A stretch of DNA of 64,000 nucleotides from an uncultured Clostridia bacterium (GTDB lineage: Bacteria; Bacillota; Clostridia; Christensenellales; UBA3700): NCBI GenBank assembly GCA_945992255.1, contig CAMFVQ010000058.1, positions 25,292-89,291 on the forward strand. Reading direction: 5' to 3'. Position 1 is the first letter of the stretch; each line of letters begins with the position of its first letter. Below are positions 1 to 64,000 of this stretch, piece by piece. The notes under the pieces were generated by a model, which made no database searches, was not told the DNA's origin, and was given only the letters and a program-made list of their open reading frames with translations. The translations under genes were made by a program, and so were the position numbers.

Positions 1-1
1 T

Positions 2-184
2 ATCGAAAGCACTTACAAAGAGCTTTTCCACAGCCTTTTCCTAGAAGTCAACCCAATCCCTGTCAAGTTCGCTTGCAGCAAATTGGGACTATGCAAGAAT
101 ATTCTAAGACTTCCACTCACTCCAATGGGCGAGGAGCCAAGCAAACAACTAGAGAGTGTTATGCACCAACTAAATCTAATCTAA
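2..184 (+). CDS. dapA: 4-hydroxy-tetrahydrodipicolinate synthase, C-terminal end (gene starts left of window)
   Basis: My own translation of frame 2 gives ...LFLEVNPIPVKFACSKLGLCKNILRLPLTPMGEE...NLI*. NPIPVK and LRLPL are typical of the DapA C-terminus. It lies directly upstream of dapB. Confidence 0.6.
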   Translation: MESTYKELFHSLFLEVNPIPVKFACSKLGLCKNILRLPLTPMGEEPSKQLESVMHQLNLI

Positions 185-194
185 GGAGAAACAA

Positions 195-962
195 ATGATA
201 AAAGTTTTGATATGGGGAATCGGCGGAAAAATGGGCAAAAATGTCTATGAATGCCTCCAAAATGAAGAAGATATGGTATGCGTGGGAGGTATGGACAAAT
301 TCGCCAACCCTGCCCAATTCGATGTGCCAGTATTCCAAGATGCCAGCCAAATCAATGTTGATGTAGATGTCATCATCGACTTCTCTCGCCCTGATGCGTT
401 GGAGCCAATGATGGAATATGCTATTGCTCACAACTGCAAAGTTGTCATCGCAACCACTGGTTACAGCATTGACCAAATCGTTCAAATTGGCAAGTACAGC
501 GAAAAAGTTGCTGTATTCAAGACCGCCAACCTATCACTTGGTGTCAACCTTATGACAGCACTCTGTCGCAAGGCTAGCCAATTCCTTGGCACCAATTATG
601 ATGTCGAAATCATCGAACAACACCACAATCTAAAAGTTGACAGCCCATCAGGCACTGCCCTTGCAATCGCCAAAGCTATCAACGAAGAATATGACAACCA
701 AAAAGAATTCATCTATGGTCGCCATGGCAATGATACAAAACGCAAGCCAAACGAGATTGGTATCCATGCCGTTCGTGGTGGTACAATCGTGGGCAAACAC
801 GAAGTGTTGTTCATCGGCAAAGATGAAGTCATCACCATATCACACGAAGCTCAAAGCAAAATGGTATTTGCAGTAGGTGCTGTCAAGGCTGCTAGATATA
901 TCTCTAAGCACAGCTGTGGACTACATGATATGCAAGACCTCATTGCTACAATTATCGAATAA
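195..962 (+). CDS. dapB: 4-hydroxy-tetrahydrodipicolinate reductase
   Basis: N-terminal GxGGKMG nucleotide-binding motif and the E(Q)HHNLKVDSPSGTAL signature. GGAG Shine-Dalgarno sequence (SD) upstream. Confidence 0.9.
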   Translation: MIKVLIWGIGGKMGKNVYECLQNEEDMVCVGGMDKFANPAQFDVPVFQDASQINVDVDVIIDFSRPDALEPMMEYAIAHNCKVVIATTGYSIDQIVQIGKYSEKVAVFKTANLSLGVNLMTALCRKASQFLGTNYDVEIIEQHHNLKVDSPSGTALAIAKAINEEYDNQKEFIYGRHGNDTKRKPNEIGIHAVRGGTIVGKHEVLFIGKDEVITISHEAQSKMVFAVGAVKAARYISKHSCGLHDMQDLIATIIE

Positions 963-990
963 TCTTTCATCTTTTTAGAACTTTTCAAAC

Positions 991-1027
991 AAAAATCACT
1001 ACTTTCGAGTAGTGATTTTTGTTTTGT
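991..1027. terminator. Rho-independent terminator between convergent genes
   Basis: Stem AAAAATCACTACT / AGTAGTGATTTTT with loop TTCG, followed by a T-run. Confidence 0.6.
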
Positions 1028-1078
1028 TATTGTTGCCCATATTTGTATTTTGTGCGATATGTATCGACTTATTGGACT

Positions 1079-1720
1079 TTATTCATCTTTGGCAGATGGT
1101 TTTTCGTCCTCCTCTTCCGCCTTGCTTTCTTGCTTTTGTTCATAAGTGTTGACAGGGCGAGTTGCAAGGTTTTCGCTGCCTATTTGTTTGATATTCATCA
1201 CCTTGTCGAAAGCTTGGTCATACTTGGCTTGCAAGATAGCCATTTGTTTGCTATATGACAACATAAGATATTCTAAGTTGGCGGTAAGCACTTGTTTGTG
1301 TGCAAGATATTTTATATCGAACTGTCCTGCACACTTGAGTGCCAACACTTCTTGCCAAGTAAATTCGTTGGGTGACTTGGCATACACAGTGTTGCCCTCA
1401 TTGTCAATGTACTCGTATTCGATATAGTAAATCGATGCCTTGCCAGAGGTCACTTTGGTGTCATAGCTCACAAAGTTGGCTGTGGTAGATATACCTTCTT
1501 CTAGGATTTTCTTTTGCTCTTTGACTTGGATTGCTCTGACAATCGAGCCTACCAAACACATAAGACCTACCGCAAAGATTGCTCCACACAAGATATAGCT
1601 TACCACCATTGTGTCGGTTTTGGAGCGGTAATAGAACACCAACCCAACACCTGCAAGGATTGCCACAATGCCCACAACAAGTGGATATATTGTTGACTTT
1701 ATAGGATTTTTTATCTTCAT
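1079..1720 (-). CDS. Hypothetical membrane protein (two N-terminal TM segments)
   Basis: ORF track 1079..1756. The ATG at 1720 overlaps the upstream stop as ATGA, which suggests translational coupling. Hydrophobic N-terminus. Confidence 0.5.
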   Translation of the reverse strand: MKIKNPIKSTIYPLVVGIVAILAGVGLVFYYRSKTDTMVVSYILCGAIFAVGLMCLVGSIVRAIQVKEQKKILEEGISTTANFVSYDTKVTSGKASIYYIEYEYIDNEGNTVYAKSPNEFTWQEVLALKCAGQFDIKYLAHKQVLTANLEYLMLSYSKQMAILQAKYDQAFDKVMNIKQIGSENLATRPVNTYEQKQESKAEEEDEKPSAKDE

Positions 1721-2424
1721 TTTTTGTTGTACATTATTCTGCCACAGTTTGGACATTCACAATACAATTCGCCATTATCCATTTTGCCCCTAACTCCGGC
1801 ATTGACTTCAACGCCACAGCTACAAGCATGACTTTCTGCAAGATAAGGCACGAATACTGGTCTTTTGCCACGTTTTTTATAATCGAGATAGATACGCATA
1901 AGCTCTTCATCGACCTGCTTAGCAATCTCTTTACGCTCGGCATCGATACGCTTAGCATCTTCCATTTTACTCTTTTTCATTTCCTCGAATTTGACCATAT
2001 AAGTCTTTTCCAAAGCTGCAGCCTTGTTTGCATTCTCCATTTCTGCTTCGAATGTAGATTTCGCACGAGATAGCTCAGTGATAATTCTATCGAGTTCTTT
2101 CTCGTGTCCATCGAGCAAAGCTACACATTGGTCGAGTCTTTTGCTGTAAAAGTCGAGTATATCATCTGCTGTACTCTCTCCAATATTCTTTTGGATTTCA
2201 TCGATTTCTTTGGTAATTTTCTCATAAGATGAACTAACATTTTCAAAGTTGCCGAACAACTCTTCAGCTATCAAGTTAAGTCTTTTTACTTCCTCGACAG
2301 CTCTTTTTCTCTCGCCTTGGTAAGCAATAAGTTTCTTGGCAATGTCACTTGTACGCATTTCATCTTCAAGTTTCATGAACTCCATATCAACTTTTTGATA
2401 TTCGAGAATTTTATCAATATTCAT
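1717..2424 (-). CDS. Coiled-coil protein with C-terminal C4 zinc ribbon (COG1579/DUF164-like)
   Basis: C-terminal CSCG...CECPNCGR zinc ribbon after a long heptad-rich region. The start at MNIDKILEY is preceded by GGAGGT. Confidence 0.65.
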   Translation of the reverse strand: MNIDKILEYQKVDMEFMKLEDEMRTSDIAKKLIAYQGERKRAVEEVKRLNLIAEELFGNFENVSSSYEKITKEIDEIQKNIGESTADDILDFYSKRLDQCVALLDGHEKELDRIITELSRAKSTFEAEMENANKAAALEKTYMVKFEEMKKSKMEDAKRIDAERKEIAKQVDEELMRIYLDYKKRGKRPVFVPYLAESHACSCGVEVNAGVRGKMDNGELYCECPNCGRIMYNKK

Positions 2425-2435
2425 ATATACCTCCG

Positions 2436-3203
2436 TCAGTTGTTGTAAGGATTGGTGTCTTTGCTTGACAATTCTACTTGGATATCCAGTCCCTTCAACC
2501 ACTCATAAATTATATTCTTTGCAATTTTTTCACTTGTCCAATGTCCAAGTTCAATAAGTTTTATGTTGTTGTCCACCAGTGTCAACAAAAGCGAATGCTT
2601 AACTTCCGCCGTGATGAACACTTGGATTTTATTAGGCAAAATCACGTCTTGCACGAAGTCATCATCTCTTCCGCCTGCACCAGATATGATTGCCACTTTT
2701 TCGACAATCTCATCAAGATTGCCACTTGTTTTGATAGTGTTGTCGCCGGTAAGTTCGCTTACCTTGCTCACCAACTCGCCGAAAGCAATTCCGCCCTCAA
2801 TCTTGCCTGTACGATAGCACATATCCTTGCCATCACGCTCTTTCAGTCCAAGCTCCACTGCCAAACGGCTGTTGATACCACCGCTTGCACTGTCAAGATT
2901 GGTGTGCATGCTATAAATGTTGATGCCGTGCGAGATTGCATAGAGAAGTAGTCTGCCGTTGGTTGTCGAATGAGTGATACTCTTGATAGGAGCAAAGATG
3001 ATAGGATGATGAGAAATTATCAGATTGGCGCCTATCTCGACAGCTTCTTCAAGCACAGCCATAGTGACATCAACCACCACCATAACCTTGTCAATCATAC
3101 ATTCTTTGTCGCCCACCAAAAGACCGCTGTTGTCCCATTCTTCACACAAAGATAGTGGTGCGTTTTGTTCAAGTCTTGATATGATTTTCTCCAACTTTTC
3201 CAT
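2436..3203 (-). CDS. Nif3-like dinuclear metal centre protein
   Basis: N-terminal ...WDNSGLLVGD... and ISHHPIIF motifs. Conserved position next to trmK and rpoD. Confidence 0.85.
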   Translation of the reverse strand: MEKLEKIISRLEQNAPLSLCEEWDNSGLLVGDKECMIDKVMVVVDVTMAVLEEAVEIGANLIISHHPIIFAPIKSITHSTTNGRLLLYAISHGINIYSMHTNLDSASGGINSRLAVELGLKERDGKDMCYRTGKIEGGIAFGELVSKVSELTGDNTIKTSGNLDEIVEKVAIISGAGGRDDDFVQDVILPNKIQVFITAEVKHSLLLTLVDNNIKLIELGHWTSEKIAKNIIYEWLKGLDIQVELSSKDTNPYNN

Positions 3204-3850
3204 TATGCCATCTCCTTTTCACTGTAGAGTAAGTGCAAATATTTTTCTATATCTAGGCTCTTACTATCGCCCATAGCTTTCAAAATCTTTTCACTTTTTT
3301 CGATTTCGGCATCGAGATATGCTCTGTATACTTCATCTTGCAAGCTGTTCTTGCCCAACATAATATCGTGATAGCTAAGCTCTTCTTCGCCCACTTGTGC
3401 CACCAAAATATTGTAGAATTTTCTGCCAGACTTGACCACAAAATCCTTGTCAAGACTGAATCCGTTTTGGGCAACATAGGTTCTTACTTTATCCACATCT
3501 TTGTGTGCTACCAACACCAACTTTTCCACGCCTTGTGGGCGGTTTGCCAAAATATCCAAGATTTCCTTTCCACCCATGCCTGCAATGACAGCTACGTCCA
3601 CTTCAAAGTCTTTGTAGTCATCGAATCCGCCACAATGTTTGAATGAGATATTCTCCAATCCATATTGTTTGGCAAGCTGTTTTGCTTTGTCTAGGCTTGG
3701 AGCGGAAATATCCGATGCCACGACCTGTTCGACACGCTTTTCGATGAGTGCCATACAGCTCACTTTGCCGTGGTCACAGCCAATATCTGCTAGACATTTT
3801 CCTGATATATTGTCCACCACCGCCCTCAGTCGGTTGTCGAGTTTTATCAT
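3203..3850 (-). CDS. trmK: tRNA (adenine22-N1)-methyltransferase
   Basis: MIKLDNRL...LADIGCDHGK N-terminus typical of TrmK/YqfN. Synteny with rpoD and dnaG. Confidence 0.8.
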   Translation of the reverse strand: MIKLDNRLRAVVDNISGKCLADIGCDHGKVSCMALIEKRVEQVVASDISAPSLDKAKQLAKQYGLENISFKHCGGFDDYKDFEVDVAVIAGMGGKEILDILANRPQGVEKLVLVAHKDVDKVRTYVAQNGFSLDKDFVVKSGRKFYNILVAQVGEEELSYHDIMLGKNSLQDEVYRAYLDAEIEKSEKILKAMGDSKSLDIEKYLHLLYSEKEMA

Positions 3851-4941
3851 TATCTGCCGATGTAGTCTTTGAGTTTTTTTGTGCGGTTTGGGTGACGCAA
3901 CTTGCGGAGCGCTTTGGCTTCGATTTGTCTGATACGCTCACGAGTAACGTTGAATTCTCTGCCCACTTCTTCAAGAGTCTTTGGACGAGCATCTTTGAGT
4001 CCATATCTCATAATGATAACTTCTTGTTCACGTGGGGTCAAAGTGTTGAGTGCTTGGAACAAATGCTCTCTAAGCATAGAAGTCTCCGCTCTCTCCACTG
4101 GCGAAACTGAAGATGTATCTTCGATAAAGTCGCCAAGGTGGCTGTCCTCTTCTTCACCGATAGGTTTTTCGAGAGAAACTGGGTCTTGGGCAATCTTTTG
4201 GATTTCGATGACTTTTTCTTCACTGATACCCATAGCCTTGGCAATCTCTGCCGGAGATGGATCTCTGCCCAATTCTTGCAACAAACTGCGTGATACACGA
4301 CCAAGTTTGTTGATTGTCTCCACCATATGTACAGGGATACGAATGGTACGAGCTTGATCGGCAATCGCACGAGTGATAGATTGTTTAATCCACCATGTTG
4401 CATAGGTTGAGAACTTGAATCCACGCTCATAGTCGAACTTTTCTACTGCTTTCATCAATCCAAGATTGCCTTCTTCGATGAGGTCCAAAAATTGCATACC
4501 ACGACCAACATATCTCTTGGCAATGGATACAACAAGTCTGAGGTTGGCTTCAATCAGCTTATCTCTTGCTTGCATATCGCCAGCATTCATACGTTTGGCA
4601 AGCTCGACTTCCTCTTCGGAAGTAAGAAGTGGCACTTGACCAATGTCTTTGAGATACATTTTGACTGAGTCATCAGTGGTTGTATCAAAAGTTTCCATAG
4701 CGATTTTTTCGCTGAGTGAAGTGTTCTCAATAGTGATGCCTTTGCTCTCGAAAATCTTGAATACGGTTTCCATTTCTTCGACACTTAGTGCATATCTGTC
4801 AAGTTTTTCATTGAGTTGTTCTTCGCTGATTTTGTTGTTTTCGCTGTACTTAATCAAGTTCTCTACAGCAAGGCGAATTTTCTCTTCTCTTTTGCTTTTC
4901 TTGTCGCTGATTTCTGTCTTTTCTACTTTAGAATCTGCCAT
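3850..4941 (-). CDS. rpoD: Primary RNA polymerase sigma factor
   Basis: Regions 1.2-4 are recognisable: [36 protein letters not shown], and a C-terminal [23 protein letters not shown]. Confidence 0.95.
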
Positions 4942-4950
4942 ATATTTCTC

Positions 4951-6696
4951 CTATTGTTTTTTGCTATTACTTTTCGCAAGTTGAACATATTGATTGTACA
5001 ACAGTTGTCTAACTTCTTCATCTTCTTCGCTATCTATAGCTTTAGACAATGCTTCCAATTTCCTTGTCTTGCTTGTTTTCTTAATTTTGTTTATGCAGTC
5101 CTCGAAATAAGCTTTGGCTCTCTCATCGCTTACTTGACTGCCTGCTTGGAGTATTTCCCTAACTTCAGGATTCTCATCTTCCATTTTGGCTAGGTCGTCC
5201 AAGGTCAAATAGTCGAGTCCGTTGACTCTCAGTGTATCATACAGCTGTATATGATATGGATTGGTTAGATACGCCGTAATATCCTCGTGATATTTTAGGT
5301 CCTCCACACCGCCATAAAGTGCAAACAGCACATATCTCACCGCCTCATCATACACGCTTGCTTTGCGTTTGATTGTCTTTGGTTGGAGCTTAACTGGCAC
5401 TTCGGTCTGAGAATATTGTTGGTAAAGAATATCCTTACTGATACCTGTCAGCTCAACGACAATCGGCATATATGCTTCGATTTGGGCAGGATTGCCTAGC
5501 TCTTTTAGCACTTTCATAGCCTCTACCGCATATTTGCCTTTGCCCTCAGCATTCTCTAAGTCAAACTCTTCCGCCAAAGCTTTGAGCTTGAACTCGAACA
5601 GCGGCAAAGCATTCATCATCATTTCCATATAGCTTTCTTTGCCATATTTTTTGATATACTCATCAGGGTCCAGTCCCTCAGGCAATGACATAACGTTGAC
5701 ATCAAGACCTACCTTGTACAGAATATCCAATCCCCTCACGGTAGCCTTTTTGCCTGCTCCATCACCGTCATAACAAATGATGACTTTATCCACGTATCGC
5801 TTGATAAGTTTGGCTTGTTTGTCAGTGAGTGCCGTGCCCATCGAAGCCATAGCATTTTTGATGCCTGCTTGATAGAGCGCAATGACGTCCATATAGCCCT
5901 CAACCATAATGATTGAGCTTACTTTTTCTTGCATTTGGAGCTTCTTGACATTGTTTTGTCCAAATAGCTCGCTCGACTTGTCAAAGATGATTGTTTCTTT
6001 GGTGTTTTTGTATTTCGGAAGCTTGTCCTTTTGAGTCACACGCCCACCGAAAGCCACCACTTGGCGAAGATTGTTGACAATAGGCACGATGACTCTACCT
6101 GCCAAAGCATCAAAGTATTTGTTGTCTTTGAACTCGACCACACCTGCATCAACCATTTCTTTTTCTCTATATCCAAGTGACCTCAGATATGCGACAAGTT
6201 GGTTGTATCCCAAGGAATATCCCAATCCAAAATTGGTGATTGTACCGCTGTCCACACCACGGCTAAACCAGTATTCTCTAGCTTTTTCGCCCTGTTCACT
6301 CATCAAATTGGAGTGATAATAATTGGCAGTGGCACGCATAAGCTCATACAATCTGTCCTTGTATTGTTTGCGAGAAGCCTCGCCGTTGTTGGACTTAGAA
6401 AACTCAGGAATAGACTCGCCGTACATATCTGCCAAAATTTTGAGCGAACCCATAAAGTCGGTATGCTCAATCTCCATAACAAAGTTGATAGCATCGCCGC
6501 CCACATGGCAACCAAAACAATAGTAGCTGTTCCTGTCCTCACTCACACAAAACGAAGGGGTCTTTTCGTGGTGGAAGGGACAACATGCCCACATTCTACC
6601 GCCCTTTGCGTTGAGTGGCACATATCTACCTACCACGTCCACAATATTTATTTTGGACTTGAAGTCATCAAGCCATCTTCCAAAATCTTCTGCCAT
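4951..6696 (-). CDS. dnaG: DNA primase
   Basis: Zinc-binding CCPFHHEKTPSF...CFGCHVGGD motif and a TOPRIM segment (EGYMDV, DGDGAG). Located upstream of rpoD. Confidence 0.95.
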   Translation of the reverse strand: MAEDFGRWLDDFKSKINIVDVVGRYVPLNAKGGRMWACCPFHHEKTPSFCVSEDRNSYYCFGCHVGGDAINFVMEIEHTDFMGSLKILADMYGESIPEFSKSNNGEASRKQYKDRLYELMRATANYYHSNLMSEQGEKAREYWFSRGVDSGTITNFGLGYSLGYNQLVAYLRSLGYREKEMVDAGVVEFKDNKYFDALAGRVIVPIVNNLRQVVAFGGRVTQKDKLPKYKNTKETIIFDKSSELFGQNNVKKLQMQEKVSSIIMVEGYMDVIALYQAGIKNAMASMGTALTDKQAKLIKRYVDKVIICYDGDGAGKKATVRGLDILYKVGLDVNVMSLPEGLDPDEYIKKYGKESYMEMMMNALPLFEFKLKALAEEFDLENAEGKGKYAVEAMKVLKELGNPAQIEAYMPIVVELTGISKDILYQQYSQTEVPVKLQPKTIKRKASVYDEAVRYVLFALYGGVEDLKYHEDITAYLTNPYHIQLYDTLRVNGLDYLTLDDLAKMEDENPEVREILQAGSQVSDERAKAYFEDCINKIKKTSKTRKLEALSKAIDSEEDEEVRQLLYNQYVQLAKSNSKKQ

Positions 6697-7058
6697 ATCT
6701 CTCCCGAAAATTATCTATACACTTTGACACCGCCCAAAAAACACTCATTGGGATTGCCAATCTCTTGCTGTGTCAAGGCAAAATGTCTTTGCATATACAT
6801 TTGCGACGCCCATGCGAAAACTCCTAAATTATTCCAAAAATTTTTTGAATCTCAGAAAAAATCTATTACACTTCTCTCAAGGTTATTTTGCCGTACATTT
6901 ATTATTTACGCCATTATCCCCCAAAATCCTAAAATAATTCTATAATAAATAATTTTTTAAGCTATTTTATACATTTGGGCATATTTTTATATAAATATAT
7001 CAATTCTTGTTCAATTTTGCATATTGACTAATCGACAACTGTATTGTAAAATAACAGT

Positions 7059-8063
7059 ATGGAAAACATTAAATTGCGTATCGAACAACTCGAAAAAAAT
7101 AACCTTAGTCAATATGCTATGCTCTCAGCCAACACCAAAGGCAGAGATTTTCCTTGCTCGGACAACACTTTGCGTTCTGAGTTCCAGCGAGATCGTGACC
7201 GTATCATTCACTCCAAGGCATTCCGCAGACTAAAACACAAAACTCAAGTTTTTCTCTCGCCTGAAGGTGACCATTATCGTACTCGACTCACTCACACTTT
7301 GGAGGTGTCACAGATTGGTAGGACTATTGCAAGAGCTTTGCGACTCAACGAAGATTTAGTCGAGGCTTGCACCCTAGGACACGACCTTGGACATACCCCA
7401 TTCGGTCATGCAGGTGAAGCTGTGCTAAATGAGCTTGTCGAAGGCGGTTTTGTGCATTCCCAACACTCTCGCAGAGTTGTCGAATTGCTCGAAAATGATG
7501 GCAAAGGACTCAATCTAACTTACGAAGTGCGTGACGGCATCACCAATCACAAATACCATGATGTAGCCTGCACTCTCGAAGGTCAAATAGTCAAGTTTGC
7601 CGACCGCTTTGCGTATATCAACCACGACATTGAAGATGCGACTCGTGGCGGTATCATCACCGAAGATGACCTGCCAAAAGATTGTGTAGAATTGCTAGGA
7701 CACAGCAAGGGCGAGCGTATCAACAACCTTATCGTTGACATGGTTACTACTTGTTATGACAAGCCATTTATATGTCAAAGCCCTGACTTCAAAGCAATGA
7801 CTGAGAAGCTCCATTCTTTTATGTTCGAGGCTGTATATCTCAATGACAATGCCAAACACGAAGAAAAGAAAGCCAAAAAAATGCTCGAATGGATTTTTGA
7901 GCACTATATACGCCACCCAGAGCAAATGCCTGCTTTCTACCAAACACTGCTCGAGTACTACCCTCTCGACAGAGTTGTGTGCGACTATGTTAGTTCATTT
8001 ACTGACAGATATTGCACGACCATATTTACCAACTTGTTCGTTCCATCAGGTTGGAACAAATAA
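7059..8063 (+). CDS. dGTP triphosphohydrolase-like HD-domain protein
   Basis: FQRDRDRIIHSKAFRRLKHKTQV and HTLEVSQIGR...GHDLGHTPFGH motifs. Confidence 0.85.
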   Translation: MENIKLRIEQLEKNNLSQYAMLSANTKGRDFPCSDNTLRSEFQRDRDRIIHSKAFRRLKHKTQVFLSPEGDHYRTRLTHTLEVSQIGRTIARALRLNEDLVEACTLGHDLGHTPFGHAGEAVLNELVEGGFVHSQHSRRVVELLENDGKGLNLTYEVRDGITNHKYHDVACTLEGQIVKFADRFAYINHDIEDATRGGIITEDDLPKDCVELLGHSKGERINNLIVDMVTTCYDKPFICQSPDFKAMTEKLHSFMFEAVYLNDNAKHEEKKAKKMLEWIFEHYIRHPEQMPAFYQTLLEYYPLDRVVCDYVSSFTDRYCTTIFTNLFVPSGWNK

Positions 8064-8095
8064 AAAACTCAATACATATCGACCATTTTATCAAA

Positions 8096-8124
8096 AGCAC
8101 CAACTTAGATTGGTGTTTTTGTTT
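8096..8124 (+). terminator. Rho-independent terminator after the HD-domain gene
   Basis: Stem AGCACCAA / TTGGTGTT followed by a T-run. Confidence 0.5.
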
Positions 8125-8263
8125 GGTTGTATTTACATTTTTGCGTGATTTTGACACACTTTGCCCTATATTGCTTGTTTGACAACACTGCTGACAAGTT
8201 TTATGCTTTGCAAGTATGTATTATATTATATACGTTATTTGTCAGTTTTTTGATATTTGGGTG

Positions 8264-8300
8264 ACAAAAAAGTCCGCTACTGTGCGGACTTGTTTTGTTT
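8264..8300. terminator. Bidirectional terminator downstream of ilvE
   Basis: Stem AAGTCCGC / GCGGACTT, flanked by an A-run on one side and a T-rich run on the other. Confidence 0.6.
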
Positions 8301-8321
8301 GTTTAGTTTGATTTGGTTTTT

Positions 8322-9377
8322 TTATTTGATTTCGGTTATCCAACCAAACTCGTCAGGGTATCTTTCGTTTTGGATACCGGTAATTCTGTCATACAAGAAT
8401 TCGGTGATAGGACCCATTTTTCCTTCGTTGATAACCATATCAACGCCCTTGTAGCCGATTGTACCAACTGGGGAGATGACAGCAGCTGTGCCTGAGCCAA
8501 AGCTTTCTTTGAGTTCACCTTTGTTGTAAGCATCAACGATTTCGTCCATAGATATTCTTCTTTCGCTGATTTTGTAGCCGTATTTTTTCAACACTTGCAC
8601 ACAAGAATTGCGAGTAATACCAGGCAAAATACTGCCCACCAAAGCAGGTGTTATGACTTCATCACCGATGACAAAGAACATATTCATACTGCCCACTTCT
8701 TCGACATATTTGTGTTCTTTTGCATCGAGCCACAAAGCTTGGTCATAACCTAGTCTGTTTGCCTTTTCGCCTGCATACAAACTGCAAGCATAGTTGCCCA
8801 TACATTTAGCCTCGCCAGTGCCTCCAATTGGTGCTCTGACATACTCTTCTTCTACCAAAATGCGAGTTGGTTGCATTCCGTTGGCATAATAAGAGCCTAC
8901 AGGTGACAAGATGATGAAGAATTTGTATTTGTGGCTAGCATGCACGCCAAGCACTTGTTCATCAGCAATCATTGTTGGGCGGATATAAAGTGCTGTTCCC
9001 GGCTCGGTAGGAATCCAATCAGCTTCCATTTTTAGCAGCTCGAACAAAGCTTCTTTGACCACTTTGCTATCGAAAGTTGGCATACACATTCTTTCTGCGC
9101 TTCTGTTCATACGAGCAAAGTTGTCATCAATGCGGAAACATGTAATTTTGCCTGCCTTAGTCTTGTAAGCCTTAGCGCCCTCAAAAATGCCTTGTGCATA
9201 GTGCAATACGTTGGTTGCAGGATACATTTCAAATGGAGCGTATGGCACAATTTCTGGTTCGTCCCATTTACCATTTTCGTACTCCATAACTAGCATATGG
9301 TCAGTAAAATACTTACCAAAGCCAAGTTTGGAAAAGTCGGGTTTTGCTTTCAAATTTGTACTTCTTGTAACTTTCAT
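8322..9377 (-). CDS. ilvE: Branched-chain amino acid aminotransferase
   Basis: Class IV aminotransferase hallmarks: GFGKYFTDHM, YAQGIFEGAKAY, GGTGEAK. Confidence 0.9.
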   Translation of the reverse strand: MKVTRSTNLKAKPDFSKLGFGKYFTDHMLVMEYENGKWDEPEIVPYAPFEMYPATNVLHYAQGIFEGAKAYKTKAGKITCFRIDDNFARMNRSAERMCMPTFDSKVVKEALFELLKMEADWIPTEPGTALYIRPTMIADEQVLGVHASHKYKFFIILSPVGSYYANGMQPTRILVEEEYVRAPIGGTGEAKCMGNYACSLYAGEKANRLGYDQALWLDAKEHKYVEEVGSMNMFFVIGDEVITPALVGSILPGITRNSCVQVLKKYGYKISERRISMDEIVDAYNKGELKESFGSGTAAVISPVGTIGYKGVDMVINEGKMGPITEFLYDRITGIQNERYPDEFGWITEIK

Positions 9378-9391
9378 AGAATATACCCCTT

Positions 9392-10033
9392 TTAGATTTT
9401 GAATTGAAAATATCCTTTGTGTTTGATATTGAGCGTTGACTTGCCGAGTGACAAGTCAACTAGTTTTTCTTGGAATTCACCTAAGCTATCCTCTCTCAGT
9501 TGCACCACGAGTGTGACAACATTGTCATAGATAGTATCCACCAATTCTCCTTGATACTTTTCGAGTAATTGGGCTACCTTTTTATAATAGCCATAGTCGC
9601 ACACAATCTCGCCCCTGATTGCCCACACGTTGTCCACGAGTGGAGCTTTGTCCAAAGCTTTGGACACCGACGAGCTATATGCTCCTACCAGTCCGCTAGC
9701 CCCCAATTTGATACCGCCAAAATATCTTGTCACCACGGCAAGCGTCATACAACAATTGCGTTTTTTGAGTACTTCAAGCATAGGAATACCTGCTGTACCT
9801 TGTGGTTCTCCATCATCTGAAAAGCGTTGTTCAGTGGCAGAGGTATTGGATATAAAAGCGTAGCAATTGTGGGTCGCATCGCTGAATTCTTTGGCTATAA
9901 TCTTGATGTTGTTGACAGCATCTTCATAGTCTTGTATAGGTACCAACGTCGTGATAAAACGAGATTTGTTGATGACTTGTTCATCACGAAAAATCTCCTT
10001 CACGCTGTGGTAGCTATCACTCACTATGCTCAT
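9392..10033 (-). CDS. yigZ: YigZ/IMPACT family protein
   Basis: KSRFI...ATHNCYAF...[10 protein letters not shown] motifs typical of UPF0029. Confidence 0.8.
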
Positions 10034-11247
10034 TCAACAGTCACCTTGATATGGATTTTTTTGCCCTTGTGAAGCACGAAACCATTGGCAAGTTCGCTGT
10101 CTGTCAAGTTGTAATCAATGCTAGAGATTTTCTCTTCGCCGATACGGATACCGCCACCTGATATGAGTTGTCTAGCCTCGCTCTTTGACTTGCAAACTTT
10201 GAGTGCGCAAAGCACATCGATAATGTTGGTCACGCCTGCTCCGATTGTGGCACTTGGCATGTTGGCATCATCGCCACCAAAAGCAGCTTGAGCTTGGTTT
10301 TGAGCTTGGGTAGCAAGTTCTTCTCCGTGTACAATCTTGGTAACCTCGAAAGCAAGTCTTGCTTTGGCGTTGTTGATTCTTTCATCTTGATATTGGCAAA
10401 GCTCGTTGATCTCATCAAGTGGCATATATGTCAACAATTTCATACATTTTTCCACGTCGCTGTCATCGATATTTCTCCAATATTGATAGAACTCATAAGG
10501 AGTTGTCTTGTTGGCATCTAGCCAAACAGCACCCTTTTGGGTCTTGCCCATTTTCTTACCTTCGCTGGTGGTAAGAAGTTGGAATGTCATTGCGAATGCA
10601 GGTTTGCCCTCTTTTCTGCGGATAAGGTCAGCACCTGCGAGTATGTTAGACCATTGGTCGTCACCACCACATTCTAGCTTACAACCATAATTTTGGAAAA
10701 GATATAGGAAGTCATAACTTTGCATAAGCATATAGTTAAACTCCAAAAATGAAAGTCCCTTTTCCATACGGCTTTTGAAACACTCAGCTGTAAGCATTTT
10801 ATTTACAGAGAACAAAGATCCGATTTCTCTGATAAACTCAATATAATTAAGCCCGTCCAACCAATCAGCGTTGTTGACCATAATAGCAGCATTCTCACCC
10901 TCGAAAGAGAAGAATCTTGACATTTGCTTTTTGAAGCAATCGCAGTTGTGAGCGATAGTTTCGTTGGTCATCATTTGACGCATATCTGTTCTGCCTGATG
11001 GGTCGCCGATTTTACCAGTGCCGCCACCAATAAGAACGATTGGCTTATGACCAGCTCTTTGCATGTGACTCATAGCCATGAGGGCTAGGAAGTGTCCTAC
11101 ATGCAAGCTGTCTGCTGTTGGATCAAAACCAATATAAAAAGGCACACTTTCCTTTCCGAGCATTTCGTAGAGTTCCTCTTCAAACACTACTTGTTTGATA
11201 AATCCTCTTTCTCTCAATGTGTCCATAATATTTGTTTTGATTTGCAT
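10030..11247 (-). CDS. tyrS: Tyrosine--tRNA ligase
   Basis: HIGH-type motif (HVGHF), KMSKS-type motif (KMGKT) and a C-terminal S4-like domain. Confidence 0.95.
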
Positions 11248-11721
11248 TTGTTTTCTCCTTGCTTTTTATTTTATAAAATAGATTATAACACTATAAATGT
11301 CCAAAGTAAACACTTTATTGATTTTTGGTAAGAATATTTTATAATTGACAAAAATATCGGCAATTTTGCCCACTTTTACAGCTTTTTTGGCTGTTTTGAA
11401 GAAACTCCACCCTAAGGTAGCAACCTACTTTTCTCACTAGGCTCCGCCCTATTTTTTACACCACCCCAACATTATCACCTAGCTCAATCTTGACTAGCTA
11501 CATCACTCAGCCCTGCTCTATTTCCTTACTCCAACTCCCCCTATCCAATCACGCCTCATCAGCATAGATTATTGCGTTTTTCTCGATATGTATCGACTTT
11601 TTGGCTATCTAATTGCCTGTTTTATACTTTTCGCAACTCACCTGTCACCACCAAATATCATCTTTTGAAAACACCATTTTGTATACTTTACCTATATTTT
11701 TAATAATTATTACAAAAACCT

Positions 11722-11750
11722 TTGAAAATTCTCTTACAATATGATATACT
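11722..11750 (+). promoter_or_regulatory. Sigma-70-type promoter of the NifU-like/GGGtGRT operon
   Basis: TTGAAA, 17 nt spacer, TATACT, about 40 nt upstream of the SD/ATG at 11789. Confidence 0.45.
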
Positions 11751-11788
11751 CAAACAAGGATAGAAAATTTTTTAAGGAGGAATTCCTA

Positions 11789-12481
11789 ATGGAATATTCA
11801 AATGAAGTTTTGAAGATGTGTAAGGTTGCCAAAGGTGCCAACCATGGTCCAGCTCCAATTCCTGAAGAAGGAAAGTGGGTTCAATCAAAAGAGATCAAAG
11901 ACATCAGCGGTCTTACTCACGGTGTAGGTTGGTGCGCTCCACAACAAGGTGCTTGCAAACTTACTCTCAACGTAAAAGATGGTATCATCGAAGAGGCTTT
12001 GGTAGAAACACTTGGCTGTTCTGGTATGACCCACTCTGCTGCTATGGCTGCAGAAATCTTGCCGGGCAAGACAATTCTTGAAGCACTCAACACAGACCTT
12101 GTGTGTGATGCTATCAACACAGCAATGAGAGAGTTGTTCCTACAAATCGTTTATGGTAGAACACAATCTGCTTTCTCAGAAGGTGGTTTGCCAATCGGTG
12201 CAGGCCTAGAAGACCTTGGTAAGGGCTTGCGTTCCCAAGTTGGTACAATGTACTCTACCAATGCTAAGGGCGTAAGATATCTTGAGATGGCAGAAGGTTA
12301 CGTTACTCGTATCGGTCTTGATGAGAACGACAACGTTATCGGTTATGAGTTTGTCAACCTTGGCAAAATGATGGACGCTATTTCAAACGGTATGAGTGCC
12401 AACGATGCACTTGTAAAATTCACCAACAACTATGGTAGATTCAACGATGCGGTTAAGAAAATTAACCCACGTAAGGAATAA
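11789..12481 (+). CDS. NifU N-terminal-like (Fe-S scaffold-like) protein, partner of the GGGtGRT protein
   Basis: Start chosen at MEYSNEV, behind AAGGAGG. Cys-containing segments GVGWCAPQQGAC and LGCSGMTHSA resemble the IscU/NifU fold. Confidence 0.55.
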   Translation: MEYSNEVLKMCKVAKGANHGPAPIPEEGKWVQSKEIKDISGLTHGVGWCAPQQGACKLTLNVKDGIIEEALVETLGCSGMTHSAAMAAEILPGKTILEALNTDLVCDAINTAMRELFLQIVYGRTQSAFSEGGLPIGAGLEDLGKGLRSQVGTMYSTNAKGVRYLEMAEGYVTRIGLDENDNVIGYEFVNLGKMMDAISNGMSANDALVKFTNNYGRFNDAVKKINPRKE

Positions 12482-12493
12482 GGAGGAATAGGT

Positions 12494-13498
12494 ATGGCAG
12501 TTACATTTGAAAGTTATTCTAGAAGAATTGACAAAATCACCAAGACATTGGCAGAATATGGTATCTCTTCTCTCGAAGAAGCAAGAGAAATCTGTCTTGA
12601 AAAAGGTGTAGATTGTGAAGCTATCGTAAAAGGTATCCAACCTATCGCATTCGAGAACGCAGTTTGGGCATACACAGTTGGTTGCGCTATCGCTATCAAG
12701 AAGAATTGCACAAAGGCTGCTGACGCTGCTGAAGCTATCGGTGTAGGTCTCCAAAGCTTCTGTATCCCTGGTTCTGTTGCTGACAACCGTAAAGTTGGTC
12801 TTGGCCACGGCAATCTTGCTGCAATGCTACTCAGAGAAGAAACAAAGTGCTTTGCTTTCTTGGCAGGTCACGAGTCTTTTGCTGCTGCAGAAGGTGCTAT
12901 CGGTATTGCAAAAACAGCCAACAAAGTAAGAAAACAACCTCTCCAAGTTATCCTCAATGGTCTTGGAAAAGATGCTGCTCAAATCATCAGCCGTATCAAT
13001 GGTTTTACTTATGTTCAAACTAAGCTTGACTACTCTACTGAGGAACTCAACGTTGTATCTACCACTCCATACAGCACTGGCGAAAGAAGTGCAGTAAGAG
13101 TTTATGGCGCTGATGACGTAGTAGAAGGCGTAGCAATCATGAAACACGAGCATGTTGACGTTTCTATCACCGGCAACTCAACCAACCCTACTCGTTTCCA
13201 ACACCCAGTTGCAGGCACTTACAAGAAGTGGTGTATCGAGAATGGTAAAAAATACTTCTCAGTTGCTTCAGGCGGTGGCACAGGTAGAACATTGCACCCA
13301 GACAACATGGCTGCAGGTCCAGCATCTTATGGTATGACTGACACAATGGGTCGTATGCACTCAGATGCCCAATTCGCAGGTTCTTCTTCTGTTCCAGCTC
13401 ACGTAGAGATGATGGGGCTTATCGGTATGGGTAACAACCCAATGGTAGGTGCATCAGTTGCTTGTGCAGTTGCTGTTCAAGAAGGTTTGGCAAAATAA
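12494..13498 (+). CDS. GGGtGRT family protein (function unknown)
   Basis: Contains the eponymous SGGGTGRTLHPDN motif. AGGAGG SD upstream. Confidence 0.8.
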   Translation: MAVTFESYSRRIDKITKTLAEYGISSLEEAREICLEKGVDCEAIVKGIQPIAFENAVWAYTVGCAIAIKKNCTKAADAAEAIGVGLQSFCIPGSVADNRKVGLGHGNLAAMLLREETKCFAFLAGHESFAAAEGAIGIAKTANKVRKQPLQVILNGLGKDAAQIISRINGFTYVQTKLDYSTEELNVVSTTPYSTGERSAVRVYGADDVVEGVAIMKHEHVDVSITGNSTNPTRFQHPVAGTYKKWCIENGKKYFSVASGGGTGRTLHPDNMAAGPASYGMTDTMGRMHSDAQFAGSSSVPAHVEMMGLIGMGNNPMVGASVACAVAVQEGLAK

Positions 13499-13528
13499 TT
13501 TAGCTATCCTGCTTACAATAAAAATTAT

Positions 13529-13555
13529 AGCGAGTCGCAAGGCTCGCTATTTTTG
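13529..13555 (+). terminator. Rho-independent terminator
   Basis: Stem AGCGAG / CTCGCT followed by ATTTTTG. Confidence 0.6.
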
Positions 13556-13710
13556 TACAATTTTGTGTATTTTTGTGCATTGCACGCATTGACAGCTCTA
13601 CCAACACGCAATGCTTTGCATAACCAATTGTTGCTATATTATTGCTCTTCTAGTTAAGCATTAAGACGCTTTATCAAAACACCCCCTTTGTTCAAGGAGG
13701 TGTTGTTGGT

Positions 13711-14217
13711 TTACTTTATTATTTGACTCATTACTTTTTCAATATCTGCTTGCATTGTTGCTTGTTCGACTGATTGGTCATATTCGGCTTTGATTTCGTA
13801 TGCGTGGTTGTTTGCCTCGAATACTATTATTACAAAAATATTCTGGTTTTTTACAACTCGATACCATACTTTTTGATTTTTGTACGTATCTTCTACTACG
13901 CCTTCTTGCCCATCCAAACTAGGAATCAAGCCATATGTTAGTATACTGATATTTCTTTTTGCATCTTTGCATTCTATCAAATATCCTGTCGCTTTCTTTG
14001 CATTCACTTCAAATCTAAGGCTTTTGTGTTGAGGATTGTAGATTATATAGCATTGAGTATCACCCACGAATGGCATTTGGGTAGGTATCTCGTACCTATC
14101 GCCCAATTCTTGGTTTAATTTTTTGAGTGATACATTATCGTTTATTACAGGTTGCAATCCCCAGCTTAACACTCCTACCAAAACTGCCACTACGACAACT
14201 ACTGCTACTGTTACCAA
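13711..14217 (-). CDS. Hypothetical membrane-anchored protein (possibly disrupted at codon 4)
   Basis: Hydrophobic N-terminus. The only SD-preceded ATG (14238) is in frame but is followed by TAA at 14227-14229. The tracked ORF restarts at a TTG. Confidence 0.4.
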   Translation of the reverse strand: MVTVAVVVVVAVLVGVLSWGLQPVINDNVSLKKLNQELGDRYEIPTQMPFVGDTQCYIIYNPQHKSLRFEVNAKKATGYLIECKDAKRNISILTYGLIPSLDGQEGVVEDTYKNQKVWYRVVKNQNIFVIIVFEANNHAYEIKAEYDQSVEQATMQADIEKVMSQIIK

Positions 14218-14432
14218 AATTTTAGTTTATTTGCTCATAAGCTTTCTCCTTTTTGTTTTAACTATAATATAGCTGATTGCTCAACCTAAGTTGCAAGATA
14301 TTGTTTACTCCCACATACAGCTTTTGTAGCAATTTTATCTTCCTCAAATATATTATACCATACCCCCCCGTTATAGCAATAGTTGTTTTCACATTTTTCG
14401 CCACCCAGCTTTCCATTACTATATCCAAGGGC

Positions 14433-14470
14433 AAAAAAAAATCCACTCCCGTAGGAGTGGATAATTTTTC
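14433..14470. terminator. Bidirectional terminator
   Basis: Stem ATCCACTCC / GGAGTGGAT with loop CGTA, flanked by A8 and a T-run. Confidence 0.65.
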
Positions 14471-14474
14471 AAGC

Positions 14475-14813
14475 TTATTTCTTTGTGTACTTGATAGATC
14501 CGAACCAAAGGTTGCCATCTTTGTCAATGAAACCAGCTTTCATAGAAGATGTTTCTTTGTTCTCGTTTTCCCAAACGATACTGATAGGTGTGTTGCCATT
14601 GTCAGTTTTCTTTTCGGTCTTATACTTACCTTTGATTTCTGACTTAGAAGATCCCACTGTAATTGTATAAGTGATACCTCCAAAAGCTGACAACTTAACT
14701 TCGCTAAGTCCAGTAGGTCCAGTGTATGTACCAGCAGCACAACCTGCAAATACGAGTACACAGCTCATTAGCATTACTACTACAAGAGTAGCAACAATAA
14801 TTTTCTTATTCAT
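14475..14813 (-). CDS. Putative lipoprotein
   Basis: Start at MNKKII behind GGAGG. Signal peptide ends in the lipobox VFAGC. Confidence 0.6.
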   Translation of the reverse strand: MNKKIIVATLVVVMLMSCVLVFAGCAAGTYTGPTGLSEVKLSAFGGITYTITVGSSKSEIKGKYKTEKKTDNGNTPISIVWENENKETSSMKAGFIDKDGNLWFGSIKYTKK

Positions 14814-14928
14814 ATTATAATCCTCCAAAGATTTTTTTGATACTTAGATTATATCACTATCATATTATATTTTCAAGACAAATTTTACAAAAATTTGAAC
14901 TTTCTTAAAATTTTTTATAATATCAGTA

Positions 14929-15672
14929 TCAGAACATTCTATTGTATATTCCACCGCCGACCAGCACCCCTAGTGCGAATGTTACAATGTTGGACAATAT
15001 TGTATAAAGCACGATTTTCATCTTTCGCTCTTTTGGCATAGTCTTACAATATACTATACTCTCAGCCACCACAACAACCACCTCGAATGCCCAATAGAAC
15101 AAAAAATAGTTGACAATTTGGAATCCAATCGCAAAGTCGATGATTGAGAGCGTTTGGTTGAGTGCATAGTTGCTAACAAGATTGGTGATGCCGATGATTT
15201 TGAGTGCTCGTTTGTTCCTGAACACAACCAAGCCAATCAAACACTCTACCACCATTGTAACCAACATTCTGCCGAACGTGGATGCAACTATATATCCCCA
15301 CTTATACTCGGCTTTTACTCCACCAAAAGTCGTAGTGTTGTCATTAGTCTTTTCGGCAAGTTCTTGGAATGTTTTTCCGCCTATGTTGTATGTGTAAAAG
15401 CCCTCAAAGAATTCTCTCTCGAACTTTGGCGAACGCACAATGACCTCGCCCTGCTCAGAAAAAAGCACGATTTGATATTCCTTGTGTGCAATATAATGAG
15501 AATGGAATGTGAAGTCGCCCTCTACATCATAGAAAACAAAGCTCTCCTTATATCCTTCCAACTCATAGTTGTCCACAAAATCATATTTACCCTTTTCTTC
15601 AGACCTAGGGCTATTGGAATTTCCGCCATTTGCAAATATTTTAGCTTGCTTTATCTTACGCACGAAATATCC
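14929..15672 (-). pseudogene. C-terminal part of a host membrane protein gene split by the prophage
   Basis: The frame stays open upstream of the tracked GTG as far as the att core (...HLGYFVRKIKQ...). It joins in frame with the fragment at 55158-55310. The C-terminal half has several TM segments. Confidence 0.7.
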
Positions 15673-15695
15673 AAGGTGGGCTATAGTAGCAAAGG
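15650..15695. other. attL (host arm, TCC core at 15670-15672, phage arm)
   Basis: The 3 nt core is shared with the right junction. The codon/dinucleotide style changes here, and an in-frame host gene can be reconstructed across it. Confidence 0.6.
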
Positions 15696-15736
15696 ACTAC
15701 AGCCAAGGCGTACTAGAACTTGTAGCCTAGTACGTA

Positions 15737-15764
15737 AAAGAGGCTCTCTTATGAGGGCCTCTTT
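15737..15764. terminator. Terminator after the last prophage gene
   Basis: Stem AAAGAGGC / GCCTCTTT, with a T-rich flank on the minus strand. Confidence 0.55.
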
Positions 15765-15767
15765 ATT

Positions 15768-16400
15768 TTAGTTTTTAAGTTTTGCCAGAATTGTAGCTAC
15801 TAGTTCCTCGTCGGCGCCGGTATACTCGCATACCAGCTCTATTACCTCCGACTCATCCGGATCGTTGTCGTAATCCTCGTCGTCCTCATAGTCCTCGTCG
15901 TCCTCGGTTTCGTCTACGCTTTCCGCGTCGGTATCGTTGGCGCTCTCGGTATCGTGGTTAATAAGGTCTTTTACTACGTTCTCAATAGGCTTGCCGCTTG
16001 CGATCGCTATAGCCGCGTCTAATGCCTCTTGTCCCATAGTGTCGTCGTCCTTAAGGGTGGCGTTTTTCTTAAAGAGCCTAAGAACCCATAGTTCTATGTA
16101 CTTGCCAAAGAGATTGTAGTATACTATAGCAAGTGCTCCGCAAGCCGCGCCAGCCATAACAATGGCTACGTCGCCCTCTCCGCTTTTCAAAATAAAGTTC
16201 TTAAGGTAGTAAAGCCCTATGCCTATACCTACTGGAATAAGAAGTATAAGCCTCTCTACCAGCTCGCGCACCGTGCGTCTCTTGATCTTATTGATAAGGA
16301 GCTTTACGGGTATTTTGGCAAACGAGGTAAGTACCATAGTAGCCAGAGCTATAACGAACGGCCAAAAGCCGTAAGTATCAAATAGGTACTGTACGTTCAT
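15768..16400 (-). CDS. Phage membrane protein with a strongly acidic C-terminal tail (holin candidate)
   Basis: Strong SD (TAAGGAGG). About 4 TM segments followed by a D/E-rich tail. Sits at the terminal position where lysis genes usually lie. Confidence 0.4.
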   Translation of the reverse strand: MNVQYLFDTYGFWPFVIALATMVLTSFAKIPVKLLINKIKRRTVRELVERLILLIPVGIGIGLYYLKNFILKSGEGDVAIVMAGAACGALAIVYYNLFGKYIELWVLRLFKKNATLKDDDTMGQEALDAAIAIASGKPIENVVKDLINHDTESANDTDAESVDETEDDEDYEDDEDYDNDPDESEVIELVCEYTGADEELVATILAKLKN

Positions 16401-16411
16401 AGCCTGCCTCC

Positions 16412-16735
16412 TTAGTTACCCTCGTAAAGGGCTTTGATTTTAGCAATGGCGTTGTCGTACTCAGCGCTTACCTTAAAGGTGATAGCTGCTTTTTCTCTTG
16501 CTGCAAAATCGCTAGCTCTCTTTGCGTAGTCCTCGCGAATTGCGGACTCCTTAGCCGAATACTCAGCGTTAAGAGAGGTAAGCTTTTCGGTCATTTCCTT
16601 GTTGATTTCGTGCTGTTTGGGCACTACAACGTTGGCGTCGTTGTCGCGCACTGCTGCGTCTACGGCTCTTGCCTTTTCCTGCTCAAGTACTGCGACCTGT
16701 CCTTGCAAAGTGCTAATAAGGTTGTTGTTAGTCAT
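16412..16735 (-). CDS. Phage hypothetical protein (helical)
   Basis: ORF with a GAGGAGG SD. No recognisable motif. Confidence 0.5.
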   Translation of the reverse strand: MTNNNLISTLQGQVAVLEQEKARAVDAAVRDNDANVVVPKQHEINKEMTEKLTSLNAEYSAKESAIREDYAKRASDFAAREKAAITFKVSAEYDNAIAKIKALYEGN

Positions 16736-16756
16736 TGTTTCGTCCTCCTCTTTTTT

Positions 16757-17122
16757 TTAAATGATAACTGTGTCAATGGTTTTGTTGGTTGGTTCTTGCT
16801 CGTCGTAGTTGCTTGCGTCTGCCGGCTGTTTGAGGTCTGCCGCAGGGTCGTAGCTAGGAATTATGGGTTCCTCGGCTACCGGCTCGTCGTCCTCTACAAA
16901 GTCTGCAAGCGGCGCCCACTTACGTTCAAACTCGGCTTTCTCAGCCGCTACGAGTTTGTCTGCCAAAGGCTTTACGTCCTGCTCGGTAAAGGTGCCTACA
17001 GATAGGTAGGGCGCCAGCGTTGCGCGGATCTCAGCCTCGGCGGTTTCTACTCTGCTCTCCAGTCGTTCCTGATCGGCTTTGTAGGCGGCTGTTAGCTTGT
17101 CTGTGTTGATGCGTTTTGCCAT
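16757..17122 (-). CDS. Phage hypothetical protein (acidic)
   Basis: ORF with an AAGGAG SD. No recognisable motif. Confidence 0.5.
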   Translation of the reverse strand: MAKRINTDKLTAAYKADQERLESRVETAEAEIRATLAPYLSVGTFTEQDVKPLADKLVAAEKAEFERKWAPLADFVEDDEPVAEEPIIPSYDPAADLKQPADASNYDEQEPTNKTIDTVII

Positions 17123-17147
17123 AGTCTCGTCTCCTTGTCTTTATTTT

Positions 17148-17840
17148 CTAAAACGGCAGTATTTGTATACCGGTATAGAATTCTATGTAGTACGCTACTA
17201 TCTTTAAGAGCATATAGGCAAGTAGCAAGCCTAAGCCTGTCCAAATAAAGACCTGCGCTATTTTGGTAAACTCTCTTATGAGTTCCACCGTAGCGTTTAT
17301 GCCTTTAAGCAGGTACAGTATAAGGGCTATAACCAGCCAAGGTAAGGCCGCTACAGTTATGGTAAGTACCATAAAAAACTTGCTGTAGCTCCTGGTCTCT
17401 GCGCCCTCTGTGCGTTGTTTCGGTTTTCCCGTTATGTTACCAAAGTCAAACTCCAGTATAGGCCTAAAGCGTTCATAGAACGCCTCGTTATCTTCGTTGC
17501 CGGCTCTACGTTCCTTGGAACGGGCCTCGGCGCTGTCTGCTTTCATTTCGTGCGTAAGAGCCTTGCCGGCAATCTCTGCGTATTCGTCGGCGTTGTCGTT
17601 GGCAGCCTTTACAGTAGCCGCCGCTTTTACCATTCCCTTGGCTGCCTCGTCTATAGTCATGCCTCCGGTCTTAACCTTGTCTACTATAGCCTCTCCAGCC
17701 ACTTTGGCTATGTCCTCTACTTGTGGCGTCTCGTCCGGTTTTTGCGTATCCGCTACCACCAAAGTGCCTGTAGGTTTTTTGCTATCCACGGCTTGCCTTT
17801 TAGCTAGCTCTTGGTTTACTATTTCGTCTGCGCTTGCCAT
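17148..17840 (-). CDS. Phage membrane protein (soluble N-terminal part, C-terminal TM segments)
   Basis: ORF with a GAGGAGG SD. Hydrophobic C-terminal third. Confidence 0.5.
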   Translation of the reverse strand: MASADEIVNQELAKRQAVDSKKPTGTLVVADTQKPDETPQVEDIAKVAGEAIVDKVKTGGMTIDEAAKGMVKAAATVKAANDNADEYAEIAGKALTHEMKADSAEARSKERRAGNEDNEAFYERFRPILEFDFGNITGKPKQRTEGAETRSYSKFFMVLTITVAALPWLVIALILYLLKGINATVELIREFTKIAQVFIWTGLGLLLAYMLLKIVAYYIEFYTGIQILPF

Positions 17841-17877
17841 AATGTCCTCCTCTTGCCCTCTATTTATTTAAGGGCTT

Positions 17878-18102
17878 TTACTCAAGATTAGCCCGTACCT
17901 CTACGAACCACTCCGGGCGTAAACTTGTAGCGTTTCCGTCGTTAAGTTCGTTGATCTCCTCCAAAGTTTTACCCTCAAGGGCATTACCCCAGCTCTCTAA
18001 CGCAAAATCTACGTCTTGCTGCGTAAGAATACCGGCCTCTTTATCTTGGTTAAGGGTTACAAGTAGAGCCTGTGTACTGAATACCTTTTTTGTTTTTTCC
18101 AT
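17878..18102 (-). CDS. Phage hypothetical protein
   Basis: ORF with a GAGGAGG SD. Overlaps the 3' end of the RT ORF. Confidence 0.45.
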   Translation of the reverse strand: MEKTKKVFSTQALLVTLNQDKEAGILTQQDVDFALESWGNALEGKTLEEINELNDGNATSLRPEWFVEVRANLE

Positions 18103-19150
18103 TGCGTTTGTCCTCCTCGCTTACTATTTTTGTAAGTTTGCCCTTTTTAACTTTAGGCTTTATGTACTTTAGGTAATAGTTTTTACCGTTTGCTATATGG
18201 TGCAGCCAGCCCATCCGGGAGAGTGCCGACCGAGCTTGTCTTACGGTAGGCTGTCCTCGGCGTTCTATGCGCCCTATTACGCGCGTCATATCGTATAATA
18301 TATAGTTGCGTAGCTCCGTATGGTCTCTATAAAACTTAAAGCCTAAGTAGTCTATGGGCCTACTGTCTATAGGGTAAACTTGCCAGTTCCTTTTAAGCGT
18401 AAGCCCGTAGCCGTTCTGGTTAAAGTATTCCTCTACAGCTTTGCGCACCTTGTGTAGTTTCCTTTTGTTAGTATCGAGCATAAGCATATCGTCTACGTTG
18501 CGTACGTAGTAATTTACCTTTAGCTCTTGTTTTATATAGTGATCGAACTCCTCAAGGTAAAAATTTCCTAGCCATTGTGAGGTGTAGTAGCCTATAGGTA
18601 GACCGCTCTCGCCTCCGTGGTCTATTATTTGGTCTAGGAGAGCTATAACTCTCTTGTCCTTTATCTTTTTACGGAGTAACCACTTTAGCTTGTCCTGGTT
18701 TATGCTTTGGTAAAATTTCGATATATCGCATTGGAATACGTGGCGTATCGCCCTGTCGTTCCTTAGTGCTTTCTCTATGTAGTTCTTACCGTATATACCG
18801 CCTCTGCCGGGTACGTTTCCTACGGAGTACTCGTACATACCTTTAGTAAAAATCGCTTGCAGCGGTAACATAACGCACCAGTGTATTATTTGGTCTGGGT
18901 AGTAGCAAGGTACGGAGATCTGCCGTACTTTTTGCTTTGGGCCCTCCCGGCGCTCCATGTACCTGTCGTGCCCTAGCTCTACGTGCTCCGCTAAAAGCAT
19001 AGCCTGTATGTCTATGGCGTACTTATCCATATTGTTGAGTATTCGTTTTACCGACCTGTACTCTCGCTTTTTCTCTGCGGAGCGCCGTATAGCCTCTTTT
19101 ATATTTTCAATGTCGCAGACTTTCTCATAAATATAGCCCTGTCGTTTCAT
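18050..19150 (-). CDS. DGR reverse transcriptase
   Basis: RT motifs including LPIGYYTSQWLGNFYL (the DGR-type IGxxxSQ) and VRNVDDMLML (catalytic DD). Located immediately 3' of a TR that pairs with a VR. Confidence 0.9.
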   Translation of the reverse strand: MKRQGYIYEKVCDIENIKEAIRRSAEKKREYRSVKRILNNMDKYAIDIQAMLLAEHVELGHDRYMERREGPKQKVRQISVPCYYPDQIIHWCVMLPLQAIFTKGMYEYSVGNVPGRGGIYGKNYIEKALRNDRAIRHVFQCDISKFYQSINQDKLKWLLRKKIKDKRVIALLDQIIDHGGESGLPIGYYTSQWLGNFYLEEFDHYIKQELKVNYYVRNVDDMLMLDTNKRKLHKVRKAVEEYFNQNGYGLTLKRNWQVYPIDSRPIDYLGFKFYRDHTELRNYILYDMTRVIGRIERRGQPTVRQARSALSRMGWLHHIANGKNYYLKYIKPKVKKGKLTKIVSEEDKRNGKNKKGIQYTGSTCNP

Positions 19151-19276
19151 TGTTACTTACTTCTTTTACTCTCAAAGCCTTTCGAGGTATCCTACTAGGC
19201 TCTGCCTCTATCGATATTTTTTGCCAAGGGGCAAGGATAAGACAAGCCAAATTATTTTTGTACTTAGTTTTTGTAA

Positions 19277-19387
19277 AAGATTGCGACCGCCGATGTTGGA
19301 GTTCGTGTTCGTGGCGGAATTGTTCGCGTTGAAATACCAAGGCCCAGCGTTGAGCGTGTTATTCCAGTTGCCACCTACGTTGACCAT
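19277..19387 (-). repeat. DGR template repeat (TR)
   Basis: 111 nt aligns without gaps to 19484-19594. All 13 mismatches fall at TR adenines on the minus strand. TR is rich in AAC codons. Confidence 0.9.
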
Positions 19388-19440
19388 ACGGCACGGCTTG
19401 CCTTACCCTATATTTGTTGTTGCTGTTTTACTTACCTAGG

Positions 19441-19462
19441 GCTAGGGGGTAATCCCCCTAGC
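19441..19462 (-). promoter_or_regulatory. GC hairpin just 3' of the VR (DGR target-recognition-type hairpin)
   Basis: GCTAGGGGG-TAAT-CCCCCTAGC on the plus strand: 9 bp stem, 4 nt loop. It lies 7 nt after the target gene's stop codon. Confidence 0.7.
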
Positions 19463-19468
19463 TACCCC

Positions 19469-20902
19469 CTATAGAGGTCTCCTAAGAAGGCGACCGCCGA
19501 CGTTGGAGTACGTGTTCGTGGCGGAATTGTTCGCGTAGAAATACCAAGGCCCAGCGTAGAGCGAGCTATTCCAGCTGCCACCCACGAAGACCACTCTATA
19601 CGTGCTACTTGAGTAATAGCCGTAGTCGCAGTAGTATGTAGTGTCTGAGCCACCCAGGTCTGTGGGAACTTGTACGAACGGGTTAGTCGCGTCATAGCCA
19701 AGTTTTTTAACCCTACTGTTGCCTCCAGTTACGCCGTTATAGCTTACTGCGCTATAGTCAGCAGGTAAAGAACCACTTACGTACTTTGTAGGGTCCTTAC
19801 AAACGTAAGGCTTAAGGCTGTTAACCGTTATACCGTCCATCCATTGATATACGTTGCCGTACCAGTTCTCCACGCCTCTGTATTTCATAGCGTGTTTGCC
19901 GTCCGTATTGCTTATCTCGCTACCGCTGGCGGTAAGGACGCCGTCAGTTCTGCCGGAGGCAATAGCGGCGCTGTTGCCGTTTGCGTAGCCGTACATAATG
20001 CTCTGCGCGTTCGTGGTTGCGAATTCTACCTTAAAGAGGTCCTGCAGCATTACGTGCGCCCAGATATCATACTGCTGGTAGCCTGTTCCGTTCGCCTTGC
20101 AGGCGTTACGCATATTGTTTATATTGATATTTACTAAAGGACTTGCTCCGCTTACGCTCTTAGCCAAGCTGGAGGAGCCGGAGGCGGTATACTTACCTAT
20201 GTCTACGTAGTCAAGCTCTACGCCGTTGCCGTCTGTAAAAATAGGGTTGAGTAGCCACGTATCGTCCGGCTTTTGAACGCATATCTCGGTCTTTTTGTAG
20301 CCGTTCTCGTCAAAGGTATAACGCGTATAGTGTTTAGGTACGCGCATAAACACGTTGCCCTTGTCGTCGGTTACCTCCGTTATATCGCTCCAAGGTCTGC
20401 AGTTGTCAAAGTCGCTGGTAATAGATCCGTCAGCGTTAAGCGTGTAGCCAAGCCCCACCGCGCTGTCGCCCCTTGTAAGTGTAGGATTGCTTGCGCCCTC
20501 TCCGGAAACGCTGAATATTTGAGCCTCGCCAAAGTATACGGCTACCGTGTTTGACGTGTTTTCTGGTACGCCCTCCCCGGCCGCTACTACTCTTACGTTG
20601 TGCGTGGCGTTGTCGTTTGGATTTACGTCGGTTAGATCTATCACAAAAGGCACCGAGGCGCCCTCTGCGGTATAGTCTACCGTTTTTACTAGTACGTCGT
20701 CTATGTAAACCTGTACGCCTGTTACGCCGTCTATTAAGCCGTATACCTCTATGCTTATAGAACTTGTCTTTTCTACTCTCGGCCTAGAGGTATATACGAC
20801 CTCGTTACTAAAATTACTGTCCTCGTATCCGTCTGCTGTTACTTTTAGCTTTAGCGTATACTGTCCGTATGGTAGCTTAAGCTCCTCTAAGTTTTTCTCC
20901 AT
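19469..20902 (-). CDS. Tail-fibre/receptor-binding protein with a C-terminal FGE-sulfatase/C-type-lectin-like domain (DGR target)
   Basis: Start at MEKNLEEL behind AGGAGG. GVENWYGNVYQWMDG and GGSW motifs. The VR lies at the extreme C-terminus. Confidence 0.8.
   Translation of the reverse strand: MEKNLEELKLPYGQYTLKLKVTADGYEDSNFSNEVVYTSRPRVEKTSSISIEVYGLIDGVTGVQVYIDDVLVKTVDYTAEGASVPFVIDLTDVNPNDNATHNVRVVAAGEGVPENTSNTVAVYFGEAQIFSVSGEGASNPTLTRGDSAVGLGYTLNADGSITSDFDNCRPWSDITEVTDDKGNVFMRVPKHYTRYTFDENGYKKTEICVQKPDDTWLLNPIFTDGNGVELDYVDIGKYTASGSSSLAKSVSGASPLVNININNMRNACKANGTGYQQYDIWAHVMLQDLFKVEFATTNAQSIMYGYANGNSAAIASGRTDGVLTASGSEISNTDGKHAMKYRGVENWYGNVYQWMDGITVNSLKPYVCKDPTKYVSGSLPADYSAVSYNGVTGGNSRVKKLGYDATNPFVQVPTDLGGSDTTYYCDYGYYSSSTYRVVFVGGSWNSSLYAGPWYFYANNSATNTYSNVGGRLLRRPL
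19484..19594 (-). repeat. DGR variable repeat (VR), encoding the C-terminus of the tail-fibre protein
   Basis: Encodes ...VVFVGGSWNSSLYAGPWYFYANNSATNTYSNVGGRLL. The TR counterpart reads MVNVGGNWNNTLNAGPWYFNANNSATNTNSNIGGRNL. Confidence 0.9.
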
Positions 20903-20911
20903 GTGCACCTC

Positions 20912-22183
20912 CTATTCTAAAGTTACTTTAAATTGTAAGCTGTCGTTACCGTTGTCGCCACCACCGTCTTTGCGGTATTTTACGTAGACAAAGTGCTCTT
21001 GACCGTCGTTTGGTATCGTGTAAGAAACGATAGGCTGTGGGCTGGTAGAGGATTTGCCCTTAAAGTTAGCAGCGTAAAGCGTCGAGCTGTCCTCTGTGTT
21101 AGAGCGAGCAAGCTCAGTATCGAGCTTGGATAATATACCAAAATCGTAGCTGCTCTCGCCGCTATTTATGCACTCGAACTTCGCTGTCGCTTCGCTACTA
21201 CTACTGAGTACCACTTTGCAAAGCGCGTAGGAGCTCGGTTTTCCCTTATTCGTGCTTTCGTAGTAGCCATTTGCGTTAAGCTCAAATCCGTAAGTTACAC
21301 CCTCTATAGCCTCAACGTAGCAGTTCTTGTAATCTATTACCGAGAATACCTCAACCTCGTTTGCGTAAAGGTGGAGCTGTGTAGCGTATCTCACGCTCTG
21401 CATATCCAGCGTACGACCATCGTTAGCGAGTACGAGCTTAGGCGTATGCAGCTTTAAGGTATCCCAGGCTACAGCCTCTACTGATATATCACCTTGTACG
21501 TTAGCAACTGTTATAGTCCCTGCGTACTCGTCGTATATATACTCTACGGGCTCTCCGTCGGCTGTTACGCTAATTGCCTCTGGCAAGTACTTACCCTCGT
21601 TAGGAACTAGCTTAGCGCTGTATGTTTGTCCGTCTAAGATTTTTACGGCGCTGTTGCTGTTTGTTAGGTTGGTAAGCTCGTTAGTAATAGCAAGCATTTT
21701 AGCTATAAAAGCGGTACTGCCTGGCGCGTCGTTAAAGTTGTTGCCTTTGGCTGCTACCATAATGCTATGCGTTCCTACGTCAAGCCCAGTAAGGCTATAA
21801 CTCGTAGAGGTTATGGTAGCTATCAAGTTACCGTTATCGTAAATTTTATAGCCGGTTACAAAGTTGCCGTTGGAACTTGGGTTTGTGATCGTAAAGCTCG
21901 TACCGTTTCTAGTGGTACTTACCCTATTAAGCGTAGGCATAGCTGTACCGCCGATATAGTTACCTGTTACGCCACCTATGTTTACGCCATTTTTAATATT
22001 ATCCGCTATAAGCGTTACCGGCTTTTCTACGGTTACCTGTACGAGTACGCTACCGTCCGTGGGCGTAATAACCTGATTTCCGGAACCCATAGAGAGAGGT
22101 ACCGTCTTACGTTCCTCCGGTTTAGCAGGAGCCAACCCTCCGCCAGATCCTACGAGAGTTAGAGGGTTTTTTATTCTAGCCAT
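20912..22183 (-). CDS. Phage tail-fibre/baseplate-associated protein (beta-rich, Ig-like repeats)
   Basis: ORF with an AGGAGG SD. The call rests on its position in the tail-fibre block. Confidence 0.45.
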   Translation of the reverse strand: MARIKNPLTLVGSGGGLAPAKPEERKTVPLSMGSGNQVITPTDGSVLVQVTVEKPVTLIADNIKNGVNIGGVTGNYIGGTAMPTLNRVSTTRNGTSFTITNPSSNGNFVTGYKIYDNGNLIATITSTSYSLTGLDVGTHSIMVAAKGNNFNDAPGSTAFIAKMLAITNELTNLTNSNSAVKILDGQTYSAKLVPNEGKYLPEAISVTADGEPVEYIYDEYAGTITVANVQGDISVEAVAWDTLKLHTPKLVLANDGRTLDMQSVRYATQLHLYANEVEVFSVIDYKNCYVEAIEGVTYGFELNANGYYESTNKGKPSSYALCKVVLSSSSEATAKFECINSGESSYDFGILSKLDTELARSNTEDSSTLYAANFKGKSSTSPQPIVSYTIPNDGQEHFVYVKYRKDGGGDNGNDSLQFKVTLE

Positions 22184-22184
22184 A

Positions 22185-22568
22185 CTAACCTCCTATTTCT
22201 ATACGGAGCGTTACGCTCTCGGTTGGCTGCGCTACGCTGAATACGGTAATTGCTTGTCCGTCTACTGCGCCTATTGTAAAACCGTACTTAGCAAAAGCTA
22301 GGGCGTTATCGTTAATAAGTTCTACCAGCGTGTCCGCCTCTATAGTCGTAGCGGCTGTTACGGTTGTAGAGTAGGTAAACGGCGCCTTATCAGCTAAGGC
22401 GCTCCAAGCGTTTACCGTAAAGGTCTCTGCAGTAGGTTTTTTCCGTACAGTGCCTGCCCACGTGTCTATCGCCTTAAAGTTATCATTATCAGCGCTAAAC
22501 TGAGTAGGCACGTCCGTTTCAGCTTGCGGCAAGTCTACCGTCAGCCCTAAGTTACTTGTCAATGCCAT
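22185..22568 (-). CDS. Phage structural hypothetical protein
   Basis: ORF with a GAGGAGG SD, in the tail-fibre block. Confidence 0.45.
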   Translation of the reverse strand: MALTSNLGLTVDLPQAETDVPTQFSADNDNFKAIDTWAGTVRKKPTAETFTVNAWSALADKAPFTYSTTVTAATTIEADTLVELINDNALAFAKYGFTIGAVDGQAITVFSVAQPTESVTLRIEIGG

Positions 22569-22590
22569 ACCACACCTCCTCTACTTGCCT

Positions 22591-23067
22591 TTACTCGGTT
22601 GTCGCGGTATTCTTGAGGCTTATAGTCATATCGCCGGGGCGTATAATGGCTATGGTGCTTACAAGGTTGTTGCCAGGGTGCAAAGGCGTAATAAGTGCCT
22701 CAAATGCTAAGAGGTCGTTACCGTCTGACGAGCCAAAAAGGCATACATGGGTACACTCGCCCCAGTCTTGAACTATTTTCTCGGTATTGTCGTAAGTTTC
22801 CGGGAACGTGATTTGCAAAGAGTTTTTTACGCTGCCGCCGTCTGCCTCGTCAGTTACGGATCCAAAGACCGTGGAGCCGTTACTATTGCTGTAGCTTTTG
22901 GTATTGATAGCTACGCGCTTGTAAGAGCTGTTATTCGGCTCGGTTACGCCGGTGCCTGCAATAGTAGGGGCTGTTTTTGAGAACCCTACGTAAAGAGGGT
23001 TGCCGGTATACGTAGCTGCGCCTGTAAACCAGCTAAGTATACGCTTTGCGCCTAAGTTAGTAATCAT
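22591..23067 (-). CDS. Phage structural hypothetical protein (tail-collar-like N-terminus?)
   Basis: ORF with an AAGGAG SD. The MITNLGAKRIL...YVGFS pattern is reminiscent of tail-collar fibre N-termini; the similarity is weak. Confidence 0.4.
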   Translation of the reverse strand: MITNLGAKRILSWFTGAATYTGNPLYVGFSKTAPTIAGTGVTEPNNSSYKRVAINTKSYSNSNGSTVFGSVTDEADGGSVKNSLQITFPETYDNTEKIVQDWGECTHVCLFGSSDGNDLLAFEALITPLHPGNNLVSTIAIIRPGDMTISLKNTATTE

Positions 23068-23085
23068 AGTTTTATCTCCTTTTTA

Positions 23086-23991
23086 TTAAGTTTCTATATA
23101 TGTAAGGCTATCTACGGTTTGCCCCTCAAGGCTCGCTATAGTAATGCCTACAAAGTCTGCTATTACTGCTCGTTTTATACATACGGCTTTTACACCTAAG
23201 CCAAACCGGGCCTCCACCTCGGCAGCAGCCGACGCTATGCGTATTAGCTCCGCGCTTACCGTTATGTTGTCGCTTGGCAGTTCTACCGCTACGCTCTCTG
23301 GCTCTACGGGTTCTACGCTGTCGACCTCTAGGTCTATGACGTTATCAAGGTCTATACCTATCTCGCCTACCAGCTCCTCCATAAAGATTTCACTGGGCGT
23401 TAGGCCTATGGTTAACTCGTCTCCTAGGTTTACGTCTCCGCTTGTTAGCGTAGGACTTATAGTTGTTATCAGCGCCGAGGCTGCTACGAACGCCATAGTA
23501 TGCAATACGCCAGCGTTTACAGTATCGAGGCAAACCGTAGCTACCGTACCTAGCTCGCAGTCCTGTATATTGAACTTGGCTATTGTGGCCTTACGGTCGT
23601 ACCCTAGTACGCTAAGCTCCGTAGTAACATCTGTATTTACTTGCTCCGTGGCAAGCGTCAAACTGTCTACGGCTATGGCGCCGAGCTCAGCCTCTCCTAT
23701 ATACTCAAGCTCAGTAGCCGCTAGGGCTAAAGGATTCGCTGCGCTTATGTTGTCGTCAAGCTGAACCTGTAGGTGTACCGTAGAGAGCGCCAGAGCTAAG
23801 CAGTCTACGGCTTTTTTAGCGCTTATACCCATAGGGAGCGCTATAGCCATCTGCGTCGGCAAGCTCTTAGCGTCTATGCCTTTGAACTTGCTATACAGGT
23901 AGAACTCCAGCTCCTCCGGTATGGCGGCTATCGGCTTACCTCGTGCTACCATGTAAACGAGGATCCTCTGTTTCCACTCTAGGTAGTTCAC
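23086..23991 (-). CDS. Phage structural hypothetical protein
   Basis: The tracked ORF starts at a TTG (24036). A GTG at 23991 lies behind GGAGG and overlaps the upstream stop as GTGA, so it is preferred. Confidence 0.45.
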   Translation of the reverse strand: MNYLEWKQRILVYMVARGKPIAAIPEELEFYLYSKFKGIDAKSLPTQMAIALPMGISAKKAVDCLALALSTVHLQVQLDDNISAANPLALAATELEYIGEAELGAIAVDSLTLATEQVNTDVTTELSVLGYDRKATIAKFNIQDCELGTVATVCLDTVNAGVLHTMAFVAASALITTISPTLTSGDVNLGDELTIGLTPSEIFMEELVGEIGIDLDNVIDLEVDSVEPVEPESVAVELPSDNITVSAELIRIASAAAEVEARFGLGVKAVCIKRAVIADFVGITIASLEGQTVDSLTYIET

Positions 23992-24971
23992 GTCTCTGCC
24001 TCCGTTATATAGCAGTAGAGGTTTATACCGTCGCAAAAGAACGACATAATCGTTACTGCGTTCTTAGCAAGCTTGGTAAAGCGCGTAGTCTCGTAGCCCC
24101 TCTCCATATATTTAAGGGGGTAACCGCTATTATTAGTAGCGGTTTGTACCGTACACTCTGCGTCGCCGGTTCGTATGTTTACGCCGCAGTAGAACCCGTG
24201 CTTGACGGTCTCCGGCACTATAAGCTTTAAGCTCGTTATCCCGGTTGCCTTAAACGTCTTGTCTGTATTGTCTACGAGCGTGTACTCTATGGCTGTAGCC
24301 GTGTCGTCCTCTGCTGTTTGGCAAGAACCTACAAAGAGCGACCATACGTAGCTTGCCGGGGTTGTGGGCGCCGTTTTAGCTACGCAAGCGCCTATGTACT
24401 TTTGTCCGGGCTCCCACGTCGTCGTCATGTTAGCGCCGTCCGGAGAGGCTGAGTATCGAACCCACGCGCTCAGACCGTTAAAATCGCCGTTATTCGCTTT
24501 GTTTTCAACGGCAGTAGCTTTAGCTAAAGCCTCGTCCGCTTTTGCTATCGTTTCCGCTAGAGTGTCCGGGCTTGCTACTGCTACCTTTTCGTAGTCTACG
24601 CTCGTAGCCGTTACAGGTACTATTACCGGAGCCCACACCGTTTTTATAAGGTTCTCCCCCGTTCCCTCCGTAGCATAAAAGACTAGGATAGTGTTTCCCT
24701 CTACCGTCATAGAGGCAGGGAGCGTAAAGCTCTCTACACTAGCTATAGCGCCAAACTGCTTAATAAAGTACTCGCCTTTAGCGTTACGCATATATACGTG
24801 TCCGCTTTGGCCTACGTAGACGCTCGGATATCGTACAGAGAACGTAGTAGCTCCTACCTCCCCTGCTATTACCGAATAGCCGCCGGCTTGGGTTGCCACT
24901 ATAGTCGCCAATCCGTCTACAGCTTGTCTGCTGCGTTTGTTTTCTAAAAGCGTAATGTCTATGTTTGCCAT
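23988..24971 (-). CDS. Phage structural hypothetical protein
   Basis: ORF with a TAGGAGG SD, in the baseplate/fibre block. Confidence 0.5.
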   Translation of the reverse strand: MANIDITLLENKRSRQAVDGLATIVATQAGGYSVIAGEVGATTFSVRYPSVYVGQSGHVYMRNAKGEYFIKQFGAIASVESFTLPASMTVEGNTILVFYATEGTGENLIKTVWAPVIVPVTATSVDYEKVAVASPDTLAETIAKADEALAKATAVENKANNGDFNGLSAWVRYSASPDGANMTTTWEPGQKYIGACVAKTAPTTPASYVWSLFVGSCQTAEDDTATAIEYTLVDNTDKTFKATGITSLKLIVPETVKHGFYCGVNIRTGDAECTVQTATNNSGYPLKYMERGYETTRFTKLAKNAVTIMSFFCDGINLYCYITEAET

Positions 24972-24980
24972 ATATACCTC

Positions 24981-26066
24981 CTATACTGCTATCGCTGGAG
25001 CTTCGTATCCCAGGTTAAGCTGTAAGCGCTTTATGCAAGTCGGTGGCCAGTCGGACATACCAGAGTATCCGCTCGTAGTAAGCGTAAGCTTTCCGTCTGT
25101 ACCAAGAGTGCAAGACGGTACAAACGAGAATACGCCGCCCCCACCGGCTCCGTCGAGAAAGTATCCGTACGCTACACAGGACACGCTCATTTGCGTTTTC
25201 GGTCTAAAGTTCGTAGGAACCGTGAATATCCATGTGGCCGATCTACTGTCTCCGGAACTTCGCGTTATTCCGTTATTCTCTCCGCTATCTGGGTACTCTA
25301 TTTTAAGGTTTAGTATTACGTAGTTACCTTGCCTATCGACTTTATTCTCGGTAGCACTACCATTAGGCAAAGTAATGCTACCCGTTCTAAAACCCAGAGC
25401 ATCGAGCCTCCCTCTTACGGTGTCGAGCTGTTGTTTTATCGTCTGCCCGGAGGTGTCACCGCTCGGATAGTCGGCGCGATTACTGTCCTCGGCTCTGTTA
25501 GCGTAGTCCGCTCTAAGCGGATTGCCTATCGTCTTTATGCCTAAGCCCGTCCAGCTAATCGAGCCTGTTACCGTACCGGAGGTATTTACGGAGAGCCTGT
25601 ATAGCGGCATTTGGTATTTGCCTATAGGGTTCGTTATAAGGTTATCCTGGTACGGTGGCGTCCAGCTTGCGCTAGCTCCGTTATCGTGTAGGAGCAAAGA
25701 GCCTACCGCCTCTACGGGGTTGCTAAGATCCCACTCAAGATATACGAATAGGTACTTAGTACCGCTACTAGGAGCTGTGCCTACGAGCGTTACGTCATCC
25801 TCGCTTTGTATGTCATATCCGTAGGCGGTTGCCATACCTCTGCCTACTGTTATGGTCTGTACGTTAGCTGCGTTAAGCGGCCACATAAAATTAGTGTTCG
25901 CTGAACGGCTAAGCCCCGTATCGTTTGCGCTGGAGTAAAACGAGTTATCGAGTACACCGCAATCGTGCCCTCTAAGTCTACGCAATGCCTCTGCTTGGAA
26001 CCTAGCGTTTATTAAGTTGGCGTTTGTCTCGGCGTTACCTGCTGCCGCTACGTTAAGTCGTGCCAT
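24981..26066 (-). CDS. Phage baseplate/fibre protein (hypothetical)
   Basis: ORF with a TAGGAGG SD. The call is position-based. Confidence 0.5.
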   Translation of the reverse strand: MARLNVAAAGNAETNANLINARFQAEALRRLRGHDCGVLDNSFYSSANDTGLSRSANTNFMWPLNAANVQTITVGRGMATAYGYDIQSEDDVTLVGTAPSSGTKYLFVYLEWDLSNPVEAVGSLLLHDNGASASWTPPYQDNLITNPIGKYQMPLYRLSVNTSGTVTGSISWTGLGIKTIGNPLRADYANRAEDSNRADYPSGDTSGQTIKQQLDTVRGRLDALGFRTGSITLPNGSATENKVDRQGNYVILNLKIEYPDSGENNGITRSSGDSRSATWIFTVPTNFRPKTQMSVSCVAYGYFLDGAGGGGVFSFVPSCTLGTDGKLTLTTSGYSGMSDWPPTCIKRLQLNLGYEAPAIAV

Positions 26067-26075
26067 AAAATCCTC

Positions 26076-27305
26076 CTATGAGCGCACCAGCTTATGCTGT
26101 TGCAATTGTATTATATCCGTGTAGTTTAGCCGTATTTTGCCAAAAATGAGCGTTACCTGGCTGCTCTCGCTATCCTCTTTACGACCGGTATATATACTGT
26201 GCATGACCTTGTCGTCGTAGTTGTCGGTAAGCGCGTCCTCGTCCGTCATTTCTTGTAATTCCGGTACTATAAGTACGGCGTCGCCTATATTAAGATTTTT
26301 AGGGTACATAGCGCTGTTACGGTCTATAACTACGCTTATGTAATGGTTATAGTCTCCGTATAAGAGGTTATCCTCCGCTACCGTTTTAGCTGTCGCTCCG
26401 TCGTCGTTCTCTTGATCTAGCTCCGCAGTTATTAGCTTATACGGTTGTACCCTTGTATTGCTGTTCGGGTTGGTCGTTACTGTGTTATCAATCTGTAGAT
26501 AGTAGGTGGCTATAAGCTGTTTAGTAGACTGGTCTAGTACCATACAGACCGTAGCCTTAGCGGAACTATCCTCCGCGTGGGTTATGCGCATACTATGTAC
26601 GTTGTTTTTAAGCAGTCTGCCGCCTGTGGTATTCCTGGAAACGTAAAGCTCTATATAGGCTCTACCTACCTCAAAAATCAATCGGAATTGTACAACTACG
26701 TTGTGCGTATTAAAAAGCTCTACGAGCCAGTCTCTTACGTTAATACTATTGTCTTTATACGACCATATAGCTGGAACGTTATAGCTACCGTCCGTCTTAG
26801 TTCCTCCGCCAGAGGTACGCAGCCTTATAGGTAAGCGCCTGTACTTATCCGTCGCCGCTACCGCGAAAAACGACGCCAATATTTGTGCCGTATCCTCTAC
26901 AGCGTCATACAAGTATTTTACCTCAGTCTTTGTCCCCTCGTTTTCGTTAATTGCTACGCGCATAGGGTTGAGCATATTGTCGTTGCAGAGCTCTAGCATA
27001 CTCTTATAAAATATTTGTAGCTTTGTATTGTCTACGGAGGTTACTACGCCTATGTCGTAAGCACCCGTATCGTCTATAAGCGCTATAATTTGCCCTGCCA
27101 CAGCTTTCGTAGGACGCGAAATATTTATGGTTGAGTTATTAGAAACTAGGTAATCGTTGTCTATAACGTTGCTTGCAATGGCTCCTCCAGAGGCATATAC
27201 TAGCGTATCGTAGTTGCAAAAGCTTTTAGGCTCTCCACCTGAGGGGGTGTACGTCCAAGTATATGGCTCTGGGAGCTGTTGTAGTTTGTAAGTCCTGTAC
27301 TGCAT
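26076..27305 (-). CDS. Tail-associated (Tal-like) baseplate protein
   Basis: Second gene after the tape measure gene. Its start overlaps the upstream stop (TAATG). The call is position-based. Confidence 0.45.
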   Translation of the reverse strand: MQYRTYKLQQLPEPYTWTYTPSGGEPKSFCNYDTLVYASGGAIASNVIDNDYLVSNNSTINISRPTKAVAGQIIALIDDTGAYDIGVVTSVDNTKLQIFYKSMLELCNDNMLNPMRVAINENEGTKTEVKYLYDAVEDTAQILASFFAVAATDKYRRLPIRLRTSGGGTKTDGSYNVPAIWSYKDNSINVRDWLVELFNTHNVVVQFRLIFEVGRAYIELYVSRNTTGGRLLKNNVHSMRITHAEDSSAKATVCMVLDQSTKQLIATYYLQIDNTVTTNPNSNTRVQPYKLITAELDQENDDGATAKTVAEDNLLYGDYNHYISVVIDRNSAMYPKNLNIGDAVLIVPELQEMTDEDALTDNYDDKVMHSIYTGRKEDSESSQVTLIFGKIRLNYTDIIQLQQHKLVRS

Positions 27306-28213
27306 TATAAGACCCTTACCTGCTCTGTGTAGCTTACCTTTACCTCTACCCCCTCAATAGTACCAAGGTTAAATACGATTTGGTTATTACCAGGTAACAG
27401 CTCTACAAAGTTTATATACTGAGGGCTCGGCTCCTGGTGGTCTTGTACGTCGTCCGTATTATCGCCGTACTGCACCGTAGCCTCCTGGTCGCTTTGCGTG
27501 CTGTCTATTACCAAAGTACGACCTGGAGCCAAGCCTATACCCTCAAGCCACTTGGCATATTGCCTGCTTTTACCGGAGGAGCACACCCACTCCAAAGTTT
27601 TAAGGCTCTCGCCCGTTTTTATGTTCTTGATCTCTACTCTGCAACCTATACGCTCGCCCTCGTTAAGTATATCGAGATAGAGCTTTCGCTCGCTTTGGTA
27701 AAAATATGGATACACGAACTGGTATACGTGAGGGTCTCCTATAACCTGACTTACCGTGCTTGCTATAGTAGTATCTCTGCGCCACATAGCGCTTAGCGGT
27801 GTGCAAGTTATTTTACAAAGCCAGTAGCCCGTTTTAGCGTCTTGCTCTCCGCTCGTCATCTTGTTTATACGTACCCACTTGTACCATGGTCGATCTATTT
27901 GGCTACGTGGGTCAATCCGACCCGTAGGATCGTAGAAAAACTGCAGCTCTTGCGTATAGTCGCCTACAAATTCGCTAAATCGCTTTAAGTGCTCCGGATT
28001 TCTAAAGTACATAGTACCCGTTATAGGTACTTGCTGCGGTTGCTCCTCGGTTACGACAAAGTCGTTTTTTATCCTAGCAAAAGCTAGCTTGCTCTCAAAA
28101 CCGGTACCGTCCAGAGCGTAAAAGAACGAGCAATTAAAGGTATCGGTTATTTTATCCGGGCGTAGATTCCATATATCCCCGGCTTTATTTTTAAACCAAA
28201 TTGTAGGTCTCAT
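27305..28213 (-). CDS. Distal tail protein (Dit-like)
   Basis: First gene after the tape measure gene, with a size typical of Dit. The call is position-based. Confidence 0.5.
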   Translation of the reverse strand: MRPTIWFKNKAGDIWNLRPDKITDTFNCSFFYALDGTGFESKLAFARIKNDFVVTEEQPQQVPITGTMYFRNPEHLKRFSEFVGDYTQELQFFYDPTGRIDPRSQIDRPWYKWVRINKMTSGEQDAKTGYWLCKITCTPLSAMWRRDTTIASTVSQVIGDPHVYQFVYPYFYQSERKLYLDILNEGERIGCRVEIKNIKTGESLKTLEWVCSSGKSRQYAKWLEGIGLAPGRTLVIDSTQSDQEATVQYGDNTDDVQDHQEPSPQYINFVELLPGNNQIVFNLGTIEGVEVKVSYTEQVRVL

Positions 28214-28221
28214 AAGCCCTC

Positions 28222-29814
28222 CTATCTTACGCCAGAGCCTAGTAGCTGGTTGATAAGGTCTATACTTATCTGGTCGTAAATATAGCCTGCTATACGCTCA
28301 GCGTTACCGTCGTTTATTTCGGTACCGTCGCCTTGCGCGTCAACCTTAACGTTAACGTCTACCTCTCGCTTAGTATTTCCGTAGTAGGTTTGCTCGGCGC
28401 TATAGTCCAAGCTATAACCCATGTCGTTTAGTTTGCTTTCCGTCTCCCCCATAGAGGCTAATAGCTCGTTAGACGTGTCCGTGGCGGTTCGTGCCTCGTC
28501 TGTAAACATTCGTATAAGCGATATAAGCAGCATAATAGCCGCGCTTATTGCCATGATAATACCAAGCCAAGGCGTTGAGACCATAGTAAGCGTTGCTGTA
28601 GCCGCACTCTGTGCTAAGGTTGCGGCCCTGAGTGTCTTAAATACAGTTACTCCCGTTTTTACCAGCGCTATTATCTTAGGTAGTACTATTATCAGCATGA
28701 GTATTACTAAAAGTATTTTTTGCCCACCAGAGCCAAGGTTACCTAGCCAGCCGGCGACCGTAGTTATAAGCGGTATAACCGTATTTTGTAAAAATTCCGA
28801 TAGTGCTTGTATTGCCGGCATAAGAGCTACGAGAACCTCAGCTGCCGCGGCTTGGTACTGGTACTTTAAGCTGTCCCACATATCCGCGACCTCGCCGGCT
28901 TTCGCTGCCTGCTCGCTAGTGATTATGCCATTAGCTATAAGCGCGTTATCCAGTTCGGCTATTGCCTCCGCAGACGTTCCGGCTACGGTTGCTACGTTAA
29001 GACCCTCGTCGCCTAGTAGCCCTTGCGCTATAATAGCTCTGTCGGTCTCGTCGTTTACGTTGCGGAGCGCCTCGTATATTAAGTCGTAGATCTCCGCGTT
29101 GGTTTTATGCTCTAGGTCCTCCTGCGCTATACCTAATTGCTCTAGGTAACTAAGGTATCGAGCTCCGCGCCCTGCGGCTATGGAGGACTGCATAGAACCT
29201 ATTTTTACGAGTGCAGCGGTATAGGTTTCGCTGTTTGCTGTGAGCTTTGCAAATCTGTTGGTTTGTATCTGCAAAGCCTCGGCAGTGGTACCATACTTTT
29301 TAGCGTTGTCGTCCAGCTCGTCGCCTACCTTAACCGCCGAGGTTACTACTGCAGCGAGAGCGCCTACCAAGGCTAGCGCCGCTTTTGATAGTTTGCCGGT
29401 TGCTTTTTCCGCTTTGTCGAGCCCGTTAATAAGGTTACTAAACTTTGCCTCGCGGATCTCGGCGTTCTGTTTTCTCATGGCGGCGGTAAGGTCGTTTACT
29501 TTACCCTCCGCCTGGGTTATTGATCTTTGTATTTTTACAAGCTCGCGCTCGTAGTCCTTTTGGGATATATTGCCGGCTTCGAACTCAGCCGTTAGCTCTC
29601 CCTGCTTTTGTTTAAGCAGGTTTAGTTTTTGAGTATTAAGCTGTAAAGACGACGAGAGCGCGTTATATTTCTGCCTTACGGTATCTACATTGCCTGGGTT
29701 AAGCTTAAGGCTTTTATCCAGCTTACGCACCTCTCCGTCGGCAGCCCTTATATCCGCGCCCACCTGTTTTATTTTTTTGTCTAGTATGTCAAAACTGCGT
29801 CCTATTTCGGCCAT
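28222..29814 (-). CDS. Tail tape measure protein
   Basis: Long coiled-coil N-terminal part, Ala/Gly-rich hydrophobic central segments, and a position after the chaperone pair. Confidence 0.8.
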   Translation of the reverse strand: MAEIGRSFDILDKKIKQVGADIRAADGEVRKLDKSLKLNPGNVDTVRQKYNALSSSLQLNTQKLNLLKQKQGELTAEFEAGNISQKDYERELVKIQRSITQAEGKVNDLTAAMRKQNAEIREAKFSNLINGLDKAEKATGKLSKAALALVGALAAVVTSAVKVGDELDDNAKKYGTTAEALQIQTNRFAKLTANSETYTAALVKIGSMQSSIAAGRGARYLSYLEQLGIAQEDLEHKTNAEIYDLIYEALRNVNDETDRAIIAQGLLGDEGLNVATVAGTSAEAIAELDNALIANGIITSEQAAKAGEVADMWDSLKYQYQAAAAEVLVALMPAIQALSEFLQNTVIPLITTVAGWLGNLGSGGQKILLVILMLIIVLPKIIALVKTGVTVFKTLRAATLAQSAATATLTMVSTPWLGIIMAISAAIMLLISLIRMFTDEARTATDTSNELLASMGETESKLNDMGYSLDYSAEQTYYGNTKREVDVNVKVDAQGDGTEINDGNAERIAGYIYDQISIDLINQLLGSGVR

Positions 29815-29833
29815 ATCGTACTCCTTTATTTTG

Positions 29834-29904
29834 TGCGTGGGGCAGGGGTCGAACCTGCAACCGGCGGAGGTGCAGCCGTGCTTTACCGCTTAAGCTACCC
29901 ACGC
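29834..29904 (-). tRNA. tRNA-like element with a non-canonical anticodon arm (possible pseudo-tRNA)
   Basis: Perfect 7 bp acceptor stem (GCGTGGG/CCCACGC), D arm GCTT/AAGC, and T arm GCAGG-TTCGACC-CCTGC. The anticodon stem is CGGCT/CGCCG with a U-C mismatch, the loop GCACCTC lacks U33, and the variable loop is only 3 nt. Confidence 0.45.
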
Positions 29905-29917
29905 ATAAAGCTAAACG

Positions 29918-30337
29918 CTAAGTACGCTTAGCTATTTCAGCAGATATACGGGCCTCTATCCTATCGTCCATACCTTTAAGCCCACGTATAGCCTTGGATA
30001 TAAAGTGCGTACCTGCTATAGCTCCGCTGTGATCGTCCGCAGGTTTCCCGTAGTTAAGTATATTTGCTATCTTTTGATAGGGCTCCCCATTTGGAGCGTT
30101 GCCCTCAAATTCGGCGCTATACCCGTACCAGCTACGACGACCTTGCGCTTTGTTTACTGTAAAGCTTGCTTTTAAGGAACCTGTCCTTATAGGTACTCCT
30201 GCCTGTATGCGGTTCTCATAGGTTTGCACCTCGTCGTCTATAACGCTCTTAAAAGCTTGTTCTGTAGCCTCTCCTATTTCGAGGGTGCCAGTAAGGAACT
30301 CTGATAGCTCCTTACTGATTCCGTCGTTCCAGCTCAT
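29918..30337 (-). CDS. HK97 gp10-like head-tail/tail-completion family protein
   Basis: Start at MSWNDGI behind GGAGGG. The ...RTGSLKASF... segment resembles the gp10 family weakly. Confidence 0.35.
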   Translation of the reverse strand: MSWNDGISKELSEFLTGTLEIGEATEQAFKSVIDDEVQTYENRIQAGVPIRTGSLKASFTVNKAQGRRSWYGYSAEFEGNAPNGEPYQKIANILNYGKPADDHSGAIAGTHFISKAIRGLKGMDDRIEARISAEIAKRT

Positions 30338-30341
30338 AGTT

Positions 30342-30521
30342 TTAGCCCTCCATATCGCAAGGCTCGGCAAGGTCTATATAGTCCTCGTCTGTATCCTTAA
30401 GCGCCTTATCAGCTAAAGCGCCTGCTAAGTTTATGGTATCCATTACAACGTTCATACCGAACTGCAGTATATCTACCTTAAAGCCAAGCTGCGCAAGCGT
30501 ATAAAGCAAGCTGCTTGTCAT
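30342..30521 (-). CDS. -1 frame extension of the tail assembly chaperone (gpT-like part)
   Basis: 59-codon ORF lying in the -1 frame relative to 30533-31081. That frame is open from the A9 slippery tract onward. Confidence 0.55.
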   Translation of the reverse strand: MTSSLLYTLAQLGFKVDILQFGMNVVMDTINLAGALADKALKDTDEDYIDLAEPCDMEG

Positions 30522-30532
30522 GCCGTATCGCT

Positions 30533-31081
30533 TTATGGTTTGACCGTTCCCAGCGCCCTGCGTACTTTGCCATTTTTTTTTACGTCGTCGTCGTATGCAA
30601 CGGCGAGAGTTAAAAGCTCAAAGGCTAGGGCTGTGTCCTCGTATACCTCTTGCGGTAATAGCTCGGTGCCATAGCCCATAGCCTCTGCTCTGTCTTGCTC
30701 CGGCAGAGCGCAAATACGAGTACAGATCATTATGAGTTCTATAAGGTCAAGACCTGCGTCGCCTTGTGGCTTAGTGTCGTTAGCCGCCTTAAGCATCTCA
30801 AACAATGGGCCTGCGTTCTCTTTCGCTATACTCAGCTTAGCGTCTGCGTCCTCTGCCTCTTGGAGCTTGTATAAAACCTCCATATTCTCCGGACGTACTA
30901 TGCCTAGCAAGCCGTTTTTATACTCCGCCAAAGCGTCTGTAAGTTCTACGCCTGCTAGAGACTTAAAAAGCGGAAACAGGTACCCGTTAGCCATAAATAC
31001 TATGGTATCCTCCTCTCCAGTCTCTGGGTCCGTATATGAATAGGTTTTTATAAATTTTCTTGTGTATCTTTTCAAAGCCAT
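30533..31081 (-). CDS. Tail assembly chaperone (gpG-like)
   Basis: Lies between the major tail and tape measure genes, is acidic, and has a slippery tract near its 3' end. Confidence 0.65.
   Translation of the reverse strand: MALKRYTRKFIKTYSYTDPETGEEDTIVFMANGYLFPLFKSLAGVELTDALAEYKNGLLGIVRPENMEVLYKLQEAEDADAKLSIAKENAGPLFEMLKAANDTKPQGDAGLDLIELIMICTRICALPEQDRAEAMGYGTELLPQEVYEDTALAFELLTLAVAYDDDVKKNGKVRRALGTVKP
30573..30581 (-). promoter_or_regulatory. Putative -1 programmed ribosomal frameshift slippery tract (A9)
   Basis: The minus strand reads GTA AAA AAA AAT, 13 codons before the chaperone stop. An A AAA AAA heptamer is present. Confidence 0.6.
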
Positions 31082-31106
31082 GCTGCACCTCCCGTGGCTC
31101 TAGGTA

Positions 31107-31481
31107 TTAAACGTTAGTTACAAGCGTTACGGTTACAATCCTGGAACCTTTCGTTATGTCGCTAGCTGTTACGCTGATTTTACCTGTTGCGGTCGTATAA
31201 CCCACCTTGGTGATCGAGTAGTTATACTCGCCAAGCTTTACGCTATAGCTGCCGTCGCTCCCTGCGTTTACCGCAGTACCAGAACCTACAACGCTACCCT
31301 CTTTAAGAGCTACCGTAGCTCCCGTTACGGCGCCGCTAGCGTCTACAACGCTTATAGTTAGAGGGATTACTGTAGTTTTGACGTTATAGTCCTCTAAGAC
31401 CTCGCCCTTGGTTCTGCCGTCTACTTGTACACCGGTCATATTTTTTATAGCCCTTTTAAGGCCGTCAACAATGCGTCCCAT
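31107..31481 (-). CDS. Beta-sandwich (Ig/PEGA-like) domain protein
   Basis: ORF with a TAGGAGG SD. The repetitive V/T/G/S-rich beta pattern TVIPLTISVVDASGAVTGATV is present. Confidence 0.35.
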   Translation of the reverse strand: MGRIVDGLKRAIKNMTGVQVDGRTKGEVLEDYNVKTTVIPLTISVVDASGAVTGATVALKEGSVVGSGTAVNAGSDGSYSVKLGEYNYSITKVGYTTATGKISVTASDITKGSRIVTVTLVTNV

Positions 31482-31491
31482 TTTAGTCCTC

Positions 31492-32142
31492 CTATTTATT
31501 TTGTGTCTGTGTTACCGTATCTGCTGTAAATTCAGTAGGGAATACGATAGCGTCCTCGTTAGCTTTATACTTGGTTGCGTTGGTTACGCTATTCACAATG
31601 CAATAGGTTCTAGATCCTTGCGAACCGTCAGTTTTAGCAAAGTATACCGGGTAAGCTTTGCCTTTAAGGGTTACGTCCGCAACCGCGGTATCGCCCTCGG
31701 CAATAGTTTTGAGGTTTACCTCTGGCAAATCAAAACGAACCTTATATAGAATTGTTTTGTTAAAGCTACTTACGCCGCCCTCTTTCCTAACCTTATTGTT
31801 AAGAGCCAAGCCTACGTAAGGCGTTGCGTCGTCCTCGTCGCCTACGCATACGCCGTCTGCTACGCTGTACTTTACGCCTAAAAGACTAGGCATATCCTCA
31901 ATAGGCAAGCTGTAAAGCTTAAGCTCTACGTCGCCAAGAACAGGGCCGTTAAGCTCACCCCATGCCGGATCGTTGCCTGCCGCGAGTACGGTACTGTCGC
32001 GCTTAGGTGTAAAGACTAACGAGGTCTCGCCAGTCCACTTAATAGGATCGTTCTCGTATCCGGTGTGACCGCTATTAAGGCGTTGCGTCATTACGTCCTG
32101 TAGGCCCTGTGAAATCATTTTTTGTATTTTTTTCAAAGGCAT
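31492..32142 (-). CDS. Major tail protein
   Basis: The call rests on position (after the head-tail joining genes, before the chaperone) and on size. Confidence 0.55.
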   Translation of the reverse strand: MPLKKIQKMISQGLQDVMTQRLNSGHTGYENDPIKWTGETSLVFTPKRDSTVLAAGNDPAWGELNGPVLGDVELKLYSLPIEDMPSLLGVKYSVADGVCVGDEDDATPYVGLALNNKVRKEGGVSSFNKTILYKVRFDLPEVNLKTIAEGDTAVADVTLKGKAYPVYFAKTDGSQGSRTYCIVNSVTNATKYKANEDAIVFPTEFTADTVTQTQNK

Positions 32143-32155
32143 AATGCTATTCTCC

Positions 32156-32632
32156 TTATACGATTTTAGTGGCGTATATCACCTTACGGTATACGTAAGG
32201 CTCTCTATCAGACGCCGCCGCCGAGGCGCCCTCTCCGTCAGAGCTTATAACGTACTCCCTATCCGCAAGCTCGCTAAGTAGCCCCTCTAAAAACCTTGCG
32301 TGCACCGACCCAGTGTCAAAGGTATAGGCGTCGCTGTAGTATATCGTCAACGCTACAGTAGCGCTAAAGTGGTGCGGCTTGTTGGCCGCGTAGGCTGTGT
32401 CCGGTTTCATACTGGAGTAAACTAGGTATATAGTCCTGCCTACCCCGTCTATAACTACTTTGCTTTGTGCGGCAGATCGCGGCGTAGAGTTACGGTAGAA
32501 TAAAGGGCTCGGCGCGTTCCGCACCTCGTCGTCCGTCATTCCGTACCCGTCGCTCCAGCCAGAGGATATAAGAGCGTCCTCTATATCTTTTAAGGCTATT
32601 TGCTCAGCCTTTAGTAGATTTGTCGCCGTCAT
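32156..32632 (-). CDS. Tail completion/terminator-like protein (hypothetical)
   Basis: The call is position-based. Confidence 0.35.
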   Translation of the reverse strand: MTATNLLKAEQIALKDIEDALISSGWSDGYGMTDDEVRNAPSPLFYRNSTPRSAAQSKVVIDGVGRTIYLVYSSMKPDTAYAANKPHHFSATVALTIYYSDAYTFDTGSVHARFLEGLLSELADREYVISSDGEGASAAASDREPYVYRKVIYATKIV

Positions 32633-32996
32633 ATATGTCTGCTCCTGTATAAGCCGAGTTATCTACAAAAGCGTATGCCGCTATACGTATGTCTCGCCTT
32701 TCGTAGCTAAACTCGTCTGGTTTAGTTTTAATCTTGTAAGTTGTGCCCTGCTCGTCTATGAGTATAAGCTCTCGCCAATGCTTTAAGACTGCCGGGTTGT
32801 AGCCTATCGTTATATATAGGCTCTGCTGTTTTTCCGCTGCGTCGTTGGTTAGTATTTCCTTTTGCGACAAATCCCTTATAGTAGCCCAGAGCCCTTGGCT
32901 CTCTTGGCTGTGTATAAAGTGTCTGAAGTATACAGCGTTAGGCTTTTCCCCTGTCATTACAGGGTAGTAAGCTTGTACCTTGTGCGTTTTTCTCAT
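32604..32996 (-). CDS. Head closure/head-tail adaptor protein
   Basis: Position and size match the SPP1 gp16-type head closure slot. Its start overlaps the upstream stop. Confidence 0.5.
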   Translation of the reverse strand: MRKTHKVQAYYPVMTGEKPNAVYFRHFIHSQESQGLWATIRDLSQKEILTNDAAEKQQSLYITIGYNPAVLKHWRELILIDEQGTTYKIKTKPDEFSYERRDIRIAAYAFVDNSAYTGADIYDGDKSTKG

Positions 32997-33283
32997 TCGG
33001 TACCGCCTCCTAGCAAGCTTTGTAGCTGTACCTGCAGAACTAGCCTTACTTTTTCGTTGTCTACGCCGTCCATCATAGCCCGGCAGTACTCTACTATGTA
33101 GGTGTCGCTGAGGTGTTCAAACTCTGCAGCGGTTGCCTCCGGTAGGGTTTGCCCCTCCTTATAGCCTATAGTAGGCAATAAGGAGGCTTTGGCAGAGCTT
33201 ATATAACGCTCTAGCTTTGTGTTAATGTAATCAAGGTCGTCTTTTGAGAGCTCCTCTCTTACTTGCTCAAGCGTTATTTTCAT
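32993..33283 (-). CDS. Head-tail connector (gp6-like) protein
   Basis: First small gene after the major capsid gene. The N-terminus MKITLEQVREEL is typical of this family. Confidence 0.5.
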   Translation of the reverse strand: MKITLEQVREELSKDDLDYINTKLERYISSAKASLLPTIGYKEGQTLPEATAAEFEHLSDTYIVEYCRAMMDGVDNEKVRLVLQVQLQSLLGGGTE

Positions 33284-33306
33284 ATAGGGCCCTCCGTTCT
33301 GTCGGC

Positions 33307-34518
33307 TTACGCTTTCTTGGAGCCGTAAACGATAGCGCCGGGAACCGGGCAGGTTGCGCAGAATTCGCTTGCAACGTAGGTAGTGGTACCTTTAACCGCT
33401 GCGCGTTCAGTCTCAAGCTTGATAGCTTGGAGAGAGTTAGCCTTAAAGAACTTAGAAACGTTACCAATGATAAAGTCGCCGTCCTTAAGGTTCTCGTCAA
33501 CGACAAAGCGAATAGGTCCTACGGAGACAATGCCTTGGGCGTTGTTAAGTACTGGGTACTTAAAGTTGCCGTTATCGTCAAGCGAGAAAAATACGTCGTC
33601 GTAAACGTCTTGCGCCACGTACGCCTTAGCTCCTCTACGGTACTTTCCCTTGCAAAGCTTAATACCGGCAATGATTGCGTCCAAAGCGCTACCGGTATAG
33701 CCTCCGGCTACTGCGGCTACTGCGCCAAAGGTTACGCCCTTAATATGGTCGCCGCTACCGGTACCGTAGATAAGGTCCTCGCACCAGTCCTCGTTGAGGT
33801 CTTGGAGCATTTGCTCAATGATATAAGAGCCAAGGTCAAAGTCAGTAAGCGCTTTTACCTCGTCGGTAATAACGATTACAGTTTGGAGCCAGCCCTTTAC
33901 GCCGCTGAGCTTGTCCCATTCCATTTGGTTTTCACCAGTACCTAAGCCCTCTTTCTTAGCGTTTGCCTTGTCTCTGCCCTTACGGTAAGGGAATTCGGTC
34001 ATACCCTTAATATGCGTAAACGAAATATCCGCAAAAATAGGGCTGAGTTTACCCTCCTCTCTCAAGAGGTCGAGGAGCTGCTTAGTATTGATAAAAATAC
34101 CTGCGTTGTTTACGCCGTCAGCGCTTACGCTTGCTGCGACGAAATCTGTAGAGGTAGTAGTAAGAGCCTTACCAAGAGCTCTAACCTCAACGTCTGTAAA
34201 GGTTCTACCTCTAAGTTGCTTACCGAGTACGTAAGCGAGTTTATCTTTGGTCTTAAAAGACTTAAAGTCTACTTGCTGTGCGCCGCCGGTGGGTTCCTGT
34301 GCGCCGCCAAACGGATTGAAATCCGCACCCTCTGCGGAGCCCTTAAGCTCAATAGCTTTCGCTTGCAAAGAGGCTCTCTCAGCAATAAGCTTTTCCTGCT
34401 CCTCTGCAAGAGCGGCGAGCTGTTCTGCAGAAGCGCCTTGCGCTCTGCTTTCGGTTACAATGGCTGCGTTGCGAGCTTTGATCTCTGCAAGTCTTGCCAA
34501 AATTTGTGCCAATGTCAT
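33307..34518 (-). CDS. Major capsid protein, HK97 family
   Basis: Follows the prohead protease gene. Has an N-terminal coiled-coil delta-like region and an HK97-like size of about 400 aa. Confidence 0.8.
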   Translation of the reverse strand: MTLAQILARLAEIKARNAAIVTESRAQGASAEQLAALAEEQEKLIAERASLQAKAIELKGSAEGADFNPFGGAQEPTGGAQQVDFKSFKTKDKLAYVLGKQLRGRTFTDVEVRALGKALTTTSTDFVAASVSADGVNNAGIFINTKQLLDLLREEGKLSPIFADISFTHIKGMTEFPYRKGRDKANAKKEGLGTGENQMEWDKLSGVKGWLQTVIVITDEVKALTDFDLGSYIIEQMLQDLNEDWCEDLIYGTGSGDHIKGVTFGAVAAVAGGYTGSALDAIIAGIKLCKGKYRRGAKAYVAQDVYDDVFFSLDDNGNFKYPVLNNAQGIVSVGPIRFVVDENLKDGDFIIGNVSKFFKANSLQAIKLETERAAVKGTTTYVASEFCATCPVPGAIVYGSKKA

Positions 34519-34531
34519 AATCGTTTTCTCC

Positions 34532-35170
34532 TTATAAGTTTCCTAAAATTTTTATTTTATCTCTATAAGCTTGGCAGGCCAGCTCGTCCAGCTGTTGGGC
34601 TCTTTCGTCCAAATCCCCCTTGCGCCTTGCGTATATAGTTGTCTCGCTATTCGCGCCAAAGTCTACGGCGCTTACGTCGAATACGCGCAGTACCTTATTT
34701 ACAGTAAAGGTAATGCTGTCCGCGGTTTCTGTAACAACCTCGCTTTCGCGGTCTTGTATAAAGGCCCAGCTCATTTGAGAAACTGTACCGGCCTCTACCT
34801 CCATATAAAGGTCTTTACCGCCGGAGGTCGGCAGTAGGTTAGCTCTCATGTCTACTCGGTCGTCAAGTACAGAGATAGTAAGCCTGCCTACCTCGTTTTT
34901 GCTTGTGGTTCGTGCAGGGGTGCCCTTGCAATCGTTATGGTTGTACTTAAGCGGAACGTCTACGTAGTCAGCGCCTACAAAGGAACCGCGGCTAATTACC
35001 TCGTATACTTTCTTACCGTTAAAGGTAAAACCGAGGTCGTACGGCTTGTCAAAAATAATAGGCGTACCGCAAATAATAAGCTCTCCGGTCGCGTTTGGCT
35101 CCGTTCTTACCTCCATGAGGCGCCTATAATCGTGATATCTATCTCTAAGTTGTATAAGTTTTTTACTCAT
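34532..35170 (-). CDS. Prohead protease, HK97 family
   Basis: Lies between the portal and capsid genes. Size and pattern (..PLKYNHN.., ..VSAVDFGAN..) are consistent with S78/U35. Confidence 0.75.
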   Translation of the reverse strand: MSKKLIQLRDRYHDYRRLMEVRTEPNATGELIICGTPIIFDKPYDLGFTFNGKKVYEVISRGSFVGADYVDVPLKYNHNDCKGTPARTTSKNEVGRLTISVLDDRVDMRANLLPTSGGKDLYMEVEAGTVSQMSWAFIQDRESEVVTETADSITFTVNKVLRVFDVSAVDFGANSETTIYARRKGDLDERAQQLDELACQAYRDKIKILGNL

Positions 35171-35201
35171 AGCTATTTCCTCTCTACTTATATAAGGGCT
35201 C

Positions 35202-36503
35202 TTACTGTTTTTTACCGCCCTCGTCGTTAGCTGGTTTTTGGTTGGTCTTTGGTGGCTCCGACGGTTTATCGTTGTCGCCCTCGTCGTTCTCTCCGCCCTT
35301 GTTGTTAGGATCCCGGTAATTCTGGCTTGCTACTACCTTGTTACGCAGTTTTGCAGGAACTGGCAAGCCGAGTAGGTCGCCAAGCGTTCCAAAAGTAAAG
35401 GCGCCCATCTCTCTGCAAGCCTGGAATACCTTTAGCCTTGTCTCCATAGGCATATACTGTAGCCTACGATCCGAGAATGTTATTTTGTTTCCGCGGTCAA
35501 GTTCCGGAGCCGTATATACTTTATACGTAAGCTCTTGCGCCACTCTTTCAAAGAATGGAATAGGCGTAGTCTCCAAATAAGCTACAAGCTCCGCCTCTGT
35601 TGCCTTGCCGGCAATTATAGCCTCTGGGCACCCTAAGTATTTGTATACCGCCTCGTCAAATTGTTTCATTTCGGCGTAGTTCGCGGTCTTTTGGCCATTG
35701 GTTTGTACGGGCGTAAGCTTGTAGGAACTGTCAGTAAAGACTATGCCTACGGGGTTATCTGCTCCTTGCGCGTTAACCTTAAGGTAACGCTCCGTAAAGT
35801 CTTTGCTTTTTTCGGCTAGCTTTTCCTCGCTTACTTTGGTTACGAGTTCGCCTATAAAACGTATATAGGCGCTGGTGCGTATAGCGTTCTCTACGCCCTT
35901 GTAGTTAGTGTTAATAAGGTTGAGTACACCTCTTATACTGTCGTTTTGTACGCCAAACAAAGGGTCCTTTATTACGTTTGACGCTATGTGTGCCATAAGG
36001 CTATACGGGTAGGTTACCTGCTTGCCGTTAATCGTAAAGCGGAGCCAGACCTCGCCGTCCTCAAGCTTTGCGTACTGGATACCGTCCGGCTCCGGAGCCC
36101 ATAGCGCTTTTATATCAAACTTAGCGTCGCGCTCTATGTATATAAAGGCGTTGTTATAGTTGTAGTAAAAAGTAGCTACCCTTTCCCAGAACTCCGCCGC
36201 CGTCTGTAAGGGGTTTGGTCTAAGCTGTAGCAATCTATCAAGACCCTTATAGTCGTGTACTTGTTCTCCGGTGTTTTTGTCTATCCTTACCGCGGAGAAC
36301 TCTACGCGGCTGCAATACTTGGCGTTAGTTTTTACCGCTTGCGAGTAGGTAGGACTGCGCATAAGATCGCTACCAAGTACGGTAAAGTTAGGCGTAAGGC
36401 CTACAGCGTTACCAAGCTGGAGCGCTAGCTGTTCAAGGCTACGCACCTCAACCTCTTTGCTTGCCTTTTTCTTTCGTGTAATTTCAAATCCTAAAAAGTT
36501 CAC
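35202..36503 (-). CDS. Portal protein, HK97 family
   Basis: Directly after the large terminase gene, about 430 aa, with a basic/acidic C-terminal tail. GTG start. Confidence 0.8.
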   Translation of the reverse strand: MNFLGFEITRKKKASKEVEVRSLEQLALQLGNAVGLTPNFTVLGSDLMRSPTYSQAVKTNAKYCSRVEFSAVRIDKNTGEQVHDYKGLDRLLQLRPNPLQTAAEFWERVATFYYNYNNAFIYIERDAKFDIKALWAPEPDGIQYAKLEDGEVWLRFTINGKQVTYPYSLMAHIASNVIKDPLFGVQNDSIRGVLNLINTNYKGVENAIRTSAYIRFIGELVTKVSEEKLAEKSKDFTERYLKVNAQGADNPVGIVFTDSSYKLTPVQTNGQKTANYAEMKQFDEAVYKYLGCPEAIIAGKATEAELVAYLETTPIPFFERVAQELTYKVYTAPELDRGNKITFSDRRLQYMPMETRLKVFQACREMGAFTFGTLGDLLGLPVPAKLRNKVVASQNYRDPNNKGGENDEGDNDKPSEPPKTNQKPANDEGGKKQ

Positions 36504-36505
36504 GG

Positions 36506-38164
36506 TTACTCTCCTATAAATTCTAGGGTATGGTCGCAGACGCCTACGTAAGCGTCGAGTATTACGGCGAACCCGTCTATTTTCCTCATGTTATTTTTGC
36601 CGGCCTTAGCTGGTAGTGGGTTCTTATTCCTAGGATCCTCCTCTACCGCTACGTTAGTCATACACCACTTTACAACCGGATTGTTGTTATAGTTTATCCG
36701 CTTTTCTGCTAGCTCCGCCTCTAGCTTTTGAAACGGAACCGCCAGCGTCTTACTACCTTGCTGGCACCTTACGAGGCAGTCCCCCTCGCTAAAGCCGTCG
36801 GCTATAAAGTCGTTGACTAAGTATCGAGCACTATAGGCGTCGTAGTATATCCACCTATAGCAAATATCGTACTTGTCGACCATTTCGTCTACGTAGTCTA
36901 CTATAGCCCTGTGGTCTATGGAGTTCTTGCCTGCAATTCTTATGTAGCCCTGCTCTACCCAGAGCCTCCAGACGTTACCCATTCTGGGATCGTTTTGCGC
37001 TTTCTCGTAAAAGTCCTTGCTTATCCAGAACATTACCTCTACGCAGAACTCCAGGTTCTCGCTATCCCAGAATAACGTACAGAACGCCGTAAGGTCGTTT
37101 GTAAGCGACAAATCAAATCCGCCTATAGCGTCGTATCCCTTAAAGCGTTTTATATCAAAGGTGCGCTCGTTGTTTATTACGTCGTACTCAAAATATGCTT
37201 TTTCGCTGATTCCACCTAGGTTAAAGTGCTTAGTTTTTACGGCGTTTAAGCTCTGAGGCTTAGCGAGTGCGTCTTGTACTATACTGCGCAAGCGCTCTAT
37301 AGGGAATACCGTACCTAGGCTAGGATTTACCTGTTGCCAATGCTGCTCGTTCATCCAGTCCTTAGGGTCGTCTAGTTCATACAAAAGCGAGAACTTACGC
37401 TCGTCCTGAATAAGCCCGTCTAGTATGGCTTTACTGTTTTCGTGCTCCGTATCAAAGAGGGCGCCTCTTTTGTATCCGTTTGTACTGAGCATTATAAACA
37501 AAGGGTCGGCGCAACCTATTTGTCCGTTATAGAGTATGTCGTATATATCTTGGTCGAGTTCGTGTACCTCGTCTAGTATAACGACCTTGGGTAGCTTGCC
37601 GTCCAGCATATCCGGCTGATTTGCTAGCGCCATAAAAACGCTAAAGCCGTTTGGTCTTATATTCTTTATATCGTACTGCCGGCGCTTTAGCATTGCCTTT
37701 AAGTCTGGGCTTTGGTCTAGCATATTAGCTGCCTCGGTCCAAACTATTTTACTCTGCTGCAAAGCGTTAGCTGCAGAGTATACCTCGTTACCTTTTTTAG
37801 CTGTTTCGTAGAGAGCCACCGGCGCGATCATAGTTGTTTTACCGTTTTTTTTGCCGACCTCTATAAATACCTTTTGAAACTTTCGGCGGTCGCTACCTCT
37901 CTCTACAATTCCGTATATAGCGGAGAGCGCCGCCTTTTGCCAAAGCAAGTAGCGTATAGGCTTACCTCTCCACTCGTCTTTGCTCTGTCGGCAGAACCGC
38001 TCACCAAATTCTATAGGTTTGCTCGCTAGGGCTGGGTTATAGTACCACCGAGGGTCTTTACCATGGATTATAGGTAGTAGAGCCTCGTACTGTTTAATAA
38101 CGTACTTTGGTATATCTATAGTCCCTTGCTTACCAGCCTCTAGGTACTCCTCAATCCATACCAT
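36506..38164 (-). CDS. Terminase large subunit
   Basis: Walker A-like EVGKKNGKT and a VILDEVHE Walker B. Size and position fit a large terminase. Confidence 0.85.
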   Translation of the reverse strand: MVWIEEYLEAGKQGTIDIPKYVIKQYEALLPIIHGKDPRWYYNPALASKPIEFGERFCRQSKDEWRGKPIRYLLWQKAALSAIYGIVERGSDRRKFQKVFIEVGKKNGKTTMIAPVALYETAKKGNEVYSAANALQQSKIVWTEAANMLDQSPDLKAMLKRRQYDIKNIRPNGFSVFMALANQPDMLDGKLPKVVILDEVHELDQDIYDILYNGQIGCADPLFIMLSTNGYKRGALFDTEHENSKAILDGLIQDERKFSLLYELDDPKDWMNEQHWQQVNPSLGTVFPIERLRSIVQDALAKPQSLNAVKTKHFNLGGISEKAYFEYDVINNERTFDIKRFKGYDAIGGFDLSLTNDLTAFCTLFWDSENLEFCVEVMFWISKDFYEKAQNDPRMGNVWRLWVEQGYIRIAGKNSIDHRAIVDYVDEMVDKYDICYRWIYYDAYSARYLVNDFIADGFSEGDCLVRCQQGSKTLAVPFQKLEAELAEKRINYNNNPVVKWCMTNVAVEEDPRNKNPLPAKAGKNNMRKIDGFAVILDAYVGVCDHTLEFIGE

Positions 38165-38167
38165 AAG

Positions 38168-38728
38168 CTAGTCCCCCATAAACTCCTCCGCCGCGCTCTT
38201 GTTTGCTTTTTCTTGTCTTACTGCGTAAGCTGCTCGGCCGGCTGGAGTTAGCGCTAGCTGCTCTGCTAGAATTCGTACCGTTTGGACGTGGCGGTTATAC
38301 TCTCGTAAGAGAGGGTTAACCACGTGCTTTATGGTGCTGCTAGAACTGCGCTTAATAGGTTGTCCGGAGGGTGTAGCCTCCGTCTTTGAACCTGTGGAAA
38401 TATCCGGCGTCATAAGACTGTACGGCGCTACTTTCTCGCTACCTTTGGCCCACTCGTCGTATAGCCGTTGCGTTATATCTACCTCTACGCAGTAGGCAGT
38501 AAGTACCGCTATATCCAGGTCGTTAAGTATCTGCATATCAAGCTCTCTATAAAGCTTTACTACCCGGCGCCACTCTTTTTTTGCCCCCTCCGCTAGGTTC
38601 TTGGGGCAACGCAAAATTGCAGAGTTGCACTTAGGCGTGTTTGCCTTTTGGCGCTCTATAGCTCCTGGGTCCTTATAGGTATCGTTGTTTTTTAGCTCCG
38701 CCGGTATAGCGTTACGTCCTCTACTCAT
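38168..38728 (-). CDS. Terminase small subunit (P27 family-like)
   Basis: Start chosen at MSRGRNAIP...LK, typical of the P27 family. Lies upstream of the large terminase gene. Confidence 0.65.
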   Translation of the reverse strand: MSRGRNAIPAELKNNDTYKDPGAIERQKANTPKCNSAILRCPKNLAEGAKKEWRRVVKLYRELDMQILNDLDIAVLTAYCVEVDITQRLYDEWAKGSEKVAPYSLMTPDISTGSKTEATPSGQPIKRSSSSTIKHVVNPLLREYNRHVQTVRILAEQLALTPAGRAAYAVRQEKANKSAAEEFMGD

Positions 38729-39059
38729 TCTTTTTCCTCGGCATCCCGTTCGCGTCAAAAATCAAGCCGGGAGCCAGCACCTCGCTCTCTCCGTGTATTT
38801 TATTATGGCAAGTCCTACATAGTAGGATTAAGTTATCCTCGTTAAGCGCCACGTTAGGGTCGTTTATGTTTTCCTCGGTTAGCTCCTCTTTATGGTGGCA
38901 ATGGAGCTGGCCGTAAATCGGCTTGTTGTGGTCGACGTTCTTGTTGTGGCAGCACTCGCATATCCAGCCCTTACTTGCCGCGTAGTACGCGCTGAGCTTA
39001 CGCCATGCAGTACTGTTGTAGAATTTATTTTTAGCCGGCGAACGGTCCTCATATCTCAT
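38721..39059 (-). CDS. HNH endonuclease
   Basis: CxxC...HCHHK...N...CRTCHNKIH motif. Adjacent to the terminase genes, as in HK97-like cos phages. Confidence 0.85.
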   Translation of the reverse strand: MRYEDRSPAKNKFYNSTAWRKLSAYYAASKGWICECCHNKNVDHNKPIYGQLHCHHKEELTEENINDPNVALNEDNLILLCRTCHNKIHGESEVLAPGLIFDANGMPRKKNE

Positions 39060-39063
39060 ACTC

Positions 39064-39882
39064 CTATCCTCTTATTTTTTCCGCCGTTTTACCCGTATAC
39101 TTTTCCCAGCGGTCTACTATGCAGCTTGCGTACTTATCGTCAATCTCTACTATGCAGCACTTACGGCCCAGTTGCTCGCAGGCTATCAGCGTGGAGCCGG
39201 AACCGCCAAATAGGTCTAATACGGTATCTCCCTTTTTTGTGCTGTTCGCTAGGAGCCTTGCTATAAGTCTTACGGGTTTCATAGTAGGGTGCGTTTCGCT
39301 TGCCGCTGGCTTATCCTCTCGGATCACCGTCTGCGGTTCTGCGTTTAGTTTGTCTTGGAGCTCCATACAATAGGCAAGTAGCTCGGTCTTTTTCATTTGC
39401 TTTATATTTATAAGCTCGTCGCTCTCCTCTACAGTCGTCTTAGTTCTATCCGGCGTAAAGTAATGCGCTGCACCCTCTTTCCAGCCGTATATACACGGCT
39501 CGTGCTTTTGCTGATAGTCCTGCCGTCCTAGCACCATAGTATTTTTTACCCATACTAGTTGCTGGCGTACTCTAAGGCCTACGCTGTTAAGAGCGTCGTA
39601 AAAGGTCTTAAGCTTTTTGTCAGCTAGCCAAATATAGAACGAGCCTCCGGGCTTTAGGGCGTCGCCCATATTACGAAACGCTCGCTGCAGGAACCGCTGA
39701 AACTCTGGCTCGTCCATAACGTCGTTGTCTATGCGCAAGGCGTCTTTAGTCTTGCCTACGTAGTCGACGTTATATGGCGGATCGGTCATTACGCAGTCGG
39801 CGGAGCCCCCCCCGTTACTACACGTACCGTTTCTGGTTCTGTGCAGTCTCCGCACACCAAAGTATGCGTACCGAGTTGCCAA
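39064..39882 (-). CDS. DNA methyltransferase domain (beta-class N6A/N4C), out of frame with the upstream ParB-like domain
   Basis: TDPPYNVDY (motif IV) comes before FGGSGST (motif I). The reading frame overlaps the end of 39789-40331 at a G8 tract. Confidence 0.8.
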   Translation of the reverse strand: MATRYAYFGVRRLHRTRNGTCSNGGGSADCVMTDPPYNVDYVGKTKDALRIDNDVMDEPEFQRFLQRAFRNMGDALKPGGSFYIWLADKKLKTFYDALNSVGLRVRQQLVWVKNTMVLGRQDYQQKHEPCIYGWKEGAAHYFTPDRTKTTVEESDELINIKQMKKTELLAYCMELQDKLNAEPQTVIREDKPAASETHPTMKPVRLIARLLANSTKKGDTVLDLFGGSGSTLIACEQLGRKCCIVEIDDKYASCIVDRWEKYTGKTAEKIRG

Positions 39883-40331
39883 ACCTCTCCGTATTTTACA
39901 AGCGACGGCGCCGCCGTCACGTTGTAGTCGTCCTCTTGTACGGTGCTTGCCTCGTCCTCCTCAAGTATCAAGCCGAATAGCTCAAGAGCTCTTGCGTCCG
40001 TAAGCTTGCAAAGCTCAGCCTGTACTAGGTCGTCGTCCAAACCTGTAGCAAGGTTTGTAGCGTTATGCACCATAGTGTACTCCCGGCGCTGTTCGTCCGT
40101 TAAGTGGTCGAGCCTTACGCAGGGAACCTCTACGTATCCGAGGCGCTGAGCCGCAAGCGCTCTACCGTGCCCCTCTACGATTATATTATCCTTACCCCAT
40201 ACGCCGACGGGATCGTTAAAGCCGTAGCGCTTTATGCTTTCCGCTATTTGTTCAAGCTGCGCCTCGGTGTGTATCTTGGTATTACCGTCATAAACGGTTA
40301 AGTCTGCTATCCGGATCTTTTCTATTTTCAC
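39789..40331 (-). CDS. ParB-like nuclease domain ORF (N-terminal part of a ParB-methyltransferase)
   Basis: The NDPVGVW...IIVEGHGR motif matches the ParB N-terminal domain. GTG start behind GAGGTG. Ends 7 codons after the G8 tract. Confidence 0.75.
   Translation of the reverse strand: MKIEKIRIADLTVYDGNTKIHTEAQLEQIAESIKRYGFNDPVGVWGKDNIIVEGHGRALAAQRLGYVEVPCVRLDHLTDEQRREYTMVHNATNLATGLDDDLVQAELCKLTDARALELFGLILEEDEASTVQEDDYNVTAAPSLVKYGEVWQLGTHTLVCGDCTEPETVRVVTGGAPPTA
39806..39813 (-). repeat. G8 homopolymer at the ParB/methyltransferase frame junction
   Basis: Eight C on the plus strand. G9 or G6 would fuse the two ORFs into ...VVTGG(G)SADCVMTDPPY... Confidence 0.9.
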
Positions 40332-40459
40332 TTTGCACCTCGCTTTTTAGAGGTTTTCCCTCTACTTATATAAGGACTTTGAGCATTTTTTATTTTTCCG
40401 TTAAAAATATGTACAAAACTCCAGCGCCGTTGTTTTATAAAAAGTTAGAGGGGTGTAGA

Positions 40460-40467
40460 CCCCCCCC
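40460..40467 (-). repeat. Second G8 homopolymer, abutting the SNF2 stop codon
   Basis: Eight C on the plus strand, in the 135 bp gap upstream of the ParB-methyltransferase gene. Confidence 0.9.
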
Positions 40468-41843
40468 TATGCTCGGCCATGCGCCTCAATTCGTGCTTTT
40501 ACAGCTGCTATAAGTTCGTCCTGGCTTATGCTCTTAGCCTTTAAGGCTCTTAGTACGTCCTCGTCTACGGTATCCTCCGCCACTAAGTGGTGAATAATTA
40601 CTGCCTGTTGCTGCCCTTGTCTATAAAGCCTTGCGTTTGCTTGCTGATAAAGCTCTAAGCTCCAGGTTAAACCGAACCATACTATTATGTTACCGCCTGC
40701 CTGTAGGTTAAGTCCGTGCCCCATGCTTGCAGGGTGCGCTAGTAGTACTTGTATCTTGCCGGCGTTCCAGTCGTCTTGGTCGTCGTCTGTAGCCAAGGTC
40801 CTAGGGTTGTACTTACTAAGCCTTGCCATAAGCCTGCTGTAATCGTGTTGGTAGTTATAAAAGACCATTATAGGCTTGCCTGGATTGTCCTCTATAATCT
40901 CCTCTAAGGCGTCTAGCTTTACGTCGTGTATCGTTGTTACGTTCTTGGTTTCGCTGTATACTGCGCCGTTAGCCATCTGTAATAGCTTATTAGTTACTAC
41001 CGCTTGGCTGCCTGCTGTTACTACCTCTTTGCTATCAAGCTCTAATATACACTCCCTTTCCAGCTCGTCGTACTGCTCTCTTGCTATAGTAGGTAGCTGA
41101 AGTTTAATAACGTTGTCTATTCGGTCCGGTAGCTTCAAGTAGTCCGCGGCCTTTAGGCTTATGGCTATATCGCCTATAGCTTTGTATATAGCCTCCTCTG
41201 CACCTTTCCTGGGTACGTACTCGTATACGACGGTACGGTTCCTACGTCCTGGAGTAAAGTACTTATCGCGGTAAGCTGTTATAGTCTTGCCTAGTCGTTC
41301 GCCTTGATCCAGTAGATATATCTGGCTCCAGAGGTCCATAAGTCCGTTGGGACTTGGCGTTCCTGTCAGCTCTATAACTCTGTCAGTTATTGCGGCTACT
41401 TTTCTTAATGCCTTAAAGCGTTTACTCTGGTTACTCTTAAAGCTACTGCTCTCGTCGATCACTATAGTATCAAAAGGCCACTTTTTTTGCTTTATGCAGT
41501 ACTCTACAAGCCATACGACGTTTTCTCGGTTTATTAGGTATATATCCGCGTCCGCCTTTAGGCCTCGTATACGTTCTGCCTCTGTGCCTAGTATCTTGGA
41601 TGCCGTAAGGTGTCTTAAGTGGTCAAACTTTTTGATCTCGTCCGTCCAGGTCTTACGGGCTACTCGCAGCGGTGCTATTACCAGTACCTTACAGCACTCA
41701 AACCTATCAAACATAAGCTCGTTTATCGCGGTCAAGGTGCATACCGTTTTGCCTAGGCCCATATCCAGTATGGCTATAATCTTTTTGGTATCCAGCATAC
41801 GCCCGGTTGTGTAGTTCTGGTAGTCATGGGGTTTGTATTTCAT
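40467..41843 (-). CDS. SNF2-family helicase
   Basis: Motif I LDMGLGKT, motif II VIDESS, and the C-terminal helicase motif QANARLYRQGQ. Confidence 0.85.
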   Translation of the reverse strand: MKYKPHDYQNYTTGRMLDTKKIIAILDMGLGKTVCTLTAINELMFDRFECCKVLVIAPLRVARKTWTDEIKKFDHLRHLTASKILGTEAERIRGLKADADIYLINRENVVWLVEYCIKQKKWPFDTIVIDESSSFKSNQSKRFKALRKVAAITDRVIELTGTPSPNGLMDLWSQIYLLDQGERLGKTITAYRDKYFTPGRRNRTVVYEYVPRKGAEEAIYKAIGDIAISLKAADYLKLPDRIDNVIKLQLPTIAREQYDELERECILELDSKEVVTAGSQAVVTNKLLQMANGAVYSETKNVTTIHDVKLDALEEIIEDNPGKPIMVFYNYQHDYSRLMARLSKYNPRTLATDDDQDDWNAGKIQVLLAHPASMGHGLNLQAGGNIIVWFGLTWSLELYQQANARLYRQGQQQAVIIHHLVAEDTVDEDVLRALKAKSISQDELIAAVKARIEAHGRA

Positions 41844-42120
41844 TGCGTATCTCCTCTATAAACTGGTCTACCAGCTCGTAGGTATTTATTACCCTTGCGT
41901 CAAAGCCTAAAGCTCGTAGCTCTTTTATACGGTACTTTTGCAGCTTGGATACCTTACCGCCTTTAGGTCTCTTTGTCTCTACAAATACAATCCTGCCATT
42001 AGGCAAGCATACTATCCTGTCCGGTACTCCTCTATTGCCGTCACTTATAAACTTAAAAGCCTTACCGCCTAGGCTTTCGACCTTTGCTCTCAGCCTTGCC
42101 TCTACCTCGCTCTCCAGCAT
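41824..42120 (-). CDS. VRR-NUC domain nuclease
   Basis: Start at MLESEVE behind AGGAGG. The GVPDRIV...VETKRPKGG..S..Q motif is present. Confidence 0.75.
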   Translation of the reverse strand: MLESEVEARLRAKVESLGGKAFKFISDGNRGVPDRIVCLPNGRIVFVETKRPKGGKVSKLQKYRIKELRALGFDARVINTYELVDQFIEEIRNEIQTP

Positions 42121-42137
42121 ATTAAGTTGTCCTCCTA

Positions 42138-42272
42138 TTAGTTTACTTTTACGTCTATACGGATCGCTTTGTTTCCGCAAGCGTATACCGTAATATTACC
42201 TTTTTCAAGTTTATTGCAAAGGCCGCTTTTAATAGCCTCTATTGCTTTGTTAATCCATTCTGCGTCTATCAT
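42138..42272 (-). CDS. Small phage hypothetical protein
   Basis: The internal start MIDAEWI lies behind AGGAGG. The longer tracked ORF (to 42356) lacks an SD and runs into the iteron region. Confidence 0.35.
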   Translation of the reverse strand: MIDAEWINKAIEAIKSGLCNKLEKGNITVYACGNKAIRIDVKVN

Positions 42273-42299
42273 GGAATAGTCCTCCTGTTTATATGTTTT

Positions 42300-42627
42300 T
42301 TGCCTTTGGTATACTGGTATACCGTTGTAAACCTCTTTTACGCGTATGTATTCCATTTAGGCGTTTTAGGTGGTGTGTCTTACGTATGCGTCTGCCTAAT
42401 TCGTATTTTTATACTTTATAGGGTTTTGACGGTATACTTGGTATACCTATAGGCTTTTTTGCTGTTTTCTATATATACTAACGTATATATAGCGATTGTC
42501 GTCTTTTGGGTTATTTTTGGTATACCGTTTAGGTTTTTTGACGGTATACCACGGTATACTTGGTATACTTACGCTGGTATACCGGACTTTTGCAGTATAC
42601 GGCGGTATACTTTATAGCCGTATACTG
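42300..42627. repeat. Iteron array, putative phage replication origin
   Basis: Ten GGTATAC and two NGTATAC copies. The longer unit TTTTGACGGTATAC occurs twice. Noncoding, and adjacent to the primase-helicase gene. Confidence 0.6.
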
Positions 42628-45039
42628 CTACTCGGTAGACTTTCTCCAGCCTTTTTGCCGCCCGTAGCCTTTAAACTCTACGGGGTTTGGCATACGTTCC
42701 CAGCCTAAAAGCTCTAGGGCGTTATTGATTCTGCGAGAGGTTGTATAGTCTAGGGCGCTCTTGTCTCTGCCTAAGCCCTCGCACCATATCTCTATGGCGC
42801 ATACCTTGGTTCTAGGTATAAGCTCGGTAGACTCTCCGCTTTCGTCCCTGTACTCGTCTGTAGCGCTGTAATACTGCTGTCTCTCAAGTAGACTAAGCTG
42901 CGCCCAGTTACTAGGTATGGGCTTTGCAAGTATAGCCTCTACTACGCCCTTGTAGCTGTCCTCTACGCTGTGTTTTGCTTGTAACTCTGTAGCTGCCTCG
43001 GCTACCTCTGGCGGTAGCTCCATAATGTTCTCGCCGGAGCGGTAGAGCTCCAGAGCCTCCGCCCATACTTGGTGTACCTCGCTCTCTGTAAGGTCGCGCC
43101 ATACGAGCTTGGTACGCATAGTTGCGTCGGTGTCGATAGCCCAGAACCTACGGTTCCCCGTAGGGTCGTCTAAAAATTCGTGGTTGTTCGTGGTTCCTAT
43201 AAATATGCACTGTCGCTTGCTTATGGTGGTATTACGTGCGTAAGCTTTTCGGTAGGTATCCTCGGTCTTACTTATGTAGCCCTTTATTGCCTCGCGGTCG
43301 CCTCGCTTAAGAGCTGCTAGCTCGCTCATTTCCATGATCCATACTCCGTCTAGAGCCTCGTAGCTCTCTTTGCCTCGTATGTCTGTAAGGGTATCGCTTG
43401 CCCACTCTCTTGCTAGCTTTTGTACTATAAGACTTTTGCCTATGCCTTGCTTGCCTATAATTACCATCATGTAGTCGAATTTGCAGCCCGGCTCGTATAC
43501 TCTTGCTACGGCCGCAGTAATCACTTTGCGTGTTACCGTGCGTACGTACTCGGTATCGTCGGCGCCGAGATAGTCTATAAGCAGGCGCTCTACTCTGGGC
43601 ACTCCGTCCCAGGCGGCGGACTCTATAAAGTTCTTAACCGGGTGGTAGGAGTTCTCCTCAAAGAGCAAAGTAAGCGCGTCCTGCAGCTTTACTCTCGCCT
43701 CTATGCCGTAGACCTGCTCCACGTAGTTGCGTAGTCCTGCGTCGTCTGTATCCGTCCAAACGCTGCCCCTACGAGGCCATGGTAGATTTTTGTTTGTTAC
43801 GGTGTACCTACTACGGAACTCGTCCAGTCCGCCTATCCCTCGTAGGTTAGGGTCGTTTTTAAGTATCAGTAGCAAGTTTGCTATAGTCGCCTCGTACTCG
43901 CCGTTTTTGGCCGTAGTAAGCTTTTTGAGCCATTCCTTATTGTCCGGATCGGTTAGGTTTTCGCCAAAGTCTAAGGCCGCGGCGGCCAACTTATCCACGC
44001 CCACTTGCGCTCTTACGTTTTCGTCAGCGCCGGCTAGAGCCATCATAGCACTCCAGCTTGGTAGCTTGTTTACGGGGGTATCCGGTTTAGCCTCTACGTC
44101 TCTGTCCCCGAATAGGTGTACTCTTACGAGATCAAAGGCGTTGCAAAGCATACCGCTTATAGGGTCGGTACCGTGGTTACTGTAGGCGAACCTATCCTCG
44201 TATATTACCAGTCCTGCGGCTGTGGATCCTTGGGCGTAGGTGTATCTGCCCGGAGTATTGCACTCCGTGTATACCTCCGGCAAGAACGTAGCTATAGCCT
44301 CCGGTATTGTGTACGCCCTGCAGAACGCACCTATCAGCCCACCCTTGGCGAGAGGGTCGCCTTGCTTGTCCGCTTGCTTTGCTCGGATTTTTGTGCACCT
44401 GCTGCTCTCCGGCCAATAGCTGGCATCCCTCCAGTCGGTATAGGTTTTAAGTACGTCGTCCGGGTTGAGTATAGGCAGGTCTAGAACCTTGTAGAAATAC
44501 TCGCCGTCCTTTGGAGTAGAGGGCCAGTACATAAGTCTTGCAGGCTGGTAGGTAGTGTCGTCGAAATAGTCTATACCTATGTCGTCTGCAAGCTTACGCG
44601 CTATTGCCTCGTACTCCTCCGGTGTTACCTTACGGCTAAGAGGTATAAGTATACGTAGCCTAGGCTTTTTAGGTGTGTGTTTATGGGTAGAGTACGCGAG
44701 TAGTGCGTAGGTTGTAAAGGTAGCTATATCGTCCCAGAGGTCTTGCGGCGCAAAGTCCGCATCCAGGGTGATAAGACTCCTGCTTACGACGTGCCCGTTC
44801 TTGCGTCGTCCCTCTTTAAGCTCGCCGGCTACAAAGCCACCTATGTCCTTAATTTTAGACTGCTCGTCTTTGTTCATAGCGGCATACTCCGCTACGGTTT
44901 CGTAGGTCCTCTGAGTAGAGCTTAAGCGCTCTACTAGCTCTCCCCATGTAGTAGTTTTGTTTTTCCAGTTCGTCGCCCACCTGCTTTTTGCTACGGAAAT
45001 AGCAAGCTGTAGCTCCGCTCCGTGTTTTAAGTCGCTCAT
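42628..45039 (-). CDS. Primase/helicase (VirE-type P-loop domain)
   Basis: Walker A IGKQGIGKS and Walker B VWIMEMSE, with a large N-terminal primase-like region. Located next to PolA. Confidence 0.75.
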   Translation of the reverse strand: MSDLKHGAELQLAISVAKSRWATNWKNKTTTWGELVERLSSTQRTYETVAEYAAMNKDEQSKIKDIGGFVAGELKEGRRKNGHVVSRSLITLDADFAPQDLWDDIATFTTYALLAYSTHKHTPKKPRLRILIPLSRKVTPEEYEAIARKLADDIGIDYFDDTTYQPARLMYWPSTPKDGEYFYKVLDLPILNPDDVLKTYTDWRDASYWPESSRCTKIRAKQADKQGDPLAKGGLIGAFCRAYTIPEAIATFLPEVYTECNTPGRYTYAQGSTAAGLVIYEDRFAYSNHGTDPISGMLCNAFDLVRVHLFGDRDVEAKPDTPVNKLPSWSAMMALAGADENVRAQVGVDKLAAAALDFGENLTDPDNKEWLKKLTTAKNGEYEATIANLLLILKNDPNLRGIGGLDEFRSRYTVTNKNLPWPRRGSVWTDTDDAGLRNYVEQVYGIEARVKLQDALTLLFEENSYHPVKNFIESAAWDGVPRVERLLIDYLGADDTEYVRTVTRKVITAAVARVYEPGCKFDYMMVIIGKQGIGKSLIVQKLAREWASDTLTDIRGKESYEALDGVWIMEMSELAALKRGDREAIKGYISKTEDTYRKAYARNTTISKRQCIFIGTTNNHEFLDDPTGNRRFWAIDTDATMRTKLVWRDLTESEVHQVWAEALELYRSGENIMELPPEVAEAATELQAKHSVEDSYKGVVEAILAKPIPSNWAQLSLLERQQYYSATDEYRDESGESTELIPRTKVCAIEIWCEGLGRDKSALDYTTSRRINNALELLGWERMPNPVEFKGYGRQKGWRKSTE

Positions 45040-45058
45040 AGATTCTCTACCTCCTAGC

Positions 45059-45349
45059 CTATACGCTTACAAAGGTGCAGCCGTTAATAAGCTTTTTTTT
45101 GTCTCTTGCTGAGAGCTTTTCGTAAGCCTTTCGTAGCATTACTGCGTAGCCGTTAGGTCTTATGAATATGGCGTAGTCGTCCGCTGTTACCTCTTTGTCG
45201 TATAAGGCCGCCTCCTTTTTACCGAGTTGTTTCATAGCCCACGGGCAATCCCAGTAATAGTGGTAGGCTTTGTTGTGTTGCTCCATAAGTTGTTGTACGC
45301 TCTCCTCGGCCTCTTTCTTTAATTCTCTTAGTGTAGTGTTGTCTATCAT
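45059..45349 (-). CDS. Phage hypothetical protein
   Basis: ORF with a GAGGGG SD. Confidence 0.5.
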   Translation of the reverse strand: MIDNTTLRELKKEAEESVQQLMEQHNKAYHYYWDCPWAMKQLGKKEAALYDKEVTADDYAIFIRPNGYAVMLRKAYEKLSARDKKKLINGCTFVSV

Positions 45350-45358
45350 ATAAGCCCC

Positions 45359-47365
45359 TCAGTCCTTACGATAGTAAGTAGTTGTATACCCGTCAGCTGT
45401 TAAAGGCAAGCCCTTTACCCATGCCGTGTCCTTAAGAGCCATAATGCCCTTTATGCGGTCCAGGTGGATACCCTCGTTACCTTGGTCTACCTCTACTATA
45501 ACCTCGTCGTGTACGTGGAATTGTACTCTATACCCGTTGCTATCGAGCTCCAGCATAGCGGCGCCTAAGCAGTCCCTAGCGGTCGCCTGTGTTATGTTCT
45601 CAGCAAGCTTACCGCCGTAGGTAGATACCTCCTCCCACTTTTGTGTTTTTTGGTTCGTTCCTTTATACTTTATCTCGGTGTGCCCGTTCCCTATATCTAC
45701 TACCTTTGCGTCTTGGTAGGCTATTGCTCTACCGCTAGGCAGTTTTATAAAAAGAATGCTACCTATAAGCTTGAATACTAATCCTCTGTCCGGCGTTATC
45801 CTTATGGAACTGCCAGGGTTGAGTATGGCCTCTTTGGCTGCGTTCTCTACGCTTGTCCAGAACTTAGTAATATGCTTGTTAGCTCCTCGCCAGCTTTTTA
45901 CGAGGTGGTCTAGCTCGTCGTCGGTTAAGCCCATCTCGTCTGCGCCGAATGCTTTAAGGGCGTTTATGCCGCCGCCGTAGCCAAGCGCTAACTCCATGAT
46001 CTTGCCTTTCTTACGTTCCGGGCTGCCCTTGGTTACGCTCTCTATAGGAACCTTAAAGGCTGTAGCGTAGCTCGCCTCGTAGATCTTGCCGTGTGTTTTG
46101 AATACGTCTAAGCGCCACGTCTCTCCAGAGAGCCAAGCTATAACTCTCGCCTCTATGGCTGAGTAGTCTGCCACCGCAAAGGTCTTGGTCTCTGCAGCTA
46201 TAAAGCAAGTACGTATAAGCTGGCTAAAGATATCCATAAGAGAGGGGTATAGCAGGTATATAAGTTCCCACTCTCCAGCCTTTACTAGCTCGCGTACTAG
46301 GTCTAAGTTTTTAAACTTGTTTTGTGGTAAGTTTTGCAGCTGTACCAGCCTGCCGGCCCACCGCCCTGTACGGTTGGCGCCGTAAAACTGGAGCATACCG
46401 CGTATACGGTTATCGCTGCATAGCGCTCGGTCTATTGCGTCGTACTTTGTAACGCTTGTTTTGCCAAGCTCTTGGCGTATTTGCAAGAATTCTATAACGT
46501 CCTTATGCTCTCCAGTAGCTTTAAGCTCGGTTAGCAAATTCTTAACGCCCTCTTTGTCTAGGCTCTCCGGATCTATGCCTTTGGAGGCAAGCCAGCGCCT
46601 TATTTGTGGCAAACTGTTAGGGTTATCTATGCCGCTGAGTTGCATAGCCCGTTCCGTCTGCTGTCTTTTATGTTCGTCTGCGTAGCCCAGTACAGAGCCT
46701 ACAAGGTCGGTATCAATTAGAACTCCGCCCTCGTTCATAAGCTGGTCTAATTGCCATAAGCGTTGCTCGCTCTGTGTCGTCTTGGGGTAAACCTCAAGGC
46801 GGCGGTATATAGCTCTCTCTGTTACTACGTCTTGGCGGTTGTACTCTTTATAGAGTGCCCACTTGTCCGGGTCGTGTGCTGGTAGATTCCTTGTCCTGTT
46901 GCCGTTGGTTTTAGTCGCCTTACAAGGCTTAGCAAAGTAGAGTACTAGCCTCTTGCCTATTGCCATTTTTTTCTCGTCCTCCCCTAAGCCTAGAACCTCG
47001 CCTACTGCGGCAAGGCTCCTAGGTAATCCTAAAGAGGATGACCTTACGGCTGTGCACTCCCATTGGCTGGGAGGCATAGCCGTATCGTAAAACTTAGCTA
47101 AGCAGGTGCGCTCAAAGTTCGCGTTATGCGCCAGCTTAAGTACGCTATCGTCTGTAAGGTCCTTAAGTACTTGGCTCGGTAGTTCCTCGCCGGATGCAAG
47201 GTCTACTACCTCTACGTCGTCGTCTCCGTATGCGTAGCCGAATAGCATAATCTCAAACGCTGGAGTGTCTACGTACCGGTATACGCCGCAGTCTGTAAGA
47301 TCTACGTCGCTGTAGGTCTCTATGTCTATAAAGAGCTCTCGCCTCTTAGAAATCGACGTCGTCAT
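45359..47365 (-). CDS. Family A DNA polymerase with 3'-5' exonuclease domain
   Basis: Exo I FIDIETYS; polymerase motifs ADYSAIEARV, RKKGKIMELALGYGGG and QFHVHDEV. Confidence 0.9.
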   Translation of the reverse strand: MTTSISKRRELFIDIETYSDVDLTDCGVYRYVDTPAFEIMLFGYAYGDDDVEVVDLASGEELPSQVLKDLTDDSVLKLAHNANFERTCLAKFYDTAMPPSQWECTAVRSSSLGLPRSLAAVGEVLGLGEDEKKMAIGKRLVLYFAKPCKATKTNGNRTRNLPAHDPDKWALYKEYNRQDVVTERAIYRRLEVYPKTTQSEQRLWQLDQLMNEGGVLIDTDLVGSVLGYADEHKRQQTERAMQLSGIDNPNSLPQIRRWLASKGIDPESLDKEGVKNLLTELKATGEHKDVIEFLQIRQELGKTSVTKYDAIDRALCSDNRIRGMLQFYGANRTGRWAGRLVQLQNLPQNKFKNLDLVRELVKAGEWELIYLLYPSLMDIFSQLIRTCFIAAETKTFAVADYSAIEARVIAWLSGETWRLDVFKTHGKIYEASYATAFKVPIESVTKGSPERKKGKIMELALGYGGGINALKAFGADEMGLTDDELDHLVKSWRGANKHITKFWTSVENAAKEAILNPGSSIRITPDRGLVFKLIGSILFIKLPSGRAIAYQDAKVVDIGNGHTEIKYKGTNQKTQKWEEVSTYGGKLAENITQATARDCLGAAMLELDSNGYRVQFHVHDEVIVEVDQGNEGIHLDRIKGIMALKDTAWVKGLPLTADGYTTTYYRKD

Positions 47366-47909
47366 CCTCTACGTCGAAATCGTCGTTAAAGTCTGCCTCA
47401 GCGCTTTGGCGTCCGCTAAGAGGATCGCCGTCTTTGATTTTTTGCAAGTTGTTAAGACCTGCAGCTACGCCCTTGTTACCGCTTGCGTTATAAGCGAAAA
47501 AGTTAAGGCTAGCTCTGCCGTAGCAGCCGGAGTAGAACTCCTCCTCGTCGGTAATAGCCTTTTTAGCGGCGTCAATAATGCCGGGCTTTTGCATGCTGGA
47601 GCAGTTTACAAAATAGCTATCTGCGTAGGCCTCGTCGTCCGGGCGTTCCTCGTCGCCGTCTCTTAAAGGCGTCTTAAGTCCGCCGGGGATTTTACCTCCC
47701 CACTTAGAGGTTTTGCCTTGCTCTTTGGCTGCGTTTACTGCTGCCTCAATTTTCTTAATGGTTGCCGTATCGCTCTTAGGAATTATAAGGCTTACGGAGT
47801 ACTTGGGCTCGTCGGTCTCGCCTACGCTTACCGGCTTAAAAACGTGCGCGTAGCTAAAGCGTACAAGTCCTGTTATTACTTTCGTTGCGTTGGTGTTATT
47901 GTCTGCCAT
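47346..47909 (-). CDS. DUF2815-family ssDNA-binding-like protein
   Basis: The N-terminus ...TGLVRFSYAHVFKP... is typical of DUF2815. Conserved neighbour of this PolA type. Confidence 0.7.
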   Translation of the reverse strand: MADNNTNATKVITGLVRFSYAHVFKPVSVGETDEPKYSVSLIIPKSDTATIKKIEAAVNAAKEQGKTSKWGGKIPGGLKTPLRDGDEERPDDEAYADSYFVNCSSMQKPGIIDAAKKAITDEEEFYSGCYGRASLNFFAYNASGNKGVAAGLNNLQKIKDGDPLSGRQSAEADFNDDFDVEDDDVDF

Positions 47910-47930
47910 GATTTTATCCTCCTGTATGGC

Positions 47931-48104
47931 TTAAAGATTTTTAATGTTTTCGTTTACTCTGTCGAGTATGTTACTTACTACGCCGTCGACATCGTCGTTT
48001 ACACTGGCGGTCTTAAGGCGTTTGCTTGTCTTTTTGAGCTCTACATAGTCTTGCAAGAGCCTTACGGTCTCCTCTGCAATTTTGATTTGTTCGTCTGGTT
48101 TCAT
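47931..48104 (-). CDS. Small phage hypothetical protein (57 aa, not in the ORF track)
   Basis: My own translation gives MKPDEQIKIAEETVRLL...NIKNL*. GGAGG SD upstream. Confidence 0.45.
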   Translation of the reverse strand: MKPDEQIKIAEETVRLLQDYVELKKTSKRLKTASVNDDVDGVVSNILDRVNENIKNL

Positions 48105-48116
48105 AATGCCTCCTTG

Positions 48117-48551
48117 TTAGAATGGTATATCGTCGTTGAAATCGTCGGCTGCGCTACTTGTATCCATCTCCGGACGCTTGTCCGTATCCGGTACGAGGGT
48201 TGGCTTGCCTTGGGGTTTCTCTACTAAGTCGCCCAGGATCGTAGCAAAGCGCTTTTTACCGCAAAGGCTCTCTATAGCCGAGAGGCTTAAAAGCTTACGC
48301 TCGTATATGATCTCCTCCGGGTATCCATTAGAGGTAAGGGCTGCTACTACCTTTTGCTCGTCGCTAAAGGTTCTTACGCTACGTCCCTCTACGACCTTAA
48401 AACCTTTGTAGTGCTTGCCTTGTAAAGCTTGCTGTAGGGCGTACTCTTTAACTTGTTTGGCCCATTTTTCTAAGCCGTCTAAGTGAGGAAGTAGCGCCTC
48501 TATTTCCTCGTCGGTTAAAAGGTCTGGGTCTTTTATAGCTGGAATATCCAT
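48117..48551 (-). CDS. DUF2800 C-terminal-like protein
   Basis: Its ATG follows the upstream TAA directly, in the same frame, and it has its own AGGAGG SD. Confidence 0.5.
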   Translation of the reverse strand: MDIPAIKDPDLLTDEEIEALLPHLDGLEKWAKQVKEYALQQALQGKHYKGFKVVEGRSVRTFSDEQKVVAALTSNGYPEEIIYERKLLSLSAIESLCGKKRFATILGDLVEKPQGKPTLVPDTDKRPEMDTSSAADDFNDDIPF

Positions 48552-49325
48552 TTACTTTTGTCCTCCTAATATGTTCAGTATTGAGCTTAAGTAGTGCCTA
48601 GCTCTTTCTCTGCAGGTGGCACGGGCTCTGCAGAATTGGCAATGATCGCCAGCGCTGTATACTCTTGTATCCTTGTAAGCGTCCGCCGCCACTTGCTTTA
48701 TAGATTCGCCCCAGCCCTCCAGCTCCGACCTCGTTAAGTTCTCGGTCGTTATGCTATTTAGCCTTGGCTGTACTATATGGGTGGTAATCTGGTTTATATC
48801 GTAAATGTCGCCGTACTCTTGCAGAGCTCCTAGCGCGTATAGCCTTGGCTGTGGATTTTCTACGGCGTCTACTGCTACGCCCTTACCGTACTTAAGGTCC
48901 ACTATATGTAGCTTTTTTCCGGCGAGGATTATACAGTCTATCCGTCCAAAGCCTCCAGGTACGTACTCGTCGTAGCTTACGCGCTCCTCTATAAAGGTTA
49001 CAGCGTCTCTGTGATTAAGTCGGAGCCCGTCGTACAAGTCCATAACGTAGTCTATGTAGACGTCTACGTATCGCTCCATCTCGGCAATTACCCCTCCGGG
49101 CTGTATAGCTTTGTCTATGTTACGGTAGGCCTCGTCGTAGTCCTCCAGCTTTATACGTCCTGTAAGGTAGCGAAGTTTAGCCTCTGCTAGTTCGTGGGCT
49201 CTGGTGCCCTCCTCTGCATACGGTGACTCGCTCTCTGGGAATAGCGCCTCAAGTACTACGCTGCCGGGGCAGGCCAGCCACCTTTTAGAACCGCTGGCAC
49301 TTAGCTTTGCGTGTTCTCCTGGCAT
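48552..49325 (-). CDS. PD-(D/E)XK (Cas4-like) nuclease, DUF2800 N-terminal part
   Basis: LSASGSKRWLACPGS at the N-terminus, a D...DLKYGKG nuclease core, and a C-terminal CQFCRARATC cysteine cluster. Confidence 0.7.
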   Translation of the reverse strand: MPGEHAKLSASGSKRWLACPGSVVLEALFPESESPYAEEGTRAHELAEAKLRYLTGRIKLEDYDEAYRNIDKAIQPGGVIAEMERYVDVYIDYVMDLYDGLRLNHRDAVTFIEERVSYDEYVPGGFGRIDCIILAGKKLHIVDLKYGKGVAVDAVENPQPRLYALGALQEYGDIYDINQITTHIVQPRLNSITTENLTRSELEGWGESIKQVAADAYKDTRVYSAGDHCQFCRARATCRERARHYLSSILNILGGQK

Positions 49326-49330
49326 ACAGC

Positions 49331-49732
49331 TCAGCCTCCTATAGTTTTAATATCCGCTACGAGCTCGTCGTACTTATCTGCAGGAACGCTACCAAGGTCC
49401 CCGGCGCCGTACTTTTTGAGGATAGCCTTTACCTTAGGTAAGCCGTAAGTATGCTTGGCGTCTGCGAGTATCGCTCTTACGTCCTCTATATCGAGGGCGG
49501 CGGCTTGCTCTGCTTTAGGTGCCGCAGTTGTGTCAGGTGCGCCTTTAGGTGTTTGGTCTACCGTTTCCTCGGTCTTTACGGTTGCCACTTTTTTAGGCGG
49601 TTTTTGAGCCCCTGCAGGGTTGCTCGTTAAGTCTACGCCTACTACTTTGGCGCTGTTCATAGCCGCTAGGAGAGCTCCTAGCATTTCCGCTGTTTTAGGC
49701 TCTAAGCCTATGGTTACTTTGATCTCTAACAT
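49331..49732 (-). CDS. Phage hypothetical protein
   Basis: Start at MLEIKVT behind GGAGGT. Low-complexity central linker. Confidence 0.45.
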   Translation of the reverse strand: MLEIKVTIGLEPKTAEMLGALLAAMNSAKVVGVDLTSNPAGAQKPPKKVATVKTEETVDQTPKGAPDTTAAPKAEQAAALDIEDVRAILADAKHTYGLPKVKAILKKYGAGDLGSVPADKYDELVADIKTIGG

Positions 49733-49782
49733 AGTTTTTACCTCCGTTTTTATTTTTTTTGTGTTAGATCTTGCCGTGTGGT

Positions 49783-49878
49783 TTAGTGGTCGGTATCCTG
49801 GTAGCCGCACTCCGTGCAGTACCATATACCTAGCTCCTCGTCGTACTCCATGTACTCGTCGCAGTTAGGACACCTCAT
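49783..49878 (-). CDS. Small zinc-ribbon protein (31 aa, not in the ORF track)
   Basis: My own translation gives MRCPNCDEYMEYDEELGIWYCTECGYQDTDH*. AAGGAGG SD upstream. Confidence 0.5.
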   Translation of the reverse strand: MRCPNCDEYMEYDEELGIWYCTECGYQDTDH

Positions 49879-49975
49879 TTTCTAGGAAACCTCCTTTCAG
49901 CAATTCGTCTAGGAGCCAGTCTATAAAGTTGTCTAGCTGCGTAGAGCTTGCCGCGTTTTTTTCGTCTTTTGTCAT
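49865..49975 (-). CDS. Small phage hypothetical protein (36 aa, not in the ORF track)
   Basis: My own translation gives MTKDEKNAASSTQLDNFIDWLLDELLKGGFLENEVS*. AAGGAGG SD upstream. Confidence 0.35.
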   Translation of the reverse strand: MTKDEKNAASSTQLDNFIDWLLDELLKGGFLENEVS

Positions 49976-50013
49976 AAGTATTGCACCTCCTTACTTTTTT
50001 TTGTTATTTGTAA

Positions 50014-50034
50014 ATGGTTTCTTTTTGCAACCAT
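50014..50034. promoter_or_regulatory. Operator-like palindrome ATGGTT-N9-AACCAT
   Basis: Same architecture and spacer (TCTTTTTGC versus TCTATTTGC) as the operators at the CI/early-promoter switch. Confidence 0.5.
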
Positions 50035-50049
50035 ATTACGCAAAAAAAT

Positions 50050-50253
50050 TTATTTATCTTGAGCCAAAAGCGTAAAAGCGTCCACGTTATAGGTTTGCGC
50101 TACTCTGCCGAGTAGGACTACCGTCATATCGGTTTTACCGTTAAGGTAGTTGCTTACGGTAGCTGCAGAAACGCCAATCTTTTTGCCTAGGGTTTCGTTG
50201 GTGTCGTGGTTCTCGGCCATAAGACCTCGTATCTTATCGATATTTACTTTCAT
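50050..50253 (-). CDS. XRE-family HTH protein (Cro/antirepressor-like)
   Basis: The HTH ETLGKKIGVSAATVSNYLNGK is present. 67 aa. Confidence 0.7.
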   Translation of the reverse strand: MKVNIDKIRGLMAENHDTNETLGKKIGVSAATVSNYLNGKTDMTVVLLGRVAQTYNVDAFTLLAQDK

Positions 50254-50266
50254 GCTGTTATCCTCC

Positions 50267-50500
50267 TTATAAGTTTTTAAATACGTCTCTTACCAAAGCC
50301 TCCAAGCTGTCTCCGTTTACGTATATTGCGTTAGAGCGGTAACCATCTTTAGTAAGCAGGTAAACTATTTCGTCGTGTGTAGTTTCGTTGTACTCGTATA
50401 CGGCGCCGTACCATCCTGTATCAGCTTGGTAGAGTAGCGGAGAGATTACCTCTTTTACGAATTCCACCTTTCCTTGTATTGTTGATCTGTATACTTTCAT
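50267..50500 (-). CDS. Small phage hypothetical protein
   Basis: The start at MKVYRST overlaps the sigma gene stop as ATGA. Confidence 0.45.
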   Translation of the reverse strand: MKVYRSTIQGKVEFVKEVISPLLYQADTGWYGAVYEYNETTHDEIVYLLTKDGYRSNAIYVNGDSLEALVRDVFKNL

Positions 50501-51069
50501 ACTTTGTCGTCCTCCTCTATGGGTCGTAGTGGGTTCCCTATGGTAATGGCCTTGGCTCGTATACGTTTCCAAATGCTAGAGACGTAGCTGCCTTGCTTTC
50601 GTTCGCCCTTAAGGGCTAGGCATATATCGCTGTTGTTGTATCCCTGCAGGGCTAAGTTTACTACCTCCAGCTCCTCTGGATCAAGGAGCCGCTTAAGCTT
50701 GTCTATCCAAGCTAATAGCTCCTCGTTTGGTGGTTCGCAGTCCTCAGTTACAAGGCTGTCCGCATGCTCCGCTGTTAGTGGTGTTACCATGCCGTTGTAC
50801 TTGCGTATGTTCTTTACCTCTTTGTTGAGCTTATGCTGCGCTACCGTCCTGGCGTATGCATATACGCTACCTATAGGCTTGTAGCTCCGCATGGCTTTGA
50901 GGCACTCATATACTGCTATGCTGGCTAGGTCCTCCCGGTACGCTCGTAGCTCGGCGTCGCTATAGTTCTTAAGCAGGTTGGTTATTATTTTGCAAAAGGC
51001 CGTATATAACTCGTCCTCTGTTGCTATAGATTGAACGCCGTCGTCGTCCCGTATTAGGTATGTACGCAT
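50497..51069 (-). CDS. Phage-encoded sigma-70 family (ECF-like) sigma factor
   Basis: Region 2-like DLASIAVYECLKAMRSY and region 4-like LDPEELEVVNLALQGYNNSDICLAL...VSSIWKRIRAK. Confidence 0.6.
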   Translation of the reverse strand: MRTYLIRDDDGVQSIATEDELYTAFCKIITNLLKNYSDAELRAYREDLASIAVYECLKAMRSYKPIGSVYAYARTVAQHKLNKEVKNIRKYNGMVTPLTAEHADSLVTEDCEPPNEELLAWIDKLKRLLDPEELEVVNLALQGYNNSDICLALKGERKQGSYVSSIWKRIRAKAITIGNPLRPIEEDDKV

Positions 51070-51072
51070 AAG

Positions 51073-51228
51073 CTACCCTCCTCCTTTTGCCGCCTTAATC
51101 AGCGCGTTAAGTAGTTCCCCGTTGGTTCTGCAGCCTGTTTCGGCCTTAAAGTTTGCGAGTTCGCCCAGAGTTTTTATACCAAGGGTCCTGCAGTAGTTAC
51201 AAAGCTTTTTGATTTGTTCAAAGTTCAT
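51073..51228 (-). CDS. Small phage hypothetical protein (51 aa, not in the ORF track)
   Basis: My own translation gives MNFEQIKKLCNYCRTLGIKTLGELANFK...AAKGGG*. GGGAGG SD upstream. Confidence 0.4.
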   Translation of the reverse strand: MNFEQIKKLCNYCRTLGIKTLGELANFKAETGCRTNGELLNALIKAAKGGG

Positions 51229-51238
51229 AGCGTCCTCC

Positions 51239-51598
51239 CTAGCCTATGCTCCTTACGTCTAGCCAGTTTTTTACCCATTCGTATTTGGATTTGGCTACCG
51301 AGCCAAGTACGAGCTCTCGCTCTTTGTTGCGTACAAGTCCGGTTACGGCTACGGTGCCTACGCAAAAGTCTACGACCTTGCCCGTGCTGTCCGGCAGGAC
51401 TATATTTTCCCTGTAACCGTCCTTACACTTACCGTCCTCGTCTACTATAAGTACGAGCCCGTCGTATGGGCTAAACACGTGTACTAGCTGTACGTAGCCG
51501 CCTACTATTTCCTGTAAGTCTGTTATAGCTCCGTCCTCGTCGTCTCTTATGTCTTTAACCTCCGGGTACTCGCCCGGTCTTTTAATTATTATTTTCAT
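51239..51598 (-). CDS. DUF3846-like protein
   Basis: The pattern MKIIIKRPGEYPEVKDI...LQEIVGGYVQ...LIVDEDGK resembles DUF3846. Confidence 0.5.
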   Translation of the reverse strand: MKIIIKRPGEYPEVKDIRDDEDGAITDLQEIVGGYVQLVHVFSPYDGLVLIVDEDGKCKDGYRENIVLPDSTGKVVDFCVGTVAVTGLVRNKERELVLGSVAKSKYEWVKNWLDVRSIG

Positions 51599-51607
51599 AG
51601 TGCCCTC

Positions 51608-51841
51608 CTAGTTTTCTATAGCAGAGGTAGCGTAGTCTATAGCCTCCTCTATGCTGCTTACGGCGGACTCCAAGTTATCTATAACCTCTTGCATTTGCTC
51701 GCCGCGTTCTCCCTCTTGGAAACTTTCCGGTAGGTTGTCGTAGCTTTCCTGCTCCTCCTCTTGGAGGCTCTCAAGCGCGGACTTGAGTTCCTCCATTTGG
51801 TTTATAAGTTCTTGTATTGATTTACGTCTTTGTCTATTCAT
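51608..51841 (-). CDS. Highly acidic helical early protein
   Basis: E/D/Q-rich 77 aa ORF with a GGAGG SD. Confidence 0.5.
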   Translation of the reverse strand: MNRQRRKSIQELINQMEELKSALESLQEEEQESYDNLPESFQEGERGEQMQEVIDNLESAVSSIEEAIDYATSAIEN

Positions 51842-51843
51842 AA

Positions 51844-52074
51844 TTAGTCCTCCGTCTTGCCCCAGCTCTTTACCTCGGCAATGGTGCCGTTCTCAAAGAG
51901 TTCTAGCGTATATAGTAATGCTTGGTTCATACTCCAGCCGAGCGTATCCGTGTAGTACCTAAGTAGCTTGTTTACTGCGTCCTGGCTTACGTCCAGGTCT
52001 GCCGCGTTTTGTAATAAGAGGTTATAGCCTAGCTTTTCCTCTGGTGCTTGTTTTTGTACTTGTTTATTTTTCAT
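51844..52074 (-). CDS. Phage hypothetical early protein
   Basis: ORF with a GGGGAGGGG SD. Confidence 0.5.
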   Translation of the reverse strand: MKNKQVQKQAPEEKLGYNLLLQNAADLDVSQDAVNKLLRYYTDTLGWSMNQALLYTLELFENGTIAEVKSWGKTED

Positions 52075-52089
52075 AGTTAGTCCCCTCCC

Positions 52090-52407
52090 CTAGTCCTCGT
52101 AAAAGTAGAGATCTCCGTTTACAAATTCGTACTGGTACCCTTTGACGTTAAAGCGTATGTAGTTCCAGTCGGTAGCATCGTATAAAGGCTTACGGGTGTA
52201 AGATTCTTTGTGGACCCATTTTTTACCGGTTTCGTCAAGTTCCCAGCTGTCTACTTCGGCTATAATCTCTATTTGCGAAAACTCAAAGCCAAAGTATTTA
52301 TTTATCAAGGCTCTTGCCTCCGTTTCGTTAAGCTGCTTGTAGGCGCTATGCTCTAAGCGCTCGTAGTCCTCTTGGATTAAGTTAGTACCTACTACCTGTT
52401 TTGCCAT
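52090..52407 (-). CDS. First early-operon protein (hypothetical)
   Basis: Start at MAKQVVG behind GGAGGT. Lies directly downstream of the early promoter. Confidence 0.5.
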   Translation of the reverse strand: MAKQVVGTNLIQEDYERLEHSAYKQLNETEARALINKYFGFEFSQIEIIAEVDSWELDETGKKWVHKESYTRKPLYDATDWNYIRFNVKGYQYEFVNGDLYFYED

Positions 52408-52434
52408 ATTATTTTTACCTCCGTTTTGCTCTTG

Positions 52435-52457
52435 TTTGGTTTCTATTTGCAACCAAA
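52435..52457. promoter_or_regulatory. Operator O1: TTTGGTT-TCTATTTGC-AACCAAA
   Basis: Perfect 7 bp inverted arms with a 9 nt spacer, just downstream of the early -10 element. The 18 nt TTTCTATTTGCAACCAAA is repeated at 52523-52540. Confidence 0.65.
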
Positions 52458-52466
52458 GTTTACTTT

Positions 52467-52495
52467 ATTATAGCCGTTTGGTTTCTACTTGTCAA
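52467..52495 (-). promoter_or_regulatory. Early (lytic) promoter
   Basis: The minus strand reads TTGACA, 17 nt spacer, TATAAT. A degenerate operator copy (52477-52499) overlaps the spacer and the -35 element. Confidence 0.7.
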
Positions 52496-52522
52496 CAGTA
52501 TTTTTAGTTTTTTATAAAAAAA

Positions 52523-52540
52523 TTTCTATTTGCAACCAAA
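52523..52540. promoter_or_regulatory. Operator O3 (exact 18 nt copy of the O1 right part)
   Basis: TTTCTATTTGCAACCAAA, immediately upstream of the -35 element of the repressor promoter. Confidence 0.6.
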
Positions 52541-52544
52541 AATA

Positions 52545-52573
52545 TTTACAAGCGTACTATTTTATGGTATAAT
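52545..52573 (+). promoter_or_regulatory. Repressor (lysogenic) promoter
   Basis: TTTACA, 17 nt spacer, TGgTATAAT (extended -10), 30 nt before the repressor ATG. Confidence 0.65.
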
Positions 52574-52603
52574 TGGGTACCATATACTAGGAGGTGTTTA
52601 TAT

Positions 52604-53020
52604 ATGAATAGGTTAAAAGAATTGAGGCTCAATCGTAAGCTTACTATAAGAGCCCTTGCAGAAAAAGTAGGTATAAGCCATACTCAAATTACCCATATCG
52701 AGAACGGTAAAAGGAACCTTACCGTTGAAACGGCGCAGCAGTTCGCCAGCTTTTTTGGTGTATCGGTCGACTACCTTTTAGGCGCTGAGCCTTTGGAAAT
52801 GTTCGACGGCTTTGTAGATTCTATGCGTCGTATATTCTACGTTACGAGTATACATGGCGCCGGCGAGGTTTGCCAAGGTCTGCCCTCGTCTATGGAGCCT
52901 CGCTTACGTACCAAGTTGGAAATACTATTTTTATTGCAGGATCAGCAGAACCCGGAGAGCCTAGAGGCTATATACTCGCTTTGTAGGTCGCTCTCTGCTA
53001 AAGCCGATTTTAGTGACTAG
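52604..53020 (+). CDS. CI-like XRE-family repressor
   Basis: N-terminal HTH LTIRALAEKVGISHTQITHIENGKRN. Divergent from the early operon. Confidence 0.8.
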   Translation: MNRLKELRLNRKLTIRALAEKVGISHTQITHIENGKRNLTVETAQQFASFFGVSVDYLLGAEPLEMFDGFVDSMRRIFYVTSIHGAGEVCQGLPSSMEPRLRTKLEILFLLQDQQNPESLEAIYSLCRSLSAKADFSD

Positions 53021-53031
53021 GAGGTTGCCTT

Positions 53032-53610
53032 ATGAAAAAATTAGCTATTTGCTTTTTAGTGTTATTATTATGTTTGTCGTTCTCTGCCTGCTCTGCAGCG
53101 GAGGAGCCTAAGCCTCAAACGGAACCGGCGGCCGACTACGCTGTCTACTCTATTTTTTACCACGCAAATGGTGGCGAGCTCTCGCCTTATAACCCTGTAG
53201 CGTATAACTCGTTTACCCCTAGTTTTACCCTTATTGCACCGGAGCGTGAGGGCTACCGTTTCCTCGGCTGGTCGCTTAATGAGGACGGCAGCGATCCCGT
53301 ACTCGCTCCAGAGGTCGCCAAAGGTACTACCGGAAACCTCCACTACTACGCCGTCTGGGGTAAGCTCTTATCCGTTCTTATAGATAGCAGCAACCCTAGT
53401 TTTTACACCATTACGCCTATCTCTGGCCCTGTGTGCGCTGGAGAGGTTTATACCGTCCATATTGCTACCGCGGAGCCTGTAAGCTCTTTGCAATGGTACT
53501 TTATAGGCGGCGTAGAGCAAATGCCGGATAGTTGCGTTTATGACGAGGAGCTGGGCGTATTTGTAGTTAAGTTTACGCTTACTAAAAGTATTAGAATTAT
53601 GGTTATATAA
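53032..53610 (+). CDS. Prophage lipoprotein with a Listeria-Bacteroides-type repeat domain
   Basis: Signal peptide with the lipobox LSFSAC. The pattern YHANGGE...TLIAPEREGYRFLGW...YYAVW is present. Confidence 0.65.
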   Translation: MKKLAICFLVLLLCLSFSACSAAEEPKPQTEPAADYAVYSIFYHANGGELSPYNPVAYNSFTPSFTLIAPEREGYRFLGWSLNEDGSDPVLAPEVAKGTTGNLHYYAVWGKLLSVLIDSSNPSFYTITPISGPVCAGEVYTVHIATAEPVSSLQWYFIGGVEQMPDSCVYDEELGVFVVKFTLTKSIRIMVI

Positions 53611-53625
53611 TAGGGGGTTGGTAAA

Positions 53626-55152
53626 ATGATTATAGTTGCTTATTGTCGTTACTCAAGCGAGAACCAAAGGGACGGCTATTCTATCGAGGCGCAAACTAGA
53701 GCTATTACCGAGTGGGCTAAGTCTGCAGGCCATACTATAAAGCGGTTTTACGTGGACGAGGCTCGTAGCGCTACCAATGACGACCGCGCCGAGTTTCAGC
53801 GTATGGTAGCCGACGCTGCGTCCGGAACATTTAAAGCCGTAGTAGTTCATAAGCTAGACCGCTTTGCGCGTGATCGCTACGATTCCGCCGTCTACAAGCA
53901 TAAGCTAAAGCAGTTTGGCGTTAGGGTTATATCCGTTCTGGAGCCCCTAGACGACTCTCCGGAGGCTGTCATGATGGAGGCCGTGCTAGAGGGTATGGCC
54001 GAGTACTTTAGTAAGAACCTCGCCCGTGAGGTCTCCAAGGGCAAAAAAGAAACCGCCCTTAAAGCTCAGCATAACGGCGGTTCTATCCCCTACGGGTTTA
54101 CTATAGACAAAGACCGCCATTATATCCCTATCGAGGAGGAGGCGGCGGTAGTTCGTGAAATATTCAAAAGAGTTGACGGCGGCAGTACGCTTGTAGACGT
54201 CACTAGGTGGGCGGTAGCGCAGGGCTACCGTACTAGGCGGAATACTGCTTTTAACATTTCGTTTATTAGGTCTATGCTTAGGTCGCCTATCTATATAGGA
54301 ACCTATAGCTACGGTAGGCGTAGTACCTCTGGCAGAGAACCTATAGTATTTGAGAATTGCATACCGGCTATAGTAGAACCTGCGCTGTTCTACCGTGTAA
54401 ACGATATGCTGAACAAAAGGGCCAGAGGTCCAAAGCAGCGCCAAAAAGAGGAGGACTACCTACTTACCGGCTACCTTTACTGCGGTATCTGCGGAGCCCA
54501 CCTATTTGGCTTTAAGTCCAAGCAAAAGTATAAAGATAAAGAGTACGTAGCTTACTGGTACCGCTGCTCTCATAGGTCGTCACACCGTATGGAGCCAGGA
54601 ACCGAGCGCTGTAAGCTTAAGGGCGTACACAAAGAGGAAATAGAAACCTTTGTTATTGAGAGTATCAAGGCTAAGCTCTTTGGCGAGGATTCTATAAACT
54701 GGATTGTGGCGGAGCTTGGCAAGCGTATTAAAGCAAGGGCTGCCGCCCCTACCGCTGCGCAGCTGTCCGCCTACCAGGAGGAGCTTAAAAAGCTTAGCGG
54801 TCAAAGAGAGCGCTTGCTAGACCTATACCTTTCCGGGGGTCTAGACAAAGAGCTATACGCAAAAAAGAGCGACGAGCTCTATAGCCGTATAGAGTTCTTA
54901 ACTCAAGAGGTAGCCAAGCTCTCCGTACCGTCTATAGAGATCAGCGCCGAGCGTCTCCGCTCTGCCCTTAAGGTTTTTAACGATAGCGCTAATGCCGATA
55001 GCGTAGAGTATAAAAAAAGGCTACTGTCTACTTTTGTAGACTCCGTAGTCTTATCAAACGATGAGGTTATTATAAACTATAAAGTTACTATACCTGGCTG
55101 GAGTTCGTCTAGCGATAGTTTCGTGCGTAAAGCAAATCACGCTTTGACATGA
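53626..55152 (+). CDS. Large serine recombinase (integrase)
   Basis: The N-terminal resolvase domain YCRYSSENQRDGYSIEAQ carries the catalytic Ser. It is followed by a recombinase domain, a Cys-rich zinc ribbon (CGICG...CSH) and a coiled coil. The stop codon is 5 nt from the att core. Confidence 0.9.
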   Translation: MIIVAYCRYSSENQRDGYSIEAQTRAITEWAKSAGHTIKRFYVDEARSATNDDRAEFQRMVADAASGTFKAVVVHKLDRFARDRYDSAVYKHKLKQFGVRVISVLEPLDDSPEAVMMEAVLEGMAEYFSKNLAREVSKGKKETALKAQHNGGSIPYGFTIDKDRHYIPIEEEAAVVREIFKRVDGGSTLVDVTRWAVAQGYRTRRNTAFNISFIRSMLRSPIYIGTYSYGRRSTSGREPIVFENCIPAIVEPALFYRVNDMLNKRARGPKQRQKEEDYLLTGYLYCGICGAHLFGFKSKQKYKDKEYVAYWYRCSHRSSHRMEPGTERCKLKGVHKEEIETFVIESIKAKLFGEDSINWIVAELGKRIKARAAAPTAAQLSAYQEELKKLSGQRERLLDLYLSGGLDKELYAKKSDELYSRIEFLTQEVAKLSVPSIEISAERLRSALKVFNDSANADSVEYKKRLLSTFVDSVVLSNDEVIINYKVTIPGWSSSSDSFVRKANHALT

Positions 55153-55180
55153 TACACTCCCAAATTCTCTGTGCCAACGA
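55135..55180. other. attR (phage arm, TCC core at 55158-55160, host arm)
   Basis: The core is shared with attL, and host-type sequence resumes directly after it. Confidence 0.6.
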
Positions 55181-55310
55181 CAGATATTCTTGCCTTTGGT
55201 TTTTGCCCCATATCTGCGAAAGCTTGTGGCAAACATAGAAGTATGCCCAACAAAATTGTCAGGCATATTACTATGATTTTGCAAGATTTTTGAGTGTAAG
55301 ATTTTGTCAT
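55158..55310 (-). pseudogene. N-terminal part (signal peptide) of the host gene split by the prophage
   Basis: My own translation gives MTKSYTQKSCKIIVICLTILLGILLCLPQAFADMGQKPKARISVVGTENLG. It then runs into phage DNA (VYHVKA*). Confidence 0.7.
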
Positions 55311-55320
55311 AGATTGTTGA

Positions 55321-56430
55321 CTAGTTTTGCAAAACGAATGTCATTGTTGCAGGATTGTGGTCAGAATACATAAAGTCGGTGTCGATGTTGTGAGTATCGT
55401 TGACTTTGATGTTGTCAGACACGATGAATCCATCAAGCACTGCGGTATAGTTGCTACCCTTTACATAAGGCTTGTCGGTGCTACGGCAAGTTGCAACATT
55501 GGTTGCAGCAGCGAATTTATATCCTTCTACAAGGTCCTCATTTTGGAGTTGGAAAACCCATTCTGGCACTTCTTGCTCGGTTGGGAACATAGTCATGCTG
55601 TTGGCAATATCGTGATTGAAGTCGCCACCTACGATGACATAGTTGCCTGCTTTTCTTTCTTCTTCTAGCACTCTGTTGAGGAGTGCAAGTTGTTGTTCTC
55701 TGATTTTACCACCCTCGTCATAAGCAGACATATGAGAATTGATAAGTGTGAGTTGCTTGCCATTTTGAACAGGAATGCGAGATATCATAAAGCATCTGTC
55801 GAGATCAAAGAATTTTGCAAAGCCTGTATCGAGTGGATATTGCCTTCTCGTATTGGACGAGATATTGAACTTACTGAAAGTTGCCAGCCCTGCATTACTT
55901 TGACCGTGTGGGTCATTGAATGGATAGAGCAAATATGCAGAATGGAAGTTGACTGCGAAAGCACTGCCCCTAGTCTTGCCGAATTCATCGGCCAACATCA
56001 CATATTGGTTTACATGGTGCGAACGTGTAGAGTCGGTGTCCACCTCTTGGAAAAACATAAAGTCAAAGTCGCCATCGTTCTTCACAGAAGTGATTGCGCC
56101 GTTGGTGTTGGTAAGCACGGTTTCTTTATTTTTCGCCTTGCTACCGCTACCAGAAACTTTCTTTCCGTTCTTCATTTTGCCCGAATCCATAAAGAAGTCG
56201 AAGTCGTGCGAATAAGCACCAAAACCTATGTTATATGTTACAATCGAATAATTAGCCCCTGTCACAAGCTCTTGTGTTTGGTTGCCTGTGGTGTCGATTG
56301 CTAGGTTATCAGGAATACGATTGTATTGAGCCACTACATAAATCACATAACCCAAAACGGTCATGATAAACAAAGCAAAAATGCTACACAATACTATCGC
56401 AGTAATTTTTACTGGTGTAAGTTTTTTCAT
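55321..56430 (-). CDS. Endonuclease/exonuclease/phosphatase (EEP) family protein with an N-terminal TM anchor
   Basis: Motifs VTYNIG, FQEV, GGDFNH and the C-terminal SDHNP. Confidence 0.8.
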   Translation of the reverse strand: MKKLTPVKITAIVLCSIFALFIMTVLGYVIYVVAQYNRIPDNLAIDTTGNQTQELVTGANYSIVTYNIGFGAYSHDFDFFMDSGKMKNGKKVSGSGSKAKNKETVLTNTNGAITSVKNDGDFDFMFFQEVDTDSTRSHHVNQYVMLADEFGKTRGSAFAVNFHSAYLLYPFNDPHGQSNAGLATFSKFNISSNTRRQYPLDTGFAKFFDLDRCFMISRIPVQNGKQLTLINSHMSAYDEGGKIREQQLALLNRVLEEERKAGNYVIVGGDFNHDIANSMTMFPTEQEVPEWVFQLQNEDLVEGYKFAAATNVATCRSTDKPYVKGSNYTAVLDGFIVSDNIKVNDTHNIDTDFMYSDHNPATMTFVLQN

Positions 56431-56783
56431 AATTTCCCCCGTTTAATATATATAAATAATTATATCATATAAATCATTATTGTCAATATAGACTTTTTTA
56501 GCCGTGCAAAAATTTGCAAAATGGTTTTATTAAACACATTATTTCAATTTATATATCCGCTTTTTTTGCAAACGCCTCAGATTTTTTGTGGAGTGCTAGA
56601 AATTTTCACGTTTTTTCAATTTTGATTTTAGATATAGACATTCACAGCAATATTTTTCACGAAATTCTTTTGCCCAAAATATTAAAAAACTGTCCAAAAT
56701 GCCTACATTTTGCGCTATTTTTGATGTAACAAAAAAGAAAAATAAAAAAATCAAAAAAAAATAAAAAAAGTTGTGAAAAACTC

Positions 56784-56812
56784 TTTACAAGTTGGAAAAA
56801 ATTTGTTATATT
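56784..56812 (+). promoter_or_regulatory. Promoter of the tRNA cluster
   Basis: TTTACA, 17 nt spacer, TGtTATATT, preceded by long A-tracts (UP-element-like). Confidence 0.55.
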
Positions 56813-56828
56813 AGTGTAGCACTGATGA

Positions 56829-56904
56829 GGAAGCTTAGCTCAGTTGGGAGAGCATCTGCCTTACAAGCAGAGGGTCATAGGTTCGAGCCCTATAGTTTCC
56901 ACCA
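56829..56904 (+). tRNA. tRNA-Val (anticodon UAC)
   Basis: Folds as a cloverleaf by hand. Anticodon loop CTTACAA. CCA is encoded. Confidence 0.9.
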
Positions 56905-56970
56905 TTGACACAATGTCAACAACCTTGATGTTGTGTCAATATTTTTAAGAAAACATATAATAATGTGTAT

Positions 56971-57046
<76 letters not shown>

Positions 57047-57050
57047 ATAT

Positions 57051-57125
57051 GGCACCATAGCCAAGCGGTAAGGCAAAGCTCTGCAAAAGCTTCACTCCCC
57101 AGTTCAAATCTGGGTGGTGCCTCCA
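57051..57125 (+). tRNA. tRNA-Cys (anticodon GCA)
   Basis: Folds as a cloverleaf. Anticodon arm AAGCT-CTGCAAA-AGCTT. CCA is encoded. Confidence 0.9.
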
Positions 57126-57135
57126 ATAAAAACAG

Positions 57136-57161
57136 CTCTTGCAACAGCAAGAGTTTTTTTT
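57136..57161 (+). terminator. Rho-independent terminator between tRNA-Cys and tRNA-Leu
   Basis: Stem CTCTTGC / GCAAGAG with loop AACA, followed by T8. Confidence 0.6.
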
Positions 57162-57165
57162 ATAC

Positions 57166-57252
57166 GCCGATGTGGTGGAATAGGCAGACACAAGGGACTT
57201 AAAATCCCTCGGAGGCAACTCCGTACCGGTTCAAGTCCGGTCACCGGCACCA
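57166..57252 (+). tRNA. tRNA-Leu (anticodon UAA), long variable arm
   Basis: Anticodon arm AGGGA-CTTAAAA-TCCCT and variable arm CGGAGGCAACTCCG. One A-C mismatch in the acceptor stem. CCA is encoded. Confidence 0.85.
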
Positions 57253-57260
57253 AACCTATG

Positions 57261-57290
57261 AAAGTCCCTATTTGTCGGGACTTTCTTTAT
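57261..57290. terminator. Bidirectional terminator (tRNA-Leu / giant gene)
   Basis: Stem AAAGTCCC / GGGACTTT followed by a T-rich run. Confidence 0.55.
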
Positions 57291-57329
57291 GCTTGGGAAC
57301 AGATTGGGAACAAAAACATTATTTTAATT

Positions 57330-60300
57330 TTATCCGCAATGCTTTAGAAGTTCTTTTTGTTCGCTCCTAGTCAGTCCTAAGGTATGGACATATTGGTTGA
57401 CTTTGTCCATATCGGTAGAATACCCTAAGTATGCAAGCATCAAGTATTTTTGGTTGGCAGTCAAACGCTGGCTTTCCAACATTTGGACAATCTTTTTCTT
57501 TTTGCTTCCTGGTATTACTTGTCCGTTGCGGTCGGTGTCGGCTTTGATATTCTTTGCTAAGCCGACAATCGTTGCCATACTTACAATATCAATACCGCTA
57601 ACAAACAACATGGTCTTAGACTTCTCTTCTGCTATACTGTTCACAATTGTATCCTCAAAGAAGTAGTCGTACACAAACTTTATCATAGCTTGCTTTTCGG
57701 TGTCGTTGGCTTTTGCATAGTTCTTGCTTTTGATAAGCTCTTCCACTTTTTTGTTGGCTTGTTCATATTGTTTTTTTGCACTTTTTAATTCTGTTTTGGT
57801 GAGTGTATAGCTTTCCTTTTCGTATACGAATGTTTGCTTCAGTGATTTTGGAAAGAATGTTGTTTCACCGCTCACCTTGACCAACCTTGCAAGTTCCTTG
57901 TTTAGTTCACTTGAAGTGTCTCCAACCTTGTCACTTAATGCCACAGCTGTGATTGTGTTTATGCGGTCAGCATCTTCTTTTTTCATAGCTCTTGCCAGGT
58001 CTTTCGCTAGTGGCATATTATAAAACTTACTATCCCACTTGTAGACCGCCTCATCATCAATAACATTAGCAGCACCATAGAACAATCTATACATATTCTT
58101 GGTAGGTATACCGCAAAGTGTACCCATCGAGAAAATGAGTTTCTTTGTTGAGTTGGCAAGTTTTTTGTTGTCACCGCTTCCGATAGCCTTTCCAAAGCCT
58201 TGCACTGCAGACAAGCTGTCGTTTAGTGTGCCTAGTGTGAACTCTTCTATTGCATACCCCTCAGTGAACAAGTTGTAGATTTCTTTGATTATAGGTATTC
58301 CGGCAAGCCAACTTGCACCAAACTCTGTCAATATTGCCTCGCCAAAACTTTCATCGTCATCATCTAAATTGTACAACTTCGAGAAAAGTACTGCGAGAAT
58401 ACTTGTATACATTGCAATTGCACTCATTGTTGCAGCGGACTTTGCAAGTTGTTTCGCATTCTTTTTTAGCAAGTTTTCAAGCTCCGTGATTTCCGCTTGG
58501 TTGTTAGACTTCTTAGCTTGTGCAAGTCGTTCTTTGAGCGCTATTTTTTCACCGACTGAATCAATTACTCTGCTTATGTTCTTCATTGCATCACTGCTGA
58601 ACATAGTAAAAGTTCTAGCAAGAATATTATCACTTCGCATCATCGCACTTTTTTCGGTAACCATTGTATTTTGCTGTGTCTCTAGTATTACTTTTTCTAG
58701 CATTTCACCAGCTTTGATTTTGCACTCTTCGCTGTTGATATCTATTCCTAAAGTATCAGCAACCTCAACGCAACACGCTTGGAACACACGACTAACAACA
58801 AAGCGGTCTGCCATTCCGATTGGCTTCATCATCTTTTCTTGCAATTTTCCTAATTTGTCTTCCTTGAGCGATAGGGACAACACTGCTGTGTTCTCATAGT
58901 TTCTTACTTGTGCAAGCGGACAGTATTTATCTATTTCGATTTTTTTATACGGCATAAACATTGCTTTGAGCAGTGACTTGGTGGACAATATATGCCAACT
59001 TGCCATATATGAAGATAGCTGGGTGAACAATACTTTAACATTGAGGGCAAGCAATGCAACCGCAGTGTTTCCCCTTATTTTTTCAAAGAACATATCAAAG
59101 CCACTTCTCTTGGCACGAACACCCACAGCACGTTGCACCATATCATTTAGATATTGTTGACCTTTTTTCCATTCTAGCAAGTCGCCCAAACGCTTTGCCG
59201 AATTCTTGTTTTCTATTCCATCAACTACCGCCGACAAGTCCATATTATACAATTTCTTAAAGTTGTCAATAGGAATTTGCAAATGTGCATAGGTAGTGAC
59301 TTCTTTAATGTGCTTAAGTGCTACATTTTGCAACGGCTTGATTTCGAGCATATGTGCATTCTTGACAGTGTTCTTATTGAATGATGCATTGTCAAGATTG
59401 TCAAATGTTTCGTATGTAATATCCCCCACTGTCATTGCTTTTACGCCATATCTTTTGATTGGTATATAATATGTATTCTTAACATTTGAGCCACCAAAAC
59501 GAATTATATCCGTTCTTCTCTTTTCTTCTCGACATTGTTTGTTGAAGATATCTTCTATAATAGTGACATAGGCAAGGTCAGTTTCGTTGAGTTGGCTCTT
59601 GAGTTGTGCGAGATGATGCTTTGCTACACTTGTCAACTCTTCTTCCACTATCTCGCTTGTTGCAACACCCTTGACTCTAACTTCGTTACCCTCGGTGTCA
59701 GTATATACAAAGCCGTTATACAACAAACCGCTCAATGCATCTTCTCGTTGCATTGTCATATACAATGTAAGTGCGACTTGCAGAGGTATCTCTTGTCCAT
59801 TGTATGTGATTGTGCGTTTATCATACTCATAACCTTTATGTTCGGCAAGGAACTTATCCAGTGGCAACTGTATTTCCATTTGTCTGCGTTCTTTGTTCAT
59901 CACGCCCTCACGGAATTGAGAAAACATACTTGTCCAAAAGCCTTTTTTGTTGTAGCCATCGTGATATCTCATAACCGACATTGGGTCAATGACGTATTCC
60001 AATGCACTTCTTGCTTTATCAAGTAGCTTGCCAAAAAACTTTCTTTCTGCTTGAGGTGTCGTGCGATTCGTTCTATCGATTGCCTCATACTTAACTGCTT
60101 GCTCTGTTGCATTTGCCCATTTACCATTTTGGTATACTTTTTTGTATGTATTGGCAATGTGATATATCTTTGCCATTACTTCATCGAGCATTTTTATTGA
60201 TTGCGATGATATAGTCTTAGTGTCTGCTGTTATCTCGGCAAGGTAAGATATCTTCTCTTTCAACTCTTCCACCAAAACAACTTCACCATATCCCAAATCA

Positions 60301-63300
60301 GCAAGCTGTGGGTTGTCCATACTGTACCACTTGTTCAACTCTACCATTACTTTATGAATTGCACTTACTCGAATATTTCCTTGATACACAAGTTTATTTA
60401 CCGAGCTAAATATTCTGCTTAGCTCCATAGCCATACCATTCTTTTTCATAGCCTTGATACGGTCGATATTGTACATTGTCCTGTTGATATTAAAATGAGT
60501 ATCAATCTGTGTTTGCAAGTCACCAGTTAACTTCTTCCACAATGTTTTTGTTCCGACTTTATCTTTTTCTTTCAGAATGGTTCGCACCATTGCAGCTCTA
60601 AGCGAATGCAACTCTTCGCTATCAAGTGTATCTTTTATTTCTTTGCCAACTTGATTGTCAATAGTGTCTTTTGCGTTTTGGTATGTTTCTTCGAGCTTTT
60701 CGAGAATGTCTTGAGTTGTGTATGTATCGCCTAACAAATATTGCAAGTTTTGGTCTTGGACAAGTTGGTCTAGGCTTATACCCTGTCCGTTCTTTGCTCC
60801 CCATCTGCCATATATCTTGATTGCTTGCTTGTCGTACTTATACTTGATTTCTTGCTTGTCAGTGTCTCTAAACTTGATGCCTTGCAAATAAGGTCTGAGT
60901 GCATCTATTGTTTCCCTCGCACTTTCAACCGCATCCGTCCGCATATCTTGGACAATAGCGTTTGCAAGGATAGTATCAGCTATTTTGCAAGCAATTCCGG
61001 TGTATTCGTTTTCTTTAGCTCTGTTCAAGCCTCTCCACAACTCATCTATCAAGTCGTTTTCGTGCTTGATTTCGGCATAGGTATACTCATCACCAATAAG
61101 CTCCATAACCTTTTTCTCAATAGCTTCTGCCTCTGCTTTGGTGTATACCTTGTCAGTTTCTAATTTACCCCTTGCTTTGACATAATCGGCTCTTTCGCTT
61201 GGTTTTTTGGAATATTCTAAGTTGTCTTTTGTAAATTTTTCACCAAGTGTATTGACTTTATCTTTACTATTGGATATATTATTAGTGAAGAAGTCGTTTT
61301 GAATTCGGTTACCTTCGGGGCCGGAAGCGTTGGTATTTACTTTCGCAACGACTTCTTTATTGTATTTTGTTATATCATATATGTGATAAGTCTTATCATT
61401 TTTAGTTAAGCCTACATTGATTATAATTTCAAATATCTCACCATTAAACATAACTTTATTTAGATAATAAGACATTTTAGAAAACTTCTTATGCTCAACA
61501 TCTACTTCATTTAGAAACTTTGCCTTTTCAACCACATCTCTTAAATTAGACAACTGAACACTTCTTGCTTTATCCGCTAGTTGTGCGAGTTTTTTAGCAT
61601 CACTATTATCCATAATAGCTTTTTTATTATCGCTTAAAGTAAAAACTACATTGCTAAAGTTTTCAATTAAGTATTGTTTTATAATACTATATTTCTTTGC
61701 ACCAGTAAATCCTCTAAGCTTTTCTTCTAACAGCTTATCACTTGTCAAATCAATGATTGGAATATTGTCGCTCTCACTCTCTGTCATTTCCTTTGTTATC
61801 TTGCGTGAATATTGCAATGCTTTTTCATCATCGCCGAGTCTATAATACAATTCCACTCTGCTAAGGCGTGTATTATCCAAAATATAATCAAGCGCTGTGC
61901 TTGCTCCCTCTAGTGCAGTAGTAGTGCGTATACCAAAAAACTTCTTGATAGCATCAACAATTCTTGTCCACAAATTGACTTTTTGGAGTTTGCCTCTAAA
62001 TCTTTCATTGGACAACTCTGCCACCATTTCATATACACTAGTCTTTCCATACTCGTTTTGGAATTCTTTCATATCCTTTATTTGATTGTATATGTCATTG
62101 AGAGTTTTGCATGCTTGTCTCATCTCGTTGGCAAGAAGACTTGGGTTAGTTTCGTACACGCTCAATGCACAATTGGTGGTAGCGTGTATCAACTCGTGTA
62201 ATATTGTTTCAGCCTTATGTTGATTGGTATATCCTGCATCGTTAAAATAACTGATATCTAGCACCACTTCTCTACCATTGTTATAGCCATACCCATCAAT
62301 GCTGTCTCCAAAACTTATGTTTAGCTTGCTTAGCTCGGCATTGGCAAAAACTTTGCTTGCCAACTTTTTTATATCTTCATTGGTATTGAATACATTGAAT
62401 ATGGTGCGTATTTCTTTCAATGTGCATTCGCCTTGTTCAATATTTATTGTTGTTTGGGTATAGGCAATCTCTGTCAAACTTTGGTTGATAAGTTGGGCAT
62501 ATCGTTTAAGTCCTTTTTCGTGTTCAGACTTCCACTCTTGAGAATGTGCCGTTGCACCAAAATACAACAAATCTTCTAGTTCTTGAATGTTTTTCTTGTT
62601 TGTCAAATAATGGGCAAATGCTTGTCCTATTCTTTCTTCACCATTGTTTAGTCTAGATATAATATCTATGCTTGGTGTGTTCCTTAGCGCTTCTCCCAAT
62701 ATTGAGCTGGTAGACCAACTTGTTCTTCCGCCGTTGGTTATCGCTTGTTTTAGCTCTTCCACAAAGAAAATTGTGTCTTCGTATTCTGCGGTTTCCTCAA
62801 TATTGGTGGCAGTAGGTTTTTTTGAGTATTGTATTTTATTCTCAAACTCTATATTTCCAAAATTCTCTTGCTCTCCTACCCATTCTTTTCCATTCCAAAC
62901 TTGTAATTCATAAGCTGGCAATTCTAAATCATAATTATATTGTAGTCGTTCTTCACCTTTATGAAAATAGTTTTCAAGTCCGCTTACATAATCACTTTGA
63001 GTAGGCTTTCTTCCTTTTAAATATACCGCTTTTGATTTACTTTTTTCAATCGGCATATCGAATTGTACATAATTCTTTTCTTTAGTATATGCATTGTCTA
63101 CAATACTTTTTAGCCACTTGCTTGCACGTGTAGTCATATTTGCATTAGATAAGTCTATGTGTCCTCGTGCCAACATTTCTGTCCTATCTTGTGCAAACGA
63201 ATAAGCTTGCTCTTCATTGTTATAAACCCATCTATCATAAAACTGTTCATCGAGTATATTGTCTTTACTAACTACTTTACCATTATACTTATAACCTATT

Positions 63301-64000
63301 TCGACCTCATATCCTAATTGGTCATCAATTTTGTCAACAACAAATACTCTTTCACCTTTTTCCTTTATTTGGTTTACAAGTGCAATTTGTTCTTGCTTTT
63401 TCTTTTCGTTTTCTGCTCGAATATCTTCAGCTCTATTCCTCTTTCCTTGAACATATTCCAATTCTCTTTGCAACTCTTCAACGCTCATATCTTCAATGCG
63501 TTCTATGTCTAAACCGTAAAAATCGGTTTCATTATAAAACTTACCTGTGTGGTGCCAACCTGTATAAGACAAAAACTCTTTTTTCAGTTGTGACAATGTA
63601 AACTTAGACAAAATATCCAACTTCTCTTGCGATATATCATTATTGGACAAAACTTCCATTATTGCAGTCTTTGTCCACTTTGACATTGGCATTTCTCCGT
63701 TTTGATAGCTTTCGTAAGCATTTACGGACATACTTTGTCCTATATATCCTTTGCCTTTTAGTGAGTATTGAGTTTCATCTTTTGTAAAATTTTCAGTATT
63801 AGTGTTGACATTTTCTCTACTTTTGGATATATTATTTGTAGAAACATCATTGTCGGCTTGAAACTTCGAGTTTATCTCGTATGAGTTCATTATACCGCCA
63901 GTGATGTTTTTTATTTGTGTAATATCTTTTAATAATCTTCCTTTCGTGGTGATTATGGTGTTTATTTTTCCTTGATAAAAATTATTCCCTACCTTGAAAA
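57330..64000 (-). CDS. Giant multidomain (polyvalent-like) protein, 5' end outside the window
   Basis: The tracked ORF is 2186 aa, but the frame stays open from 63891 to 64000 (FKVGNNFYQGKINTIITTKGRLLKDITQIKNITGGI-MNSY...). It has the HExxH motif ILHELIHATT, repeated linker modules and C-terminal hydrophobic segments. Confidence 0.75.
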   Translation of the reverse strand, partial: FKVGNNFYQGKINTIITTKGRLLKDITQIKNITGGIMNSYEINSKFQADNDVSTNNISKSRENVNTNTENFTKDETQYSLKGKGYIGQSMSVNAYESYQNGEMPMSKWTKTAIMEVLSNNDISQEKLDILSKFTLSQLKKEFLSYTGWHHTGKFYNETDFYGLDIERIEDMSVEELQRELEYVQGKRNRAEDIRAENEKKKQEQIALVNQIKEKGERVFVVDKIDDQLGYEVEIGYKYNGKVVSKDNILDEQFYDRWVYNNEEQAYSFAQDRTEMLARGHIDLSNANMTTRASKWLKSIVDNAYTKEKNYVQFDMPIEKSKSKAVYLKGRKPTQSDYVSGLENYFHKGEERLQYNYDLELPAYELQVWNGKEWVGEQENFGNIEFENKIQYSKKPTATNIEETAEYEDTIFFVEELKQAITNGGRTSWSTSSILGEALRNTPSIDIISRLNNGEERIGQAFAHYLTNKKNIQELEDLLYFGATAHSQEWKSEHEKGLKRYAQLINQSLTEIAYTQTTINIEQGECTLKEIRTIFNVFNTNEDIKKLASKVFANAELSKLNISFGDSIDGYGYNNGREVVLDISYFNDAGYTNQHKAETILHELIHATTNCALSVYETNPSLLANEMRQACKTLNDIYNQIKDMKEFQNEYGKTSVYEMVAELSNERFRGKLQKVNLWTRIVDAIKKFFGIRTTTALEGASTALDYILDNTRLSRVELYYRLGDDEKALQYSRKITKEMTESESDNIPIIDLTSDKLLEEKLRGFTGAKKYSIIKQYLIENFSNVVFTLSDNKKAIMDNSDAKKLAQLADKARSVQLSNLRDVVEKAKFLNEVDVEHKKFSKMSYYLNKVMFNGEIFEIIINVGLTKNDKTYHIYDITKYNKEVVAKVNTNASGPEGNRIQNDFFTNNISNSKDKVNTLGEKFTKDNLEYSKKPSERADYVKARGKLETDKVYTKAEAEAIEKKVMELIGDEYTYAEIKHENDLIDELWRGLNRAKENEYTGIACKIADTILANAIVQDMRTDAVESARETIDALRPYLQGIKFRDTDKQEIKYKYDKQAIKIYGRWGAKNGQGISLDQLVQDQNLQYLLGDTYTTQDILEKLEETYQNAKDTIDNQVGKEIKDTLDSEELHSLRAAMVRTILKEKDKVGTKTLWKKLTGDLQTQIDTHFNINRTMYNIDRIKAMKKNGMAMELSRIFSSVNKLVYQGNIRVSAIHKVMVELNKWYSMDNPQLADLGYGEVVLVEELKEKISYLAEITADTKTISSQSIKMLDEVMAKIYHIANTYKKVYQNGKWANATEQAVKYEAIDRTNRTTPQAERKFFGKLLDKARSALEYVIDPMSVMRYHDGYNKKGFWTSMFSQFREGVMNKERRQMEIQLPLDKFLAEHKGYEYDKRTITYNGQEIPLQVALTLYMTMQREDALSGLLYNGFVYTDTEGNEVRVKGVATSEIVEEELTSVAKHHLAQLKSQLNETDLAYVTIIEDIFNKQCREEKRRTDIIRFGGSNVKNTYYIPIKRYGVKAMTVGDITYETFDNLDNASFNKNTVKNAHMLEIKPLQNVALKHIKEVTTYAHLQIPIDNFKKLYNMDLSAVVDGIENKNSAKRLGDLLEWKKGQQYLNDMVQRAVGVRAKRSGFDMFFEKIRGNTAVALLALNVKVLFTQLSSYMASWHILSTKSLLKAMFMPYKKIEIDKYCPLAQVRNYENTAVLSLSLKEDKLGKLQEKMMKPIGMADRFVVSRVFQACCVEVADTLGIDINSEECKIKAGEMLEKVILETQQNTMVTEKSAMMRSDNILARTFTMFSSDAMKNISRVIDSVGEKIALKERLAQAKKSNNQAEITELENLLKKNAKQLAKSAATMSAIAMYTSILAVLFSKLYNLDDDDESFGEAILTEFGASWLAGIPIIKEIYNLFTEGYAIEEFTLGTLNDSLSAVQGFGKAIGSGDNKKLANSTKKLIFSMGTLCGIPTKNMYRLFYGAANVIDDEAVYKWDSKFYNMPLAKDLARAMKKEDADRINTITAVALSDKVGDTSSELNKELARLVKVSGETTFFPKSLKQTFVYEKESYTLTKTELKSAKKQYEQANKKVEELIKSKNYAKANDTEKQAMIKFVYDYFFEDTIVNSIAEEKSKTMLFVSGIDIVSMATIVGLAKNIKADTDRNGQVIPGSKKKKIVQMLESQRLTANQKYLMLAYLGYSTDMDKVNQYVHTLGLTRSEQKELLKHCG

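Follow-up and report, generated by a model that had tools for sequence, protein, structure and literature searches.

The 64,000-nucleotide stretch of DNA analysed here (the window), from an uncultured Clostridia bacterium, breaks off within a giant open reading frame, and the question raised by this locus is what such a gene encodes and what kind of element carries it. A preliminary description, made from the letters alone, had reported that the frame runs past the window edge and had likened its product to the polyvalent proteins of phages and conjugative elements. The former is correct: read on the minus strand, 57330-63998 comprises 2,223 codons, and translation meets no stop before the window edge; since the DNA has a G+C content of 34-40%, a stop-free frame of this length cannot be due to chance. 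The stop codon lies at 57330-57332 (minus strand), whereas the entry in the list of open reading frames (57330..63890, minus strand, 2,186 aa) was counted from an ATG at 63890 that is internal to the gene. The full product, a database protein of 2,422 aa encoded on a 90,901-nt contig (P0001 in the following), matches the translated window part with 100% identity, and the 5' end of the gene, about 200-236 codons, lies past the window edge. The features of the locus, with residues numbered as in P0001, are:

57330..64000, minus strand: predicted giant polyvalent-protein gene (codons 201-2422 of a 2,422-codon ORF plus stop codon; match to P0001)
63756..64000, minus strand: module 1, C-terminal part, divergent LPD3-like (residues 76-281; phmmer, tail identity)
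62829..63755, minus strand: module 2, cargo cassette (residues 282-590; no match in Pfam or PDB)
61800..62828, minus strand: predicted zincin metallopeptidase module (residues 591-933; family HMM match, alignment, AF2)
61215..61769, minus strand: LPD3-like cassette (residues 944-1128; sub-threshold Pfam LPD3 match, phmmer)
57333..61160, minus strand: conserved all-alpha C-terminal module (residues 1147-2422; common to all relatives)
58350..58439, minus strand: conserved hydrophobic helix (residues 2054-2072) with the acidic cluster LYNLDDDDE (hydropathy, alignments)
57262..57329, no strand: right end of the prophage carrying the giant gene (blastn against L016)
56829..57252, plus strand: chromosomal tRNA cluster Val-TAC, Gly-GCC, Cys-GCA, Leu-TAA (ARAGORN)

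P0001 consists of five separable modules, among which the zincin is the sole predicted enzyme: exchangeable cassettes (two LPD3-like, one 310-aa cargo module and one zincin metallopeptidase), connected through short [QRE]-[YF]-S-[KRL]-K linkers, are fused to the conserved C-terminal module. Nothing in P0001 scores above the curated thresholds of Pfam, PHROGs or NCBIfam, the matches to LPD3 and zincins being sub-threshold. Module 1, in which residues 80-278 match residues 410-607 of the relative P0009 (phmmer), ends in a 32-aa tail, after which the YSLK linker follows at 63756-63767; the LPD3-like cassette is followed by the same kind of tail and by a YSKK linker at 61203-61214, the two copies of this tail (ND.xTNNISxSxxxVNT..E.FTKD..YSxK) being 59% identical. 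Pfam LPD3 (PF18798) aligns with the cassette over profile positions 10-111 of 114 at E=5.2e-4, with 20.6 bits against a gathering threshold of 27 bits, and phmmer matches it to P0009 889-1057 at 4e-38; from these alignments, residues 944-1128 probably form a divergent LPD3, though not a curated member of that family. Module 2 has a counterpart in a solo 321-aa ORF of the gut phage contig MT836402.1 (28% identity, 99% coverage), while Firmicutes plasmids encode small hypothetical proteins that include a version of its first 100 aa; it contains a domain with a 'GWHHTG' motif at about residues 284-385.

That the protein holds repeated linker modules had been noticed before, and the counts bear this out: the motif [YF][SN][RKL]K occurs five times in P0001 (0.56 expected), and four of the five copies are YS[KLR]K linkers sited at module borders. 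The variable parts of 165 relatives contain 122 copies where 21.7 are expected, whereas their C-terminal module, with 32 against 22.6, shows no real enrichment. In the viral contig L016, whose giant gene is 95.6% identical in DNA sequence over about 5 kb, module 2 is missing, and the counterpart of the LPD3-like cassette is only 15-32% identical in contrast to flanks of 90% or more. Nucleotide homology to this close relative is interrupted at residues 590/591, about 943 and 1128, that is, at linkers; because it stops exactly there, cassettes are exchanged at the linkers, and swapping between phages, as read from these alignments, proceeds by recombination at such sites.

The zincin module is bounded by linkers too (YSKK at 62817-62828, YSRK at 61800-61811). 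It holds the one HExxH of P0001, as had been stated from the outset: HELIH, residues 801-805, at 62184-62198, with E857 (62028-62030) as the predicted third zinc ligand. Against the HMM of the family metallopeptidase the module scores 20 bits with HExxH aligned on HExxH, and its H801, E802, H805 and E857 correspond to alignment positions H213, E214, H217 and E269, which are invariant or nearly so among 28 sequences. Pfam returns SprT-like (E=0.008) and M76 (E=0.078), both sub-threshold, and six of ten profile matches in the PDB are zincins, all sub-significant. The AF2 model, of moderate overall confidence (pLDDT 63), has a better-defined core (pLDDT 71-89) of a helix, three strands and the HExxH helix; a Foldseek search with it gave no significant match, and neither was its comparison with the N4 gp50 structure significant (E 0.94, TM 0.29). 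By alignment and model, the module agrees with the zincin-like metallopeptidase of phage-type polyvalent proteins (Iyer et al. 2017), in which the HExxH helix comes after a three-stranded sheet and a Glu sits on a later helix.

It is the homologues, rather than domain matches of P0001 itself, that support the prediction of a phage-type polyvalent protein. Profile searches returned 32 giant relatives and then 7,068 clusters (E<=1e-3), all with the C-terminal module in common; it nearly always forms the very end of the protein, and almost all of these proteins measure 2,000-3,900 aa. Relatives with the same C-terminal 1,270 aa carry ART-PolyVal, PBECR3/5, LPD3 and MuF_C in their variable parts, so that the combination of multiple disparate domains in one polypeptide is clear among them. 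The family is very large and unannotated, and its members are phage proteins that probably travel inside the capsid and enter the next host by injection. For phage polyvalent proteins, Iyer et al. (PMC5512222) describe a gene position among the late genes and predict injection followed by processing through the proteins' own metallopeptidases. P0001 resembles them as a giant multi-module chain with an embedded zincin-like metallopeptidase and LPD3-like modules, as do its relatives in their ART-PolyVal, PBECR and MuF_C domains and in the phage late-gene setting. It differs in that its own domains all fall below curated thresholds, in that the 1,270-aa C-terminal module defining the family lies outside all Pfam polyvalent-protein models tested, and in its layout, the conserved part being C-terminal and the variable cassettes N-terminal and central.

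This C-terminal module is the largest conserved part of P0001 and, in terms of the sequence models compared, is not a known polyvalent-protein domain. It has no match in Pfam, PHROG, NCBIfam or the PDB, where the chains searched by profile included N4 gp50 (entry 9pnt) and T7 core proteins, nor could homology be detected to a virion protein that has been characterised, phi24B gp47 included. Its AF2 model (pLDDT 76.6, pTM 0.64) gives 70 matches in BFVD, and the best 50 of the 70 mostly are C-terminal pieces of giant phage proteins. Hydropathy analysis of P0001 revealed two internal peaks only, one of them the segment SAATMSAIAMYTSILAVLF at 58383-58439, a hydrophobic stretch already pointed out in the preliminary description; DDDDE comes directly after it. 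P0003, P0004, P0018 and P0032 show a corresponding peak at this position, and the consensus DDEDED is seen in three alignments (A1, A2 and A5). We regard the module as a putative chassis for virion incorporation or ejection.

The tRNA cluster had been recorded as adjoining the gene, and indeed four tRNA genes lie 78 nt from its stop codon; the cluster is chromosomal and likely marks the integration site. Blastn of L016 against the window shows homology ending at 57278, within a hairpin after tRNA-Leu. In the relatives the giant gene is encoded among late or virion genes, a setting that is read from them while the visible flank in the window is the 3' one (prophage end and tRNA genes). The order in L008 is portal (P22/SU10), Prp, scaffold and capsid, then further genes, the giant gene and a tail protein, and in L017 the giant gene is followed by small ORFs, Amidase_3 and host genes; an 'internal virion protein' match (phrog_511, E about 1e-62) is situated two genes upstream in L017 and four in L008. 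L003, L004 and L009 have it as the final late gene, adjoining a serine recombinase, and in L001, L010 and the window tRNA genes come directly after it. Synteny upstream of the gene is conserved among related loci, and, judged by these loci, the carrying element is a prophage whose late operon is podovirus-like, rather than a conjugative one.

The reading we favour, and consider somewhat better than even, is that the giant gene closes the late operon of a temperate, podovirus-like prophage, which has a Clostridia-type host and abuts tRNA-Leu with its right end, and that the product, a polyvalent protein of the phage type, would be packed in the capsid, ejected and cut by its zincin. The C-terminal module, which bears the single conserved hydrophobic helix and an acidic patch, would bring the protein into the capsid as an internal or ejection protein, and at infection the protein would leave the capsid along with the DNA; the zincin might then cut the chain, with the linkers as plausible sites, and cleavage would free effectors acting on the new host. 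Experimental support for such delivery comes by analogy from phi24B gp47.

The most serious objection concerns the state of this particular copy, which could be a relic: 5'-truncated and recombined, in a decaying prophage, being lost or tolerated and with no present role in virion delivery. By comparison of sequences within the family, P0001 is N-terminally truncated; it begins within the helix after the family's first metallopeptidase, and about 600 N-terminal residues common to at least 30 relatives are absent. The Gly-rich N-terminal domain and the first metallopeptidase, which almost all members of the family possess, are thereby missing and the second zincin copy is kept, so that the prophage may be rearranged or decaying and the P0001 copy may be non-functional. 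Clear remnants occur elsewhere, in L001, where the lysogeny module has been joined to a piece of the upstream neighbour together with the giant gene, and in P0002, which has lost most of the C-terminal module by internal deletion. Nevertheless, 2,422 codons are still open, the catalytic residues of the zincin are intact, and dN/dS relative to the L016 phage copy is 0.11-0.24 for the gene (0.11 for the C-terminal module), although much of that divergence may date from functional lineages. We hold decay to be doubtful, if a real prospect for this copy; it bears on the state of P0001 and leaves the account of the family's role untouched.

Another possibility is that the protein is not capsid-internal cargo, but an external tail component (tape-measure-like, needle-like or envelope-penetrating), as its great length, mostly helical nature and hydrophobic helix could suggest, together with the tail genes nearby (the tail protein after it in L008, fibre genes before it in L004). 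Against this, no tape-measure or tail family was matched in Pfam or PHROGs, and the gene comes last, after the fibre genes, instead of between chaperones and baseplate; in the related loci portals are of P22/SU10 type and modules are compact, with no tube or sheath match in the gene tables seen. Moreover, the cargo of the relatives (ADP-ribosyltransferases, RNases) works inside cells and the neighbours match 'internal virion protein', and a tail role accordingly appears improbable to us. Less probable again is a gene that the host has captured for superinfection exclusion, directed at phages entering the cell or at rival elements, an idea raised by Iyer et al. for chromosomal polyvalent proteins (PMC5512222). 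Intact giant genes do persist in stripped-down islands such as L001, but the 95.6% DNA identity to a viral contig indicates that the gene was recently acquired, not long domesticated.

As to the two vehicles named in the preliminary description, the phage type stands, with the relatives' domains and the zincin alignment behind it, and the conjugative element falls. A polyvalent protein moved via a type IV secretion system would be in keeping with the occurrence of the class on conjugative elements (PMC5512222) and with the 'GWHHTG' sub-domain of module 2 in small Firmicutes plasmid proteins, one of them near traF. Yet the protein has no ArdC-N or primase, none of more than ten related loci contains relaxase or T4SS genes, and PBECR nucleases and MuF_C have been described mainly from polyvalent proteins of phage type (PBECR2 solely so, some PBECR being present in T4SS elements), which renders this origin very improbable. 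The outcome named at the start as overturning the polyvalent reading, an ordinary chromosomal context with a surface adhesin or cell-wall protein, has nothing but size to recommend it and can practically be dismissed: P0001 lacks a signal peptide (its N-terminus, MSSPKPYSNIEDIKD, is not hydrophobic), LPxTG and adhesin repeats, matches no adhesin or cell-wall family in Pfam or NCBIfam, and has its homologues all in phage contexts.

Known systems agree with the phage-type reading to different degrees. Phages phi1 and phi4 of LM41, prophages of Clostridium clostridioforme, are predicted podoviruses with an 8-kb ORF of LPD3 similarity at their 3' ends (PMC11318856); they share with our locus the very large 3'-terminal ORF, a temperate phage (of about 41 kb) and a gut Clostridia host, and their 8-kb ORFs, likened here by description, are likely homologous to P0001. 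In the podovirus phi24B, proteomics revealed the 2,811-aa polyvalent protein gp47 in abundance in virions, and a role as an ejection protein packed in the capsid, the mechanism we predict here, has been proposed for it (10.64898/2026.04.10.717836). It too is a giant polyvalent protein (vb_24B_48, 2,807 aa), with LPD1, LPD5, LPD38 and a metallopeptidase, and its gene stands last in a temperate podovirus genome, but hhalign against the C-terminal module gives a probability of 0.16%, a 185-sequence jackhmmer profile gives no match, and the sole aligned stretch is a non-significant motif of a hydrophobic helix plus DDDD; gp47 is an analogue and not a demonstrated relative. The N4 virion RNA polymerase gp50 and the P1 Dar proteins (DarB, DdrB) are likewise very large, capsid-packed and injected, and Iyer et al. 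identified a metallopeptidase domain in N4 gp50 and P1 DdrB (PMC5512222), whereas P0001 has no RNA polymerase, methylase or helicase domain. The MuF-fused polymorphic toxins and the head proteins SPP1 gp7 and Mu gp30 also combine a conserved virion-incorporation domain with variable effectors that enter along with the DNA; here polarity is reversed, the conserved part being C-terminal, the protein is far larger and several cassettes are present. MuF_C was found in one relative only (P0023), and Phage_Mu_F gave no match at E<=10 in P0001, P0002, P0003 or P0004.

The kind of protein thus is already known (Iyer 2017; LM41 phi1/phi4; phi24B gp47), and it is the C-terminal module that is under-described. 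Tentatively, and with less assurance than we attach to the phage-type reading as a whole, we propose that this module, unlike solved structures and present in some 7,000 clusters, may be a capsid-internal ejection 'chassis' loading interchangeable effectors into podovirus-like phages, the [YF]-S-[KRL]-K junctions serving both as cleavage sites of the zincin and as micro-homology points of exchange. If this is true, the chassis would represent a second general solution, besides MuF, by which phages inject protein arsenals into their hosts.

The giant gene lies on the minus strand, and translation of 57330-63998 gives 2,223 sense codons and not a single stop up to the window edge. The G+C content of the DNA here is only 34-40%, and an open frame of this length is therefore not a chance product. 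That the frame runs on past the edge, as the preliminary description had it, is borne out by this translation and by a longer database protein (P0001, 2,422 aa), which matches the window part at 100% identity and carries 236 residues more beyond it; the ATG at 63890 is thus internal and not the gene start. Residues are numbered here after P0001 (the codon of residue r begins at 63890-3(r-237)), and the coordinates of all parts were verified by translation. The single HExxH motif, the hydrophobic stretch and the tRNA cluster beside the gene, all read earlier from the DNA, were recovered as well:

57330-63890, minus strand: giant open reading frame as listed, 2,186 aa counted from the ATG
62184-62198, minus strand: HExxH motif (HELIH, residues 801-805)
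58383-58439, minus strand: hydrophobic stretch SAATMSAIAMYTSILAVLF, with DDDDE coming next
56829-57252: four tRNA genes, for Val, Gly, Cys and Leu; the distance to the stop codon of the giant gene is 78 nt

Searched as a whole against Pfam, PHROGs and NCBIfam, P0001 gave no matches, and a segment-by-segment Pfam scan returned only LPD3, SprT-like and M76, all of them sub-threshold. The module borders were taken from mapping against relatives combined with this segment-wise scanning (P0001 numbering):

1-75: helical linker, whose counterpart in relatives stands just after the first metallopeptidase
76-281: module related to residues 410-607 of the relative P0009, with a 32-aa tail at its end
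282-590: module 2 (window 62829-63755), cargo of unknown function
591-933: zincin module
944-1128: LPD3-like module (Pfam LPD3 at E=5.2e-4, 20.6 bits against a cut-off of 27)
1147-2422: conserved C-terminal module

At these borders, at residues 278, 591, 930 and 1129, stand [QE]YS[LKR]K motifs, and the 32-aa tails of the LPD3-like module and of the module at 76-281 are 59% identical to each other. The pattern [YF][SN][RKL]K occurs five times in P0001 (0.56 expected from shuffles), so that both the counts and the shared tail uphold the repeated linkers noticed earlier. Among 165 relatives, [YF]S[LKR]K was observed 122 times in the variable parts, where 21.7 were expected, and 32 times in the C-terminal modules, where 22.6 were expected. 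Because the excess falls on the variable parts, with little of it in the C-terminal modules, the linkers are real junctions; they may also serve as protease sites.

The HExxH-bearing module is related to the metallopeptidases of the family. A family metallopeptidase HMM, built from at least 30 relatives, aligns to residues 692-889 with 20 bits and places HExxH over HExxH and 'YEMVAEL' over the 'E-[IV]-VA' helix of the family; across an alignment of 28 sequences E802 never varies, and H801, H805 and E857 hardly do. Database support remained below significance throughout: Pfam gave SprT-like (E=0.008) and M76 (E=0.078) on this segment, both sub-threshold, and in a profile search against the PDB six of the ten matches, all sub-significant, were zincins (Wss1/WLM, projannalysin, proabylysin, a substrate-import-associated zinc metallohydrolase, M13 and IrrE). 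The AlphaFold model (pLDDT 63 overall, 71-89 in the core) shows a helix, three strands and the HExxH helix in the order found in zincins, and Foldseek found no significant match to it in the PDB. On motif and profile evidence we accept residues 591-933 as a putative zincin-type metallopeptidase. The HExxH domain of P0001 is the counterpart of the second of two metallopeptidase copies in a close relative, encoded on the IMG/VR contig L016. Two copies are also present in another relative, P0004 (gene at 3065-11731 of locus L003), at residues 416-652 and 736-884; here HExxH is kept by the second copy only and is gone from the first, family-typical one.

The C-terminal module is all-alpha (AlphaFold pLDDT 76.6, pTM 0.64) and contains a handful of invariant residues, including a Y-x-P and a G-x-P motif. 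In all relatives checked, a single conserved hydrophobic helix with an acidic cluster behind it occupies the same position. Neither its sequence nor its structure found a significant counterpart in the PDB (best structural E 0.03), and no Pfam family is common to six diverse members. In BFVD, 70 predicted structures match it at E<=1e-3; nearly all of the top 50 are second or third pieces of very long uncultured-phage proteins, and their names derive from N-terminal domains (PolyVal ADP-ribosyltransferase, Nuclease, MuF C-terminal domain, large polyvalent protein-associated domain). Together, the BFVD, PDB and Pfam results identify the module as an uncharacterised component of giant phage polyvalent proteins, conserved and common.

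A first word-indexed homology search had returned six relatives and suggested extreme rarity of the family. A profile search with the C-terminal module gave 32 relatives, all of 1,593-2,978 aa, and exhaustive HMMER with the same module, run over 1.84 billion representatives, found 7,068 clusters at E<=1e-3 (4,625 at E<=1e-30), which overturned this impression. Almost all of the 7,068 clusters are 2,000-3,900 aa long and end in the module; a few, of about 1,000 aa, have nothing besides it. P0131 (1,055 aa) and P0140 (960 aa) appear to be such stand-alone modules and may come from complete genes or from ORFs truncated at contig ends. The variable parts of the relatives contain ART-PolyVal (up to three copies), PBECR3, PBECR5, LPD3, MuF_C and DUF3990, Pfam families defined from the polyvalent proteins of Iyer et al. 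2017 (PMC5512222). According to full-length alignment, the usual plan runs from an N-terminal Gly-rich domain with an EGxEE motif through the first metallopeptidase and variable cassettes to the C-terminal module. P0001 is devoid of the Gly-rich domain and the first metallopeptidase, and starts inside the helix that comes after the latter in relatives.

L016, whose giant gene encodes 2,906 aa with the full family plan, shares 95.6% DNA identity with the window over 57278-61217 and 61771-62829. Its homology stops 52 nt beyond the stop codon of the giant gene, within a hairpin after tRNA-Leu, and this point is the right end of the prophage carrying the giant gene. Within the gene, nucleotide homology breaks at residues 590/591, ~943 and 1128, i.e. 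at linker motifs: the zincin module is 82-100% identical at the amino acid level and the C-terminal module 85-100%, residues 949-1108 only 15-32%, and the cassettes upstream of residue 590 are wholly different. The alignment thus indicates that cassettes have been swapped at the linkers. Values of dN/dS against L016 (0.24 in the zincin module and 0.11 in the C-terminal one) point to purifying selection on the giant gene, and the zincin catalytic residues are intact in the window's copy. On the other side stand its missing N-terminal domain and first metallopeptidase, and the existence of decayed relatives, seen in locus L001 and protein P0002. As for the exchanged cargo, a gut phage contig encodes module 2 by itself, in an ORF of 321 aa. 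Its first 100 residues (GWHHTG..FY) are also found in small hypothetical plasmid proteins of Firmicutes (Enterococcus, Lactiplantibacillus, Listeria, Ruminococcus, Brevibacillus); on the E. faecalis plasmid NZ_CP138651.1 (37328-37942) traF and a cytosine methyltransferase gene precede the GWHHTG gene, and this neighbourhood suggests a candidate establishment or anti-defence gene.

The window also holds a second prophage:

15643-55142: complete-looking prophage, 39.5 kb, G+C 0.45-0.50 against 0.39-0.42 in the flanks
53032-53610, plus strand: 192-aa protein with a Listeria-Bacteroides repeat (Flg_new), between a cI-like repressor gene (52604-53020) and the recombinase gene
53626-55152: large serine recombinase gene, running ~10 nt past the prophage junction

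A 2.9-kb contig from another sample (L018) represents its empty site: window 55143 and 15642 are joined there, overlapping by 3 nt, and the comparison shows that the prophage splits a 292-aa ORF. Since L018 sets the right end at 55142, with the giant gene and the tRNA cluster outside, the giant gene does not belong to this prophage, whose serine recombinase is only 29% identical to those adjoining giant genes elsewhere. The Exo_endo_phos gene is chromosomal, and so is at least the first tRNA gene, since the empty-site contig reaches both. The Flg_new protein is possibly a moron expressed in the lysogen. Among the structural-region ORFs of this prophage lies a tRNA-Gly gene (29833-29904, minus strand) with the anticodon ACC, which is unusual for bacterial tRNA-Gly.

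The window shows only the 3' flank of the giant gene, and the rest of its context is taken from relatives. In L008 the order is portal (P22/SU10 type), Prp protease, scaffold, major capsid protein, several genes, giant gene and tail protein; in L017, Prp, scaffold and capsid are followed, after further genes, by the giant gene, two small ORFs, an Amidase_3 endolysin and host genes. A match to phrog_511 'internal virion protein' (E ~1e-62) lies two genes upstream of the giant gene in L017 and four upstream in L008, and a block of genes of ~150, ~293-344 and ~348-670 aa precedes it across loci. In L016 the genes leading up to it encode, in order, 886, 358, 111, 173, 150, 293 and 348 aa. In L003, L004 and L009 it is the last late gene, after fibre genes and a retroelement reverse transcriptase, and convergent with a large serine recombinase gene. 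L004 (4895-5935) and L015 carry an RVT_1 of the diversity-generating-retroelement type and an LRR_5 ORF a few genes upstream of the giant gene, within the same late region. L010 encodes the same giant protein as L009; after its gene come five tRNA genes and host sporulation genes, and this 3' flank is the integrated right junction; in L001, too, a tRNA gene comes immediately after the giant gene. L001 (6009-17656) is a stripped-down island of tyrosine integrase, cI, cro, three small ORFs, giant gene, tRNA-Gly and host genes, in which the giant gene is intact (P0003, 2,551 aa). Directly before it, a 140-aa ORF is a remnant of the 670-aa gene usually found in front of the giant gene, so a deletion took nearly the whole phage and left the giant gene open. 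Relaxase and type IV secretion genes are absent from every related locus. The initial reading as a polyvalent protein of phages or conjugative elements consequently holds for the phage type, through the domains of the relatives and their late-gene loci, and is dropped for conjugative elements; readings as a tape measure protein or an adhesin were rejected as well.

Polyvalent proteins are regarded as the earliest weapons that a phage fires into the cell, and we know of no virion entry route for giant ones lacking a MuF domain. The present protein combines a modular architecture and conserved zincin residues with, in its relatives, a late-gene position and nearby internal-virion-protein genes. 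In the mechanism we propose, the C-terminal module would bring the giant protein into the capsid, the protein would be ejected together with the DNA, the zincin would release the cassettes, and these would then act on the new host. This scheme draws on the general argument of Iyer et al. (PMC5512222) and on one experimental analogue, gp47 of the Stx podovirus phi24B, a 2,811-aa polyvalent protein which proteomics shows to be plentiful in virions, which the reconstruction does not reveal, and for which packing in the capsid and a role as an ejection protein have been proposed (10.64898/2026.04.10.717836). The gp47 gene is the last in its genome. Neither hhalign nor an iterated profile detected homology of the C-terminal module to gp47, and phi24B therefore supports 'works like' rather than 'is a member of'. 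The sole stretch aligned by hhalign in gp47 (29149-37572 of the phi24B record L021), 'F..hydrophobic helix..DDDD', shows the local feature of residues 1990-2085; the match is not significant (E 0.38), but the feature thus turns up again in a giant protein that experiment places in virions. The context found here also agrees with that of LM41 phi1 and phi4, Clostridium clostridioforme prophages which are predicted podoviruses, release particles and have a terminal 8-kb ORF with LPD3 similarity (PMC11318856).

The kind of protein is thus already known, and similar terminal giant ORFs are in the literature. The C-terminal module with its system of linker-bounded cassettes was found neither in PMC5512222 nor in any library searched, and comprises thousands of clusters without annotation or solved structure. 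A bolder and tentative proposition, in which the module would serve phages generally as an ejection chassis and the linkers would double as cleavage and recombination sites, we rate as rather unlikely. The locus opens onto thousands of giant proteins with one common unannotated C-terminal module, and the family offers a clear gene position (last late gene, near internal-virion-protein genes) together with sharp cassette junctions. The module as a packaging or ejection device, the junctions as cleavage sites and the role of the unknown cassettes are now directly testable, and the cassettes constitute a natural catalogue of candidate anti-defence effectors from phages of gut Clostridia.
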